Source: Clostridia bacterium
GTDB taxonomy: Bacteria; Bacillota; Clostridia; TANB77; CAG-508
Length of the DNA stretch: 49,094 bases
Direction of reading: 5' to 3'
Assembly (NCBI GenBank): GCA_017886645.1
Contig: JAGHJM010000068.1
Coordinates: 1 to 49,094 of the forward strand
Shown here: positions 1-49,094 of the stretch, piece by piece
Layout: each line of letters starts with the position of its first letter
How positions within the stretch are numbered: the stretch's first letter is position 1
Notes under the pieces: generated by a model
The model's input: the letters and a program-made list of their open reading frames with translations, nothing else
Databases searched by the model: none
Told to the model about the DNA's origin: nothing
Translations under genes and position numbers: made by a program

Positions 1-32
1 GTATTAAAGAATATATTTTTTACTAATTCCAT
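1..32 (-). CDS. 5' end of a gene running off the left edge (MELVKNIFFN...), product unknown
   Basis: ATG at 32 with AAGGAG SD upstream on the minus strand; open to window edge. Confidence 0.6.
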   Translation of the reverse strand, partial: MELVKNIFFN

Positions 33-128
33 TTCAACATTCTCCTTATTTTTCTCTTGTTTAACAATCAAATTATAATATTAAACATATTTTTATGCAA
101 GTACTTTTTCAACATTTTTCACCAAAAA

Positions 129-704
129 TTAATCAATGTTTGTACCTAATATTTTACCTATAATATAAAAGTCATCATCTTTTGTAACACAAATATCTGC
201 AATTTCTTTTTTTTCTGCTCTTAAAGCTATGTCATCTTTTCTTATAATAAATCTTCTTATTAATAAAGAATTATTATAAGAAAATAGTGCTAAGTCCTTA
301 TTTTCTAATGGTGTATTTAAAGCTATGTATGCGTAAGAATCTTTTTTTAATTTTGGCTCCATTGAATCATCTTTTACTTTTATTGCGATAGAAGCACTTC
401 CCATACTAGAAGGACAAGGAATAAAATTTTCTATATCTACGGCAGGAACATTAGAATATGAAATATGGTTTACTATTTTATATTCTTTATGAGAATCTTC
501 TAATGTTTTGTCCAAGGTATATAAGATTGGTTGATAAGGAACATCTAAAGCTTTGCAAATAGATTTTAAAGCCTTATAACTTGGGCTTCTTTCACCTTTT
601 TCTATGTGAGTAAGATGACCAATATTAATATTAGTCATTTCTGAAAGCTGAGTTTTTGTCATCTTTTTTTCTTTACGTATTTTTGCAATTAAATCTCCAA
701 TCAT
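129..704 (-). CDS. XRE-family HTH regulator with C-terminal peptidase S24-like (LexA/CI-type) domain
   Basis: N-terminal HTH_3 pattern (IRKEKKMTKTQLS...HLTHIEKGERSPS); C-terminal 'KVKDDSMEP' and 'IIGKI' S24 motifs; AAGGAG SD. Confidence 0.85.
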   Translation of the reverse strand: MIGDLIAKIRKEKKMTKTQLSEMTNINIGHLTHIEKGERSPSYKALKSICKALDVPYQPILYTLDKTLEDSHKEYKIVNHISYSNVPAVDIENFIPCPSSMGSASIAIKVKDDSMEPKLKKDSYAYIALNTPLENKDLALFSYNNSLLIRRFIIRKDDIALRAEKKEIADICVTKDDDFYIIGKILGTNID

Positions 705-890
705 AAAAATTTCTCCTTATAAAATCTTGTATAATTATATCTAAAGAAATACAAAATGTCCATAATTGTAACAATAATGTAATAAAAATATCAAAAATTG
801 ACAAAATATAGCAATATATTTATTGTAAAAAAAATATAGTTGTGGTAATATTATTTTGTAATTGCGTATAAAATATAGTGGAGGAAGAAT

Positions 891-2831
891 ATGAGCAAAA
901 AGAAAAAAAATAATAACAATCTTCATGAAAAAAATAATGAAATAAAAGAAGAAAAAGTAGAGAATAAAGACATTAAAAACAATGAAAAAGTGGATAATAC
1001 AAAACAAGAAACTAATATTTCAGATGCAATACCAATAAATGAAAATAATATTGAAAAAGAAAATAAGACTATTGAAAAAAATAAAAAAAATGAAGAGAAA
1101 GAAAAAGAATCTTCAAAAAAAGAAGAGAAGCAAGAATTAAAAGAAGAAAATAGTAAAAGTGAAGCAAAAGAACAGAATAAAAAAGAACCAAATAAAAACG
1201 AGAAAAAAGAACAATCTAATCCTACTGAAAATAAGAAAAAATCAAAAAAATTAATTATTGGTATAGTATGTGGACTTGCAGCGTTTGTATTAGTTATATT
1301 TTCTATAATTTTTTCTTTAATTAATATAAATAACAATAATATTCTTTCAGGTATAAGTGTTCACGGAATAGATATATCAAATTTATCAGAAGAAGAAGCA
1401 AAACAGCAATTAAATAAAATTGCTACAGAAAAATTGATAAGCGGAATAAAATTAGTAAAAGGAGAATATGCAGTAGAAATTTCTTCAGATGATATAGCAG
1501 CAGTATTTGATGTGGATAAAGCAGTAGAAGAAGCTTATAATGTTGGAAGAGATGGAAATATTATTACAAATAATTATACAATACTTTGGACTAAATTATT
1601 TAAAAAAGATATACAATTAGATTTTTCTTTAAATGAAGAAGAATTAAATAAAATAATAGAAGATACATCATTAAAGCTTCCAACAACAGTAGTGCAAAAC
1701 AGTTATTATATAGAAGATGATGCATTAATATTAACTAGAGGAACTGCTGGAGACAAAATAAAGCAAGATGAACTTAAAGAATTAATTTATAATAAATTAC
1801 AGAATTTTAATACACAGGATAATCAAATAGAAATACCAACAAAAGTAGTAGACCCAGACCCTATAGATTTAGAAAAAATAAGACAGGAAATATATAAAGA
1901 AGCACAAGATGCATATGTAACACATAACCCAACAGAAGTACATACACATGTTAATGGGGTGGACTTTGGGGTAACAATGGAAGAAGCAGAAAAAATAATA
2001 GAAGAGGATAAAGATGAATATATAATTCCACTTAAAATAACAATAGCTGATAAAACAATTGCAGATTTAGGAGAAGAAGCATTTCCAGATGAGCTTGCAT
2101 CTTTTACTACTAGATATGATGCAAGTAACTATAATAGAAGTACTAATATTGAATTAGCAACTAAAACAATTAATGGAACAGTTATTATGCCAGGGGAAGT
2201 ATTTTCTTATAACCAAACAATAGGAAGAACAACCCTAGAAAAGGGATATAAAGAAGGTACAGCTTATGTAGGAGGAAAAGTTGTTCCAGATGTAGGTGGT
2301 GGAATATGCCAAGTATCTTCTACATTATACAATACAGCACTTTTGGCCAACTTAGAAATTGTAGAAAGAAGTAACCATATTTTTGAATGTTCATATGTGG
2401 ATCCAAGCAGAGATGCAACAGTGTATTGGGGTTCAATAGATTTTAAATTTAAAAATACAAGATCTTATCCAATAAAAATAGTTGGAACAGCGAAAAATGG
2501 AGTTGTTACTATTGACTTATATGGAATAAAAGAAGAGGAAGAATATGAAGTAGTTATTGAGTCTAACATAACCTCATATATTCCAAATGAAGTTGAATAT
2601 ATATATGATTCAACATTAGAAGAAGGTAAAAAAGTAGTAGAGCAAGTTGGATTTAATGGCTGTAGAAGTGAAGGATATAGAATTTTAAGGAAAAATGGAG
2701 TAGTAATATCAAAAACATTATTATCAAAAGATTCATATAGCCCACAAAACAAAATTGTGAGAGTAGGAACAAAGAAAACGACATCTGCAACTACTGGAAC
2801 AACAAAACAGACAAATAATAAGACTAATTAA
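891..2831 (+). CDS. VanW-family (YoaR-like) membrane-anchored protein with putative PG-binding region and C-terminal G5 domain
   Basis: Charged N-terminal tail, one TM, 'VGGGICQVSSTLYN' and 'DATV' VanW motifs, C-terminal G5-like 'PQNKIVRVGTK'. Confidence 0.85.
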   Translation: MSKKKKNNNNLHEKNNEIKEEKVENKDIKNNEKVDNTKQETNISDAIPINENNIEKENKTIEKNKKNEEKEKESSKKEEKQELKEENSKSEAKEQNKKEPNKNEKKEQSNPTENKKKSKKLIIGIVCGLAAFVLVIFSIIFSLININNNNILSGISVHGIDISNLSEEEAKQQLNKIATEKLISGIKLVKGEYAVEISSDDIAAVFDVDKAVEEAYNVGRDGNIITNNYTILWTKLFKKDIQLDFSLNEEELNKIIEDTSLKLPTTVVQNSYYIEDDALILTRGTAGDKIKQDELKELIYNKLQNFNTQDNQIEIPTKVVDPDPIDLEKIRQEIYKEAQDAYVTHNPTEVHTHVNGVDFGVTMEEAEKIIEEDKDEYIIPLKITIADKTIADLGEEAFPDELASFTTRYDASNYNRSTNIELATKTINGTVIMPGEVFSYNQTIGRTTLEKGYKEGTAYVGGKVVPDVGGGICQVSSTLYNTALLANLEIVERSNHIFECSYVDPSRDATVYWGSIDFKFKNTRSYPIKIVGTAKNGVVTIDLYGIKEEEEYEVVIESNITSYIPNEVEYIYDSTLEEGKKVVEQVGFNGCRSEGYRILRKNGVVISKTLLSKDSYSPQNKIVRVGTKKTTSATTGTTKQTNNKTN

Positions 2832-2840
2832 TTAAAATAC

Positions 2841-2870
2841 TTGACAAAGAGTATTATTACAGCGTATAAT
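2841..2870 (+). promoter_or_regulatory. sigma-A promoter of tRNA-Lys
   Basis: TTGACA-18 nt-TATAAT directly upstream of the tRNA. Confidence 0.8.
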
Positions 2871-2882
2871 ATACGTTGTAAT

Positions 2883-2958
2883 GCGTCATTAGCTCAGTTG
2901 GTAGAGCAGCAGACTCTTAATCTGATGGTCGGAGGTTCGACTCCTCTATGACGCACCA
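2883..2958 (+). tRNA. tRNA-Lys(CTT)
   Basis: Cloverleaf with GCGTCAT/ATGACGC acceptor stem, anticodon loop CT-CTT-AA, GGTTCGA T-loop, encoded CCA. Confidence 0.96.
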
Positions 2959-2966
2959 AAGTATGA

Positions 2967-3001
2967 CTCTACAAACTGTATAAAGGTTTGTAGAGTTTTT
3001 T
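2967..3001 (+). terminator. Rho-independent terminator after tRNA-Lys
   Basis: CTCTACAAAC/GTTTGTAGAG stem followed by T run. Confidence 0.75.
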
Positions 3002-3020
3002 GTATGAAAGGAAGAAAAAT

Positions 3021-3350
3021 ATGGTTACATTTGATGATTTTATGAAATTAGATATAAGAGTAGGAACAATAATTAATGCATATAATTTTGAAAAGGCAAA
3101 GAAACCAGCATATCAATTGGAGATTGATTTTGGCAAAGAAATAGGAATAAAAAAATCATCGGCTCAAATTACAGATTTATATATGGCAGATGAGTTAATA
3201 GGTAAACAGATTTTAGCTGTAGTCAATTTTCCACCTAGACAAATAGCAAATTTTATGTCAGAAGTATTAGTTTTAGGGACATATAGCAAAAATGGAGTTG
3301 TTTTAATAACACCAGATAAAAAAGCAGATAATGGTGACAAATTGGGATAA
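3021..3350 (+). CDS. csaA: CsaA/Trbp111-type tRNA-binding export chaperone
   Basis: 'FDDFMKLDIRVGTI...SSAQIT...VVNFPPRQIA..MSEVLVLG'; start placed at ATG 3021 after AAGGA SD. Confidence 0.88.
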   Translation: MVTFDDFMKLDIRVGTIINAYNFEKAKKPAYQLEIDFGKEIGIKKSSAQITDLYMADELIGKQILAVVNFPPRQIANFMSEVLVLGTYSKNGVVLITPDKKADNGDKLG

Positions 3351-3387
3351 AAGTATACAATATTTTAACATAGGAGGTGATTTTAAT

Positions 3388-4872
3388 ATGTCGATGATAC
3401 AAGTTAGAAATTTAACATTTGGCTATGAAGGAAATGTAGATAATATATTTGAAGACGTATCTTTTAATATAGATACAGATTGGAAATTAGGATTAATAGG
3501 AAGAAACGGCAAGGGAAAAACTACTTTTTTGAATTTATTATTGGGAAAATATGAATTTAGCGGAAGTATAATAAAGACTGTTGATGTAGATTATTTCCCT
3601 TTTGAAATTAATAATAAAAAAAGAATGACATTAGATATTATAGAAGAAATAATACCAAGTGTGGAAGATTGGAAAATAATAAAAGAGTTAAATTTATTAA
3701 ACACAAATCCAGAAATTTTATATAAAGATTTTAGTGTATTAAGTGGAGGAGAACAAGTAAAAGTTTTATTAGTAAGTTTGTTTTTAAAAGAAAATAATTT
3801 TCTCCTTATTGATGAGCCGACAAATCACTTAGACACAGAAACAAAAGATAATTTAGCAGAATACTTAAAACGTAAAAAGGGATTTATAATAGTTTCTCAT
3901 GATAGAGATTTTTTAGATAAAGTAGTAAATCATATTATTTCTATAAATAATAGTAATATAGAAATACAAAAAGGAAAATTTAGTTCATGGAAAGAAAATT
4001 TAGATAGACAAAATAATTTTGAATTAACACAAAATGAAAAAATACAAAAAGATATAAATAGACTAGAAATTGCATCAAGAAATACATCTAATTGGTCTGA
4101 TAAAGTAGAAAAAACAAAATATGGAACAAAAAATTCAGGTTCAAAAGTAGATAGAGGATATATTGGACATCAAGCAGCCAAAATGATGAAAAAGTCTAAA
4201 GTAATGGAAAAAAGAATAGAAAAAGCTATTGAAGAAAAATCTAATTTGTTAAAAAACATAGATAGAAATGATGAGTTAGTTATAAAGCCATTAGAAAATA
4301 ATAGAAAAAGTTTAATTATTGCAGATAAATTGCAAATAAAATATAATGATAAAGCTATTTTTGATAAAATTTCTTTTGATATAAATAATGGAGAAAGAGT
4401 TGCTATAGTAGGAAAAAATGGTATAGGGAAAACTAGTTTATTAAAATTATTTTTAAAAGAAAATATTGAGTTTAATGGAACATTAAAAATTATAAATGAT
4501 ATAAAAATATCCTATGTACCACAACATACAGAAGAATTAAGGGGAAGTCTAAAAGAATTAGCATTAAAGAATAATATTGAAGAAAGTATACTAAAGGCAA
4601 TGCTTTCAAAGATGGGATTTTCAAAAGAAGATTTTAACAGAAAAATAGAAAAGCTTAGCGAAGGACAGAAAAAGAAAGTTTTAATAGCCAAAAGTATTAC
4701 AGAAAATGCCAACTTATATGTTTGGGATGAACCTTTAAATTATATAGATATATTAACTAGAATACAAATAGAAGAAGCAATATTAAAATACAAACCTACA
4801 ATAATCTTTATAGAACATGATAAAACATTTGTAAAAAATGTAGCTACAAAAATAATTAATTTAAAAAATTAG
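3388..4872 (+). CDS. lsa: Lsa/CplR-like ABC-F ribosomal protection protein
   Basis: 'IDTDWKLGLIGRNGKGKTT', two ABC domains with no TM, linker 'DRGYIGHQAAKMMKKSK', 'LYVWDEPLNYID'; AGGAGG SD before ATG 3388. Confidence 0.8.
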   Translation: MSMIQVRNLTFGYEGNVDNIFEDVSFNIDTDWKLGLIGRNGKGKTTFLNLLLGKYEFSGSIIKTVDVDYFPFEINNKKRMTLDIIEEIIPSVEDWKIIKELNLLNTNPEILYKDFSVLSGGEQVKVLLVSLFLKENNFLLIDEPTNHLDTETKDNLAEYLKRKKGFIIVSHDRDFLDKVVNHIISINNSNIEIQKGKFSSWKENLDRQNNFELTQNEKIQKDINRLEIASRNTSNWSDKVEKTKYGTKNSGSKVDRGYIGHQAAKMMKKSKVMEKRIEKAIEEKSNLLKNIDRNDELVIKPLENNRKSLIIADKLQIKYNDKAIFDKISFDINNGERVAIVGKNGIGKTSLLKLFLKENIEFNGTLKIINDIKISYVPQHTEELRGSLKELALKNNIEESILKAMLSKMGFSKEDFNRKIEKLSEGQKKKVLIAKSITENANLYVWDEPLNYIDILTRIQIEEAILKYKPTIIFIEHDKTFVKNVATKIINLKN

Positions 4873-4996
4873 AAGTAGATAGTTAAAAGTTATATTTATT
4901 CAATATTTTAAGTCAATTTTATTTTGTTTATTAATAATAAATATAATGTATTTAAACTATTTACTTCTTAAAAAATTATTTAAAAATAAACATTAA

Positions 4997-5836
4997 CTAC
5001 TTTAATAATAATTCGGTTGTTTCTGCACCAACGTATCCATCTACTTCTATTTGGTTTTCCTCTTGGAATTTCTTTATAGTACTTTCCATTATTGGACCAA
5101 AAGAACCATCTACATCCACATTGTATCCTAACCTATTCAAATTTCTTTGAACTAATCTTACATGTTCATTCTTTATTGTGGGAATTTTATAATATAAATA
5201 GTGTTCTAGTGCTTGTTCTCTACAAGCTGGACCAAAGGAGCCATCTATAGCCAAATTACTATTATAATCTAAATTCATTGTATCTTGCCAATTTTTAACA
5301 CGTTTTTCGTAGTTACTATCATTGTTTTTATCTTGAGATTCTTCGGAAGTAGATTCTCCTTGTAATTTTTTCTTAAAGTTATTCCATTTTTCTTCATCAG
5401 TTACAAAAGGAGCAGGACAATTTTTGTGAGTAACATCATAATGTCTTACAACATTTTCAATCGGAATATTATATTTCTGTATTAATTCTTTTGATAATTC
5501 TATTGCTCTTGATTCGGTATCTGATGACACATTTAAATTTCCATTTGACATTTTATAACAACACATTTCTATGCTTAAACTGTTACTGTTTCTAGCACCA
5601 GAGTAATACACATCATTTCCACAATGCCAAGCAATATCTTTATCTTCCACTACTTGTACTACTTCGTTATCATCTACAAAATAATGTGCAGAAGCACCAC
5701 GATAAGTGTTTTTAAAATAACTAGCATTATTTCTTGCTGTAGATACTGCACCTACATAATGAATAACTAAATATTCTATTTTTCTATTGTTAGAAATTGT
5801 TCTATTAGTATTCGTTATGTCTTTAATTATCTCCAT
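4997..5836 (-). CDS. N-acetylmuramoyl-L-alanine amidase (Amidase_2) with C-terminal PG-binding domains, endolysin-like
   Basis: 'LVIHY','ASAHYFVD','AWHCG','SIEMC','VRHYDVTHKNCP'; C-terminal 'VDGSFGP', 'FQ..N.IEVDGYVG' repeats. Confidence 0.9.
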   Translation of the reverse strand: MEIIKDITNTNRTISNNRKIEYLVIHYVGAVSTARNNASYFKNTYRGASAHYFVDDNEVVQVVEDKDIAWHCGNDVYYSGARNSNSLSIEMCCYKMSNGNLNVSSDTESRAIELSKELIQKYNIPIENVVRHYDVTHKNCPAPFVTDEEKWNNFKKKLQGESTSEESQDKNNDSNYEKRVKNWQDTMNLDYNSNLAIDGSFGPACREQALEHYLYYKIPTIKNEHVRLVQRNLNRLGYNVDVDGSFGPIMESTIKKFQEENQIEVDGYVGAETTELLLK

Positions 5837-6119
5837 CTTTATTCACCCCTTCTATATTTGTAGTAAAGCCTAAGTTATCAGCGTTTTCTTTTGGTTGCTC
5901 GGATTCTCCTGTAATTATATTATTATTGTTTTTACTATAATTTATATTTGAAATACCCAAAATTGTACCCATGAAAGTTGTTATAGCTGTCATAATAGTT
6001 AATATTATTTCAGTATAATTGATGTTAAAAGAATTTAGTATTACACCTGTTAGAGTTGTCAAAGCTGGCAAAAATACTAATGTTATCCATTTTAGAACAT
6101 CATATATTTTGTCTGACAT
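5823..6119 (-). CDS. Phage-type holin (Dp-1-like family)
   Basis: 'YDVLKWITLVFLPAL...TFMGTILGISNINY', two TMs, overlaps start of the amidase. Confidence 0.8.
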   Translation of the reverse strand: MSDKIYDVLKWITLVFLPALTTLTGVILNSFNINYTEIILTIMTAITTFMGTILGISNINYSKNNNNIITGESEQPKENADNLGFTTNIEGVNKDGDN

Positions 6120-6139
6120 ATTTACATTCCTCCTTATAT

Positions 6140-6167
6140 TATTATATGAATTTAGTGTATGTATGTT
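6140..6167 (-). promoter_or_regulatory. Possible mother-cell (sigma-K/E-like) promoter for holin-amidase
   Basis: AACA-15 nt-CATATAATA just upstream of the AAGGAGG SD. Confidence 0.45.
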
Positions 6168-6193
6168 ACTTAATGAAAATGAAAGAACTATTT

Positions 6194-6210
6194 TTCGACA
6201 AATAACGACA
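6194..6210. promoter_or_regulatory. Spo0A box plus a degenerate second copy
   Basis: TTCGACA (reverse complement of TGTCGAA) at 6194 and AACGACA 10 bp downstream. Confidence 0.5.
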
Positions 6211-6252
6211 AAAATAACTTGAAATTACAACATATTTGCAAAAAGGTGGATG

Positions 6253-6281
6253 TTGACACCACTAGAAAAAAATGGTAAATT
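6253..6281 (+). promoter_or_regulatory. sigma-A promoter for the ABC operon
   Basis: TTGACA-17 nt-TAAATT with TG extension. Confidence 0.55.
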
Positions 6282-6467
6282 GTAAATTAATAGACATTAT
6301 GCCTATAATTATATAGACAAAATCAAGTAATGTATTAATAGTAGAAAATGCAATAGGCCTGAATTATATATAATAATGATTTATTTTAAAATTCTACATT
6401 TTATAACTATCATAAAAACAAAAAATAAAAGATAAGTATTTCCTATAGGCATAAGAAAGGAGAGAAA

Positions 6468-7130
6468 ATGGAAATAGTAAAAGTAGAAAATTTAGTAAAA
6501 AAATATGGAAAAGACGAAAACGAAGTAATTGCTGTCAATAATGTATCCTTTACAGTAGAAAAGGGAGAATTTGTGGCAATAGTTGGTAGTTCAGGTAGCG
6601 GAAAATCAACACTATTACACTTAATTGGCGGAGTAGATAGACCAACAAGTGGAAAAGTATTTATAAATGGAAAAGACATTTATTCTTTAAAAGATGATGA
6701 ATTAGCCATCTTTAGAAGAAGAGAAGTAGGGCTAATATACCAATTTTATAATTTAATACCTATATTAAATGTAGTAGAAAATATAACTTTACCATTAGAA
6801 TTAGATAAAATACAAATTGAAAAAGATAAATTAGACGAATTATTAAAAGTTTTAGGACTAGAAAATAGAAAAGATCATTTACCAAATCAATTATCTGGCG
6901 GACAGCAACAGAGAGTAGCCATAGGAAGAAGCTTAATATGTAATCCTTCTGTTATACTTGCAGATGAACCAACAGGAAATTTAGACTCAAATGCAAGTGA
7001 AGAAATTATAAAATTATTAAAAGAATCTAATAAAAAATATAATCAAACAATTATAATGATAACTCACAATTTAGAAATAGCAAAAATGGCAGATAGGATT
7101 ATAAAAATTGAAGATGGAAAAATAGTATAA
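6468..7130 (+). CDS. ABC transporter ATP-binding protein (LolD/MacB type)
   Basis: Walker A GSSGSGKST, LSGGQQQRV, LADEPTGNLD. Confidence 0.95.
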   Translation: MEIVKVENLVKKYGKDENEVIAVNNVSFTVEKGEFVAIVGSSGSGKSTLLHLIGGVDRPTSGKVFINGKDIYSLKDDELAIFRRREVGLIYQFYNLIPILNVVENITLPLELDKIQIEKDKLDELLKVLGLENRKDHLPNQLSGGQQQRVAIGRSLICNPSVILADEPTGNLDSNASEEIIKLLKESNKKYNQTIIMITHNLEIAKMADRIIKIEDGKIV

Positions 7131-7142
7131 GAGGTGGTATGA

Positions 7143-9707
7143 ATGAAACTACTACATAAACTAACAATAAAAAGCCTAAAACTAAATAAAAAAAGAACGA
7201 TTGTAACTATTATAGGAATAGTATTAGCCACAGCATTAATAACAAGTATAGCAACATTAGTATCTAGTGCTTATAAATCATATTGCGAATATGTAAGAGA
7301 AACCGATGGGAATTATCATGTAAAATTTAATGATGTACCTACAGAAGAAATAAAAAATATAGAAAATAAAGATTCTATAGAGAATTTGTTTTTAACGCAG
7401 AAAATAGGATATAGCATATATAGTAAAGATAATGAACAAGCAAATATATATTTTCAAATATTAGGATTTTCAGAAAATGCAATGCAAGAATTAGGAATAA
7501 AATTAGTAGAAGGAAGAATGCCAGAAAGTGAAAACGAAATTGTAATATCACAAAATAATTTAGATATAAAAGAAAATGCGAACTTTGAAATAGGCAAAGA
7601 AGTTGAGCTAAATATTACAAATGAAGAAGAAGCTGATAATAATTCAGAAACAACTACCAAAAATTATAAAATAGTAGGAATAATTGATGTTACTGATGAA
7701 AATATAGAAAAGGACTATATGGAAGAAAATAATATTACGTATTCTACTATAATTACGACTTTATCCGAAAATACGGAAACTTATGATGTATATGTAAGAT
7801 ATAAAAATGTAATTAACTTTATAGAAGAAACGGCAGATATATTAGGGGTAAGCCAAGAGGAATTTAATCAATTACAAGGTAAAACATTAGAAGAAACATC
7901 AGAGAATCTATTTTTTAACAAATCTAATAAATATACATATACAATAAATTCACTTTTAACAATTATGGAAAGTGGTGGGTTTGGTTATTCAGTATTTTTT
8001 ATGATATATGCGATTGCAACAATAGTTATGATAGTAATAATAATTTCATCAGTATTTTGTATAAGAAATAGTTTTAGTATATCTATAACAGAAAAAATAA
8101 AAGAATACGGAATGCTTTCATCTATAGGAGCAACAAAAAAGCAAATACGACAAATGGTATTTTATGAAGCTTTTATACTTGGAATTATAGCAATTCCTAT
8201 TGGAATACTTTTAGGAACAGGACTAATATATTTATTTTTAAAGATAGGAGAAAATTTATTAAGTGAATACTTATATGGAATAAAATTTATTTTTTCAATT
8301 AATATATGGATGATTATTTTATCTGTAGTTTTAAGCATTATAACAATATATTTTTCTGCTAGTAAATCCGCTAAAAAGGCATCACAAATTTCTCCAATAG
8401 AGGCTATAAGAAATAATGAAAATATAGATATTACAAATAAAACAGTAAAATCGTCAAAAATAATAAAAAGAATGTTTGGAGTAGGTGGAGATATTGCTTA
8501 TAAAAACTTAAAAAGAAATAAAAAAAGATATAGAACCACAGTAATTTCAATAGTAGTAAGTGTATCAATATTTATAGGAATGTCATCTTTTGTAAATTAT
8601 GTGTCAAAAATTCAAAATTCATATTACAATGATTACCAATATAATGTTTTAATAAGACCATCTAATTATGAAGAGGCAAAAAAAGCAGAGGATATAATTA
8701 GAAGATTAGGAGAAAAAAGGTATATAGTAGAAAGAGTGGCATATGCATATTGCATAAATGGGGAAGAACACTATTCAAAAGATTTGAAAGATATTATTAA
8801 TGATAAAGAATTTAATATAAATCCGGATTCATCTATAGATATTTATTCACTGGGAAATGAAGGATATAATGATTTTATAAAAGAATTAGGTTTAAAATAT
8901 GAAGATGTTAAGGATAAAGCAATATTAATAGATTATAAAACAGGGTTTGTTACACTTGATGGAAACGAACATTATAAATTATATAGAATGTATGATTATG
9001 AAGAGGGAGATACATTAGAAATAATTAATGTTACTCAAAATGATGAAACATTAAATATAGAAATAGCAGAAGTAACCGATAAAAGACTAATGAATATAGT
9101 AGAATATGGGGATAATTTTACCTCTTATATTATAGTAAGTGATGAAATGATGGACAACCTCTTATATAGAGATGCAAGATGTGCAGTATATATAAATTCT
9201 GACAATGACAGGGAATTAGAAGAAAAACTAAAAAATGATTATGACTTTGCTTATGTTGGGAATATAGCAGAAACCGAAAGAGAAGAAAAAGCCAAATCAT
9301 TAACAATTACTATTTTCTTATATAGTTTTATAGTAATTTTTGCATTAATAGGAATAACTAATATATTTAATACAATAACAACAAGTATGGAACTAAGACA
9401 GAGAGAATTTGCAAATTTAAAAGCTATAGGTATGACCAATAAAGAATTTAATCATATGATTGCTTTAGAAAGTTTATTTTATATATTAAAATCTTTAGTT
9501 ATAAGTATACCAATTGGAATAATCCTTTCGTATATCGTATATCAGGTAATTTGTACAAATATAGAGATGAATTATATCTTTCCTATAAAAGAAATTTTAA
9601 TTGTAATTATAATTTTATGCATACTAATAGGTGGAATAATGAAATATTCATTAAATAAAACAAATAAGCAAAATATAATAGAAACAATAAGAAAAGAGAA
9701 TATATAA
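7143..9707 (+). CDS. FtsX/MacB-type ABC permease
   Basis: Two FtsX repeats ('EYGMLSSIGAT', 'REFANLKAIGMT') with large extracellular loops. Confidence 0.9.
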   Translation: MKLLHKLTIKSLKLNKKRTIVTIIGIVLATALITSIATLVSSAYKSYCEYVRETDGNYHVKFNDVPTEEIKNIENKDSIENLFLTQKIGYSIYSKDNEQANIYFQILGFSENAMQELGIKLVEGRMPESENEIVISQNNLDIKENANFEIGKEVELNITNEEEADNNSETTTKNYKIVGIIDVTDENIEKDYMEENNITYSTIITTLSENTETYDVYVRYKNVINFIEETADILGVSQEEFNQLQGKTLEETSENLFFNKSNKYTYTINSLLTIMESGGFGYSVFFMIYAIATIVMIVIIISSVFCIRNSFSISITEKIKEYGMLSSIGATKKQIRQMVFYEAFILGIIAIPIGILLGTGLIYLFLKIGENLLSEYLYGIKFIFSINIWMIILSVVLSIITIYFSASKSAKKASQISPIEAIRNNENIDITNKTVKSSKIIKRMFGVGGDIAYKNLKRNKKRYRTTVISIVVSVSIFIGMSSFVNYVSKIQNSYYNDYQYNVLIRPSNYEEAKKAEDIIRRLGEKRYIVERVAYAYCINGEEHYSKDLKDIINDKEFNINPDSSIDIYSLGNEGYNDFIKELGLKYEDVKDKAILIDYKTGFVTLDGNEHYKLYRMYDYEEGDTLEIINVTQNDETLNIEIAEVTDKRLMNIVEYGDNFTSYIIVSDEMMDNLLYRDARCAVYINSDNDRELEEKLKNDYDFAYVGNIAETEREEKAKSLTITIFLYSFIVIFALIGITNIFNTITTSMELRQREFANLKAIGMTNKEFNHMIALESLFYILKSLVISIPIGIILSYIVYQVICTNIEMNYIFPIKEILIVIIILCILIGGIMKYSLNKTNKQNIIETIRKENI

Positions 9708-9782
9708 AAATATATTTAATTAAATAGCAAATTTAAAAAAAATATGATATAACTAAATAAAAAAAGAAAGAAGGAAAATAAA

Positions 9783-10730
9783 ATGGAACAAAAGAAAATA
9801 GAAGAGTTAAACGGCTTTAGAGATATGAGAATAGTGGACAATTTTTATCAAACATCAAGTTTTTTTCCAATGCCAACAACAGAAATAGGAACACTAAGTG
9901 AGAATGGGCAAACTAATTTAGGATCATATTCTTTATGTTTTCCATACTATATTGCTGGAAAAGACTACTATGCTATGGTTCTTTGTTGTAGAAACAGCTC
10001 TAATACTGCAAAAAATATTTTAAGAACAGGAAAATGCTCTATAAATTTTATCCCAGATAAAAGAAAATATTTTAAAGAAGCAGTAAGGTTAGGATACCCA
10101 GGAGAAACGACGGAAGAAAAAATGAAAAATTGCATTTTCAATTTAGTGGATGGCAAAAGTGCAAGAGAAAATCCAGATGAAAAATTTCCACAAATAATAC
10201 AAGAAGCATTTCAAGTATTTGAATGTACATGGGTAAAAGAATTGGATAATGCACAAAATGATACTGTACAAGATGAATATTTACCTCCATATCATCAATT
10301 TAATGGAATTACAAGTGAACATGGTGCACATTTCATATTAAAAATTGACCATATATTAATGAAACCAAAATACTATAATGCTATTATAGATGGAGTTAAT
10401 CCAAATGTTTTTCCATCAGTACCTGTAGATTATGGATATAGGGATAACAAAAATTTTTGGTATACTAAATTTAGAAGACCAATAATGGAGCCAATACCAG
10501 CAAATAAGGGAATAAGTTTAGATACAGTTAAATACGCAGCATCAAGAATAGATACAGAAGTTAAATTTACAGATGAAGCTTGTGCAAAATTAGTAAAAGT
10601 TCCAAGAGTATTTTTAAATACTGTACTAAAAGGATGCGTATCTTGGGCAAAAGAAAATAATGTTACATTAATTACTGAAAAAGAAATGGATATTATACAA
10701 GATAAGAGAAATAAGGAAAAAGGAAAATAA
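9783..10730 (+). CDS. Flavin-reductase-like split-barrel protein with C-terminal PCP_red-like helical domain
   Basis: 'FFPMPT..IGTLSENGQTNLGSYSL','NTAKNILRTGKCSINF'; C-terminal 'FTDEACAKLVKVPRVF...AKENNVTLIT'. Confidence 0.6.
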   Translation: MEQKKIEELNGFRDMRIVDNFYQTSSFFPMPTTEIGTLSENGQTNLGSYSLCFPYYIAGKDYYAMVLCCRNSSNTAKNILRTGKCSINFIPDKRKYFKEAVRLGYPGETTEEKMKNCIFNLVDGKSARENPDEKFPQIIQEAFQVFECTWVKELDNAQNDTVQDEYLPPYHQFNGITSEHGAHFILKIDHILMKPKYYNAIIDGVNPNVFPSVPVDYGYRDNKNFWYTKFRRPIMEPIPANKGISLDTVKYAASRIDTEVKFTDEACAKLVKVPRVFLNTVLKGCVSWAKENNVTLITEKEMDIIQDKRNKEKGK

Positions 10731-10744
10731 AAGTTTAATATATA

Positions 10745-10788
10745 AAAATACACCAATTATTAAATATATTTAATAATTGGTGTATTTT
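10745..10788. terminator. Bidirectional terminator (44-bp perfect palindrome) between convergent genes
   Basis: AAAATACACCAATTATTAAATA|TATTTAATAATTGGTGTATTTT. Confidence 0.8.
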
Positions 10789-10796
10789 AAATCAAA

Positions 10797-11514
10797 TTAA
10801 ATTTTAGAAAAAACGTTACCTAAACTATCATTAATAACTATATTAGCAATGTTATCTAAAGATGTTGAATCTTTATTTATAAGGATTAAATTCCTTCCAG
10901 AAAAATATCTGATTAATCCACTAGCTGGGTATACAGTTAAAGATGTACCTCCAACAATAAGTGTATCACATGAAGATATAGCTTTTATTGATGAATAGTA
11001 TGTTGAATCATCTAAAGGTTCTTCATATAAAACAACATCAGGTTTTATTATACCGCCACAATTACAATAAGGAATGCCATTAGAATTAAAAATAAAATTA
11101 GCATAATAAAATTTTCCGACACTTTGTACAATAATTTCTTAAAACACTTCCATGTAATTCATAAACAATATTAGAGCCAGCTTTTTGATGAAGACCATCT
11201 ATATTTTGGGTAACTATAGCTTTTAACTTATTCTTTCTTTCAAGTTCTACAAGTTTATGGTGCGTGATATTAGGAGCATATTTTAATGAATTCATTTTCT
11301 CTTTATAAAATTTATAAAATTCTTCAGGATTTTCAATAAAAAAATGATGACTTAAAATTTCTTCAGGTGGAAATTTATATTTTTGATTATAAAGACCATC
11401 TTTACTGCGAAAATCAGGAATGCCACTTTCAGTAGAAACACCAGCTCCTCCAAAAAAAACAATATTATTACTATCTTCAATAATTTTTTTGAATAAATCT
11501 ATTTTTTCATTCAT
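10797..11514 (-). CDS. cobB: NAD-dependent protein deacylase (Sir2/CobB), about 238 aa, needing a +1 frame change at CGG-A (11118-11115)
   Basis: Frame 0 gives GAGVSTESGIPDFRS, TQNIDGLHQKAG, ELHGS, CTKC; the +1 frame continues GKFY...CNCGGIIKPDVVLYEE...GGTSLTVYPA...LINKD to TAA at 10797. Confidence 0.9.
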
Positions 11515-11536
11515 AATTAAAGTCCTTCCAGATAAA

Positions 11537-12247
11537 TTATTCTTTCCATCCATTAATGTTAGCTCTTTTTATTGCTCCTGTAATATTAGCCCTAATGGTA
11601 GGAATTTCTTTTTCAAAATTTATTATCATTTTTTTCATATCTTCTCTTTTAGAAACTCCATCCATAGGACAAACTTTAGGCATTACTTCTATATTATTTC
11701 TTTTAATAAATTTTCTAATTTCTTTTTCTGAAATATATATCATAGGTCTAATTAAAGTAATTTTAGACCTATCCATATAACTTATAGGAGCAAAAGTGTT
11801 TAAGTTTCCGGCATATAATAAATTTAAAAAGAAAGTTTCTAAAACATCGTCTTCATTATGACCTAATGCTATTTTATTACATCCTTCTCTTTGAGCTACA
11901 GAATTTAAAATTCCCCTACGAAGATTTGCACATAAAGAACATGGATTTTTTTCGTTACGAATATCAAATACAATTTCTTTAATGTGTGATTTTTCTTCAA
12001 TAAAAGGAATACCTATTTTTTCACAAGTGCTTTTTAAAAAATCAGAATCAAAAAAGTCAAAGCCAGGATTTATACTAGCACAAATCATATCAAACTTTTT
12101 AGGATAAAATCTTTGCAAAGCTTTTAAGCCCATAGCTAAAGTAATAGAGTCTTTTCCACCAGATAACCCTATTAAAATTTTGTCTCCTTCTTCTATCATA
12201 TTATATTTTTCTATTGCTTTCCTCATATAACTAAGAATTCTTTGCAT
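11537..12247 (-). CDS. ttcA: tRNA 2-thiocytidine(32) synthetase TtcA
   Basis: PP-loop SGGKDS, 'PCSLCANLRRG', 'ALGHNEDD', 'LIRPM', 'CPMDG'. Confidence 0.88.
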   Translation of the reverse strand: MQRILSYMRKAIEKYNMIEEGDKILIGLSGGKDSITLAMGLKALQRFYPKKFDMICASINPGFDFFDSDFLKSTCEKIGIPFIEEKSHIKEIVFDIRNEKNPCSLCANLRRGILNSVAQREGCNKIALGHNEDDVLETFFLNLLYAGNLNTFAPISYMDRSKITLIRPMIYISEKEIRKFIKRNNIEVMPKVCPMDGVSKREDMKKMIINFEKEIPTIRANITGAIKRANINGWKE

Positions 12248-12316
12248 ATTAAAACTCCTTAAAACTAATATAAATATTATAACATAATTGTCAACAGAAA
12301 AAGTATAATATGTGAA

Positions 12317-12466
12317 TTAATCAGAGTCTAAAGTTGAAATTGTGGCTAATGTGTCACCAAGTTGAGTAAAAAATGCAGCTAAAATATTAATTTCCTTTTG
12401 AGATTTTCCTTTTGCAATTGAACAAGCTAGTGCTGAAATAAAAGTAACAAATTCACAAGAAAACAT
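12317..12466 (-). CDS. Small conserved clostridial protein (DUF6774-like), 49 aa
   Basis: 'ISALACSIAKGKS..EINILAAFFTQLGDTLATI'; GGAGG SD before ATG 12466; CATATAAT sporulation-like -10 upstream. Confidence 0.7.
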   Translation of the reverse strand: MFSCEFVTFISALACSIAKGKSQKEINILAAFFTQLGDTLATISTLDSD

Positions 12467-12586
12467 AGTTAATATCCTCCAACTATAATTATATGAAATA
12501 ATAAACAATAAATAACGTTATTATATAGAGGGCTTGATAAATAATTAAAAATGTTATAATATATATATTATTAAAATAGAAAACAT

Positions 12587-12663
12587 GTGTCTATAGCTCA
12601 GTTGGATAGAGCACTCGCCTCCTAAGCGAGGGGTCGCAGGTTCAATTCCCGCTAGGCACACCA
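12587..12663 (+). tRNA. tRNA-Arg(CCT)
   Basis: Acceptor stem GTGTCTA/TAGGCAC, anticodon arm CTCGC-CTCCTAA-GCGAG, CCA end; one A-C mismatch in the T stem. Confidence 0.93.
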
Positions 12664-12688
12664 CTATTTTTATTTTTAAGAGGAAAAA

Positions 12689-13162
12689 ATGACAGAAAAA
12701 GAAAAATTTATGAAAGAAGCTTTAAAAGAAGCAAAAAGGGCATACGAAAAAGAAGAAATTCCAGTAGGAGCTGTTATTGTAAAAGATAATAAAATAATAG
12801 CAAGAGCATATAATCAAAAAGAAGAAAAAAGGGACACTACAAAACACGCAGAAATAATTGCAATACAAAAAGCAAGTAAAAAAATAGATGATTGGAGATT
12901 GCAAGATTGCGAAATGTATGTTACACTTGAGCCTTGCAGTATGTGTGCAGGAGCTATAATACAAGCAAGAATAAAAAAAATATATATAGGTACTATGGAT
13001 GAAAAAACAGGTGCATGCGGTTCTGTTCTAAATTTATTAGAAGACTATAAGTTTAACCATAAAGTTGAAATAGAAAAGGATATTTTAAAACCTGAATGTG
13101 AAGAAATTATAAAGCAATTTTTTAAAGAATTAAGAAAAAGCAAGGAAAGTAATAAAAAATAG
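12689..13162 (+). CDS. tadA: tRNA adenosine(34) deaminase TadA
   Basis: 'EIPVGAVIV','HAE','TLEPCSMCAGA','FFKELR'. Confidence 0.95.
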   Translation: MTEKEKFMKEALKEAKRAYEKEEIPVGAVIVKDNKIIARAYNQKEEKRDTTKHAEIIAIQKASKKIDDWRLQDCEMYVTLEPCSMCAGAIIQARIKKIYIGTMDEKTGACGSVLNLLEDYKFNHKVEIEKDILKPECEEIIKQFFKELRKSKESNKK

Positions 13163-13191
13163 AATTAAATAACAACAAGGTTAATATAATA

Positions 13192-13283
13192 GGAGTGGTA
13201 TCGAAGTGGTCATAACGAGGCTGATTCGAAATCAGTTAGCTGGGAAAACTGGCACGTGGGTTCGAATCCCACCCACTCCGCCA
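13192..13283 (+). tRNA. tRNA-Ser(CGA)
   Basis: Acceptor stem GGAGTGG/CCACTCC, anticodon loop TT-CGA-AA, long variable arm, GCCA end. Confidence 0.95.
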
Positions 13284-13303
13284 ATAGAAAAGAAAGGATA
13301 ATT

Positions 13304-14047
13304 ATGGATAACGAAAAAAGAAAGCAAACGATAAAATTTTGTATAGCAGTATCTGCATTAGCAATAATAGTACTTATTGTAATTAGCTTAATATTAAGGT
13401 ATCAAGTAGAAGGAGAAAAAAATTTACCATATACTCTTTCAAAAATTATTATGATAAGTACAGCAGAAGGCATTGATAAATCAGAAGAAGTAACAGAAAA
13501 ATGGGATTTAGATATATACCAAAATAACGATGTATATTTATATATAGACAAAAGTGAGACCAATCAAGGCGAAATGTTAGAAAAGGTAATTATAAATAAT
13601 GTACAAGTTACTCAATCTCCAAAGTTAGGAACAGTAAGACCTTATATGCCAAATAGTTCTGAAGGAAGTTTATATGATTATTCAGATAATTTTTTAGTAA
13701 ATTATGAATTAACATATACAGGAGCTTCAAAAACAAACCCAAAAACTTTAGAAATAGGAAGTGAAGGAGGAACAGCATACATAAGATTTAGCAATACTAA
13801 AATTGGAGAATATGAGTCTGATAAAGATACAGAAATTGTACATAATGGAACTTTATTAAATAAAATTAATGCAAAATTAGAGGATGTACAATTTAAAGTA
13901 TCATTTGATTTAACTATGGAAATAGACAAAAATAAATATAAAACAACTATTAATTTAGATATGCCAAATGGAAATATTATTGAAGAAGGAACAACAAATT
14001 TTGAAAAAACAGATATGTCAGATTTAATCTTTAAAAGAGTTAATTAA
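13304..14047 (+). CDS. Hypothetical protein with N-terminal membrane anchor
   Basis: AAAGGA SD before ATG 13304 (the ORF-track start lies inside the tRNA); single TM then a soluble domain. Confidence 0.75.
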   Translation: MDNEKRKQTIKFCIAVSALAIIVLIVISLILRYQVEGEKNLPYTLSKIIMISTAEGIDKSEEVTEKWDLDIYQNNDVYLYIDKSETNQGEMLEKVIINNVQVTQSPKLGTVRPYMPNSSEGSLYDYSDNFLVNYELTYTGASKTNPKTLEIGSEGGTAYIRFSNTKIGEYESDKDTEIVHNGTLLNKINAKLEDVQFKVSFDLTMEIDKNKYKTTINLDMPNGNIIEEGTTNFEKTDMSDLIFKRVN

Positions 14048-14050
14048 CAC

Positions 14051-14079
14051 TTGATAAAATAGTAAAAACATTATATAAT
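14051..14079 (+). promoter_or_regulatory. sigma-A promoter for SRP RNA/dnaX
   Basis: TTGATA-17 nt-TATAAT. Confidence 0.7.
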
Positions 14080-14082
14080 TTG

Positions 14083-14230
14083 ATGGTAGATAATGCCATA
14101 GTCACTGTATGGAGGGTAAACCCAACAGAAGCCTATGAACCTTGTCAGGTCCGGAAGGAAGCAGCAATAAGTAGATACTTTTGTGTGGGTATTATCTTCC
14201 ATAGAGTGACTATAGACAAAAATACCATCT
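14083..14230 (+). ncRNA. ffs: Signal recognition particle RNA
   Basis: Conserved domain IV TCAGGTCCGGAAGGAAGCAGC on a long imperfect hairpin (ATAGTCACT..ATGGA / TCCAT..AGTGACTAT); canonical position between tadA and dnaX; ends approximate. Confidence 0.92.
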
Positions 14231-14251
14231 TTTTTATAGGAGGGATATAAT

Positions 14252-15856
14252 TTGGCATATACTGCTTTATATAGAAAGTTTAGACCGTTAAGATTTGATG
14301 AAATGGTAGGACAAGATGCAATTACAAGAACATTAAAAAATCAAGTTATTGCAGGAAGAACAGGTCATGCTTATTTATTTAATGGAGGAAGAGGAACAGG
14401 AAAGACTAGTAGTGCAAAAATTTTAGCAAGAGCTGTTAATTGCCTAAATCCTCAAGATGGAGAACCATGTAATGAATGCGAAATTTGTAAAGCAGCTTTA
14501 GCGGGTTCATTAACTGATATAGTAGAAATGGATGCTGCATCTAATAATAGTGTTGATGATATACGTGCAATTAGGGATGAAGTAAATTTTTTACCAACAT
14601 TGGCTAAATATAGAGTGTATATTATAGACGAGGTACATATGCTATCAACAGGTGCCTTTAATGCTTTATTGAAAACATTAGAAGAACCACCAGAACATGT
14701 AAAATTTATTTTAGCTACAACAGAGCCACAAAAATTGCCTGCAACAATACTTTCAAGATGCCAAAGATTCGATTTTAAAAAGATTTCTAATGATGATATT
14801 GCTAAAAGACTAGAATATGTAGCAAAAGAAACTAACATTGAAATAACAGACGAAGCAATTAAACTAATTTCTATTTTGGCTGAAGGTGCAATGAGAGATG
14901 CTCTTAGCATACTAGAAAGATGCTTACAAGATGGAAATAACAAGATAGATATAGATTTAGTAAAAGATTTAGTTGGAATGCCAAAATTAGAATTTATATA
15001 TAAAATAGTTAAAGCAATTTTTGAATATAATGTAGAAGAAGCACTAAAAAGTTTAGAAGAAGTACTTAATCAAGGGAAAGATATAACAAATCTTGTATGG
15101 GAAATTATAAAATATATAAAAGATATACTTATATATAAAACAAGTGGAAATTTAGAGATATATAGTAAGACAGAATTAGAACAAATTAAGGAACTTTCGG
15201 AAAAAGTTTCAAAAGAAAGATTGCTAAAAATTATTTATGACTTATCAGAGTGCGAAAATGATATAAAATGGTCATCACAGAAAAGCTTAATGCTACAAGT
15301 AGAAATAATAAAATTAAGTTCTGAACAAACTAAGTCAAGTAGCACGGACTTAGAAGAAATAAATAATAGAATTTCTAAATTGGAAAATAAAATAGATAAC
15401 ATTAATGTGTCTGGGGCAAAAGTAGTCAATGAAGAGGATAAAAAAGAAAGTGAAAAGCCTATAAAAAAAGAAGAAAATAAACAACAAGAAAAGAAAAAGG
15501 TAGATACAGGTAAATTATCAAGTTTAGATTTTTGGCCTAAAGTAATAGAACAGTTAAAGCAATCTGGAAAAATTTTAGTTGCAACAAATCTACTTAATAC
15601 TAAGCTAATAGAAATTAATGATATGGTTATAGGAATTGTATTTACAAATGGACTTACTCCTTTTGTAAAAACAGTTATTGAAAAACCAGAAAATCATAAT
15701 GAATTAGTAAGACTTATTTCCACAGAATGTGGAAAAACAATGCAAGTAAAATTGTTAGATAGCGAAGATAATATAGTTAAAAAAAAGGTTGAAGAAATAG
15801 ATTTAGATAAAGCAACAAAAGATTTAGATATACCAATTAATATAATAGATGAATAA
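14252..15856 (+). CDS. dnaX: DNA polymerase III subunit gamma/tau
   Basis: 'ALYRKFRP','GRGTGKTS','DAASN','IIDEVHMLS','SRCQRF'; TTG start. Confidence 0.97.
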   Translation: MAYTALYRKFRPLRFDEMVGQDAITRTLKNQVIAGRTGHAYLFNGGRGTGKTSSAKILARAVNCLNPQDGEPCNECEICKAALAGSLTDIVEMDAASNNSVDDIRAIRDEVNFLPTLAKYRVYIIDEVHMLSTGAFNALLKTLEEPPEHVKFILATTEPQKLPATILSRCQRFDFKKISNDDIAKRLEYVAKETNIEITDEAIKLISILAEGAMRDALSILERCLQDGNNKIDIDLVKDLVGMPKLEFIYKIVKAIFEYNVEEALKSLEEVLNQGKDITNLVWEIIKYIKDILIYKTSGNLEIYSKTELEQIKELSEKVSKERLLKIIYDLSECENDIKWSSQKSLMLQVEIIKLSSEQTKSSSTDLEEINNRISKLENKIDNINVSGAKVVNEEDKKESEKPIKKEENKQQEKKKVDTGKLSSLDFWPKVIEQLKQSGKILVATNLLNTKLIEINDMVIGIVFTNGLTPFVKTVIEKPENHNELVRLISTECGKTMQVKLLDSEDNIVKKKVEEIDLDKATKDLDIPINIIDE

Positions 15857-15868
15857 GGAGGAAAATTT

Positions 15869-16207
15869 ATGTCAAAAAGAGGATTCCCAGGAATGGGGGG
15901 ATTTGGTGGAATGAACATCAATCAATTAATGAAAGAAGCTAAAAAAATGCAAGCAGATATGGAAAAATCTCAAGCAGAATTAGCAGAAAAGGAATTTGAA
16001 GCAACTGCTGGAGGTGGAGCTGTTAGTGTAAAAGTATCTGGTGCAAAAGAAATAAAGGAAATAAAAATACAAAAAGATGTAGTTGACCCAGATGATGTAG
16101 AAATGTTAGAAGACCTAATTTTAGGTTGCGTAAATGAGGCATTAAGAAAAGTCGATAGTGCAACTTCTGCAGAATTTGGAAAATATAATATACCAGGAAT
16201 GATGTAA
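15869..16207 (+). CDS. ybaB: YbaB/EbfC nucleoid-associated protein
   Basis: 'AGGGAVSV','VVDPDDVEMLEDLI'; dnaX-ybaB-recR synteny. Confidence 0.95.
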   Translation: MSKRGFPGMGGFGGMNINQLMKEAKKMQADMEKSQAELAEKEFEATAGGGAVSVKVSGAKEIKEIKIQKDVVDPDDVEMLEDLILGCVNEALRKVDSATSAEFGKYNIPGMM

Positions 16208-16269
16208 TATACACTTTAAGGGCGTAATAAATACGTCCTTAAATACTGCAATAAAGAGAGGGAAAAACA

Positions 16270-16869
16270 ATGTCATATTATTCACCATCAATAGAAAAAT
16301 TAATAGAAAGTTTTGAAAAATTACCAAGCATAGGAAATAAAACAGCAGCGAGACTTGCTTTTTATATTTTAGATGCGAGCGAACAAGAGACAAATGAATT
16401 TATAGAGGCAATACAAAATGCTAAGAAAAATCTAAAATACTGCTCAGTATGTTACAATATAACAGATACAGATCCATGTCCAATATGTGCAAATAAAAAT
16501 AGGGATCATTCTGTTATTTGCATAGTAGAAGATGTAAGAGATGTTGTTGCTATGGAAAAAACTCATGAATTTAAGGGACTATATCATGTACTACATGGTA
16601 GCATATCACCAATGAATGGTGTGGGCCCAGACGATATAAAAATAAAAGAATTATTAGCTAGACTTATGGATGGTCAAGTTAAAGAAGTAATACTTGCAAC
16701 AAACCCAAGAGTAGAAGGAGAAGCAACAGCAATGTATATATCTAAGTTAGTAAAACCACTTGGAATAAAAGTAACAAGAATAGCACATGGAATTCCTGTA
16801 GGAGGAGATTTAGAATATACTGACGAAGTAACATTAAGTAAAGCTCTAGAAGGAAGAAGAGAAATATAA
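16270..16869 (+). CDS. recR: Recombination protein RecR
   Basis: HhH '[14 protein letters not shown]', C4 zinc finger, Toprim '[14 protein letters not shown]'. Confidence 0.97.
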
Positions 16870-16909
16870 GGAAGGAGATATAGTATAAAATATACTATAT
16901 AAAAGTTCT

Positions 16910-18040
16910 ATGAAAAAAATATTAATTTTTTATGCTTCGTATGGAGGAGGACACTTATCAGCAGCTAAGTCTATAAAAGAATGTTTGGAAAATAACTATA
17001 CAGATATACAAATTGAAATGGTAGACTGTATAAGATATATAAATAAATTTTTGGACAAATTAACAACAGGTGCATATAAAAAAATGGCAAAAGATGCACC
17101 AAAGCTATGGGGAAAAGTTTATTCAAAATCTCAAAAAGGAATACTTTCTGGAATAAGTAAAGGGTCAAACAAATTAATGGCAAAAAAATTATATAAATTA
17201 ATAAAAAAAATAGATCCAGAAATAATTATTTCTACACACCCTTTTAGTACACAAATGGTAAGTTATTTGAAAAGAAAAAAATTATTAGAATGTAAATTAG
17301 CAACAATATTAACAGATTTTTCTATGCATACACAATGGCTAGTTGGAAATGAATATGGAGACTTATTTTTTGTATCAAATGATAAAATGCAAGAACAACT
17401 AGTAAAATATGGAGTAAAAAAAGAGAAAATACATGTAACAGGAATTCCTTTATCAAAAAGGTTTAAAGAAAAATTTGACAAAGAAAAAATTTATGAAATG
17501 TTTAATTTAGATAAAAATAAAAAAACAATACTTTTCTTCGGAGGGGGAGAGTTTGGATTAGGAAAAACAAGGACAATATTAATATTAAAATCCATAATAA
17601 AATACACTAAAGACTATCAAATAGTAGTCATATCTGGAAAAAATGAAAAATTAAAAAATCATTTTGAAGAATTAGTAAAAGAGGCACAAGCAGAAAAAAG
17701 AGTAAAAGTTTTAGGATATACTAATAACGTTCCAGAGTTAATGAGTATATCATATGTAGTGGTAACGAAACCAGGAGGACTTACAACAAGTGAGACTTTA
17801 GCATCAGGATTGCCTATGATTATTATCAATCCAATTCCCGGACAAGAAGAAGAAAACGCACAATTTTTAGAAGAAAGAGGAGCTGGTATTTGGATAAAGA
17901 AAAATGACAATATAGATGAGGTAATTGCAAATATATTTAATTCAGAAGAAAAAATAGAAAAACTAGCAGAAGGAGTAAAAAAAATATCTAAAAAACATTC
18001 AACAGAAGATATATGTAAAATAATAATGGAGAATTTATAA
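16910..18040 (+). CDS. ugtP: MGDG synthase/UgtP-like diacylglycerol glycosyltransferase (GT28)
   Basis: 'ASYGGGH','ISTHPF','TGIP','TKPGGLTTSE','PIPGQEEENA'. Confidence 0.88.
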   Translation: MKKILIFYASYGGGHLSAAKSIKECLENNYTDIQIEMVDCIRYINKFLDKLTTGAYKKMAKDAPKLWGKVYSKSQKGILSGISKGSNKLMAKKLYKLIKKIDPEIIISTHPFSTQMVSYLKRKKLLECKLATILTDFSMHTQWLVGNEYGDLFFVSNDKMQEQLVKYGVKKEKIHVTGIPLSKRFKEKFDKEKIYEMFNLDKNKKTILFFGGGEFGLGKTRTILILKSIIKYTKDYQIVVISGKNEKLKNHFEELVKEAQAEKRVKVLGYTNNVPELMSISYVVVTKPGGLTTSETLASGLPMIIINPIPGQEEENAQFLEERGAGIWIKKNDNIDEVIANIFNSEEKIEKLAEGVKKISKKHSTEDICKIIMENL

Positions 18041-18044
18041 ATTT

Positions 18045-18074
18045 AAAAATCGATTTTATAATCGATTTTTTTTT
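18045..18074 (+). terminator. Rho-independent terminator
   Basis: AAAAATCGATT/AATCGATTTTT stem plus long T run. Confidence 0.65.
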
Positions 18075-18085
18075 GCTAATTTTTA

Positions 18086-18114
18086 GAATAATAATAGAAA
18101 AAATACACAAAATA
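18086..18114 (+). promoter_or_regulatory. Putative forespore sigma-G promoter of sleB-ypeB
   Basis: GAATA-17 nt-CAAAATA; sleB-ypeB is sigma-G dependent in Bacillus. Confidence 0.55.
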
Positions 18115-18143
18115 AAAGTGAATATAAGTAAAAGGAGATTATT

Positions 18144-18623
18144 ATGATAAAGAAAATTTTAAAATGTATTCTAATTGTAATAGTTTTAATAATATTAATA
18201 ACATTGCTTATTAACTTACAGGAGAATTCAAAAGAAAAAACTATGGCATCATCGTCTTCTTCAAATACATCTGATGTTCAACTAATGGCAAGAGCAATTA
18301 ATGGAGAAGCGAGAGGAGAGCCTTATGAAGGGCAAGTTGCAGTAGGAGCAGTTATTTTAAATAGAGTAAAAGATTCAAGATTTCCAAATACTATAGCAGG
18401 AGTAATTTATCAATCTGGTGCTTTTACAGCAGTTTCAGATGGGCAGATTAATGTTCCGATAGAAGAAGGCTCAACAGTAGTAAAGGCAGCTCGAGATGCA
18501 TTAAATGGATGGGATCCAACGAATGGGGCAGTTTATTATTTTAATCCAGATACTGCTACAAGCGATTGGATTTGGTCTAGACCTCTTATTAAAACAATAG
18601 GAAAACACAGATTTTGTAAATAG
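18144..18623 (+). CDS. sleB: Spore cortex-lytic enzyme SleB-like (Hydrolase_2), no PG-binding domain
   Basis: 'LMARAINGEARGEPYEGQVAVGAVILNRV..FPNTI','GAVYYFNP','IGKHRF'; upstream of ypeB. Confidence 0.88.
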   Translation: MIKKILKCILIVIVLIILITLLINLQENSKEKTMASSSSSNTSDVQLMARAINGEARGEPYEGQVAVGAVILNRVKDSRFPNTIAGVIYQSGAFTAVSDGQINVPIEEGSTVVKAARDALNGWDPTNGAVYYFNPDTATSDWIWSRPLIKTIGKHRFCK

Positions 18624-18637
18624 TTTAATTAGAAAGG

Positions 18638-20038
18638 ATGAGTTTTGTGGGAAGTATAAAAAACAAATTAATCGATTGGAAAAATAGGTTAAAAGATAGG
18701 CATATGCTAAGTATTATAGTAGTATTATTTACTATAATTGTCATAATGGGAATTATTATTTATAAAAAGCAAGCTGAATATAGACAAGCTTCAGAAAACC
18801 AATATAATATGGCTTTTTATGAACTTGTGGATTATGTGCAAAATGTAGAGACGTATTTAGCAAAATCGTTAATATCGAGTTCAGCAGAGCATGGAGCAGA
18901 AACTTTAACACATGTATGGAGAGAAGCAAATTTAGCACAAGCATATTTGTCTAGACTTCCAATAGATAGTGTAGAATTAGAAAAAACAGCTAAATTTCTA
19001 AATCAAGTAAGTGATTATAGTTATTCACTTTCGCGAAAAAATATAAATGATGAGGAATTAACGGAAGAAGATTTAAGTAATTTAGAAGAGTTACATGGTT
19101 ATAGTGTAGAACTGGAAAATACATTAAATCAGTTATCTGCAGATATTAACGAAGGAAGAATAAAATGGGATGAATTAACTAAAAAAGGAACAGTAGCTTT
19201 TGCACAAGAAGTAAGTAATATTTCAAAAAGCAGTTTCAGTAATATTGAAGAAAATTTCCATGAATATTCAGGATTAATATATGATGGTGCCTTTTCCGAA
19301 CATATGACAAGCGACACTAAAAAAGGACTAACAGGGGATAATATAGATGAAGAAAAAGCAAAACAAATAGCTATAGATTTTATAGGACAAGATAGAGTTC
19401 AGGAAATAAGTTCAAATGGAAAATCAGAAAATACTGATATAATAACTTATGATTTTTCTGTAAAGGTTAATAATGAAAATGAAGAAAATATGAATATTTC
19501 CATTACAGAAAAGGGTGGACATGTATTATTAATGAATTACAATAGAAATGTAGAGGCAGAAACTATATCACAAGACAGGGCAAATGAATTAGGAATAAAT
19601 TTCTTAAAAAGTAAAGGTATAGAAAATATGAAAGAAACATATTTTCTAAAACAAGATGGAATAATCACCATAAACTATGCGTATACACAAAACGATGTAG
19701 TAATTTATCCAGATTTAATAAAATTAAAAATAGCATTAGATAATGGAGAAATTATGGGAATAGAAACAAAAGGATATTTGAATTCTCATGAAGAAAGAAA
19801 TATAGGAGAAGTAAAAGTCTCAAAAGAAACAGCAAAAGAAACTTTAAATAAAAATTTGGAGATAAAAAGTGAAAATTTAGCAATTATACCTACAGAATGG
19901 AAAACAGAAGTATTATGTTGGGAATTTAAAGGTACAGTAGACGATACGGACTTCTTAGTTTATATAAATGCAGAAACTGGAAAAGAAGAAGATATACTTG
20001 TTATAGTAGATACACCAAATGGAACATTAACACATTAA
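18638..20038 (+). CDS. ypeB: Germination protein YpeB
   Basis: 'ENQYNMAFYEL','LIYDGAFSEH', C-terminal PepSY-like 'VYINAETGKEE'. Confidence 0.92.
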   Translation: MSFVGSIKNKLIDWKNRLKDRHMLSIIVVLFTIIVIMGIIIYKKQAEYRQASENQYNMAFYELVDYVQNVETYLAKSLISSSAEHGAETLTHVWREANLAQAYLSRLPIDSVELEKTAKFLNQVSDYSYSLSRKNINDEELTEEDLSNLEELHGYSVELENTLNQLSADINEGRIKWDELTKKGTVAFAQEVSNISKSSFSNIEENFHEYSGLIYDGAFSEHMTSDTKKGLTGDNIDEEKAKQIAIDFIGQDRVQEISSNGKSENTDIITYDFSVKVNNENEENMNISITEKGGHVLLMNYNRNVEAETISQDRANELGINFLKSKGIENMKETYFLKQDGIITINYAYTQNDVVIYPDLIKLKIALDNGEIMGIETKGYLNSHEERNIGEVKVSKETAKETLNKNLEIKSENLAIIPTEWKTEVLCWEFKGTVDDTDFLVYINAETGKEEDILVIVDTPNGTLTH

Positions 20039-20086
20039 AATGAAAAAATTAATAGCATATTTATAATAAAAATGAAAAAAATTTTA

Positions 20087-20121
20087 TAAAATGGTAGTAT
20101 GTTTTTCATACTACCATTTTT
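20087..20121. terminator. Bidirectional terminator
   Basis: AAAATGGTAGTATG-5 nt-CATACTACCATTTT between convergent genes. Confidence 0.8.
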
Positions 20122-20125
20122 ACTA

Positions 20126-23100
20126 TTATTCTATACTCTTTAGGCTTTCAATCATATCAATTTTCTTTAAAGCAAAGTAAGTTATAATATTTACTATTAT
20201 CGTAAAAGCTATTGTAATTAGAGATGCATATAAATAACTTAAAGGTTCTACAATTTTTACAAAACGGAGCATATCTATTTCACAAGTTTCCATTATAAAG
20301 TAATCTAAGAAATAACCAGCCCCAAGGCCAATAATAAGACCGATTATAGTTAATATTATGGTTTCTCTAGTAATATACAAATATACTTCTTTATCATAAA
20401 AACCAAGTACTTTTATAGTTGCCAGTTCACGAATTCTTTCACTAATATTAACATTTGATAAATTGTATAATACTACAAAAGCTAAAAGCCCAGCAGATAC
20501 TATTAAAATAACTACTACATAATTCAAAGATTGCATTGTATCATCCATCATAGTCATAGCTGTAGAAATTCTAGTTACTGATGCAACTTCAGGCTCTTTC
20601 ATTAAATTAGTTACAAATTCATCTTCATTTTCGTCTGAGTTAAAGTTACAATCTGCTAAAATGACATTACTTTCATATTGCGCATTATAAATAGATTCAT
20701 ATAAATTTTTTGACATATAAATATAATGATATACGTAATTTTCTACAATATATGATACTTTTATTTGTGTTTCTTTATCATCTGTATCTTGAAGAGTAAT
20801 AGTATCACCTTCTTCAACATTTAAAAGTTGGGCTACTTTATCTGTTAAGCAAATTCCGTCATCAGGAATTTCTATCATCTCTTTGGTATTTATATCATAA
20901 ATGTTTACTAATCCATCTAAAAGATCTTTTTCTTTTGGAATTATTATTTGCACATCTTCACGGTTTTCTCCATTTATAGCTGTACCGGATGTCATATAAG
21001 TTTCTACAGTTTTTGTAATTTCGCCTTTTGAAATCAATTCACTTATATAAGTTTCTTTTTCTTCATCTGTAAGTTCTGATTTTAAATTAATTTGTAAATC
21101 GTAGTTAAAAATTTTTTCATATTGATCTGGCATAATTCGTGTTATAGAATCTCTTATACCAAATCCTGTTACAATTAAAGCTGTACAACCCATTATACCT
21201 ATTATAGTCATTAAAAATCTTTTTTTGTATCTAAAAATATTTCTTACAGTTACTTTTTGACTAAATTTTAAATGCTTCCAAATAAAAGGTATTTTCTCTA
21301 GCAAAACTCTTTTTCCCATTTTTGGAGCCTTAGGCCTCATTAAAGTTGCAGGAGTGTTTATTAATTCTTTTATAGATGAATATATTGTAGCTCCTATAAT
21401 ACTAATACTAATAAATATTAAGCCCATACTTCCTATTTCAAAATTGAAGCTAATTTGTATATCAGAAATTTGATACATCATACTATACATTTCCCATAAT
21501 ATATTTGGAAGAATTACAAAGCCTACACACATTCCTAAAATTGAACCTACTATACAAGCTAAACTTGCATAAATTACATATTTACTAATAATTTGTAGTT
21601 TATTGTAGCCCAAAGCCTTTAATGTACCAATTTGAGTTCTTTCTTCTTCAACCATTCTTGTCATAGAGGTTAAAGAAATTAAAGCTGCTACGATAAAAAA
21701 TATAATAGGAAATACTTTACCAATATTTGCAATACTTTCTGTATCTTGTATAAAACTACTATAACCAGAATTTCCATTTCTATCTAATATATACCATTTA
21801 GGATTTTCAATATTTGCAACTTCCTGTCTACTATCTGCTAATTTTTTCTCAGCATCTGTAATTTTTTCGTCAAATTCTTTTTGACTATCCTCTAATTTTT
21901 TTTCTCCAGAAGCAAGTTCTTCTTTTGCAGATTTTAATTCTTCTTCAGCAGAGTCTAATTGTGCATACGCAGAAGACCTATTAGAATAATATGCGTCTTT
22001 GTTTTCTTCAAGTTCTTGCCATGCATCTTCAATTTGTTTTTTAGCATCCTCAATTTCAGCTTTTCCACTAGAAATACCACTTTCTATTTCAGAAATGCCG
22101 TTTTCTAACTCTGTTTTTGCTTGGTTTAAAGGCTTTAATTGAGATTCTAATTGAGATTTAGTTTGTTCTAATACTACTTTTGCCTCTTCTGTTAAATCAG
22201 GAGAGTTTAGTTTTTCTATAACTTCGTTGTATTGAGGTTCAATTTGAGATATAGCTTGTAAAGTTTGTTCCAATTGATTTTCTAATTCTTTCTTTTGGTT
22301 TTCTAAATCCTCAAACAGTTTATTAGCTTCAGCTTCTCTATCTGCAAGTTCAGCTTCACTATTTTCTAATTCCTCTTTACCTTCTATTAATTTATTATAA
22401 GCACTTGTAAATTCAGCATCTACTGCTTCTCTGTTACTTTGAAGTTCTTTTTCACCATCTTCAATTTGCTTTTTAGCGTCTTCAATTTCTTTTCTAGCTT
22501 TATCTAATTCCTCCTGAGCTTCAGCTTTTTGAGTATTTAATTCTTCTTCAGCATCTGCAATTTTTTCATTTGCTATATTAATTAATGTATCATGTCTAGC
22601 ATTTTCTCTTTCAGATTTTATATTTTCTATATTACTTACAACTTCATCTATATAATTTTCATATTCATCGCTAGAAGTTGTATATTTATCAGCATCTTTA
22701 ACTTTTATATATATATTTGTGTAAATGCTATTAGCATTTACGTTTTCCTTTGAAATATATAAGTAATAATCAACCTTTCCAGCTCCTAGATTGCTAGTTC
22801 CTCTATCTAACGATATATAAATAGGGCTTTGAATGGTTCCTACAATAGTTAAAGTAGTTTCTTGTAAATAAGGAATACTTTCTCCTTCGTCGTTTGTAGA
22901 ATCTTCAATGTTAAGTTCTATTGTATCACCTATTTTTTTATTATTTTCTGTTAAAAAACTACTTTCAACAACACATTCATTTTTTGACTCTGGTAAATGA
23001 CCTTCAATAAGAACAGGAGAATTTAAGTCATCAACACACATTACTCTAGTAATAATTTCTTTATTATCAATAGATATCTGTCCATCAGTTTCAAATGTAG

Positions 23101-23359
23101 CTACAATTTGCTCAACATTTTCGACATTTGACAATGCGTAAACATCGTCATCAGTCAGTCCTAAAGTGGATATTATCTGAATATCATATACATTTTGATT
23201 CTTATAATAAGTATCAATCGTATCTACCATATCAGGAGAAGCAGCTCTTATTCCAGCAAAAAAGCCTACGCCTAAAAAAGCCATTAGTAAAATGGATATA
23301 AACCTTTTATATGTATATTTTATTTCCCTTATACTGTCCTTAAATAAGGCTTTTTTCAT
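20126..23359 (-). CDS. FtsX-type ABC permease with long extracellular coiled coil
   Basis: 'TRMVEEERTQIGTLKALGY','ERIRELATIKVLGF'; heptad-rich central region. Confidence 0.9.
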   Translation of the reverse strand: MKKALFKDSIREIKYTYKRFISILLMAFLGVGFFAGIRAASPDMVDTIDTYYKNQNVYDIQIISTLGLTDDDVYALSNVENVEQIVATFETDGQISIDNKEIITRVMCVDDLNSPVLIEGHLPESKNECVVESSFLTENNKKIGDTIELNIEDSTNDEGESIPYLQETTLTIVGTIQSPIYISLDRGTSNLGAGKVDYYLYISKENVNANSIYTNIYIKVKDADKYTTSSDEYENYIDEVVSNIENIKSERENARHDTLINIANEKIADAEEELNTQKAEAQEELDKARKEIEDAKKQIEDGEKELQSNREAVDAEFTSAYNKLIEGKEELENSEAELADREAEANKLFEDLENQKKELENQLEQTLQAISQIEPQYNEVIEKLNSPDLTEEAKVVLEQTKSQLESQLKPLNQAKTELENGISEIESGISSGKAEIEDAKKQIEDAWQELEENKDAYYSNRSSAYAQLDSAEEELKSAKEELASGEKKLEDSQKEFDEKITDAEKKLADSRQEVANIENPKWYILDRNGNSGYSSFIQDTESIANIGKVFPIIFFIVAALISLTSMTRMVEEERTQIGTLKALGYNKLQIISKYVIYASLACIVGSILGMCVGFVILPNILWEMYSMMYQISDIQISFNFEIGSMGLIFISISIIGATIYSSIKELINTPATLMRPKAPKMGKRVLLEKIPFIWKHLKFSQKVTVRNIFRYKKRFLMTIIGIMGCTALIVTGFGIRDSITRIMPDQYEKIFNYDLQINLKSELTDEEKETYISELISKGEITKTVETYMTSGTAINGENREDVQIIIPKEKDLLDGLVNIYDINTKEMIEIPDDGICLTDKVAQLLNVEEGDTITLQDTDDKETQIKVSYIVENYVYHYIYMSKNLYESIYNAQYESNVILADCNFNSDENEDEFVTNLMKEPEVASVTRISTAMTMMDDTMQSLNYVVVILIVSAGLLAFVVLYNLSNVNISERIRELATIKVLGFYDKEVYLYITRETIILTIIGLIIGLGAGYFLDYFIMETCEIDMLRFVKIVEPLSYLYASLITIAFTIIVNIITYFALKKIDMIESLKSIE

Positions 23360-23378
23360 AAGTACTTCCTTTCTATAA

Positions 23379-24080
23379 TTACCATTCTATTTCTTCTATT
23401 GGTAAAGGATGCTCATTAATTTCTATTTTTTCTGCAGTACCATTTTTAAAATGTATAACTTTATCTGCCATTGGGGCCAACGCAGTATTATGAGTAATAA
23501 TTAAAACAGTCATATTTTCTTTTCGTGCAGTATCCTGTAATAATTTTAGGATTTGTTTTCCAGTTTTATAGTCTAATGCACCTGTTGGTTCATCACAAAG
23601 TAATAACTTAGGATTTTTAGCAATTGCTCTTGCAATAGCTACTCTTTGTTGTTCTCCACCAGAAAGTTGAGATGGAAAGTTATTCATTCTATCTTTTAAA
23701 CCGACTTGTTCCATAACTTTTTCAGGATTTAAAGAATTTTTACAAATTTCTGTTGCTAATTCTACATTTTCTTTAGCAGTTAAATTTTGAACAAGATTAT
23801 AAAATTGAAAGACAAAACCAATATCTTCACGTCTATATCGTATTAATTCTTTATTTTTTAATTTTGTAACCATTTTGCCATCAACAATTACTTTTCCAGA
23901 AGTAGCATTATCCATACCACCTAAAATATTTAAAGTAGTTGTTTTTCCAGCACCAGAAGGACCTACAATTACAACCAATTCTCCTTTTTCTATACTAAAA
24001 TTAGTATTATTTAAAGCTTTAATTGTAACTTCGCCCATTTTATATTCTTTACAAACATTTTTAAATTCAATATATGACAA
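23379..24080 (-). CDS. ABC transporter ATP-binding protein
   Basis: [29 protein letters not shown]. Confidence 0.95.
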
Positions 24081-24283
24081 AGGTTAATCCTCCTATAAAA
24101 ATATAATTATCCTATTGTAATTTTATTACATTAATTTAATATAAGCAATAAAAAAGAATTATATTAATAAAAAATTCATCAAATGTTCACAATAAATTTT
24201 ATAAAAATAAAATGTTCGTATTTATTGCAATTATTTAATAACATGAGTTATAATAAAAAAATAAATAAATAAGGGGTGATATC

Positions 24284-25234
24284 ATGGTAAAAATGTATAA
24301 TACAGATTTAAAAACTAATATTACAGAGGAAGTAAAAGAATATAAAAGAGGAAACTGGATAAGTATGGTGTCGCCGAGTGATGAAGAAATAAAAAATGTA
24401 TGTGAAAATACTAAAATTAGTGAAGATTTTATAAGATATGCTCTAGATCCAGAGGAAAGAGCCAGAATTGATTATGAGGAAGATGAAGACACAACATTAG
24501 TTATAGTTGACGTACCAACAATAGAAAAATCAGACGATGGAAGAATTTATAGTACAATTCCAATTGGATTTATAATAGTAAGGGATGACTATTTTATTAC
24601 AGTTTCATTAGAAAATAATGAAATAATAAAAAGTATGAATCCTTTAAAGATGAGATCACTTATAACATATAAGAAAAGCAGATTATTACTTCAATTTTTA
24701 TACACAAGTGCAGAAAAATATTTGAATTTATTAAAAATAATAAATAGAGAAACAGAAATTGCAGAACAATCATTAAAAGAAACAAAGAAAAATAAAGCAT
24801 TATTAAGATTATTAAGTTTAGAAAAAAGCTTAGTTTATTTTACAACTTCGCTAAAAGCAAACGAAGTAGTTATGGAGAAAATAGATAGAGGCAAAGTAGT
24901 AAAATTGTATGAAGAAGATGAAGATTTAATAGAAGATGTAATAATAGAAAATAGGCAAGCAATGGAAATGAGTAAAATATATAGTGATATTTTATCTGGA
25001 ACAATGGATGCATATGCTTCTGTTATATCAAACAACTTAAATGGAGTTATGAAAATTTTAACATCTATTACAATTATTTTAGCAATACCAACAATGATTT
25101 CAAGCTTTTGGGGAATGAATGTCGCAGTCCCAATGCAACAAAATCCATATGGATTTATTGCAATTATAGTAGCATCAATAGTAATAACTATTATAGTAAC
25201 TATGATTTTAAAGAAAAAAGATTTTTTGAATTAA
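24284..25234 (+). CDS. corA: CorA-family Mg2+/Co2+ transporter
   Basis: 'ALDPEERARI', two C-terminal TMs with the GMN motif ('SFWGMNV'). Confidence 0.93.
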   Translation: MVKMYNTDLKTNITEEVKEYKRGNWISMVSPSDEEIKNVCENTKISEDFIRYALDPEERARIDYEEDEDTTLVIVDVPTIEKSDDGRIYSTIPIGFIIVRDDYFITVSLENNEIIKSMNPLKMRSLITYKKSRLLLQFLYTSAEKYLNLLKIINRETEIAEQSLKETKKNKALLRLLSLEKSLVYFTTSLKANEVVMEKIDRGKVVKLYEEDEDLIEDVIIENRQAMEMSKIYSDILSGTMDAYASVISNNLNGVMKILTSITIILAIPTMISSFWGMNVAVPMQQNPYGFIAIIVASIVITIIVTMILKKKDFLN

Positions 25235-25296
25235 TTTGAATAATTTTTATAAAAAATGGATACCTTATTTATAGAAAAGTAAATAAGGAGGATGCT

Positions 25297-25488
25297 ATGA
25301 AAGTATTAGATATAATTGCACTAATATTAGTTATAATAGGTGCGATAAATTGGGGATTAATAGGAATATTTAATTTTAATTTAGTAGATACTATTTTTGG
25401 TGCAATGTCTGTAATTAGTAGAATAATATATGCTTTAGTAGGAATTGCAGGATTATATAGTATAAAATTCCTATTTAATAGAAGATAG
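25297..25488 (+). CDS. DUF378 (YuzA-like) small membrane protein
   Basis: 'LVIIGAINWGLIGIF.FNLV..IFG...SRIIYALVGIAG'; possible sigma-F/G promoter GAATA-15-GGATACCTTA at 25238-25267. Confidence 0.88.
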   Translation: MKVLDIIALILVIIGAINWGLIGIFNFNLVDTIFGAMSVISRIIYALVGIAGLYSIKFLFNRR

Positions 25489-25557
25489 TATTAAAACATT
25501 GAATTTTGCTCTATATTAGTATATAATATAGAGCAGAATTTTATTTTGGAGGAAAAT

Positions 25558-27138
25558 ATGTTAACAGTTACGGGAGTTACAATTAGATTTGGAAAAAGAA
25601 CTTTATTTGAAGATGTAAATATTAAATTTAATAAAGGATGTTGCTACGGAATAATTGGTGCAAATGGTGCAGGAAAATCAACATTTTTAAAAGTTTTATC
25701 AGGAGATATAGAACCAAGCAAAGGAGATGTTTCAAAAGAAAAAACAGAAAGAATATCTGTATTAAAACAAGATCACTTTGCATATGAAGAATATAGGGTT
25801 TTAGATGCAGTTATAATGGGAAATCAAGAATTATATAACATAATGAAAGAAAAAGATGAGATATATTCAAAGCCAGATTTCTCTGAAGAAGATGGAATGA
25901 AAGCAGCAAAGTTAGAAGAAAGATTTGCAGAGCTAGATGGGTGGAATGCAGAGTCTGATGCAGCTGTACTTTTAAACGAATTGGGTATAGATACTGAAAA
26001 TCATGAAAAATTAATGAAAGATTTAGAACCAAAGGATAAGGTAAAAGTTTTATTAGCACAAGCTTTATTTGGAAATCCAGACATTCTTTTATTAGATGAG
26101 CCAACAAACGATTTAGATTTAAAAACAATAGATTGGCTAGAAGAATTTTTAATAAATTTTGAAAATACAGTTATTGTAGTATCACATGATAGATATTTCT
26201 TAAACATAGTATGTACACACATTGCAGATGTTGACTTTGGAAAAATTAAAGTATATCCAGGAAACTATGACTTTTGGTATGAATCAAGTCAGTTAGCACT
26301 AAAACAAATGAAAGATGCTAATAAAAAGAAAGAAGAAAAAATTAAAGAATTGCAAGAATTTATTTCAAGATTTAGTGCTAATGCTTCAAAGTCAAAACAA
26401 GCAACATCAAGAAAGAAAACTCTAGAAAAAATAGAATTAGATGAAATAAAACCATCTAATAGAAAATATCCATACATAGATTTTAAACCTGATAGAGAGC
26501 CAGGAAAAGAAATATTAAGAGTTGAAAATTTATCAAAAACAGTTAATGGTGAGAAAATTTTAGATAATTTAAGTTTTACAGTAAAACCAAATGATAAAAT
26601 TGCATTTTTAGCAGATAACGAAAACGCAAAAACAATATTATTTCAAATTTTAGCAGGAGAAATGAAACCTGACTCTGGAACAGTTACATGGGGAACCACA
26701 ATTACAAGTACATATTTCCCAAAAGATAATAATTATCTATTTGAATCTGATTTAAGTATAACAGATTGGTTAAGGCAATATTCAAAAGACCCAGACGAAA
26801 CATATGTTAGGAGCTTTTTAGGAAGAATGTTATTTTCAGGAGAAGAAGCTTTAAAGAAAGTAAATGTTTTATCAGGTGGAGAGAAAGTAAGATGTGTACT
26901 TTCAAAAATGATGCTTTCAGGTGCAAATTTATTAATATTTGATGAGCCAACAAACCATTTAGATATGGAAAGTATTACAGCACTAAATGAGGGAATGGAA
27001 AAATTTAATGGAATAATATTATTTACATCACATGACCATCAATTAACTCAAACTGTTGCAAATAGAATTATTGATATAAAGAAAGATAAATTAATAGACA
27101 GAGAGGTAACATATAATCAATATTTAGGCATTGATTAG
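25558..27138 (+). CDS. Housekeeping ABC-F ATPase (YbiT/YkpA-like)
   Basis: Two ABC domains, 'GIIGANGAGKST', 'RFSANASKSKQATSRKK', no TM; GGAGG SD before ATG 25558. Confidence 0.9.
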   Translation: MLTVTGVTIRFGKRTLFEDVNIKFNKGCCYGIIGANGAGKSTFLKVLSGDIEPSKGDVSKEKTERISVLKQDHFAYEEYRVLDAVIMGNQELYNIMKEKDEIYSKPDFSEEDGMKAAKLEERFAELDGWNAESDAAVLLNELGIDTENHEKLMKDLEPKDKVKVLLAQALFGNPDILLLDEPTNDLDLKTIDWLEEFLINFENTVIVVSHDRYFLNIVCTHIADVDFGKIKVYPGNYDFWYESSQLALKQMKDANKKKEEKIKELQEFISRFSANASKSKQATSRKKTLEKIELDEIKPSNRKYPYIDFKPDREPGKEILRVENLSKTVNGEKILDNLSFTVKPNDKIAFLADNENAKTILFQILAGEMKPDSGTVTWGTTITSTYFPKDNNYLFESDLSITDWLRQYSKDPDETYVRSFLGRMLFSGEEALKKVNVLSGGEKVRCVLSKMMLSGANLLIFDEPTNHLDMESITALNEGMEKFNGIILFTSHDHQLTQTVANRIIDIKKDKLIDREVTYNQYLGID

Positions 27139-27156
27139 AGTTTTGGAGGATTGCAA

Positions 27157-27723
27157 ATGATAAAACGAGTAAATTTAGAAAATGCAAAAAAAATATATAA
27201 AGAATATATGGAAAGTGACTTTTCTGATGACGAATTACCCAAATATGAACATTTTGTGGAACTTATTGAAGATGAAAAAGAAATTCCATATGTATATATG
27301 GAAGAAGATGTAATAAAGGCATACATAGTATGCATAGAAAAAAATGGATACATTTTAATTTCTCATTTAGCAGTGTTAAAAAAATATAGAGGGCAAGGAA
27401 TAGGAACAAAATTATTAGAAGAAATTAAAGAGTTTTATAAAAAAGAAAAAGCAATAATATTAGAATCAGAAGCGGAAGATTCAGCAGACGAAAAAAGAGA
27501 TTTACAGACAATAATAAGAAGACAAAAATTTTATGAAAGATGTGGTTTTATACCATATAACAATTTAGATTATGAACTAACAAAAGTTAAATATTTAATT
27601 TTTGTATATAACTTGCAAGAGAGTACTTTAACAAACCAAGAGCTAAAAAATGTAATTATAGAATCATATAAAGATATACTGAAGAATAAGAATGGGTTAA
27701 TAATAAAAATAAAGGGAGAGTAA
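27157..27723 (+). CDS. GNAT-family acetyltransferase
   Basis: 'LAVLKKYRGQGIGTKLL', 'RRQKFYERCGF'. Confidence 0.85.
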   Translation: MIKRVNLENAKKIYKEYMESDFSDDELPKYEHFVELIEDEKEIPYVYMEEDVIKAYIVCIEKNGYILISHLAVLKKYRGQGIGTKLLEEIKEFYKKEKAIILESEAEDSADEKRDLQTIIRRQKFYERCGFIPYNNLDYELTKVKYLIFVYNLQESTLTNQELKNVIIESYKDILKNKNGLIIKIKGE

Positions 27724-27724
27724 T

Positions 27725-28096
27725 ATGTTTTGCAATAAATGCGGAGAAAAATTAGCAGATGACGCAAAATTTTGCACAAAATGTGGAACTAAAATAAATA
27801 ATGAACCAAAAATGGGAAGTATAGTTTTTAGAAGAATTGGACAGCTTTATGGAGCAGTTGCACCAATAAATGTTTTTGTAGATGGAATGCAAGTGGCAAG
27901 TATAGGAACAAATCAAGAAGTAAGAGTTCCTTTATCTATTGGAGCACATCAAGTATCCTTTAACTATTGGTGCGGAAATAATAATCAAAATATTTTTTAT
28001 TTAACAAATCAAAATCCAAATATACGAATTACTGTAAAATTAGGATATGGAGTTATTACATCAGACCCAAAAATTGTTAACGTAGAAAATATATAA
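27725..28096 (+). CDS. Zinc-ribbon domain protein
   Basis: 'MFCNKCG...AKFCTKCG' followed by a small beta-rich domain. Confidence 0.75.
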   Translation: MFCNKCGEKLADDAKFCTKCGTKINNEPKMGSIVFRRIGQLYGAVAPINVFVDGMQVASIGTNQEVRVPLSIGAHQVSFNYWCGNNNQNIFYLTNQNPNIRITVKLGYGVITSDPKIVNVENI

Positions 28097-28147
28097 TATC
28101 AAAGGAGCTATTACTCTTATTTTTAATAAAAAGAAAGGAAAGATACA

Positions 28148-30391
28148 ATGGAAGAAATTACTAATACTGAAGAAAAAGAAATATTAAAACAAAAAAGAAT
28201 ATCAAATACTATTGCAGAAGAATTAAGCATAAGACAAATTCAAGTAGAAAAGACAATAGAATTAATAGATGGAGGAAACACAATTCCATTTATTGCACGT
28301 TATAGAAAAGAAGTTACAGGAGGACTTTCTGATGAAACTTTAAGAGAGTTTGATGAAAGATTAACATATTTAAGAAATTTAGAGTCAAGAAAAGATGAAG
28401 TTATAAAATCAATTGAAGAGCAGGGAAAAATGACAGAAGAATTGGCTTCGTCAATTGAAAATGCAAAAACACTTGCAGAAGTAGAAGATATATATAGACC
28501 ATATAAACCTAAAAAGAAAACAAGAGCAACAGTTGCAAAAGCAAAAGGATTAGAGCCATTAGCAAAAATTATTATAGAACAAAAAGAAACAAAACCAATT
28601 GATAAAATTGCAACAGAATATATTAACATTGACAAATTATCAGAAGAAGATAAGAAAAATAAAGATAAAGTGGTGGCTAGTGCAGAAGAAGCAATTCAAG
28701 GAGCATTAGATATTATAGCAGAAGATATTTCAGATAATGCTAATTATAGAAAAGAAATTAAACGTATTTGCTATAGAGAAGGTGTAGTAAATACAAAAGC
28801 TTCTGATGAAGACGAAAAATCTCCATATGAGATGTATTATGATTTTAATGAAAAAGTAAATAGATTACCAAGTCATAGAATTTTAGCAATAAACCGTGGA
28901 GAAAAAGAAAAGTTTTTAAAAGTAAAAATAGATAAGCCTGAAGATAAAATTATAGATATTATGCAAAAAGATATTATAAAAGGAAAAACTCAATTTACAG
29001 AATATTTAGAAAATACAATATTGGATAGTTGGAAAAGATTAATTGAACCATCTATAGATAGAGAAATACGTACAGATTTAACAGAAAAAGCAGATGAGCA
29101 AGCAATAAAAGTATTCGGAAAAAACGCAAAACAATTATTATTAGGGGCACCACTTAAAGGTCTAACAGTACTTGGATTTGATCCAGCATATAGAACGGGT
29201 TGTAAATTAGCAGTCATAGATGAAACTGGAAAAGTTTTAGATACAGGTGTTATATATCCAACAGAACCACAAAACGATATAGAAGGTTCTACAAAAGAAG
29301 TAATAAGACTTATAAAAAAAGATAATATTAATATGATTGCAATAGGAAATGGAACAGCATCACGTGAATCTGAAATGTTTGTTTCAGATGTTATAAAAAA
29401 AGTGAAAGAAGATTATAATGTTGACGTTTATTATGCTATAGTAAGCGAAGCGGGGGCATCTGTGTATTCAGCTTCAAAACTTGCTACAGAAGAATATCCA
29501 GATTTAAATGTTTCTTTAAGAGGAGCTATTTCCATAGCAAGACGTTTGCAAGATCCTTTAGCAGAGCTTGTAAAAATAGATCCAAAAGCAATAGGTGTTG
29601 GTCAATATCAACATGATGTAGACCAAAAGCAACTAACAGAAAGTTTAACAGGAGTAGTTGAAGATGCAGTTAATAAAGTTGGAGTAGATGTAAACACAGC
29701 AACACCTTCACTTTTATCATATGTTTCTGGAATAAATAAAACAATTGCAGGAAATATTGTAAAATATAGAGATGAGAACGGAAAAATAAAAGAAAGAAAA
29801 GAATTATTAAAAGTACCTAAATTAGGGAAATCAGCATATGAACAGTGTGCAGGATTTATACGTATATTTGACGGAAAAAATCCATTAGAAATAACTGCTG
29901 TACACCCTGAAAGTTACGAAGTTGCAGAAAAATTGTTAGACAAAATAGGTTATAAAAAAGAAGATTTAATTAATAAAGATAAACTAAAAGAAATAAGAAC
30001 AAAATTATCTGAAATAAATATACATAATATTTCTAAGGAACTTAATGTTGGAGAAATGACACTTCAAGACATAATACAAGAATTATCAAAACCAGGAAGA
30101 GACCCAAGAGAGGAAATGCCAAAACCAATTTTAAGGGCAGATGTTTTAAAATTTGAAGATTTAAAAGATGGAATGGTTTTAACAGGAACAGTAAGAAATG
30201 TAACAGATTTTGGTGCATTTGTAGATATTGGTGTAAAACATGATGGATTAGTACATATTTCACAATTAAGCAATAACTTTGTAAAAAATCCATCTGATGT
30301 TGTATCTGTAGGGGATATTGTAAAAGTGAAAGTTATAGGAATAGATATGGAAAGGCAAAAAGTTCAACTTTCAATGAAAGATGTAAAATAA
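28148..30391 (+). CDS. tex: Tex RNA-binding transcriptional accessory protein
   Basis: 'NTIPFIARYRKE', YqgF domain 'GFDPAYRTGCK', 'IGVGQYQHDV', HhH, C-terminal S1 'FGAFVDIGVKHDGLVHIS'. Confidence 0.96.
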   Translation: MEEITNTEEKEILKQKRISNTIAEELSIRQIQVEKTIELIDGGNTIPFIARYRKEVTGGLSDETLREFDERLTYLRNLESRKDEVIKSIEEQGKMTEELASSIENAKTLAEVEDIYRPYKPKKKTRATVAKAKGLEPLAKIIIEQKETKPIDKIATEYINIDKLSEEDKKNKDKVVASAEEAIQGALDIIAEDISDNANYRKEIKRICYREGVVNTKASDEDEKSPYEMYYDFNEKVNRLPSHRILAINRGEKEKFLKVKIDKPEDKIIDIMQKDIIKGKTQFTEYLENTILDSWKRLIEPSIDREIRTDLTEKADEQAIKVFGKNAKQLLLGAPLKGLTVLGFDPAYRTGCKLAVIDETGKVLDTGVIYPTEPQNDIEGSTKEVIRLIKKDNINMIAIGNGTASRESEMFVSDVIKKVKEDYNVDVYYAIVSEAGASVYSASKLATEEYPDLNVSLRGAISIARRLQDPLAELVKIDPKAIGVGQYQHDVDQKQLTESLTGVVEDAVNKVGVDVNTATPSLLSYVSGINKTIAGNIVKYRDENGKIKERKELLKVPKLGKSAYEQCAGFIRIFDGKNPLEITAVHPESYEVAEKLLDKIGYKKEDLINKDKLKEIRTKLSEINIHNISKELNVGEMTLQDIIQELSKPGRDPREEMPKPILRADVLKFEDLKDGMVLTGTVRNVTDFGAFVDIGVKHDGLVHISQLSNNFVKNPSDVVSVGDIVKVKVIGIDMERQKVQLSMKDVK

Positions 30392-30444
30392 AAATAGGGA
30401 GTAGGAGAATTTTATAAAATGCCTACTTCTTTTAATTATTCAAA

Positions 30445-30473
30445 TTGACATAAACTAAGTTTGGAAGTATAAT
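30445..30473 (+). promoter_or_regulatory. sigma-A promoter of the pilin-like gene
   Basis: TTGACA-17 nt-TATAAT. Confidence 0.8.
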
Positions 30474-30577
30474 ATATATAAGAAATAGAAGTACTGAAAT
30501 ATAGGCTTTTATAGCCTTTCGTATAGGAATAAATAGTTAATTATAAACTATAAAACTAATGATAGGAGATGATAAAT

Positions 30578-31955
30578 ATGAGAAAACAAAATGGAATAAC
30601 ATTAATTGCTTTAGTAGTAACAATTGTAGTTTTATTAATACTTGCAGGAATAACAATAAATACAGTAGTAGATAGAAATGGAGTTTTAGGGAAAGCTCAG
30701 CAAACACAAAATGATATAGAAGATTCTATAGCAGAATCCCAAGGAAAACTAGAAAATTTAATGGATGCCTACAATGAAATTTCTAGCGATAATTACTTTG
30801 GAATAGAAGAAACACACGATTTATCATCAATTACTATAAATATAGTAACAAATATAGAAGAAGAACGGAACAGAGTATGAATACTTTATAAATGGTGAAT
30901 CTGTAGGAAGAGGTGGAAATACAACACACATAGAAAATGTAACACTTTCAAATAAAGAACCATATATACCAAGTGGATTTGAGTATATAGAAGGAACAGT
31001 AGATACAGGATATGTTATAAAAGATACAACACTAGGAAATGAATTTGTATGGATACTAGTAGGAACGGGAACATTTACAGTATATGCAACATCAACAAAT
31101 GCAGAAGGAAAAGTAAGAACATCAAATGAAATAACAGTTGAGATATCAGAATTAACAAGAAACTTGAAGCAAGAAAATGGAGATATATTAGAATATACAG
31201 AATGGGAAGAAGTAGAAGGAGATATAAGTGATAAGAAAAGTATAGAATATTTTAAGAAGAGTGTATTTGAAAATGGCGGATTTTATATGGGAAGATATGA
31301 AATGGGAATGCCAGGACAAGAAAGTGGAGATGATCCAGTGCTTGCTTTAAATAGTGAATCTAGAAATATAAATGGAACACCAGTATGTGTAGCAAATGTA
31401 ATGCCTTGGAATTATATAGATTGGGATACAGCAAAAGAAAATTTAGAGAGCATGTATAATGGAGAAGTACAAAGTGCAATGCTAAATAGTTATGCTAGAA
31501 CAACAACCGTGAACTGGATTGGTGGAGGTATAGATGGAAATATGTCAGATACATTTTGGCCAGGAGGAAGCAGAGACTTGTATTTTAAAGGAAATTATAT
31601 AGTAACAAATTATTCAAACATTATAGAACAAGGTAATCAATTAAATTATATTAGAGGGGAATATTTCTTAGGAGCATCTCCTAATGGAGAGAGTGTATTA
31701 CTAGAAACGGGGGCTTTTATAAAAGATGGGGAAAATGGTAGTGAAACTCACTTCGTTGCAAATAATATATATGATTTAGTAGGAAACGCAGGAGAATGGT
31801 CCACAGAAAAAAGAAAAGATAATAATTCAAGAAGAATATCTGGAGGAAGTTTTACTTCTTCTTATGGATATACAACTGACGGAAACGCAAGTATATATCG
31901 TAGCGGTTTAACTGGAAGCCTTTCAACTTCATCTAGACCAATTCTATATAAATAA
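30578..31955 (+). CDS. Type IV pilin-like protein with C-terminal FGE-sulfatase/C-type-lectin-fold domain, about 458 aa, needing a +1 frame change at CGG-A (30866-30869)
   Basis: Prepilin-like 'KQNG|ITLIALVVTIVVLLILAG'; +1 frame open from 30867 to 31955 with 'YIPSGFEYIEG','GNEFVWI','GFYMGRYE','NIYDLVGNAGEWSTE','SRPILY'. Confidence 0.8.
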
Positions 31956-31962
31956 TTTAAAA

Positions 31963-31996
31963 GCAATAGAGATAATTTAAAATTATCTCTATTGTT
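31963..31996. terminator. Bidirectional terminator
   Basis: CAATAGAGATAATTT/AAATTATCTCTATTG inverted repeat between convergent genes. Confidence 0.75.
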
Positions 31997-32035
31997 TTGG
32001 CAATATAATTTTTTAAAGATATTATTAGCATTATT

Positions 32036-33091
32036 TTATGACTTAAATTCCTCTTGAATTTTTTGTATTTCATCATATTTATTATTCAATATATTCAAAA
32101 ATGCTTCTGCTATATTAGGGTCAAATTGTGTGCCAGAGCATCTTTTTATTTCTTGTTTTACATCTTCTATAAGCATTGCATTTCTGTAAGTTCTCTTAGA
32201 TGTCATAGCATCAAAACTATCGGCTACTGCGGCAATTCTAGCTAAATATGGAATTTGTTCACCAACAAGTTTAGATGGGTAACCATTACCATCATATCTT
32301 TCATGATGATGTTTAACAATTGGTAATATATTTTGGAAAACAATTGCATTACACAAGATGTGTGCACCTATTGATGGATGATTTTTTATTTGTGAATATT
32401 CGTCATCAGTTAGTTTAGCTTCTTTAAGTAAGATGCTATCAGGAATACCTATTTTACCAATGTCATGAAATAGACCACCTATTTCAAGTGTTTTTAAATC
32501 TTCAGAAGATACGCCTAATTCTTTACCTAATAGTACAGAAAAAGCAGAGACTCTATCTGAGTGACCTCTAGTATATGGATCCTTAGCTTCTACAGTATAT
32601 CTTAATGTTTGGACAGTATCCAAATAAGCCCTTTCTAATTTTTCATTTGTATTAGCAAGTTCTTCATTAATTCTTTTAATTTCATTCATTTGTTTTACAG
32701 ACTTAATTCCTGACTCAACAAGCAAAAGAAGTTGATCAAATTTATCGCTTTTTTCACAATACCCTTGAATATCAAGCCTTTTAATTGTTTCTAATGGTGG
32801 AGCTAAATCTTTATGTCCAGTTAATAATAAGATATATAATTCTTTATCAAATTTTCTTATTTCTTCAACTACTTTATCTCCATGTATAGGTTCCATTAAA
32901 TAGTCAAGAATCATTAAATCAAAGTGTTCATTTTTAACTAGTTCAATTGCTTCTAATGGATTTGTAACTCCTTTAAAAGAATAACCAGATCTATGCATAA
33001 ATATAGAAAGAGAATCTAAAATTCCTTGTTCGTCATCAACAGCAATTACCTTATAACCTATTGATGAATTAGATTGCATATGTGTTCTCAT
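32036..33091 (-). CDS. Response regulator, REC plus HD-GYP cyclic-di-GMP phosphodiesterase (RpfG-like)
   Basis: REC 'VIAVDDE','LMILDYLM'; HD-GYP 'YTRGHSDRV','HDIGKIG','HHERYDGNGYP','ADSFDAMTS'. Confidence 0.92.
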   Translation of the reverse strand: MRTHMQSNSSIGYKVIAVDDEQGILDSLSIFMHRSGYSFKGVTNPLEAIELVKNEHFDLMILDYLMEPIHGDKVVEEIRKFDKELYILLLTGHKDLAPPLETIKRLDIQGYCEKSDKFDQLLLLVESGIKSVKQMNEIKRINEELANTNEKLERAYLDTVQTLRYTVEAKDPYTRGHSDRVSAFSVLLGKELGVSSEDLKTLEIGGLFHDIGKIGIPDSILLKEAKLTDDEYSQIKNHPSIGAHILCNAIVFQNILPIVKHHHERYDGNGYPSKLVGEQIPYLARIAAVADSFDAMTSKRTYRNAMLIEDVKQEIKRCSGTQFDPNIAEAFLNILNNKYDEIQKIQEEFKS

Positions 33092-33114
33092 ATAGCCACC
33101 TCAATTCTGAATTT

Positions 33115-33143
33115 ATTATATAAATTTAAATTTAAAAAATCAA
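33115..33143 (-). promoter_or_regulatory. Internal sigma-A promoter for the HD-GYP regulator
   Basis: TTGATT-17 nt-TATAAT in the 122-bp gap after the kinase. Confidence 0.55.
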
Positions 33144-33213
33144 TAATATAATTAAAAACTATTTTATAAAATTAAAAACTGGTTTAAATAGTACTTGTAA
33201 GTAAATTAAACAA

Positions 33214-35223
33214 CTATTTTTCAGGTTTAGGTAAAGTAATATTAAAAGTAGTCCCTTCGTTTTCTTTAGTATCGAAAGTAATATTACCATTGAAATGTGC
33301 ACGAATTGTTGAATACGACATAAATAAGCCCAATCCTGTACCGTTTTTACCTTTTGTTGTAACCATTTCTTTAAATAATTTATCTTGCACTTCTTTAGGA
33401 AGTCCACTTGCATAGTCTCTTATAGAGATTATTATATTATTATCTATTTCCTTTATAATTAAATCTATAGATTTATTTGGAGTACCTTTATATGCTTGTA
33501 TAGAATTAGAAATCATATTGTTAATTACTTGTACTAAGCTATTTATATTTCCGTCTAAAGTAGTTAACGGATCAACTTCCATGATTAAATTTAGTGAAAC
33601 TAATGCACTTTTTAATTCATGTTTCATTAATATATCAATACGTTTTACCAGTTCGTCAACAGTAAAAGAATAATTTTGTTCATCAGACATATTAACAGCT
33701 TGTCCTTTAACAGCAGTTATAACATCAGACATATATTCTGTATATGAACGAATTTTTTCAATCCATGTTTGCATATCTTTAGCAATAGCGTGATGATCTT
33801 CTACTGTTACTTGTGAATCTTCTATGGATTCGTTATATTCTCTAATTAAATCCTCTAAACCTTCTGCAGCACCAGAAATTGACATGATTGGGGTTTTTAA
33901 GTTGTGTGCAATACCACCAATTAACTGTCCAAGAGATGCTAAACGTTCCTTTTCCATTAACATTTCTTGGTTATTTCTAATAGTCTGAAGATATTCTTGC
34001 TGTTGCCTTTGAATTTTATTAAATGCTATAACTAAATCTCCCATTTCATCATTAGATATAACAGGTAAATCTTTTGTATTGCCAGATTCATTTAAATAAA
34101 TTTTATTTAAACCGTCAGTTATTATTTTCAAATCTTTAGATAGTGATTTTCCAAATAGATATAAGACAAAGCCTAGCAAAACAAGAAGAATAAGCATATT
34201 AACTAATAAATATTCAAGTGAAGACCAAGATGCAATATCATATAAAATACCTACATACATTGTTCCATCTATAGTATTTAAACTCATTGTAGCACCTTGA
34301 GTATCAAGCCCATAGCTGTCAAATGTTTGACCATTATATTTATCTGATAATTGTAAAGTATATTCTTTTACAAAGTTAGAAGCCTCAGGACCTGTAAGAG
34401 TATATATAGTTCCATCAGGAAAAATTACAAATTTTGAATGATTTTCATTATCAAAAAGTTCTATATCTGCCAATAAATTTTTAATTTCATCATAAGTATA
34501 AGTAGTTTCTTCATTAAATACAGAATGTAAATATCTATTATAAACTGAAAAATAAATATCTTCCTTTTCATTTACAGCTCTTGAATATCCAACCAAAGAA
34601 GTAATTAAAACACCAGCAATAAAAAGAGGTAATAATTGTAAAAATATTTTTTTCCTTAAAGATACTCTAAAACCAATATTTAAATCCTTTGAATAAGTTT
34701 TCTCTAAAATTTCAGAATACAAATCTTTTGCAAAAAGATTTGAACATATTGATAAGATAATCAAAAAACAGGTAATTAGAAGACATATTTTTATAATCAT
34801 TATTACATCATGACTGCCTGTAATAAATAAAAATATAATAGTTAATATTAAAGGAACTATAATTTCACAAAATGCAATAATGTAAGGTAAATTAAAACAT
34901 TTTTTTCTAATTTTTTTTATTAAATTGGCATCCTGATACTTATATGCATCATTAAGAGCATACCATTTATCGATATCTCTTAATAGAAATTTAGTTATTG
35001 CCCATAGTGTAAACAATACAACAATAGATATTATAATAAATTGTTGGGCATAGCTAATATATGACATTTGAACATCAAAAGCACTATTAATAAACTCAGG
35101 TCCATAATTTAAAATTCTAGGTAGTGTTAAAGAAACTAGAATAAGTAAAATAACAGCAATTGTGCAATACCTAAAAGATATTCTTAAACTTGGAGTATTA
35201 CGAAATCTTTGCTTAAGTGTCAT
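33214..35223 (-). CDS. Multi-TM sensor histidine kinase (NtrB-like H box)
   Basis: About 6 hydrophobic segments, HAMP-like 'NDEMGDLVIAFN', 'ERLASLGQLIGGIAHNLKTPI', 'NMISNS', 'TTKGKNGTGLGL'. Confidence 0.92.
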   Translation of the reverse strand: MTLKQRFRNTPSLRISFRYCTIAVILLILVSLTLPRILNYGPEFINSAFDVQMSYISYAQQFIIISIVVLFTLWAITKFLLRDIDKWYALNDAYKYQDANLIKKIRKKCFNLPYIIAFCEIIVPLILTIIFLFITGSHDVIMIIKICLLITCFLIILSICSNLFAKDLYSEILEKTYSKDLNIGFRVSLRKKIFLQLLPLFIAGVLITSLVGYSRAVNEKEDIYFSVYNRYLHSVFNEETTYTYDEIKNLLADIELFDNENHSKFVIFPDGTIYTLTGPEASNFVKEYTLQLSDKYNGQTFDSYGLDTQGATMSLNTIDGTMYVGILYDIASWSSLEYLLVNMLILLVLLGFVLYLFGKSLSKDLKIITDGLNKIYLNESGNTKDLPVISNDEMGDLVIAFNKIQRQQQEYLQTIRNNQEMLMEKERLASLGQLIGGIAHNLKTPIMSISGAAEGLEDLIREYNESIEDSQVTVEDHHAIAKDMQTWIEKIRSYTEYMSDVITAVKGQAVNMSDEQNYSFTVDELVKRIDILMKHELKSALVSLNLIMEVDPLTTLDGNINSLVQVINNMISNSIQAYKGTPNKSIDLIIKEIDNNIIISIRDYASGLPKEVQDKLFKEMVTTKGKNGTGLGLFMSYSTIRAHFNGNITFDTKENEGTTFNITLPKPEK

Positions 35224-35237
35224 AAAAATCTCTCCTT

Positions 35238-38200
35238 TTAATTAATAAAGTGTGTTTTTTTCATATAATCAAGTAGCTTTTTAATATAATCACTATCCGG
35301 ATATGGCCACTTAAAATTTAGTTTTTCTAAATATTTTTGTGTAAAATCTGACTTTATGTGCACAGTATAATCATAATTTAAAGTTAGTAAATGATTAGAA
35401 TTATAGGTAACATCATTAATAATATAACTTAAACTAGAATCGCTTTCAGATGAAAGCATATGAAGTCTTTCGTCAAATTCTTTTTCAGATAATATACTAA
35501 TTAAAACATTAGACTTTTTAAAAGAAACTATTAAGTCTTTTATACTAACTAAATTAGGATTATATAAGTTATATATTTTATTATTACAATCAGATTGTTT
35601 GGCTAATAATACAATTGCACCAGCACAATAATCTATAGGAGTAAATTCTATCATTTGAGGTAACATACTATCTGTTACTGCTCCTATTTGCACCATTGAT
35701 TTCAATCTATTGTAAAAAGCATTTTCATAAATTTTTTCTTGGAACATTCCATCAGAATAACGTGCAGATAAAATTCCAATTCTATGTATTTGTGCAATTA
35801 ATCCTTTTTCCATATATGATAATACTATTTTTTCTGATTCAAATTTACTATTTACATATACATTATCAGTATAATGTTGACCTATATATAGTGTATTTTC
35901 AGAAAAAGTAACATCTCTATTACATTGTTTTACTAAATAATTTCCTGAAACACTAATAGAAGAAATATGAATTAATCTCTTTTTATATGCAAATGCGAAA
36001 GCACTAATACTTTTTGTACCATTAATATTTATTTTTTCAAAGTCACTAAAAGATCCATAATGTTTTACTATAGCAGCTGTATGTATAATTGTTGAAAATT
36101 TATTAATGTATGTATTAAATACTGAAATATCTATTCCAAAGTTAGGAAGAGTAACATCTCCTGACACAACTATAATTCTATCGTTAATATATTTAGAAAT
36201 ATCAGTATTAAAATAAAATTTGTATGCTTTAGTTAATCTTTCTAAAGAATGTTCATAACTTCTTCCTCTAACTAAACAGTAAATGGTATTATTAGTTGTA
36301 TTTAGAAGTTCATATAAAACATGAATTCCCACGAAACCATTTGAACCTGTAAGGAAAACATTTCCTAAAGTATCGTCGTCTATATTTATATTGTTTAAAG
36401 CCTCTTCTAAATTAGCATTTGTATGCTTAAATTGCTTTGGAATCTGCACATCTTGCTCGTCGAAATTAGATATATTTGCATCTATTCTTTGTGATAATTT
36501 TTTTATTGTAGGATATTTATAAAAATCCTGAGTAGTAAGTACATAATTATATTTTAAAAGCATGGTTTGGGCCTTAATTATATTCAAAGAGTCTAATCCT
36601 AAATCTAAAAATGAAGAATTAATATTTAATTTCTTTTTACCTAAAATATTTGTTATAACTTCTGCTAATTGTTTTTCTGTTTTAGTAGAAGGTTCTTCAA
36701 TATTTTGTTCTTCAGAAGGTATTTCTGGAAGAAGATTTCTATTTAATTTTCCATTAGGAGTTAATGGAATAGAAGGTATTTTAATAAAATATGCCGGAAT
36801 CATATAGTTAGGTAAACTTTCTAATAAATATGAAGTAATTTCTGAAAAATTACATTCTTTATTAGCAACATAGTAACAAACTAAAAATTTGTTATCTTTA
36901 GCTAATACGACTGCATCTTTAATTCCATTAAAGCCTAGTATTTTTGTTTGGATTTCTTCTAGTTCTATTCTATAGCCTCTTATTTTTACTTGAAAATCAG
37001 TCCTTCCAAGATGTACAATTTCTCCATTATAGTCAATATAAGCAAGGTCATTTGTATTATATATTATTTCACCGGTTTTGAAAGGAGAAGGTTTAAATTT
37101 ATCATTTGTAAGCTCATCTCTATTCCAGTAACCAGGACATACACCATCTCCACCAATATATAGTTCCCCTGGAACACCTGGTGGTAAAATATTCATATCT
37201 TTATCTAAAATATAACATGTTGTATTAGTAATAGGAATACCTACTGTAATTTTTGACGATTTTGTTAAGTCCTTAATAGTAGACCATACTGTAGTTTCTG
37301 TAGGTCCATACATATTAAATATATTTGCATGTACATTTGTACGTAATTTTTGTAGTAATAGTTTAGGAAACGGCTCTCCGCCAACCATAATGTCACTAAA
37401 TATATTCCAAAAATCATCATCTTTATCAATATCTGCTAAAATAGCAGAATATCTTGAAGGAGTAGTTTGAATCATTGTGACATTATTCTTTTCACACAAT
37501 TCTTTTAATTTAAATGGAGAAACCTGTTCTACATCACTTGCAAGAACTAACTTTATACCGCTAGTTAATGCTCCCCATATTTCTAATGCAAAAATATCAA
37601 AACAAATAGTTGTAACAGATACCATAACTTTATTTTTAGAAAAATTAATATATTGCTTTTCTCCTAAGATAAAATTAGTAATATTTTGATGAGTAATCAT
37701 TACACCTTTTGGTTTTCCAGTAGAACCAGAAGTATAAATTAAGTATATTAAATCTCTAGGATTAATTTTTATGTTTAAATTATTAGTATTTTGATTATTG
37801 TAAAAATCCGAATTAATATCTACATTTATTTTTGTATAATTATCACCAATATTTAAGTTTAAAGTAGCAGAATGCACTAATATAGTTTTTGAATGGCTAT
37901 CTTCAAGCATATAATTAATTCTCTCAATAGGATATTCTGGGTCAATTGGCAAATATGTTGCTCCTAACTTTAATACAGCTAAAATAGCAATAATCATTTC
38001 AGAAGAACGATGTATCATAATACCTACAACATCTTTAGCTTTAATACCATTATCTAACAAATAATAGGCTAATTGATTTGCTTTTTTATTTAGTTCTTTA
38101 TAAGTAAAAGACTGATCTTCAAAAATTAAAGCAATATTATTTGGATTTTTTTTAACTTGCTTTTCAAACAAATCAATAACAGTAAGTGTTTTATTATAAT

Positions 38201-39554
38201 CCATATAAGTATTATTGAAATCATTTAAAATAAAATTTTTTTCTTCTGGGGTAATAATTTCAATATCTTTAATTAACAAATTATTAGATGATAATAACTG
38301 CGAAATTATATAGCATATTCTATTATGCAAACGTACAATATCTTCTTGAGTATATTTATTCATACGATAATCGTATGCTATATTTAAAATACCTTCATCA
38401 TTCATGTCAAACAAATGAATTTGCATAGAATCTGCAACATTTTTGTTAAATGTCCATCTTACTTCATAGTCAATATCAGAACTATTTCTGTTTGTTTTTG
38501 TATTTTGATAAGAAATTAAAATATCATATAAGTTAGGTTGAGAAGGATTATTTTTTCTAATGTATTCTAATATATTTTCATATGGATATTTTTGGTGTCT
38601 AAACATACTTAAAGCATCAAATGCAATATTTTTACATAAATCAATAAAACTATAATTTTTATCAATAAAAAATTTAAAAGGAAGTGTACTTATAAACATT
38701 CCTGGGGTATTTTTTTCAACAAAATTAGATCTATTTAAAATAGGAGTACCTATTATAAATTTTTCTAAAGAAGTAACTTTACTAATGTAGATTGCATAAA
38801 TACCCATAAAAAAGTTAAATACAGAAATTTTATATTTTGAGCAAAATTCATTAATTAATTTCATATTAGAATTAGAAATTGTAAATGATTTTCTATTTGC
38901 TCTGCAAGAGACCGTATTTTCATCTTTAATAGAAGGAATAGATGCTACTTCATAATTAGTAGAAAATATCTCTTCCCAATATTCTTTATCTTTTCTAAAT
39001 TTTGTATCAGAAAAGTATGATTTTTCTGAATTTATATAATTAATATAAGATGTTGGGGAATCTGTAGAATCTATACCTTGTACCAATGAAGAGTAAATTG
39101 TTATAATTTTACTTGCAACTAAACTTGCAGTACAAGCGTCGGCTACTAAATGGTGGGCGTTAACAATAAAACCACCAGAATTATCTTTAAAACGAAATAA
39201 TTGAATTTTAAAAAGTTGAGAATCAACTAAAGAAAATGGAATTGATGCTATTTTATTTTCCAATAACAATAAATCATCATAACTATTTAATAAAATAATA
39301 GGGTCACTATCTAAAATATAGTCATTAGAAAAATATTGCTTATATTCCTGCTTATCATTTAAGGTTAAACGAATTCTAAAACTATCATTTTCTTTTAAAA
39401 ATATATGAATTGCATTAATTAGTTTTTCAAAATTAATTTTTTCTTTTATTAGTACAGTTCCACAAATATTATTAACTGTAGTATTTTTATAGAACTGTTC
39501 TGTATATAATATTGCTTTTTGTGGACTAGTTAAATTATATAAATTTTTCCCCAT
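35238..39554 (-). CDS. Monomodular NRPS, C-A-T-R (terminal thioester reductase)
   Basis: C 'HHLVADA'; A 'YTSGSTGKPKG','NMYGPTETT','QVKIRGYRIE','PLTPNGK'; T 'FLDLGLDSL'; R 'FLTGSNGFVG','YVNSK'; start could extend to 39566. Confidence 0.93.
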   Translation of the reverse strand: MGKNLYNLTSPQKAILYTEQFYKNTTVNNICGTVLIKEKINFEKLINAIHIFLKENDSFRIRLTLNDKQEYKQYFSNDYILDSDPIILLNSYDDLLLLENKIASIPFSLVDSQLFKIQLFRFKDNSGGFIVNAHHLVADACTASLVASKIITIYSSLVQGIDSTDSPTSYINYINSEKSYFSDTKFRKDKEYWEEIFSTNYEVASIPSIKDENTVSCRANRKSFTISNSNMKLINEFCSKYKISVFNFFMGIYAIYISKVTSLEKFIIGTPILNRSNFVEKNTPGMFISTLPFKFFIDKNYSFIDLCKNIAFDALSMFRHQKYPYENILEYIRKNNPSQPNLYDILISYQNTKTNRNSSDIDYEVRWTFNKNVADSMQIHLFDMNDEGILNIAYDYRMNKYTQEDIVRLHNRICYIISQLLSSNNLLIKDIEIITPEEKNFILNDFNNTYMDYNKTLTVIDLFEKQVKKNPNNIALIFEDQSFTYKELNKKANQLAYYLLDNGIKAKDVVGIMIHRSSEMIIAILAVLKLGATYLPIDPEYPIERINYMLEDSHSKTILVHSATLNLNIGDNYTKINVDINSDFYNNQNTNNLNIKINPRDLIYLIYTSGSTGKPKGVMITHQNITNFILGEKQYINFSKNKVMVSVTTICFDIFALEIWGALTSGIKLVLASDVEQVSPFKLKELCEKNNVTMIQTTPSRYSAILADIDKDDDFWNIFSDIMVGGEPFPKLLLQKLRTNVHANIFNMYGPTETTVWSTIKDLTKSSKITVGIPITNTTCYILDKDMNILPPGVPGELYIGGDGVCPGYWNRDELTNDKFKPSPFKTGEIIYNTNDLAYIDYNGEIVHLGRTDFQVKIRGYRIELEEIQTKILGFNGIKDAVVLAKDNKFLVCYYVANKECNFSEITSYLLESLPNYMIPAYFIKIPSIPLTPNGKLNRNLLPEIPSEEQNIEEPSTKTEKQLAEVITNILGKKKLNINSSFLDLGLDSLNIIKAQTMLLKYNYVLTTQDFYKYPTIKKLSQRIDANISNFDEQDVQIPKQFKHTNANLEEALNNINIDDDTLGNVFLTGSNGFVGIHVLYELLNTTNNTIYCLVRGRSYEHSLERLTKAYKFYFNTDISKYINDRIIVVSGDVTLPNFGIDISVFNTYINKFSTIIHTAAIVKHYGSFSDFEKININGTKSISAFAFAYKKRLIHISSISVSGNYLVKQCNRDVTFSENTLYIGQHYTDNVYVNSKFESEKIVLSYMEKGLIAQIHRIGILSARYSDGMFQEKIYENAFYNRLKSMVQIGAVTDSMLPQMIEFTPIDYCAGAIVLLAKQSDCNNKIYNLYNPNLVSIKDLIVSFKKSNVLISILSEKEFDERLHMLSSESDSSLSYIINDVTYNSNHLLTLNYDYTVHIKSDFTQKYLEKLNFKWPYPDSDYIKKLLDYMKKTHFIN

Positions 39555-39579
39555 AATTATCACCAATTTTATAAAGTAT

Positions 39580-41289
39580 TTAATTATTACTATTACGTAA
39601 ATTAATCTTTTTTAATTCTTCGCTTCTTTTTATCTTTTGCGTGGTAGTCTTAATTAAAGGCTCATTAGTTAAAGTGAATTTTCTTATATATTTATATATT
39701 GGAAGATTTTTATTAATCATACTAATTTCATTAGTAATTTTATCATGTAATAAATTTTCGTCCATATTTAAAGAAGAGATATATTCTTTAGAATAAACAA
39801 TTTCTGCACATATTTTTTCATTTTCTTCATAAACCATACTTTCTAAAATATAGTCAGACTTATTTAACAAATCCTCTAATTCCTGTGGAAAAACTTTTTT
39901 TCCATTTGAAAGTACAATAACATCTTTTTTTCTACCAGTAATAAATAAACGTCCTTTTTTATCAAAATGGCCAATATCACCAGTATAAAACCATCCATCT
40001 ATTATTGATTTTTTAGTTAAATCTTCATTGTTGTAATAACCCAACATGATGTTTGGTCCTTTAACTAAAATTTCTCCGTCACCGTTGGAATCAGGATTAT
40101 TAATTTTTACTTGTAAATTATGCAAAGGATATCCACAACATCCTGATGCATCATGATATTTGTCACTTTCACAAGATATAACAGGAGAAGTCTCAGTTAA
40201 GCCATAACCTTGAATCATATCAATTCCAATTGAATTAAATAATTTAATTTTCTTTTTATCAGATGAGGCAGAACCATAAATAATTGTTCTAAGATTTCCT
40301 CCTAAGTTATCCAGAACTTCCTTAAAGAATTTTCTTCTTAAGTCTATACCAAAAAATCTTAAGAAGTTTGAAACTTTACACATTATCATAAATAAAGTAT
40401 ATTTTTTCTTTTTCTTAACTCCCTTAATAATTTGTTTGTACATAATATCAATTAATGCTGGAACACAAACTAATCCACTAATTTTATATTCGATTAAGTT
40501 TTTACCAATATCTTTTATGCTATCTGCAAAACATATTCTAAAACCTACATAATAGCAGAATAAGAAACTTGCAGTACAAGCAAGAGTATGATGTAATGGT
40601 AAAAATACTAATATACTATCATTAGGTTCATATTTAATTAAAGTAGTCATTGCGGAAACATTTGAACAAATATTATATTGTGATAGCATAACAGCTTTAG
40701 GATTGCCTGTTGTACCAGATGTATATAATAAAACTGATAATTTATCTTTATCTATTTTTATAGAATCATATTTAGTATCATTAGAATCTAAAAAAGATTT
40801 CCCTTTATTTAAAAGACGACAATAAGATAGTATGTTATCTTCGTCTGAAGGAAAATCCATACAAATACAATATTTTAAGTTTGTATTATTAGAATTAAGT
40901 AGGTCTTTTATTAACTTAAGATGTTTTGAGTCAAAAATAACAGCATCAACTTTACTGTTAACTATTAAAGTTGATAATTCAACATCAGGAGATAAATGAT
41001 CTAATGGAACTACAATGTTATTAGAGGTCGATATAGCAAAATAGCTAGTACACCATTCATATCTAGGTGAAGAAATTAAAGCTATTTTTTTATCAATTAA
41101 CCCCATATTTAGTAAAGCGGTTCCTATAGACTTAATATCATATTTAAAATCATTAAATGAAATATCATATAATTTTTTATTCGAATCTTTTATTGTAAAT
41201 GCAATTTTATCTCCAAATTCCTTAGTAGTGATATCAATTAATTGTCTGAAATCATTGGCAGTTTTTTCGCTATAAATTTTGTTTTTCAT
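39580..41289 (-). CDS. Long-chain fatty acyl-CoA/AMP ligase
   Basis: 'LLYTSGTTGNPKAVML','FLPLHH','QGYGLTETSP','GWFYTGDIG','ITGRKKDVIVLSNGKKVFP'; AGGAG SD before ATG 41289. Confidence 0.9.
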   Translation of the reverse strand: MKNKIYSEKTANDFRQLIDITTKEFGDKIAFTIKDSNKKLYDISFNDFKYDIKSIGTALLNMGLIDKKIALISSPRYEWCTSYFAISTSNNIVVPLDHLSPDVELSTLIVNSKVDAVIFDSKHLKLIKDLLNSNNTNLKYCICMDFPSDEDNILSYCRLLNKGKSFLDSNDTKYDSIKIDKDKLSVLLYTSGTTGNPKAVMLSQYNICSNVSAMTTLIKYEPNDSILVFLPLHHTLACTASFLFCYYVGFRICFADSIKDIGKNLIEYKISGLVCVPALIDIMYKQIIKGVKKKKKYTLFMIMCKVSNFLRFFGIDLRRKFFKEVLDNLGGNLRTIIYGSASSDKKKIKLFNSIGIDMIQGYGLTETSPVISCESDKYHDASGCCGYPLHNLQVKINNPDSNGDGEILVKGPNIMLGYYNNEDLTKKSIIDGWFYTGDIGHFDKKGRLFITGRKKDVIVLSNGKKVFPQELEDLLNKSDYILESMVYEENEKICAEIVYSKEYISSLNMDENLLHDKITNEISMINKNLPIYKYIRKFTLTNEPLIKTTTQKIKRSEELKKINLRNSNN

Positions 41290-41494
41290 ACCAAAATCTC
41301 CTACACTCAAAATATCAAACTCATTTTATCATTTTATATTTTATTATACAACACTTTTGTTAATAAATTATTCTAAAAAATGCAGTAGGAAAGCTAATTT
41401 AGTTAAATTATACTAAATAATAAAGTGAAGTTTTTGTTTAAAAAAAATAATTGTGTTTAAAATATAAATATGAAAGGAAAGTGATATAAAAAAT

Positions 41495-42631
41495 ATGGCA
41501 AAATACATAAAAAGAGAAAAAAGTAAAAAAGCAAAAAAATACTTATTAGGAATAATAATAAGCTTTTTAATTATATTAGTAATTGCACTATTATATCAAA
41601 TGTATATAAAAATAGATGTAAAAGAAGAAAATGAAGGATTTTCTGCCGAAAGAACCGTACAAACAGTAGAAACAAATGAAAATATAACAACAGTACTGGA
41701 AAATACTACACAATGCGTTGTAGGAATATCTAAATTAAAAAATACAGGAAGTACCATATTTTTAAACGATGGTGTTAGCCAATTAGGATTGGGAAGCGGA
41801 GTTATAATAACAGAAAATGGGTATATTTTGTCAAATGAACATGTAACAGGAGAAAAATATAGTACATGCTATGTTACATTAGAAGATGGTAGAAACTACA
41901 AAGCAAATGTAGTGTGGTCAGACTCAAATATAGATTTATCAATATCTAAAATTAATATGACAGGATTGCCATATGCTAATCTTGGAAATTCTGAAAATAT
42001 AAGAATAGGACAAAGTGTTTATGCAATAGGAAATCCAATTGGATTTGAATTTCAAAGGACAGTAACAGCAGGGATTATAAGTGCAGTTGATAGAACAATA
42101 AAAATAGACGAAGAAGATGAAAATGGAAATGAAATTACATCTTATATGGATGATTTAATACAAACAGATGCTACAATTAATAAAGGAAATAGTGGAGGAC
42201 CACTAATAAATGAAAATGGGGAGATTATAGGAATAACATCTGTAAAAATTACATCTGCAGAGGGAATTGGGTTTGCAGTACCAATAAATATAATAAAACC
42301 AATCATAGATAAATATAAAACAGACGGAAAATTTGAAGAAGCAACACTAGGAATTTTTGCATATGATAAAAATATAATTCCATATATAGATTCAAATATA
42401 AGTTTAGATAAAGGAATTTATGTAGCTCAAATAGTAAATTACTCACCAGCAAGTAAAGCTAATTTAAAGGTGGGAGATGTAATAGAAAAAATTGATGATG
42501 TAGAACTAAATAAAATGAGCGATTTAAGAAGATATATTTATCAGAAAAATCCAGGAGATAAAGTAAATTTAACAATATATAGGAATAAAAAAGAGTATAA
42601 TATAGAAATAACTCTTGGAAAAAAATCATGA
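41495..42631 (+). CDS. htrA: HtrA-family serine protease with PDZ domain
   Basis: TM anchor, 'GSGVII','LSNEHV','IQTDATINKGNSGGPL', C-terminal PDZ. Confidence 0.93.
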   Translation: MAKYIKREKSKKAKKYLLGIIISFLIILVIALLYQMYIKIDVKEENEGFSAERTVQTVETNENITTVLENTTQCVVGISKLKNTGSTIFLNDGVSQLGLGSGVIITENGYILSNEHVTGEKYSTCYVTLEDGRNYKANVVWSDSNIDLSISKINMTGLPYANLGNSENIRIGQSVYAIGNPIGFEFQRTVTAGIISAVDRTIKIDEEDENGNEITSYMDDLIQTDATINKGNSGGPLINENGEIIGITSVKITSAEGIGFAVPINIIKPIIDKYKTDGKFEEATLGIFAYDKNIIPYIDSNISLDKGIYVAQIVNYSPASKANLKVGDVIEKIDDVELNKMSDLRRYIYQKNPGDKVNLTIYRNKKEYNIEITLGKKS

Positions 42632-42682
42632 AAAGCTTACTAAAATAAGCATTTTAGAAGAAATGTGAAAGTTTTGTAACTT

Positions 42683-42709
42683 TTAGCACTCTACACTTGA
42701 CTCTGCTAA
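42683..42709 (+). promoter_or_regulatory. Degenerate CIRCE (HrcA operator) overlapping the hsp20 -35
   Basis: TTAGCACTC-N9-CTCTGCTAA versus consensus TTAGCACTC-N9-GAGTGCTAA; TTGACT at 42697 and TATAAT at 42719. Confidence 0.7.
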
Positions 42710-42795
42710 AAAGGGGTATATAATATATTATGTAAAAAGAAAATGTGCTACATTTAAAAGATGTCAACACATAATAAAAAAAGGAGTTGATTATT

Positions 42796-43212
42796 ATGAT
42801 GTTAGTACCAAGAAGAAAAGGAAATTTTGATTTATTTGATGAAATGTTTAATGATCCTTTCTTTGAAAGAAATGAAAACAAAATTATGAAAACTGATATT
42901 AAAGAAAAGGGTGACAAATATTTAGTAGAAATTGATTTACCAGGATATGAAAAAGAAGATATAAAAATAGAAGTGGAAGATGGATACTTAACAGTACATG
43001 CAAAAGTAAATAAAGCAGAAGTAGAAAGTAAGGAAGATGGAAAGTATATTCAAAAAGAAAGATATTCTGGAGAATGTGCAAGAAGTTTTTATATAGGAGA
43101 AGATATTAAACAAGAAGATATTAAAGCAAACTTTAAAAATGGAATGTTAACCCTAAGTTTTCCAAGGACAAGAAAAGAAAAAAGTGATAAAAAATACATT
43201 GACATTGAATAA
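42796..43212 (+). CDS. Small heat-shock protein Hsp20/alpha-crystallin
   Basis: 'MKTDIKE','DLPGYEKEDI','ERYSG..ARSFY','IKANFKNGMLTLSFP'. Confidence 0.93.
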   Translation: MMLVPRRKGNFDLFDEMFNDPFFERNENKIMKTDIKEKGDKYLVEIDLPGYEKEDIKIEVEDGYLTVHAKVNKAEVESKEDGKYIQKERYSGECARSFYIGEDIKQEDIKANFKNGMLTLSFPRTRKEKSDKKYIDIE

Positions 43213-43225
43213 AATCAAATAAAAC

Positions 43226-43258
43226 AAAGCATCTAAATTTTTAATTTAGATGCTTTTT
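43226..43258 (+). terminator. Terminator after hsp20
   Basis: AAAGCATCTAAATT/AATTTAGATGCTTT stem plus T run. Confidence 0.75.
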
Positions 43259-43272
43259 CTAGTTTAGAGAAT

Positions 43273-43302
43273 AAAAAAACGGAAGCCTATAAAAGGCTTC
43301 CG
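43273..43302 (-). terminator. Terminator of the 43317-43754 gene
   Basis: CGGAAGCCT/AGGCTTCCG stem with T run on the minus strand. Confidence 0.75.
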
Positions 43303-43316
43303 GCAAGAGATATGAC

Positions 43317-43754
43317 TTAATTAAGTTTTTTAATAAAGAACGAGGAAATAACTGTTGACAATGGTCTTATGATTAAATATGGAATAATTATGAGTATAAC
43401 TACTATTATATTTACTTGAAAAAACATATCAGAAAAGAATGCTAATAGTAAAGGAACATAAATAATCCAAAGCAAATAATTGGATACGGATTTCCTGTTA
43501 CTTAGTAAAACATAAAGAATGTTGTTTTTAAAAAGCGTACGCAAATTTGTTTTCAAAAGAACTTGTGCTGTGAAATTAGTAAGTATTAATGCTAACAATA
43601 CATAGAGTATGACTGACAATGTTTTATCGTTTGTTCCAAACTGATACAAAATAACAAAAGTGCATAGAATAATAGCAATACAAATGTTTAAAATTTTTAC
43701 AGCGATTTGATTCCGTAGTGAATAAATAAACCATATTTTCAATGTTCTTAACAT
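43317..43754 (-). CDS. Hypothetical 4-TM membrane protein
   Basis: GGAGG SD, hydrophobic 145-aa ORF, own terminator; no family recognised. Confidence 0.6.
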   Translation of the reverse strand: MLRTLKIWFIYSLRNQIAVKILNICIAIILCTFVILYQFGTNDKTLSVILYVLLALILTNFTAQVLLKTNLRTLFKNNILYVLLSNRKSVSNYLLWIIYVPLLLAFFSDMFFQVNIIVVILIIIPYLIIRPLSTVISSFFIKKLN

Positions 43755-43895
43755 ATCTCAATACCTCCAAATTAACAAAAAGTTGATATAACATAATTAT
43801 TGAAATATCTATATGTTAACATAAAACACATAAAAAATCAATATTTATAAAATATGTAAAATAAATATAATAAAAAATATAAAAAAATTTTTTTA

Positions 43896-43912
43896 TTCGA
43901 CAGGTTTCGACA
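43896..43912. promoter_or_regulatory. Tandem Spo0A boxes
   Basis: TTCGACA twice, 10 bp apart, upstream of an extended -10 (TGCTATAAT, 43931-43939). Confidence 0.7.
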
Positions 43913-43956
43913 TAAGAGACAAATATAATGTGCTATAATTACTTTGAGGTGATTTT

Positions 43957-44148
43957 ATGCATGAATTTTATGAAAAATCCCTACAAAAGATAAGAGAGCT
44001 AAAAAATATTCCGTCTGAAAGTGAATGGAATAAAATTGCTATGGAGGAAGGCTTATTGAGTTCCGAAAGTCTAAAATTTATAAGTAAAAAGAGATTTAAG
44101 GAACTATGTTTAGAAATTAGGAAAAATGATGAAGACATAAAAAAATAA
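43957..44148 (+). CDS. Small hypothetical protein (63 aa)
   Basis: GAGGTG SD, promoter upstream, terminator at about 44201-44231. Confidence 0.7.
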   Translation: MHEFYEKSLQKIRELKNIPSESEWNKIAMEEGLLSSESLKFISKKRFKELCLEIRKNDEDIKK

Positions 44149-44313
44149 AGATATGTTTTTATCAGGAAAGTAATCCTAATTTAAATTATATTTTTATTAG
44201 AGCAAGTAATTAATTGATAATTACTTGCTTTTATGTTAGAATTTGGGTAATAGTCAGAATAAAAACAATAAAATTAATAATAATAAAGATTGAAGGTTAT
44301 TTAGGAGAAAATA

Positions 44314-44976
44314 ATGAAAACGATATTAATTGTAGAAGATAATATTGATATTCATAACTTAATACAAGAAATTTTACAAAAAGAAAATTATAGAGTTATA
44401 AATAGTTATTCAGGAACAGAAGCTTTAATGATGCTAGAAAAAGAAAAAATAGATTTAATTTTATTAGATTTAATGCTTCCTGGATTAAGCGGAGAAGAAA
44501 TTATAAAAAAAGTAAAAAATATTCCTATTATAGTTATTAGTGCAAAAATATCTCCGGAAGATAAAGTAAATGTATTGCTAAATGGGGCAAATGACTATAT
44601 AACAAAACCATTTAATAAAGAAGAACTTTTAGCAAGAATTAAAGTTCAATTAAGAATTAACGCAGATAGAAAAGAAAGAAAAGAGTTGAAGTATAAGGAT
44701 ATGTATTTAAAAGAAGACAAACATACCTTATATATTAAAGATAGAAAATTACATTTAACTAAAACAGAATATGCGATATTAAAACAATTACTTATAAATC
44801 CAAAAGAAGTAGTAACAAAGAGCAAATTACTTGAATTAATTAGCGATGATACTTTAGATTGTGATGAAAACTCATTAAAAGTTCATATAAGTAATATAAG
44901 AAAGAAAATACGAAGTGTAACTCAAGAAGAATATATAGAATCTGTATGGGGCATAGGGTTTAAAATTCACGAGTAA
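44314..44976 (+). CDS. OmpR-family response regulator
   Basis: 'ILIVEDN','LILLDLMLP','GANDYITKPF', winged helix 'KVHISNIRKK..IESVWGIGF'. Confidence 0.95.
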   Translation: MKTILIVEDNIDIHNLIQEILQKENYRVINSYSGTEALMMLEKEKIDLILLDLMLPGLSGEEIIKKVKNIPIIVISAKISPEDKVNVLLNGANDYITKPFNKEELLARIKVQLRINADRKERKELKYKDMYLKEDKHTLYIKDRKLHLTKTEYAILKQLLINPKEVVTKSKLLELISDDTLDCDENSLKVHISNIRKKIRSVTQEEYIESVWGIGFKIHE

Positions 44977-44978
44977 AA

Positions 44979-45022
44979 TCTTAACTGAATTTTAACTATT
45001 TTCTTAACCGATTTCTTAACTA
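44979..45022 (+). promoter_or_regulatory. Four direct repeats (TTAAC core), probable OmpR-type binding sites
   Basis: TTAAC at 44981, 44992, 45004 and 45016, upstream of the ABC gene. Confidence 0.6.
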
Positions 45023-45057
45023 TTTAATAATAAAATAAATATTGAGAGGAGGAGGTT

Positions 45058-45972
45058 ATGGAATATATATTAGAAACACATAATTTAGAAAAAAAATATG
45101 GTCGTTTTAAAGTATTAAGCAATTTAAATATGCACATACCAAAAGGTTCTATATATGGACTTATTGGGAAAAATGGTGCAGGTAAAACTACATTAATTAG
45201 AATAGTTTGTGGATTACAAAAACCAACATTGGGGACATACACTTTGTATGGAATTTCAAATGAAAGTCGTAAGATAATTAATGCAAGAAAAAGAATAGGA
45301 GCAATTATAGAATCTCCATCAATATGTCTTGACATGACAGCAGAAGATAATTTAAAAGAGCAGTATAAAGTCATAGGGATTCCTAATTTTGATAATTTAC
45401 ATGAAATATTAAAACTAGTAAGGTTAGACGATACGGGGAAAAAGACTGCAAAACATTTTTCTTTAGGAATGAAACAAAGATTAGCAATAGCAATAGCATT
45501 AGTAGGAAATCCAGATTTACTTATTTTAGATGAACCTATAAACGGACTAGACCCAGAAGGAATTATTGAGATTAGAGAATTAATTTTAAAATTAAATAAA
45601 GAAAAAGGAATTACTTTTCTAATCTCAAGCCATTATTTAGATGAGCTATCTAAAATTGCAACATGTTATGGCTTCATCGATAAATGTAGAATTGTTAAAG
45701 AAATTAGTAGTGAGGAATTAGAGCAAAATTTTAGAAAGAAAACACAAATAAATGTAAACAACGTAAAAGAATGTGTTAAATATTTAGAAGAAAATAAAAT
45801 ACAGTATAAAGTTATTTCTGATGAAATAATTGATATATATGATAAAATAAACATTTCAGACTTTGTTATTGCACTTTCTAAAAGAGATTGTATAGTAAAT
45901 AACATGCAAGAAAAAGACGAATCTCTTGAAAACTATTATTTGAATTTAATAGGAGGTGCAGACAATGTATAA
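45058..45972 (+). CDS. BcrA/LanF-like ABC transporter ATP-binding protein
   Basis: GKNGAGKTT, FSLGMKQRL, ILDEPINGLDP, ISSH. Confidence 0.92.
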   Translation: MEYILETHNLEKKYGRFKVLSNLNMHIPKGSIYGLIGKNGAGKTTLIRIVCGLQKPTLGTYTLYGISNESRKIINARKRIGAIIESPSICLDMTAEDNLKEQYKVIGIPNFDNLHEILKLVRLDDTGKKTAKHFSLGMKQRLAIAIALVGNPDLLILDEPINGLDPEGIIEIRELILKLNKEKGITFLISSHYLDELSKIATCYGFIDKCRIVKEISSEELEQNFRKKTQINVNNVKECVKYLEENKIQYKVISDEIIDIYDKINISDFVIALSKRDCIVNNMQEKDESLENYYLNLIGGADNV

Positions 45973-46775
45973 ATTATTAAAGGCAGGTTTTTTTAGGTTA
46001 AAAAAAGACATTATATTTTGGCTTTTTATATTTATAACAGTGGTAATTGCTGTTTTTACTTTGTTTACACATGAAAAAGATATAGTATTAGATACAATTA
46101 TAGACAATTTTATAATGTATATAGGACTTTTCATAGGCATATTTGTTAGTATATTTGTAGGAAAAGAATATTCGGAAGGAATTATTAGAAATAAAATAAT
46201 AGTTCGGACATAGCAGAATTTCTATTTATTTAGTAAACCTTATAATTAGTATTGTTACATCAATATTATGTGAGTTAATTTATCTTGTAATAATGTTAGC
46301 AATTGGTATTCCAATGTTTGGTGGCTTACAAATGCCAGTACAAGAATTTTTAATGTATATATTAAATGTAATTCTAATTATTATAGCATTTTGTTCTATT
46401 TATACTTTTATAACAATGGTATGTTCAGAGATAACGGTTTCAGCAACAATTAGTATATTTCTTTTTATTGCAATGTTTATTGCACAAAGTTCTTTTGGAC
46501 TAACAGCTAATGCAGATCCATATATAACAAATACATATACTGATGAAAATGGAGTTACCGAAATAATTAGCCAAAAGCCAGATCCAAGATATCCAGGAGA
46601 TGAAATAGTTAAAATGGCGAGAGTAATCTATCTATTAATTCCACAAGGTCAAGCTATGGAAATAGGAAGCGGTGATACAGAATATTTATATCAAATGCCA
46701 ATATATTCTGTTATAATTATATGTATTATAAATATTATTGGAATATATTTATTCACAAAAAAGGAGTTAAAGTAA
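45965..46775 (+). CDS. ABC-2 type permease, about 269 aa, needing a +1 frame change at CGG-A (46205-46208)
   Basis: Frame 0 ends 'EYSEGIIRNKIIV'; +1 frame continues 'GHSRISIYL...' without stops into the 46293 ORF, restoring the family motif EYxxGxIRNKxxxGxSR. Confidence 0.87.
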
Positions 46776-47669
46776 GTGGAAAGTGTGGATATAGCATTGT
46801 ATATTTTAATTATAATGTTATTTATTTTATGTATTTTTATGTGTTTAAAAATTTACTTTTTTAAAAGAGCTATAAAAGAAATAAGTGATTCTTTAAATGA
46901 TATATTAAATACAGATACTAATAATTTAATAAATATATCTTCATCAGATGAAGATATAAAAAAATTAGCAACAACTTTAAATATAAATCTTAAAGAACTA
47001 AGAAAACAAAAATTACAATATGAAAATGGAAATCAAGAGCTAAAAAGAGTTGTTACTAATATTTCACATGATTTAAGAACCCCATTAACTGCTATAAATG
47101 GATATATTGATTTAATGAAGAATGATAAATTATCTAAAGAGCAAGAAAAATACTTAAGTATAATTTATAATAAATCAAATGAATTAGTAGAACTTACGGA
47201 ACAACTATTTGATTATTCCAAAGCTATAGATAATAATGTAGAATTGAATAAAGAAAAATGTTGCATAAATGAAGTGCTAGAGGAAGTATTAGTAAGTTAT
47301 TATACAGTTTTTAAAGAAAATGGTATTACACCAGAAATATCAATTTGTGAAAATAAAATATATAAAATGTTAAATAAAGCTTCTGTAGTGAGAATATTTG
47401 AAAATATTTTATCAAACATAAGTAAATATAGTAATGGAAATTTTAAAGCTGAATTGGGAGATAATGGAATAATAACTTTCTCTAATAAAGCAAGAATGTT
47501 AGATGCAACAACGGTAGAAAAAATTTTTGATAGATATTTTACGGTAGAAAATGCTAAAAAATCTACTGGACTTGGACTTTCTATTGCAAAACAATTAGTA
47601 GAATTAAACGGAGGAAAAATTTTAGCTAAATATATAGATGAAAATTTAATTATACAGATTATGTTTTAG
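46776..47669 (+). CDS. Sensor histidine kinase (small intramembrane-sensing type)
   Basis: 'NISHDLRTPLT','ENILSN','IFDRYFT','STGLGLSIAK'. Confidence 0.92.
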   Translation: MESVDIALYILIIMLFILCIFMCLKIYFFKRAIKEISDSLNDILNTDTNNLINISSSDEDIKKLATTLNINLKELRKQKLQYENGNQELKRVVTNISHDLRTPLTAINGYIDLMKNDKLSKEQEKYLSIIYNKSNELVELTEQLFDYSKAIDNNVELNKEKCCINEVLEEVLVSYYTVFKENGITPEISICENKIYKMLNKASVVRIFENILSNISKYSNGNFKAELGDNGIITFSNKARMLDATTVEKIFDRYFTVENAKKSTGLGLSIAKQLVELNGGKILAKYIDENLIIQIMF

Positions 47670-47712
47670 TATAGAATAATAGGATATGGAAGCAATACTA
47701 ATTTACATATAT

Positions 47713-47741
47713 TTGAAAAAAATAAAAAAAAGTGGTATAAT
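47713..47741 (+). promoter_or_regulatory. sigma-A promoter of the GC-rich orphan gene
   Basis: TTGAAA-17 nt-TATAAT with TG extension. Confidence 0.7.
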
Positions 47742-47773
47742 AGTAAGTATAAAAACCCAAGGAGGTATGTTAC

Positions 47774-47989
47774 ATGAAAGCGCCTAAGTACCATGATGGA
47801 AAAGAACTGAGATATGAGGAGGTGTTTCGCTCTGGGTTCGCTCGGCCCACTGAAAGAGAGGCCATGAAGGTCCTGGAGGACATCCGTGCAGTGCATGATC
47901 CGCTACATGGGTGGATCGAGTTGGAAGCCTACGTTGAGCAGACTGCCTCTGGGTATGTGGCTGTTCGCCACCATGCTCAGTACAAGTAA
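47774..47989 (+). CDS. GC-rich orphan hypothetical protein (71 aa)
   Basis: AAGGAGGT SD, promoter and terminator; about 53% GC by hand count. Confidence 0.7.
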   Translation: MKAPKYHDGKELRYEEVFRSGFARPTEREAMKVLEDIRAVHDPLHGWIELEAYVEQTASGYVAVRHHAQYK

Positions 47990-47998
47990 CAGCTCGCT

Positions 47999-48048
47999 AG
48001 CAGCTTCAAGAAATTTGGTCGACTGACTGTTCTTGAAGCTGCTTTTTT
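47999..48048 (+). terminator. Rho-independent terminator
   Basis: AGCAGCTTCAAGAA/TTCTTGAAGCTGCT stem plus T run. Confidence 0.8.
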
Positions 48049-48203
48049 AATGCATTTATAATGTGTATGAAATAAAAATTAGAAAAATTATAATGCAATT
48101 GTGAAATATTGTGAAATATTTTTAGATACTTTTGGATAAAGTTAAGCACTTTTGTAAAGTGTTTAAAAAACTGATATATGGCTGAAAATGGCTATTCTGA
48201 GGC

Positions 48204-48238
48204 AAAAAAAGAAATTACCCTTTTTTGAGTAATTTCTA
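48204..48238 (-). terminator. Terminator downstream of the tRNA 3' fragment
   Basis: GAAATTAC/GTAATTTC stem with T run on the minus strand. Confidence 0.6.
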
Positions 48239-48245
48239 TAAAAAA

Positions 48246-48258
48246 TGGTCGAGGCGAG
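48246..48258 (-). mobile_element. att site: duplicated 3' end of a tRNA (Pro-like), CTCGCCTCGACCA
   Basis: Minus strand ends ...CGCCTCGACCA with no upstream cloverleaf; 140 bp past the integrase stop and followed by a terminator. Confidence 0.65.
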
Positions 48259-48317
48259 GTAACTCCTCAAATGCTATTTTTCTTTATATATCAATATTTT
48301 CAAAGAATTATTTTAAA

Positions 48318-48373
48318 TTGTTGAAATTTTTTGTTGAAGTTTTACTATTTTATATACTTTAAAATTTCAACAA
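48318..48373. repeat. Putative integrase arm-type binding sites
   Basis: TTGTTGAAATTTT and TTGTTGAAGTTTT in tandem, plus inverted copy AAAATTTCAACAA. Confidence 0.55.
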
Positions 48374-48398
48374 ATATTGTCGGATTTTCTTTAGTATT

Positions 48399-49094
48399 TC
48401 AATCACTTTTATCTTCTGCTGAAAAGTCAACTCCAAAAATTTCTTTACCAATTAAATATTTTTCAACATTCTTATTTTCAGAATTTTCGAATTCACTATC
48501 TACATCAACATAATATTGCATTGTAACTGTAATATCTGAATGTCCTAATATCTTTTTCAAAACTGCTGGAGCAATCTTAGCTTCAGCGCACCTAGTAGCA
48601 AATGTTCCTCTTAACATATGTGTATGAACATCAGTCTTTTGAACGATTTGACCTTTTTTATCTTTATCCTCATATATGCCTATTCCAAGTTTTAGTGCAA
48701 TTCTTTTTATACTACTATTAATAGTGTTTTCTATATACATTGTTTTGTCTTCTTTACAAAATAGTAGATGATTTTTATTTGGTATTTTATGCTCTAGTGC
48801 TGCTTCAACTATTCGTTTACTAATATTGGTCATAGTTAAAATTCTTTCACCATTTTCAGTTTTAGCAGTTTCACCAATTATTGCTTTCCCAGCAGTATTT
48901 TTAGTTTGAGTTTTTCTTATATAAATTTTTCCGTTTACCATGTCAATATCTTTTTCATAATCTAAAACTAATGCTTCTCCAATTCTCATTCCTGTAGTTA
49001 ATAGTAATAAAAACAGATATTTCTTATGACATTTTTCATATTTTACAGAATTTAAATAATCTACTAATTTCTTTTGTTCTTCAATGGTTAGAGA
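48399..49094 (-). CDS. Tyrosine recombinase/integrase, 5' part outside the window
   Basis: 'LLLTTGMRIGEA','HMLRGTFAT','LGHSDITVTMQYY'; frame open to the right edge. Confidence 0.93.
   Translation of the reverse strand, partial: SLTIEEQKKLVDYLNSVKYEKCHKKYLFLLLLTTGMRIGEALVLDYEKDIDMVNGKIYIRKTQTKNTAGKAIIGETAKTENGERILTMTNISKRIVEAALEHKIPNKNHLLFCKEDKTMYIENTINSSIKRIALKLGIGIYEDKDKKGQIVQKTDVHTHMLRGTFATRCAEAKIAPAVLKKILGHSDITVTMQYYVDVDSEFENSENKNVEKYLIGKEIFGVDFSAEDKSD

Follow-up and report, generated by a model that had tools for sequence, protein, structure and literature searches.

Sequence comparisons point to a variable NRPS and kinase-sensor cassette in gut Clostridia: a candidate self-signalling module with a REC-HD-GYP output

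The window analysed here, a stretch of 49,094 nucleotides from a Clostridia bacterium (contig JAGHJM010000068.1), carries a reductase-terminated NRPS followed by a membrane histidine kinase (HK) and a REC-HD-GYP response regulator (RR). This order is near-obligate across related genomes, and sequence comparisons indicate that the NRPS and the sensor half of the kinase are replaced between close relatives as one block, whereas the kinase core and the regulator are conserved. The favoured reading, to which we assign a probability of about 55%, is that the locus would be a self-signalling module comprising a synthase, a matched receptor kinase and an HD-GYP output, with cassettes exchanged together.

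The four-gene unit

The features of the unit and its flanks are listed below by window position; limits of the NRPS domains are approximate.

31964..31994, minus strand: terminator-like hairpin 3' of the HD-GYP gene (14-bp stem, 3 G-C pairs, T-rich tail)
32036..33091, minus strand: REC-HD-GYP response regulator (Pfam PF00072 Response_reg and PF13487 HD_5)
32111-32599, minus strand: predicted HD-GYP phosphodiesterase domain (Pfam HD_5)
32720-33049, minus strand: REC domain of the regulator (Pfam Response_reg)
33214..35223, minus strand: HK gene (Pfam HisKA and HATPase_c)
33214..33993, minus strand: HK core, DHp with the phospho-acceptor His plus CA domain (Pfam HisKA, HATPase_c)
33994..35223, minus strand: HK sensor half, residues 1-410, within the variable cassette (AlphaFold2 model)
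35238..39566, minus strand: single-module NRPS C-A-T-R, 1442 aa (Pfam; likely start ATG 39554)
35244-36362, minus strand: NRPS thioester reductase domain (Pfam NAD_binding_4, PF07993)
36483-36671, minus strand: NRPS T domain (Pfam PP-binding, PF00550)
36747-38168, minus strand: NRPS A domain (Pfam AMP-binding, PF00501)
38229-39542, minus strand: NRPS C domain (Pfam Condensation, PF00668)
39580..41289, minus strand: acyl-CoA-synthetase-like ANL ligase, 569 aa from ATG 41289 (Pfam AMP-binding and AMP-binding_C_3)
41290..41494, unstranded: divergent promoter region between ligase and htrA (sequence read; consensus matches only)
33993..41494, unstranded: variable cassette of ligase, NRPS and HK sensor half (blastn against nearest relatives)

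The window ORFs and their Pfam domains confirmed the four co-oriented minus-strand genes (ligase, NRPS, HK and REC-HD-GYP) of the original prediction, and the gaps it had put at about 25, 14 and 122 bp were re-measured as 25 nt between ligase and NRPS (13 nt with a TTG start), 14 nt between NRPS and HK and 122 nt between HK and RR. The common downstream terminator it had proposed corresponds to the hairpin at 31994..31964, which begins 42 nt past the last stop and lies between the unit and the end of a convergent plus-strand ORF (31164-31955) that shares it, in a region where 6 terminator-like sites were counted and shuffling would give 2.2. Pfam and the neighbouring genes (HtrA, Hsp20 and Tex) likewise bore out that DNA-binding regulators, exporters and tailoring genes are all missing from the four-gene unit. 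A TGTATAAT-like element was noted 5' of the ligase ribosome-binding site (consensus match only), and an Rfam scan of the window gave no c-di-GMP riboswitch 5' of the operon. RNA-library contigs span the NRPS/HK junction (35111-35620) and the HK/RR gap (33004-33583 and 32963-33338), with none over 31401-32202 and 38218-39420; both runs come from one study, and such bridging falls short of proving transcription or a single transcript. The sequence of this genome is present in chicken-gut metagenomes from about eight studies.

The NRPS probably starts at the ATG at 39554, preceded by GGTGA, with an alternative start at 39566. All four Pfam matches (PF00668, PF00501, PF00550 and PF07993) were above cut-off, as was the NCBIfam AA-adenyl-dom model, whereas the thioester-reductase model scored 189.5 bits against a cut-off of 213.35; the best NCBIfam match, aureusimine synthetase AusA, was far below cut-off. 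The motifs HHLVADA, GLDSL, GSNGFVG and YVNSK are in place, and all 39 of 39 single-module NRPSs keep the T-domain Ser, the C-domain xHxxxD and the R-domain motifs. The C domain groups with the starter-position clade. Motif anchoring gave the A-domain code DILQMGMVWK, of glycine type, with a position mapping that relies on PheA numbering. The code fits the signature DILQLGMIWK given for Gly A domains in PMC12283262, together with the Gly-type variants listed there (Leu/Met299, Leu/Met322, Ile/Val330 and Trp331). The solved Gly module of LgrA was the best PDB match overall; its pocket residues differ, so that the match is neutral on glycine. As the enzyme has one module with a glycine-type code, no dipeptide or pyrazinone would be possible. 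The product would be an N-acyl-glycinal or N-acyl-ethanolamine. A search of the 81%-complete genome for a phosphopantetheinyl transferase gave one ACPS-family match, a 134-aa ORF on contig C39.

The ligase ATG at 41289 is preceded by an AGGAGA ribosome site, the mechanical ORF opening at a TTG at 41310. In addition to AMP-binding (6e-60) and AMP-binding_C_3, its top NCBIfam match was long-chain-fatty-acid--CoA ligase, with all fatty-acid--CoA ligase models below cut-off. Its PDB relatives are luciferase, 4CL, MenE and FadD13 (1.6e-31 to 1e-25); assignment as a FAAL was disfavoured, FAAL 3pbk matching at only 7e-15 against that range for CoA ligases and luciferases. A co-oriented ortholog was found only in four genomes (G057, G096, G155 and G226; 65-69% identical), the gene being missing or divergently oriented in most related loci. 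Within the cassette, the ligase is thus accessory and not conserved.

In an AlphaFold2 model of the HK sensor half (27 sequences, pLDDT 86.4, pTM 0.77), six TM helices are predicted along with a HAMP-like linker, and TM5 and TM6 are separated by an extracytoplasmic alpha/beta domain of about 95 aa. The sensor half matched no Pfam family save for a weak sub-threshold HAMP match (E 0.083). In a Foldseek search of the PDB, the model had no match reaching E<=0.001, its weak matches being Cache/PDC-type sensor domains, and a protein-atlas search returned solely unnamed or HAMP/Cache-labelled clusters (0.90-0.93), which serve as leads only. A group-conservation scan of the sensor revealed no clear clustering of specificity-determining positions, whether by helix or within the extracytoplasmic domain. 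The H-box is intact in 56/56 HKs.

The regulator carries the REC acceptor Asp together with HDIGK and HHERYDGNGYP (translation aligned to 5z7c and 4mcw), and the HD and HHExxDGxGYP motifs are each intact in 42 of 43 RRs. The closest PDB relatives of its HD-GYP domain are V-cGAP3 (5z7c, 3e-40) and PmGH (4mcw, 4e-38), the best solved relative being a cGAMP-specific phosphodiesterase. In this 81%-complete genome, the two GGDEF proteins are both degenerate (one a REC-like orphan with GGDDF, one motif-less), so that canonical GGDEF cyclases are not evident, one EAL protein was found and no PilZ receptor was detected. Searches of the genome for the RF01051 and RF01786 riboswitches gave no match, the RF01051 negative being weak as control genomes gave none either. 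A role for c-di-GMP as the regulated nucleotide is therefore uncertain, given the degenerate GGDEFs, the lack of PilZ and riboswitch matches and the top-ranking cGAMP phosphodiesterase; the substrate would be either c-di-GMP or 3'3'-cGAMP. Canonical GGDEF matches (100-150 bits) come from families f2 and f3 and from one genome of f4 (G035). A weak MshEN match (28.6 bits) was seen within a PilB-like ORF of the genome.

Linkage and co-variation across genomes

Linkage was surveyed in a collection holding one genome per species. Starting from the HK, a same-strand NRPS was found directly upstream in 75/75 loci with at least 3 kb of upstream sequence, and an HD-GYP gene downstream in 71 of 77 loci (missing in 6). 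Starting from the NRPS, the HK adjoins it in all 18 single-module loci and 17 of 20 multi-module loci have an HK core downstream, the three misses being two contig ends and one 81-aa HK remnant; in a further 20/20 loci the HK is downstream of the NRPS. The HD-GYP gene was absent from the fetched flank at L020, L021, L024, L025, L027, L028 and L070 (families f2 and f3). The loss of linkage between NRPS and HK/RR in relatives that would have spoken against the original prediction was thus not what was found. Synteny of all four genes, which it had also put forward for checking, holds for NRPS, HK and HD-GYP gene and fails for the ligase. Because the arrangement is seen again across the related loci examined, it is far beyond chance.

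Across the order, 199 of 251 genomes, covering 37 of 39 genera, carry an NRPS homolog. Outside the order, the triad was found in 9 of 17 testable loci, in seven other families of the class, the other eight lacking both HK and RR; probing the fetched flanks of these triad loci by tblastn gave neither HtrA nor Tex. Within the order, most loci have htrA beside the NRPS as a conserved divergent gene. The association survives rearrangement at one locus (L026), where the HK sits upstream of the NRPS. In two NRPS-less genomes of high quality (G241 and G041), the HK and a full REC-HD-GYP gene are likewise missing near tex; these are the informative cases, three others (G248, G008 and G015) having been left out as tex is also missing and the region is probably unassembled.

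In blastn against the nearest relatives (L036 and L047), identity was about 80% over 32036-33992, fell to scattered weak matches over 33993-41494 and resumed at about 77-79% from 41495 or 41678. The breakpoint is sharp and falls at the sensor/DHp junction (HK residue ~405-420, window ~33992), indicating from sequence that 33993-41494 is replaced as a block between close relatives. The HK core, the regulator and the flanks track species relatedness, whereas the NRPS and the sensor half do not. Specifically, the nearest relatives G020 and G017 share with this genome 94% and 93% identity in Tex, 86% in HD-GYP and 83% in the HK core and only 24% in the sensor, their NRPS being dimodular (C-A-T-C-A-T-R, as in other relatives at this locus) and their sensor a non-homologous 7TM-PAS type. 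Loci of the same genus with other A-domain codes share 30-32% in the sensor and 73-74% in the core, whereas loci of other genera with the same glycine-type code share 55, 50 and 43% in the sensor and 57, 53 and 49% in the NRPS, with only 61-65% in the core.

This was also seen over all pairs, with 47% sensor and 63% core identity for inter-genus same-code pairs (n=33) against 29% and 69% for intra-genus different-code pairs (n=232). A partial Mantel test relating sensor to NRPS, conditioned on core, gave an r of 0.69 (55 loci), or 0.60 once near-duplicates were removed (47 loci), with 0 of 5000 permutations as high in either case. Two sensor classes were distinguished, class I (6TM-ECD-HAMP) and class II (HisKA_7TM plus PAS), which are non-homologous (hhalign probability 0.5%); the 122 distinct loci comprised 58 class I with single-module and 1 with multi-module NRPSs, 52 class II with multi-module NRPSs and 9 with a short terminal ORF, and 2 cut loci. 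Both the Mantel and the contingency figures overstate significance, because recombined neighbours diverge together without functional coupling and related genomes are non-independent. Within one code group the sensor is nearly as conserved as the core (83-87% against 85-89%) and is therefore not intrinsically hypervariable. Exceptions occur: G035 and G039 have the same code as the window, yet their sensors share only 36 and 34%, and sensors at loci with a near-identical code share 27% (G117) and 17% (G222).

Proposed signalling and alternative readings

In the self-signalling reading, the NRPS, aided in this genome by the adjacent ligase, would make a small amino aldehyde or amino alcohol bearing an N-acyl group, in this case N-acyl-glycinal or, following a second reduction, N-acyl-ethanolamine. 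The HK encoded 14 nt downstream would bind this product or a direct derivative through its six-TM and extracytoplasmic sensor, possibly in dependence on cell density, and would then alter the phosphorylation of the REC-HD-GYP regulator by phosphotransfer, the regulator in turn changing hydrolysis of the cyclic dinucleotide. Synthase and sensor half would be swapped jointly as alternative cassettes at one chromosomal site, and as they are exchanged together, related species would use different 'dialects', as with agr or ComQXP pherotypes. In the sequence comparisons synthase and sensor half co-vary against a conserved core and regulator, a pattern like that of agr/ComQXP pherotypes, which supports, without proving, sensing of the NRPS product by the kinase. 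Counting against self-signalling are a regulator without DNA-binding output, the lack of an encoded exporter and the thin cyclic-dinucleotide side of the genome.

The kinase might instead sense an external gut cue from host, diet or microbes, with the NRPS product as an outward effector such as a protease-inhibiting aldehyde; co-inheritance would then reflect one adaptive programme, and the sensor would diverge by lying inside a recombining block. The regulator's lack of a DNA-binding domain, which leaves no obvious route back to NRPS transcription, would fit such a scheme, as would the weak likeness of the extracytoplasmic domain (no significant Foldseek match) to Cache/PDC domains, binders of many small metabolites, and the dissimilar sensors at some same-code loci. 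Products of related dimodular gut NRPSs are reportedly host protease inhibitors (the work of Guo et al. 2017), and an outward-directed role is therefore suggested. We nonetheless consider this reading unlikely, since the NRPS lies directly upstream of the HK at every testable locus, non-homologous sensors are paired to NRPS architecture (58/1 against 9/52), and sensor likeness tracks the A-domain code across genera, opposite to the kinase-core trend, in a sensor that is not hypervariable by nature.

It is rather improbable, in our estimate, that the kinase, instead of binding the free product, senses a consequence or flux of the product (membrane perturbation, export or loading of a lipidated product, or inhibition of the neighbouring HtrA protease) as part of a self-protection or feedback loop and not of signalling between cells. 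Generic damage sensing needs neither replacement of the sensor to match the NRPS nor code-specific sensor similarity, and htrA and tex resemble backbone genes conserved on either side of an insertion site, even though the mostly multi-TM bundle predicted for the sensor would suit intramembrane sensing of a lipid product, the unit encodes no exporter and htrA is so often the divergent neighbour. Aldehyde products are typical protease inhibitors. Least credible is an association without function, in which a two-component system happens to flank an NRPS insertion hot spot. The htrA-tex site is clearly a recombination hot spot, but the triad in seven other families with neither HtrA nor Tex in the fetched flanks, the association kept at the rearranged locus, the joint absence of NRPS, HK and full REC-HD-GYP gene in two genomes and the occurrence of an HK-RR pair without an NRPS at 0/75 testable loci make this very improbable.

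A wider generalization is held tentatively and with some doubt: that this order of uncultured small-genome gut Clostridia, with at least seven further families, might use reductase-terminated NRPSs as autoinducer synthases hard-wired to a matched kinase and a cyclic-dinucleotide phosphodiesterase, with cassettes swapped as private dialects. The system is found in most members of a widespread, uncultured gut lineage with genomes of 1-2 Mb, and retention of a 4-7 kb NRPS in such genomes implies strong selection. If the autoinducer reading is true, gut 'dipeptide aldehyde/pyrazinone' NRPS products would primarily be bacterial self-signals, which would give a testable native function to an NRPS family known for effects on host proteases; species-specific chemical dialects would be predicted in animal gut communities, and the animal host, too, could detect the N-acyl-glycinal or N-acyl-ethanolamine-type lipid of this genome. 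The loci also offer dozens of natural synthase/sensor pairs for study of how membrane kinases recognize small lipidated ligands.

Comparison with known systems

The architecture, which the original prediction had not recognised as described in Clostridia, appears to be unpublished: no NRPS-HK-HD-GYP unit was found described in full-text literature, and the cluster figures or supplements of Guo et al. 2017 may show such neighbours. Ruminopeptin from Ruminococcus bromii and the dipeptide aldehydes of the Fischbach laboratory are described in PMC12327764. The gut dipeptide aldehyde/pyrazinone NRPSs resemble the present enzymes in their gut Clostridia hosts and reductase end, the C-A-T-C-A-T-R enzymes of relatives having the same architecture, whereas the window enzyme is single-module with a glycine-type code.

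In CqsA/CqsS of Vibrio and LqsA/LqsS of Legionella, a synthase couples a fatty acyl group to a unit derived from an amino acid, and its gene is adjoined by that of a six-TM kinase which detects the hydrophobic product. The class I sensor likewise has six predicted TM helices; however, CqsA and LqsA are PLP-dependent acyl-CoA transferases rather than NRPSs, CqsS, a hybrid kinase, acts on a transcription factor through a phosphorelay, and a Pfam scan found no sequence relationship of the HK sensor to CqsS-type systems.

The Rpf/DSF system of Xanthomonas (RpfB, RpfF, RpfC and RpfG) combines a lipid-type signal with a multi-TM kinase and a REC-HD-GYP protein, and its logic had been invoked in the original prediction. 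The likeness stands for the acyl-CoA-ligase family gene, the multi-TM kinase and the REC-HD-GYP regulator found together here, and fails elsewhere: by Pfam the unit lacks an RpfF synthase of the crotonase type, the kinase shows HisKA and HATPase_c alone whereas RpfC is a HisKA-HATPase-REC-HPt hybrid, the ligase is not conserved across loci and the host belongs to a Gram-positive-type Clostridia lineage. The parallel is thus analogy only, although, if the kinase reads the NRPS product, the locus would be a Gram-positive counterpart of DSF-to-HD-GYP signalling.

By analogy, a pherotype cassette of the agr/ComQXP type is the closer match. In agr of Staphylococcus and ComQXP of Bacillus, the signal genes and the N-terminal sensor half are hypervariable, while the kinase core and regulator are conserved; here the NRPS cassette and sensor half similarly appear as one variable block, with alternative blocks in close relatives. 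The differences are that the signal would be non-ribosomal, from a C-A-T-R or dimodular NRPS, rather than a processed ribosomal peptide, that the predicted output is an HD-GYP phosphodiesterase instead of a DNA-binding regulator, and that the alternative sensors come from unrelated families (6TM-ECD-HAMP and HisKA_7TM-PAS). Should the kinase read the NRPS product, the locus would represent a non-ribosomal counterpart of the peptide pherotype systems.

Conservation of the gene unit

The window, contig C20 of a metagenome-assembled genome (MAG; 1.46 Mb, 116 contigs, 81% complete), has a low G+C content (about 23–30%) and carries a unit bordered by housekeeping genes (htrA and hsp20 at one end, tex at the other):

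32036–41310, minus strand: the four ORFs of the unit, with these Pfam domains
Ligase: AMP-binding and AMP-binding_C_3
NRPS: Condensation, AMP-binding, PP-binding and NAD_binding_4 (C-A-T-R)
Kinase (HK): HisKA and HATPase_c
Regulator: Response_reg and HD_5

Reading of the DNA placed the likely ligase start at ATG 41289 (AGGAGA upstream) and that of the NRPS at ATG 39554 (GGTGA upstream), in agreement with the intergenic gaps of 25, 14 and 122 nt of the original prediction. Together with the ORFs, the Pfam domains and a hairpin 42 nt past the last stop codon (14-bp stem, T-rich tail), these gaps bear out the four-gene unit. The interval between tex and the HD-GYP gene (30569–31955) holds two ORFs, one of 103 aa bearing a prepilin N-methylation motif and one of 263 aa without a family. 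They look like a local insertion, since in genome G057 (locus L051) only about 100 bp separate tex from the regulator. Just past hsp20 (44314–45972), an OmpR-type response regulator and an ABC-transporter ATPase lie, as far as examined, outside the conserved unit. The stretch was nearly complete in 17 DNA runs from about eight studies, mostly labelled as chicken gut, and partly present in two metatranscriptome runs from one study. RNA-library contigs spanned the junction of NRPS and HK as well as the gap between HK and regulator, which is compatible with co-transcription, although such contigs are no proof that the genes share one transcript and may reflect carried-over DNA.

The predicted linkage of NRPS, kinase and regulator was found in related genomes whether approached from the NRPS or from the kinase; the outcome named as refuting in the original prediction, a lack of linkage between NRPS and HK/RR in such genomes, was not seen. 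An NRPS homolog was present in 39 of 41 relatives and, order-wide, in 199 of 251 genomes (37 of 39 genera). The kinase adjoined the NRPS in all 18 single-module loci fetched, the match to the window kinase being full-length in 14 and confined to the core (DHp and CA) in four. Twenty further single-module loci all showed the NRPS–HK order, with the HD-GYP gene next in 17 (one of the three misses being a contig end). Among 20 multi-module loci, the kinase core followed the NRPS in 17 (the misses being two contig ends and one 81-aa remnant), as did a full HD-GYP regulator in 17. Starting from the kinase, 80 loci were sampled from public genome contigs, all from uncultured Clostridia MAGs of human, chicken, rabbit, sheep and goat guts and including Clostridium sp. 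CAG:389; where upstream sequence reached 3 kb or more, it was always an NRPS, in the same orientation, that immediately preceded the kinase (75/75 loci), and an HD-GYP gene lay downstream in 71/77. The usual order was htrA – [ligase] – NRPS – HK – REC-HD-GYP – tex. The ligase was the unstable part of the four-gene unit: it was missing from most single-module loci, transcribed divergently in most multi-module loci (43–47% identical) and, in four loci of another genus alone, co-oriented as in the window (65–69% identical).

Outside the order, a strong NRPS homolog occurred in 29 of about 290 sampled Clostridia genomes. Eighteen of these loci were fetched and 17 were testable; kinase core and REC...HD-GYP lay directly downstream of the NRPS in nine, from seven families, and this triad was absent in eight. 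In these triads (L165, L166, L167, L169 and L176–L180), some 400 nt of additional coding sequence separate REC from HD-GYP, so that their regulators have an extra middle domain.

Several loci depart from the usual arrangement. In L026 (G032) the kinase is upstream of the NRPS, a ligase directly downstream and the HD-GYP gene divergent, the four genes still being together. The window's genus also contains a second, paralogous NRPS-HK-RR locus (L029 on contig C18 of G004, and L030 in G013) with another A-domain code, a sensor resembling that of the window in class (about 29% identical) and a regulator in which REC is followed by a ~200-aa output domain without a Pfam family; G004 has both the main and the paralogous locus. 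G041, which is 100% complete and has no NRPS, retains only a 232-aa HD-GYP ORF (L164 on contig C11), lacking a REC domain and away from tex; it may be what is left of a lost unit. The htrA gene (41495–42631; trypsin-like protease and PDZ) is a conserved divergent neighbour of the NRPS in most related loci, also in family f5.

Co-variation of synthase and sensor

The main new result is that synthase and sensor co-vary. In the nearest relatives, G020 and G017, whose NRPSs are dimodular, identity to the window was 94% and 93% for Tex, 86% for the HD-GYP regulator and 83% for the kinase core, but only 24% for the sensor half (HK residues 1–410). With blastn, identity to these loci was ~80% over 32036–33992, fell to scattered weak matches over 33993–41494 and resumed at ~77–79% from htrA on. 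In sliding windows along the kinase, identity rose from 20–35% to 100% at residues about 405–420, the HAMP/DHp junction, and this jump was repeated in other genome pairs.

Where the NRPS is multi-module, the sensor is of another family (Pfam HisKA_7TM and PAS), for which profile–profile comparison gave no relationship to the window's 6TM-ECD-HAMP class (probability 0.5%). Across 122 distinct loci, two of them truncated where the fetched sequence stopped, the 6TM-ECD-HAMP sensor accompanied single-module NRPSs 58 times and a multi-module NRPS once; the 7TM-PAS sensor accompanied a multi-module NRPS in 52 and a terminal NRPS ORF of <1600 aa in nine, three of which are fragments of split genes.

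Inside the window's sensor class, similarity tracks the A-domain code and not taxonomy, with exceptions. Loci of other genera with the window's glycine-type code shared 55, 50 and 43% identity in the sensor and 57, 53 and 49% in the NRPS (core 61–65%), whereas same-genus loci with other codes shared 30–32% in the sensor and 73–74% in the core. The same was seen pairwise: inter-genus same-code pairs (n = 33) gave 47% for the sensor and 63% for the core, against 29% and 69% for intra-genus different-code pairs (n = 232). A partial Mantel analysis of sensor on NRPS identity given core identity gave r = 0.69 (55 loci), or r = 0.60 without near-duplicates (47 loci), the observed value being reached by 0/5000 permutations in both runs; as the genomes are related and the genes physically adjacent, these statistics describe a pattern and are not true probabilities. 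The sensor is not simply fast-evolving, since inside one code group it was nearly as conserved as the core (83–87% and 85–89%). In a few instances the sensor diverged despite the window's code (G035, 36%; G039, 34%) or a near-identical one (G117, 27%; G222, 17%), so that a factor beyond the amino acid, such as the acyl chain, must also matter unless the coupling is looser than proposed.

Predicted chemistry and signalling

The catalytic motifs of C, T and R are all present in the window NRPS, and the carrier Ser, C-domain xHxxxD and reductase motifs were kept in 39/39 single-module NRPSs. Some related NRPS genes show internal stop codons or a two-ORF split (e.g. G002 L050, G024, G119, G125 and G260), which could be decay or MAG assembly error. 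Compared with 14 dimodular relatives, the window C domain shared a mean of 42.7% identity with N-terminal and 24.7% with internal C domains, and therefore occupies the starter position, where C domains of lipopeptide synthetases acylate the first residue. The ligase is closer to CoA ligases than to fatty acyl-AMP ligases. With the conserved motifs A4, A5 and A10 as anchors and positions in PheA numbering, the ten-residue code reads DILQMGMVWK. A 2025 signature survey assigns DILQLGMIWK to glycine-activating A domains, with variants Leu/Met299, Leu/Met322, Ile/Val330 and Trp331 (PMC12283262), a type that the window code fits. The expected enzyme-bound intermediate would then be N-acyl-glycyl-S-carrier, which the reductase would free as an aldehyde, or as an alcohol after a second reduction.

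The sensor half has only a sub-threshold HAMP match in Pfam. An AlphaFold2 model built with 27 orthologous sensors was confident (pLDDT 86.4, pTM 0.77) and displayed six TM helices, of which TM5 and TM6 are separated by a ~95-residue alpha/beta domain, and a HAMP-like linker. A Foldseek search of the PDB gave no significant match, the weak ones being Cache/PDC-type ligand-binding domains. The H-box was kept in 56/56 kinases. In the regulator, the REC domain and the HD and HHExxDGxGYP motifs are intact (HD and GYP each kept in 42/43 regulators), and the solved structures closest to it are those of V-cGAP3, a cGAMP phosphodiesterase, and PmGH, a c-di-GMP phosphodiesterase. The substrate of the regulator could be c-di-GMP or 3'3'-cGAMP.

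The cyclic-dinucleotide part is the weakest link of the proposed circuit. The window's own genome, at 81% completeness, has two GGDEF-family proteins (one REC-like with GGDDF, the other without the motif), one EAL protein, a second HD_5 protein and one weak MshEN match in a PilB-like ATPase; no PilZ was found in it, and no c-di-GMP riboswitch in it or in the window. GGDEF matches occurred in 41/41 relatives, canonical and full-length (100–150 bits) in families f2 and f3 and in G035 of f4. The REC-like protein (308 aa; L151:3050–3976 on contig C9), with GGDDF replacing GG(D/E)EF, could be a second kinase target; similar-sized proteins with the same partial GGDEF match were found in most of 40 relatives searched.

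Proposed product recognition, its alternatives and known systems

Near-obligate synteny, block replacement with its breakpoint exactly at the sensor/kinase junction, and sensors whose similarity tracks NRPS specificity rather than the species tree make product recognition the simplest account. The sensor would recognise the product of the adjacent NRPS and the kinase would then signal through the HD-GYP regulator, a reading to which we give a probability of about 0.55; measurement of cell density by the circuit, as in strict quorum sensing, would be a further step. That NRPS and sensor are co-inherited without ligand recognition is unlikely. Somewhat less likely still, the kinase may sense the flux of the product or one of its consequences. 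An aldehyde product could target the HtrA protease encoded next door, a tie that is conceivable because aldehydes released by reductases typically inhibit proteases. Coincidence at an insertion hot spot appears very improbable.

The gut family of reductase-terminated NRPSs is reportedly the one treated by Guo et al. in 2017. The NRPSs of this locus are members of that family, known for dipeptide aldehydes (PMC12327764). As predicted, the architecture appears new: full-text searches turned up no account of an NRPS-kinase-HD-GYP unit or of the way its cassettes behave, although figures or supplements of other papers could still show the neighbouring genes. The unit belongs to none of agr, ComQXP, CqsA/CqsS and Rpf/DSF, having no RpfF, hybrid kinase, ribosomal peptide or PLP-dependent synthase. 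The parallel originally drawn with Rpf/DSF holds as a loose match of logic, as for CqsA/CqsS, and not as family membership, whereas the agr and ComQXP pherotype cassettes share the same logic as the unit described here.

Follow-up and report, generated by a model that had tools for sequence, protein, structure and literature searches.

The window (the whole analysed stretch of 49,094 nucleotides) carries on its minus strand, between positions 41310 and 32036, a single cassette of four genes, which encode an acyl-CoA-type ligase, a non-ribosomal peptide synthetase (NRPS, P0001), a membrane histidine kinase, and a REC-HD-GYP response regulator. Judged from its sequence, the NRPS is probably a glycine-loading, N-acylating synthetase that releases N-acyl-glycinal through its reductase domain, with the ligase or one of its paralogues being the likeliest supplier of the acyl group. 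The features of the locus are compiled in Table 1.

Table 1. Features of the cassette and its surroundings, with coordinates in the window.
Feature	Coordinates	Strand	Basis and remarks
NRPS, C-A-T-R, one-module (P0001)	35238..39554	minus	Pfam, NCBIfam, motifs, start-site reading; P0001 numbered from TTG at 39566
Condensation (C) domain, HHLVADA, putative lipoinitiation (starter)	38229..39542	minus	Pfam residues 9-446
Adenylation (A) domain, code DILQMGMVWK, glycine type	36717..38168	minus	Pfam, core-motif anchoring, solved relatives
Carrier (T) domain, attachment serine in LGLDSL	36483..36671	minus	Pfam, translation
Thioester reductase (R) domain, TGSNGFVG, Y-x3-K	35244..36362	minus	TIGR01746 residues 1069-1441; NAD_binding_4
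Acyl-CoA-ligase-type adenylating enzyme (P0002)	39580..41310	minus	Likely start ATG at 41289; Pfam, NCBIfam
Membrane histidine kinase (P0003)	33214..35223	minus	~400-aa N-terminal sensor, then HisKA + HATPase_c
Response regulator REC + HD-GYP (P0004), predicted c-di-GMP phosphodiesterase	32036..33091	minus	Pfam, NCBIfam, motifs
Terminator-like hairpin, 14-bp stem + T tract	31964..31994	minus	Directly 3' of regulator gene; consensus match only
HtrA-like serine protease (P0005), divergent	41495..42631	plus	Adjoins cassette in families f1 and f5

The open reading frame of the NRPS ends at 35238 and starts either at the TTG at 39566 or at the ATG at 39554. The ATG is preceded at a distance of 6 nt by a GGTGA ribosome-binding site and gives a protein of 1438 aa, the same length as that of the 99%-identical P0006, so that the gene limits named in the earlier note proved exact. 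Conservation of the gene reaches 99% within a cluster of 52 member sequences. A gap of 14 bp separates it from the upstream ligase gene; the gap between its stop codon and the kinase gene is also 14 bp long and contains the kinase's AAGGAGAG ribosome-binding site. The hairpin behind the regulator gene likely marks the end of the operon. Terminator-like sites numbered 5 (1.6 expected), and promoter-like matches occurred at chance level (69 found, 79.8 expected). Contigs from RNA libraries map to the NRPS gene and cover the cassette in part, which is no proof of transcription; the gaps in this coverage carry no information on the stretches concerned. The neighbouring HtrA-like gene was rejected as a member of the cassette since it lies elsewhere in some genomes of families f2 and f4; in family f3 only a distant HtrA paralogue was found. 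A supposed replacement of the cassette at the HtrA region of a genome lacking the synthetase was also discarded, the locus having proved different and non-syntenic.

All four NRPS domains were detected in P0001 by Pfam in the order C-A-T-R, each above its curated cut-off: Condensation (residues 9-446, 3.9e-67), AMP-binding (467-814, 2e-88), PP-binding (966-1028, 3.6e-07), and NAD_binding_4 (1072-1318, 4.2e-43). Among the NCBIfam models, TIGR01733 scored 398.8 (cut-off 317.4) and the thioester-reductase model TIGR01746 (1069-1441) 189.5, slightly under its cut-off of 213.35. The catalytic motifs are intact (HHLVADA, YTSGSTGKPKG, GRTDFQVKIRGYRIELEEI, PNGK, LGLDSL, TGSNGFVG, and YVNSK); the C motif ends in Ala, not Gly, and motif A7 reads YNTNDL. 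The architecture described earlier thus holds, and every motif then quoted, including the TGxxGxxG and YxxxK patterns of an intact reductase, was found in the translation (HHLVADA, CFDIFALE, MIQTTPS, IMVGGE, NMYGPTETTVW, PNGKLNR, LTGSNGFVG, and YVNSK). The best whole-length NCBIfam matches, AusA (734 bits) and MxcG (505 bits), are far under the family cut-offs of 2500 and 2300, and P0001 belongs to neither family. Among solved proteins, the best match was module 2 of linear gramicidin synthase A (LgrA, residues 882-1795, 804 bits).

In the proposed mechanism, the A domain would load glycine onto the carrier domain, as its code suggests, and the C domain would attach a fatty acyl group to the amine of this glycine. 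The acyl donor is most likely an acyl-CoA, produced by P0002 or by any of its four paralogues; otherwise it would be an acyl-ACP. The reductase would then free the N-acyl-glycyl thioester as N-acyl-glycinal, using NAD(P)H, and other enzymes may reduce this aldehyde to N-acylethanolamine or oxidise it to N-acylglycine. N-acyl-glycinal appears the most likely product from the class of the C domain and from the aldehydes made by Clostridium and Ruminococcus clusters. According to one paper, expression of a Clostridium NRPS cluster in E. coli gave N-octanoyl-Met-Phe-H, and ruminopeptin from Ruminococcus is an N-acylated Leu-Glu aldehyde (PMC8518294). The solved relatives of the P0001 reductase include 6vtj, a PCP-R didomain (182 bits), the AusA reductase (132 bits), and MxaA (86 bits). 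In sequence, the closest of the characterised reductases is that of AusA, which presumably forms an aldehyde.

Rather unlikely, in our estimate, is that the reductase makes two successive reductions and the NRPS itself is an N-acylethanolamine synthase. Four-electron thioester reductases exist (the myxochelin enzyme MxcG and the myxalamid enzyme MxaA), and both surfaced in our comparisons, MxcG ranking second among the NCBIfam matches to full-length P0001 and MxaA being among the relatives of its reductase. Conversion of glycine to ethanolamine on an NRPS is also known from linear gramicidin, but the second reduction there requires a separate reductase, and no second reductase was found within the cassette. 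Against two-step reduction also speak the closer match to the AusA reductase and the products of the related gut clusters, reported to be aldehydes. No rule is known to us by which the depth of reduction could be read from sequence. The N-acylethanolamine put forward earlier as a possible end product thus found no support, although complete reduction to it is possible. A literature search in a limited full-text set gave nothing on N-acylethanolamine from an NRPS reductase domain, only tetrahydroisoquinoline and mutanobactin papers for glycinal combined with nonribosomal, and no C-A-T-R reports for Clostridium N-acyl or gut aldehyde products.

The specificity code DILQMGMVWK was derived anew by anchoring on core motifs rather than by alignment with GrsA, and bears out the glycine-like code read before. 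Of the 32 one-module proteins of 1400-1460 aa, 30 carry it, P0001 among them, and the remaining pair have DILQMGMIWK and DILQLGMIWK. Codes of the type D-I-L-Q-x-G-x-x-W-K are associated with glycine; a search of the limited literature set for confirmation of this link in print gave no paper. The top match to the 131-aa pocket stretch was 5u89 (D-I-L-Q-L-G-L-I-W), and 4zxh (D-I-L-Q-L-G-V-V-W) was also found; both of these, like LgrA module 2, are presumably glycine-activating. The A domain is hence predicted to activate glycine. An A domain specific for another substrate, or a C domain that takes short acyl-CoAs (acetyl, butyryl), would lead to a product other than a fatty N-acyl-glycine derivative. 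We regard this as quite improbable: the code does differ from 5u89 at three and from 4zxh at two of nine aligned positions, but the changes are Leu/Met/Val/Ile swaps, D-I-L-Q-x-G-x-x-W is fully kept, and DILQLGMIWK occurs within the family. As for the acyl donor, no sequence feature fixes it, and the ligase has paralogues and is missing at some related loci; against short donors, the neighbouring ligase is of the long-chain class.

This ligase, P0002, matched AMP-binding (6.3e-60) and AMP-binding_C_3 in Pfam, and its top NCBIfam match was a long-chain-fatty-acid-CoA ligase (238 bits, below the cut-off of 476), in line with the fatty acyl ligase previously placed beside the NRPS. Compared with solved proteins, it scored ~100-113 bits for CoA ligases and luciferases, and ~57 bits for fatty acyl-AMP ligases. 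At loci L002-L004, the ligase in the same position shares 66-67% identity with it. The assembly contains 5 such paralogues, P0002 included, and at 5 one-module loci of the same genus (L025-L029) the NRPS has no neighbouring ligase; the ligase may therefore not be dedicated to the pathway. A search of the window's ORFs for phosphopantetheinyl transferase (PPTase) families was empty, as had been stated. No Sfp-type PPTase was found in the assembly (81% complete), whose only ACPS-family match is a 134-aa AcpS-sized frame on contig C39.

The N-terminal C domain gave the single Condensation match in the whole assembly (81% complete), and apart from the carrier domain of the NRPS, PP-binding was found there only in an 80-aa ACP, which leaves no aminoacyl or peptidyl donor for this domain. 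A profile built from one-module C domains scored 323-852 bits for these domains themselves, 290-808 bits for the first C domains of two-module relatives (mostly HHxxxD[A/S]), and 94-175 bits for internal C domains, with HHxxxDG in 91 of 91. Furthermore, residues 5-1028 of P0001 align collinearly with the first module of P0010, a two-module protein (59% identity). By these comparisons, the P0001 domain is of the same class as the first, not the internal, C domains of its two-module relatives. Its position and this within-family comparison identify it as a putative lipoinitiation (starter) C domain. The earlier proposal of a starter domain is backed by position, by the lack of an upstream carrier domain in the assembly, and by grouping within the family. 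Among solved structures, the elongation-type domains TycC and LgrA C2 scored higher (73.6 and 65 bits) than the starter domains RzmA, SrfAA, and CDA-C1 (49.8, 45.9, and 30 bits). A vestigial, inactive C domain, with release of free aminoacetaldehyde or ethanolamine, is highly implausible. Ser or Asn does replace the first His of the HHxxxD motif in 17 of the 32 close one-module relatives, but all 32 keep the second (catalytic) His and the Asp, P0001 has both His residues, and the domain is conserved along its full length.

Of 61 genomes sampled from the order, which comprises small-genome gut Clostridia, 56 contained the synthetase family. Clostridia of the human gut and of ruminants are named in record titles, and the stretch is contained in runs with the label chicken gut, in agreement with the supposition of a gut organism. 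In relatives, the kinase adjoins the NRPS, and a kinase sensor of one or the other of two types occurred in 53 of the 56 relatives that bear the synthetase, compared with none of the 5 that lack it. The sensor of P0003 (~400 aa) matched no Pfam family even at E = 1, and a search of the ESM Atlas gave only generic sensor-like clusters (0.89-0.92). P0004 matched Response_reg, HD_5, and HD in Pfam, contains the motifs HDIGK and HHERYDGNGYP, and scored 214 bits with the NCBIfam model for a c-di-GMP phosphodiesterase regulator, below the cut-off of 400. Two GGDEF matches in the assembly indicate that c-di-GMP synthesis is likely present. The kinase and regulator downstream of the NRPS had been left out of the earlier note.

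Within the genus, the regulator and the kinase core are 72-81% identical, whereas hypervariability marks the synthetase (40-46%) and the kinase sensor (~30% or unalignable), and the sensor varies in step with the A-domain code. This pattern suggests a signal-receptor pair; likewise, the constant pairing of the synthetase gene with a neighbouring gene for a membrane sensor kinase suggests a signalling role for the lipid. Given the downstream kinase and regulator, the role of the product possibly shifts from a host-directed lipid to a bacterial signal. We consider it conceivable, though less likely than not, that the locus is a pherotype-like cell-to-cell signalling cassette, in which a lipo-amino aldehyde or alcohol made by the NRPS (in this case N-acyl-glycinal or N-acylethanolamine) would be the ligand of the co-transcribed membrane histidine kinase, this kinase would control c-di-GMP through an RpfG-like REC-HD-GYP protein, and the amino-acid specificity of the synthetase and the sensor would co-diversify in the manner of agr specificity groups. 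A search of the limited literature set for HD-GYP, nonribosomal peptide, and histidine kinase in Clostridia gave one unrelated rumen AI-2 paper.

In gut Clostridia, synthetases that end in a reductase are known for producing dipeptide aldehydes that inhibit proteases. A one-module, glycine-specific form cannot yield such a classical inhibitor. The predicted N-acyl-glycinal lies chemically between the N-acylethanolamines and the N-acylglycines, both of which are classes of host signalling lipids. If the signal-receptor pair is real, these widespread clusters would serve communication between bacteria and not only supply host-directed inhibitors; the host could also read the signal, given its likeness to host N-acyl amides.

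Judged by its architecture, the synthetase appears to be a variant form of the peptide-aldehyde synthetases known from the gut. Peptide-aldehyde NRPS clusters of gut Clostridia were reportedly described by Guo and colleagues in Cell in 2017; characterised members of this family are BGC0001686 and the ruminopeptin (rup) cluster of Ruminococcus bromii. The characterised Clostridium and Ruminococcus enzymes presumably share the two-module architecture (C-A-T-C-A-T-R) of the two-module relatives of P0001, which itself fits among reductase-terminated gut Clostridia NRPSs with an optional N-terminal C domain. To our knowledge, a constant linkage to a histidine kinase and an HD-GYP protein does not feature in the papers on these clusters. 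Going by three papers, the shared traits are (i) occurrence in gut Clostridia, (ii) a thioester reductase end, (iii) aldehyde release, and (iv) an N-terminal C domain leading to N-acylated products (PMC8518294, PMC8210680, PMC12327764). P0001 differs in having one module, not two, which would give an acyl-amino aldehyde instead of a dipeptide aldehyde, and the glycine in its predicted product would offer no side chain to a protease pocket.

Several better-known systems share single elements with the cassette. Linear gramicidin synthesis involves LgrA module 2, the best solved match to P0001, and a terminal Gly-T-R unit of LgrD acting with LgrE; a glycyl thioester and a terminal reductase are a known route to C-terminal ethanolamine. 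There, the glycine bears a 15-residue peptide in place of a fatty acid, and a separate reductase makes the alcohol, a gene that the cassette lacks. MxcG, which acylates lysine with dihydroxybenzoate, has the same C-A-T-R order as P0001, whereas the aureusimine synthetase AusA (A-T-C-A-T-R) is without the first C domain. The Rpf/DSF system, a form of lipid quorum sensing, consists of the ligase RpfB, the synthase RpfF, the kinase RpfC, and the REC-HD-GYP protein RpfG. The cassette has a counterpart to each of these, namely an acyl-CoA ligase, an enzyme for lipid synthesis, a membrane kinase with multiple passes, and a regulator of the REC-HD-GYP type, which makes for an analogy and not for membership. 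No RpfF-type crotonase was found among the ORFs of the window; the synthase of the cassette is an NRPS, unlike the crotonase of Rpf/DSF and the peptide-processing enzyme of agr, and its kinase is not a hybrid kinase as in Rpf/DSF. Likewise by analogy only, the cassette resembles the agr specificity groups, which combine a hypervariable synthase and sensor with a conserved kinase core and regulator.

The synthetase P0001 is encoded by a single long ORF on the minus strand, with a GGTGA ribosome-binding site 6 nt 5′ of its ATG. Read from this ATG, the protein comprises 1438 aa, the same length as P0006 (99% identical, representative of 52 member sequences), and the coordinates proposed in an earlier note, 35238..39554, are therefore exact. 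All motifs quoted in that note were found in the translation, including those expected of a reductase domain (TGxxGxxG as TGSNGFVG, and Y-x3-K), and the proposed C-A-T-R order was recovered as four Pfam domains; NCBIfam also matched the adenylation domain. The G+C content of the window was ~23-30% throughout, without a compositional break at the NRPS locus.

Positions of features in the window, in P0001, in its source assembly (G000), and in other sampled genomes (G, genome; C, contig)
Feature	Position	Remark
Synthetase ORF	39566 (TTG) or 39554 (ATG) to 35238, minus strand	P0001
Condensation	P0001 residues 9-446	Pfam, above cut-off
AMP-binding	P0001 residues 467-814	Pfam, above cut-off
PP-binding	P0001 residues 966-1028	Pfam, above cut-off
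NAD_binding_4	P0001 residues 1072-1318	Pfam, above cut-off
Thioester-reductase domain	P0001 residues 1069-1441	NCBIfam
Ligase-type paralogues	G000: C20:39583-41310, C40:2898-4595, C69:24544-26259, C83:8223-9923, C18:547-2280	C69 copy with two in-frame TAA stops
PPTase-type (PF01648) matches	G000:C39:3180-3515; G048:C7:51149-51331; G044:C2:100844-101026	
HtrA-like proteases, two copies	window 41495-42631; G000:C22:15551-16468	window copy beside NRPS
Scattered phage-like genes	window 129-704, 4997-6119, 48399-49094	S24/HTH repressor-like protein; Dp-1-type holin with amidase; phage-integrase-family ORF running past window end
Second two-component set	window 44314-47669	OmpR-type regulator, ABC ATPase, ABC-2 permease, small histidine kinase; resembles peptide-sensing and detoxification modules
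Sir2-family ORF	window 11098-11553	151 aa, spanning positions 1-116 of the 180-position profile; truncation or a misplaced start is possible
Two one-module synthetase-kinase cassettes	G004: C15 and C18	
Two type-B kinases in tandem	G038:C2:44315-47138	
Synthetase match with in-frame stops	G002:C12:17440-21667	may be a pseudogene

Anchoring on core motifs A4, A5, and A10, we read the ten specificity positions as DILQMGMVWK, in agreement with the alignment by eye. From 125 proteins including the best 120 matches, 32 of 1400-1460 aa were retained, P0001 among them; 30 carry this code and the others have DILQMGMIWK and DILQLGMIWK (one each), down to 56% overall identity. For the 131-residue pocket stretch, the top solved relative was 5u89 (aligned residues D-I-L-Q-L-G-L-I-W) and the third-best 4zxh (D-I-L-Q-L-G-V-V-W), which we take to be DhbF module 1 and AB3403 crystallised with glycine, respectively, both glycine-activating. 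The best solved match of full-length P0001 was linear gramicidin synthase A residues 882-1795 (804 bits), presumably the glycine-activating LgrA module 2. Glycine is thus a well-supported prediction for the substrate of the A domain. Across this order, one-module synthetases (L022-L033, L002-L006, L045-L055) display at least 10 different codes, e.g. DILQMGMVWK, DLTKIGEVGK, DFWNIGMVHK and DFWNVGMVHK, DVWHFSLVDK, DSELTAEVCK, DIFQMAGIFK, DIFLIGLVYK, DVAYLGGICK, and DAIFGGTMFK. In two-module forms, glycine-type codes are the most frequent in both modules.

The source assembly (1.46 Mb, 116 contigs) contains, at 81% completeness, exactly one Condensation match, and its PP-binding matches comprise the NRPS carrier domain, one 80-aa ACP, and nothing else, leaving the C domain without an aminoacyl or peptidyl donor. 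Over its residues 5-1028, P0001 aligns collinearly with module 1 of P0010, a two-module relative (59% identity), so that it looks like a two-module-type synthetase without its second module. We scored 231 C segments covering at least 330 positions of a profile built from one-module C domains, which the 48 one-module segments match by construction. The 92 first C domains of two-module proteins reached 290-808 bits (the residue after HHxxxD is A or S in 83 and G in three, with no motif match in six), and the 91 internal ones 94-175 bits, all with HHxxxDG. The C domain of P0001 is a putative starter: it has no upstream donor and resembles first C domains of its own family, but solved elongation domains (TycC, 73.6 bits; LgrA, 65 bits) outscore solved starters (RzmA, 49.8; SrfAA, 45.9; CDA, 30 bits), which counts against a clean assignment. 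Among the 32 close one-module relatives, the second His and the Asp of HHxxxD are invariant, and the first His is replaced in 17 (Ser in 16, Asn in one).

N-acylation had been proposed from such a C domain beside a fatty acyl ligase. The product of the adjacent upstream ligase gene scored 100-113 bits against solved CoA ligases and luciferases and ~57 bits against fatty acyl-AMP ligases, with a long-chain-fatty-acid-CoA ligase as best NCBIfam match; judged by sequence, it belongs to the CoA-ligase class. A ligase with 66-67% identity adjoins the NRPS in L002-L004, but none does at five same-genus one-module loci (L025-L029), and the window copy is one of five long-chain acyl-CoA-ligase-type paralogues in this small genome. 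The paralogues and the loci without a neighbouring ligase also weigh against a clean starter assignment. FabF is present in the assembly, making acyl-ACP an alternative donor.

Among solved structures, the reductase is closest to the PCP-R didomain 6vtj (182 bits), followed by the AusA reductase at 132 bits and MxaA at 86 bits. According to PMC8518294, N-octanoyl-Met-Phe-H is the product of the Clostridium NRPS cluster BGC0001686 expressed in E. coli, and ruminopeptin is an N-acylated Leu-Glu aldehyde; the N-acyl tail is also mentioned in PMC8210680. The family precedent for release is an aldehyde, and the released product of P0001 is probably an N-acyl-glycinal. Direct formation of an N-acylethanolamine is the main rival and less likely, although no sequence feature of P0001 discriminates two- from four-electron reduction. 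A domain survey of the window ORFs found no second reductase, aminotransferase, or transporter in the cassette.

New relative to the earlier note is the downstream context. A 669-aa membrane histidine kinase starts 14 bases past the NRPS stop, with a ribosome-binding site (AAGGAGAG) in the gap, followed by a REC-HD-GYP response regulator in which both the HD and the HHExxDGxGYP motif are intact. A terminator-like hairpin (14-bp stem) lies 3′ of the regulator, and no such site was found in either intergenic gap downstream of the synthetase within the cassette. The order synthetase, kinase (and regulator, where the flank reaches) recurred in all loci whose retrieved flanks were long enough (L002, L003, L005-L007, L022-L033), in five families of the order. 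The 61 genomes drawn are related by kinship, and the following counts hence reflect few independent events: the synthetase family was present in 56, sensor type A (as in the window) in 21, type B (HisKA_7TM and PAS) in 32, and both together in none; type-A kinases invariably (21 of 21) accompanied one-module synthetases, and type-B kinases occurred with multi-module synthetases in 25 genomes and with one-module synthetases in seven, these seven all being of family f3. Eight genomes had neither type, comprising three with the synthetase partial or at a contig end and the five without a synthetase match (61-97% complete), whose regulator matches were distant paralogues only (29-36% identity).

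Compared with same-genus counterparts (L025-L029, L032, L033), the window genes showed 77-82% identity for the flanking Tex protein, 78-81% for the regulator, 72-75% for the kinase core, 40-46% for the synthetase, and 29-32% for the kinase sensor, which was unalignable for type B. The A, T, and R domains vary as the sensor does, and the C domain tracks phylogeny. In pairwise comparisons of 15 type-A kinases, sensors from loci with different A-domain codes shared 22-31% identity irrespective of core identity (47-75%), and same-code pairs had higher sensor identity at comparable core identity. The window sensor shares 28-30% identity with same-genus loci of code DLTKIGEVGK, which we take to be an asparagine code (core 72-75%), versus 34-35% with two glycine-code loci of another family (core 54-57%), although both belong to one genus and in effect provide one comparison. 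These two genomes also ranked first and second in a genome search with the window sensor (233 and 204 bits; rest at most 180), and the 11 remaining type-A loci, all with non-glycine codes, showed 27-32% sensor identity. By analogy, a variable synthase and sensor with a conserved transducer looks like an agr-style specificity block. The A-T-R and sensor regions are contiguous DNA, and a single recombination event could move both. That the NRPS product and the kinase are signal and receptor is a possibility, though less likely than not.

A gut habitat, on which the note made the relevance to the host conditional, is supported. Record titles of relatives include Clostridium sp. CAG:245 as well as MAGs from human (Hadza) gut and roe deer omasum, and a 9.4-kb stretch is near-identical in runs labelled chicken gut metagenome; 17 runs contain at least half of its words, and all matching runs together span 10 studies. 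About 0.3 of these words occur in two metatranscriptomic runs from a single study, and one contig of these runs (35111-35620) bridges the synthetase stop and kinase start, which proves neither transcription nor a single transcript.

Searching 41 genomes, G000 included, with PF01648 revealed exactly one PPTase in 40 and two in G067. Despite NRPS in the genomes, nearly all matches lay in AcpS-sized frames (~125-155 aa); only in genus g7 was the single match in a ~200-aa frame directly beside the NRPS. Orthologues of the NRPS-adjoining HtrA also lie beside the NRPS in genus g1 (57-72%) and family f5 (44-52%), and the four synthetase-less g1 genomes with any HtrA match yielded the second paralogue only (38-42%). 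A protease next to a putative aldehyde synthase hints at a connection, but in families f2, f3, and f4 the link fails.

Architecture and taxon place P0001 among the reductase-terminated NRPS clusters of gut Clostridia, of which the N-octanoyl-Met-Phe-H and ruminopeptin synthetases reportedly have the architecture C-A-T-C-A-T-R. Membership of AusA (NCBIfam 734 bits, cut-off 2500) and MxcG (505 bits, cut-off 2300) was rejected. The cassette may work like Rpf/DSF lipid quorum sensing or agr-type specificity groups, yet is a member of neither. In the limited literature collection searched, no relevant report of an NRPS coupled to a kinase and HD-GYP regulator was found. Compared with known dipeptide-aldehyde makers, P0001 is distinguished by its one module, its predicted glycine specificity, and its coupling to such a kinase and regulator.
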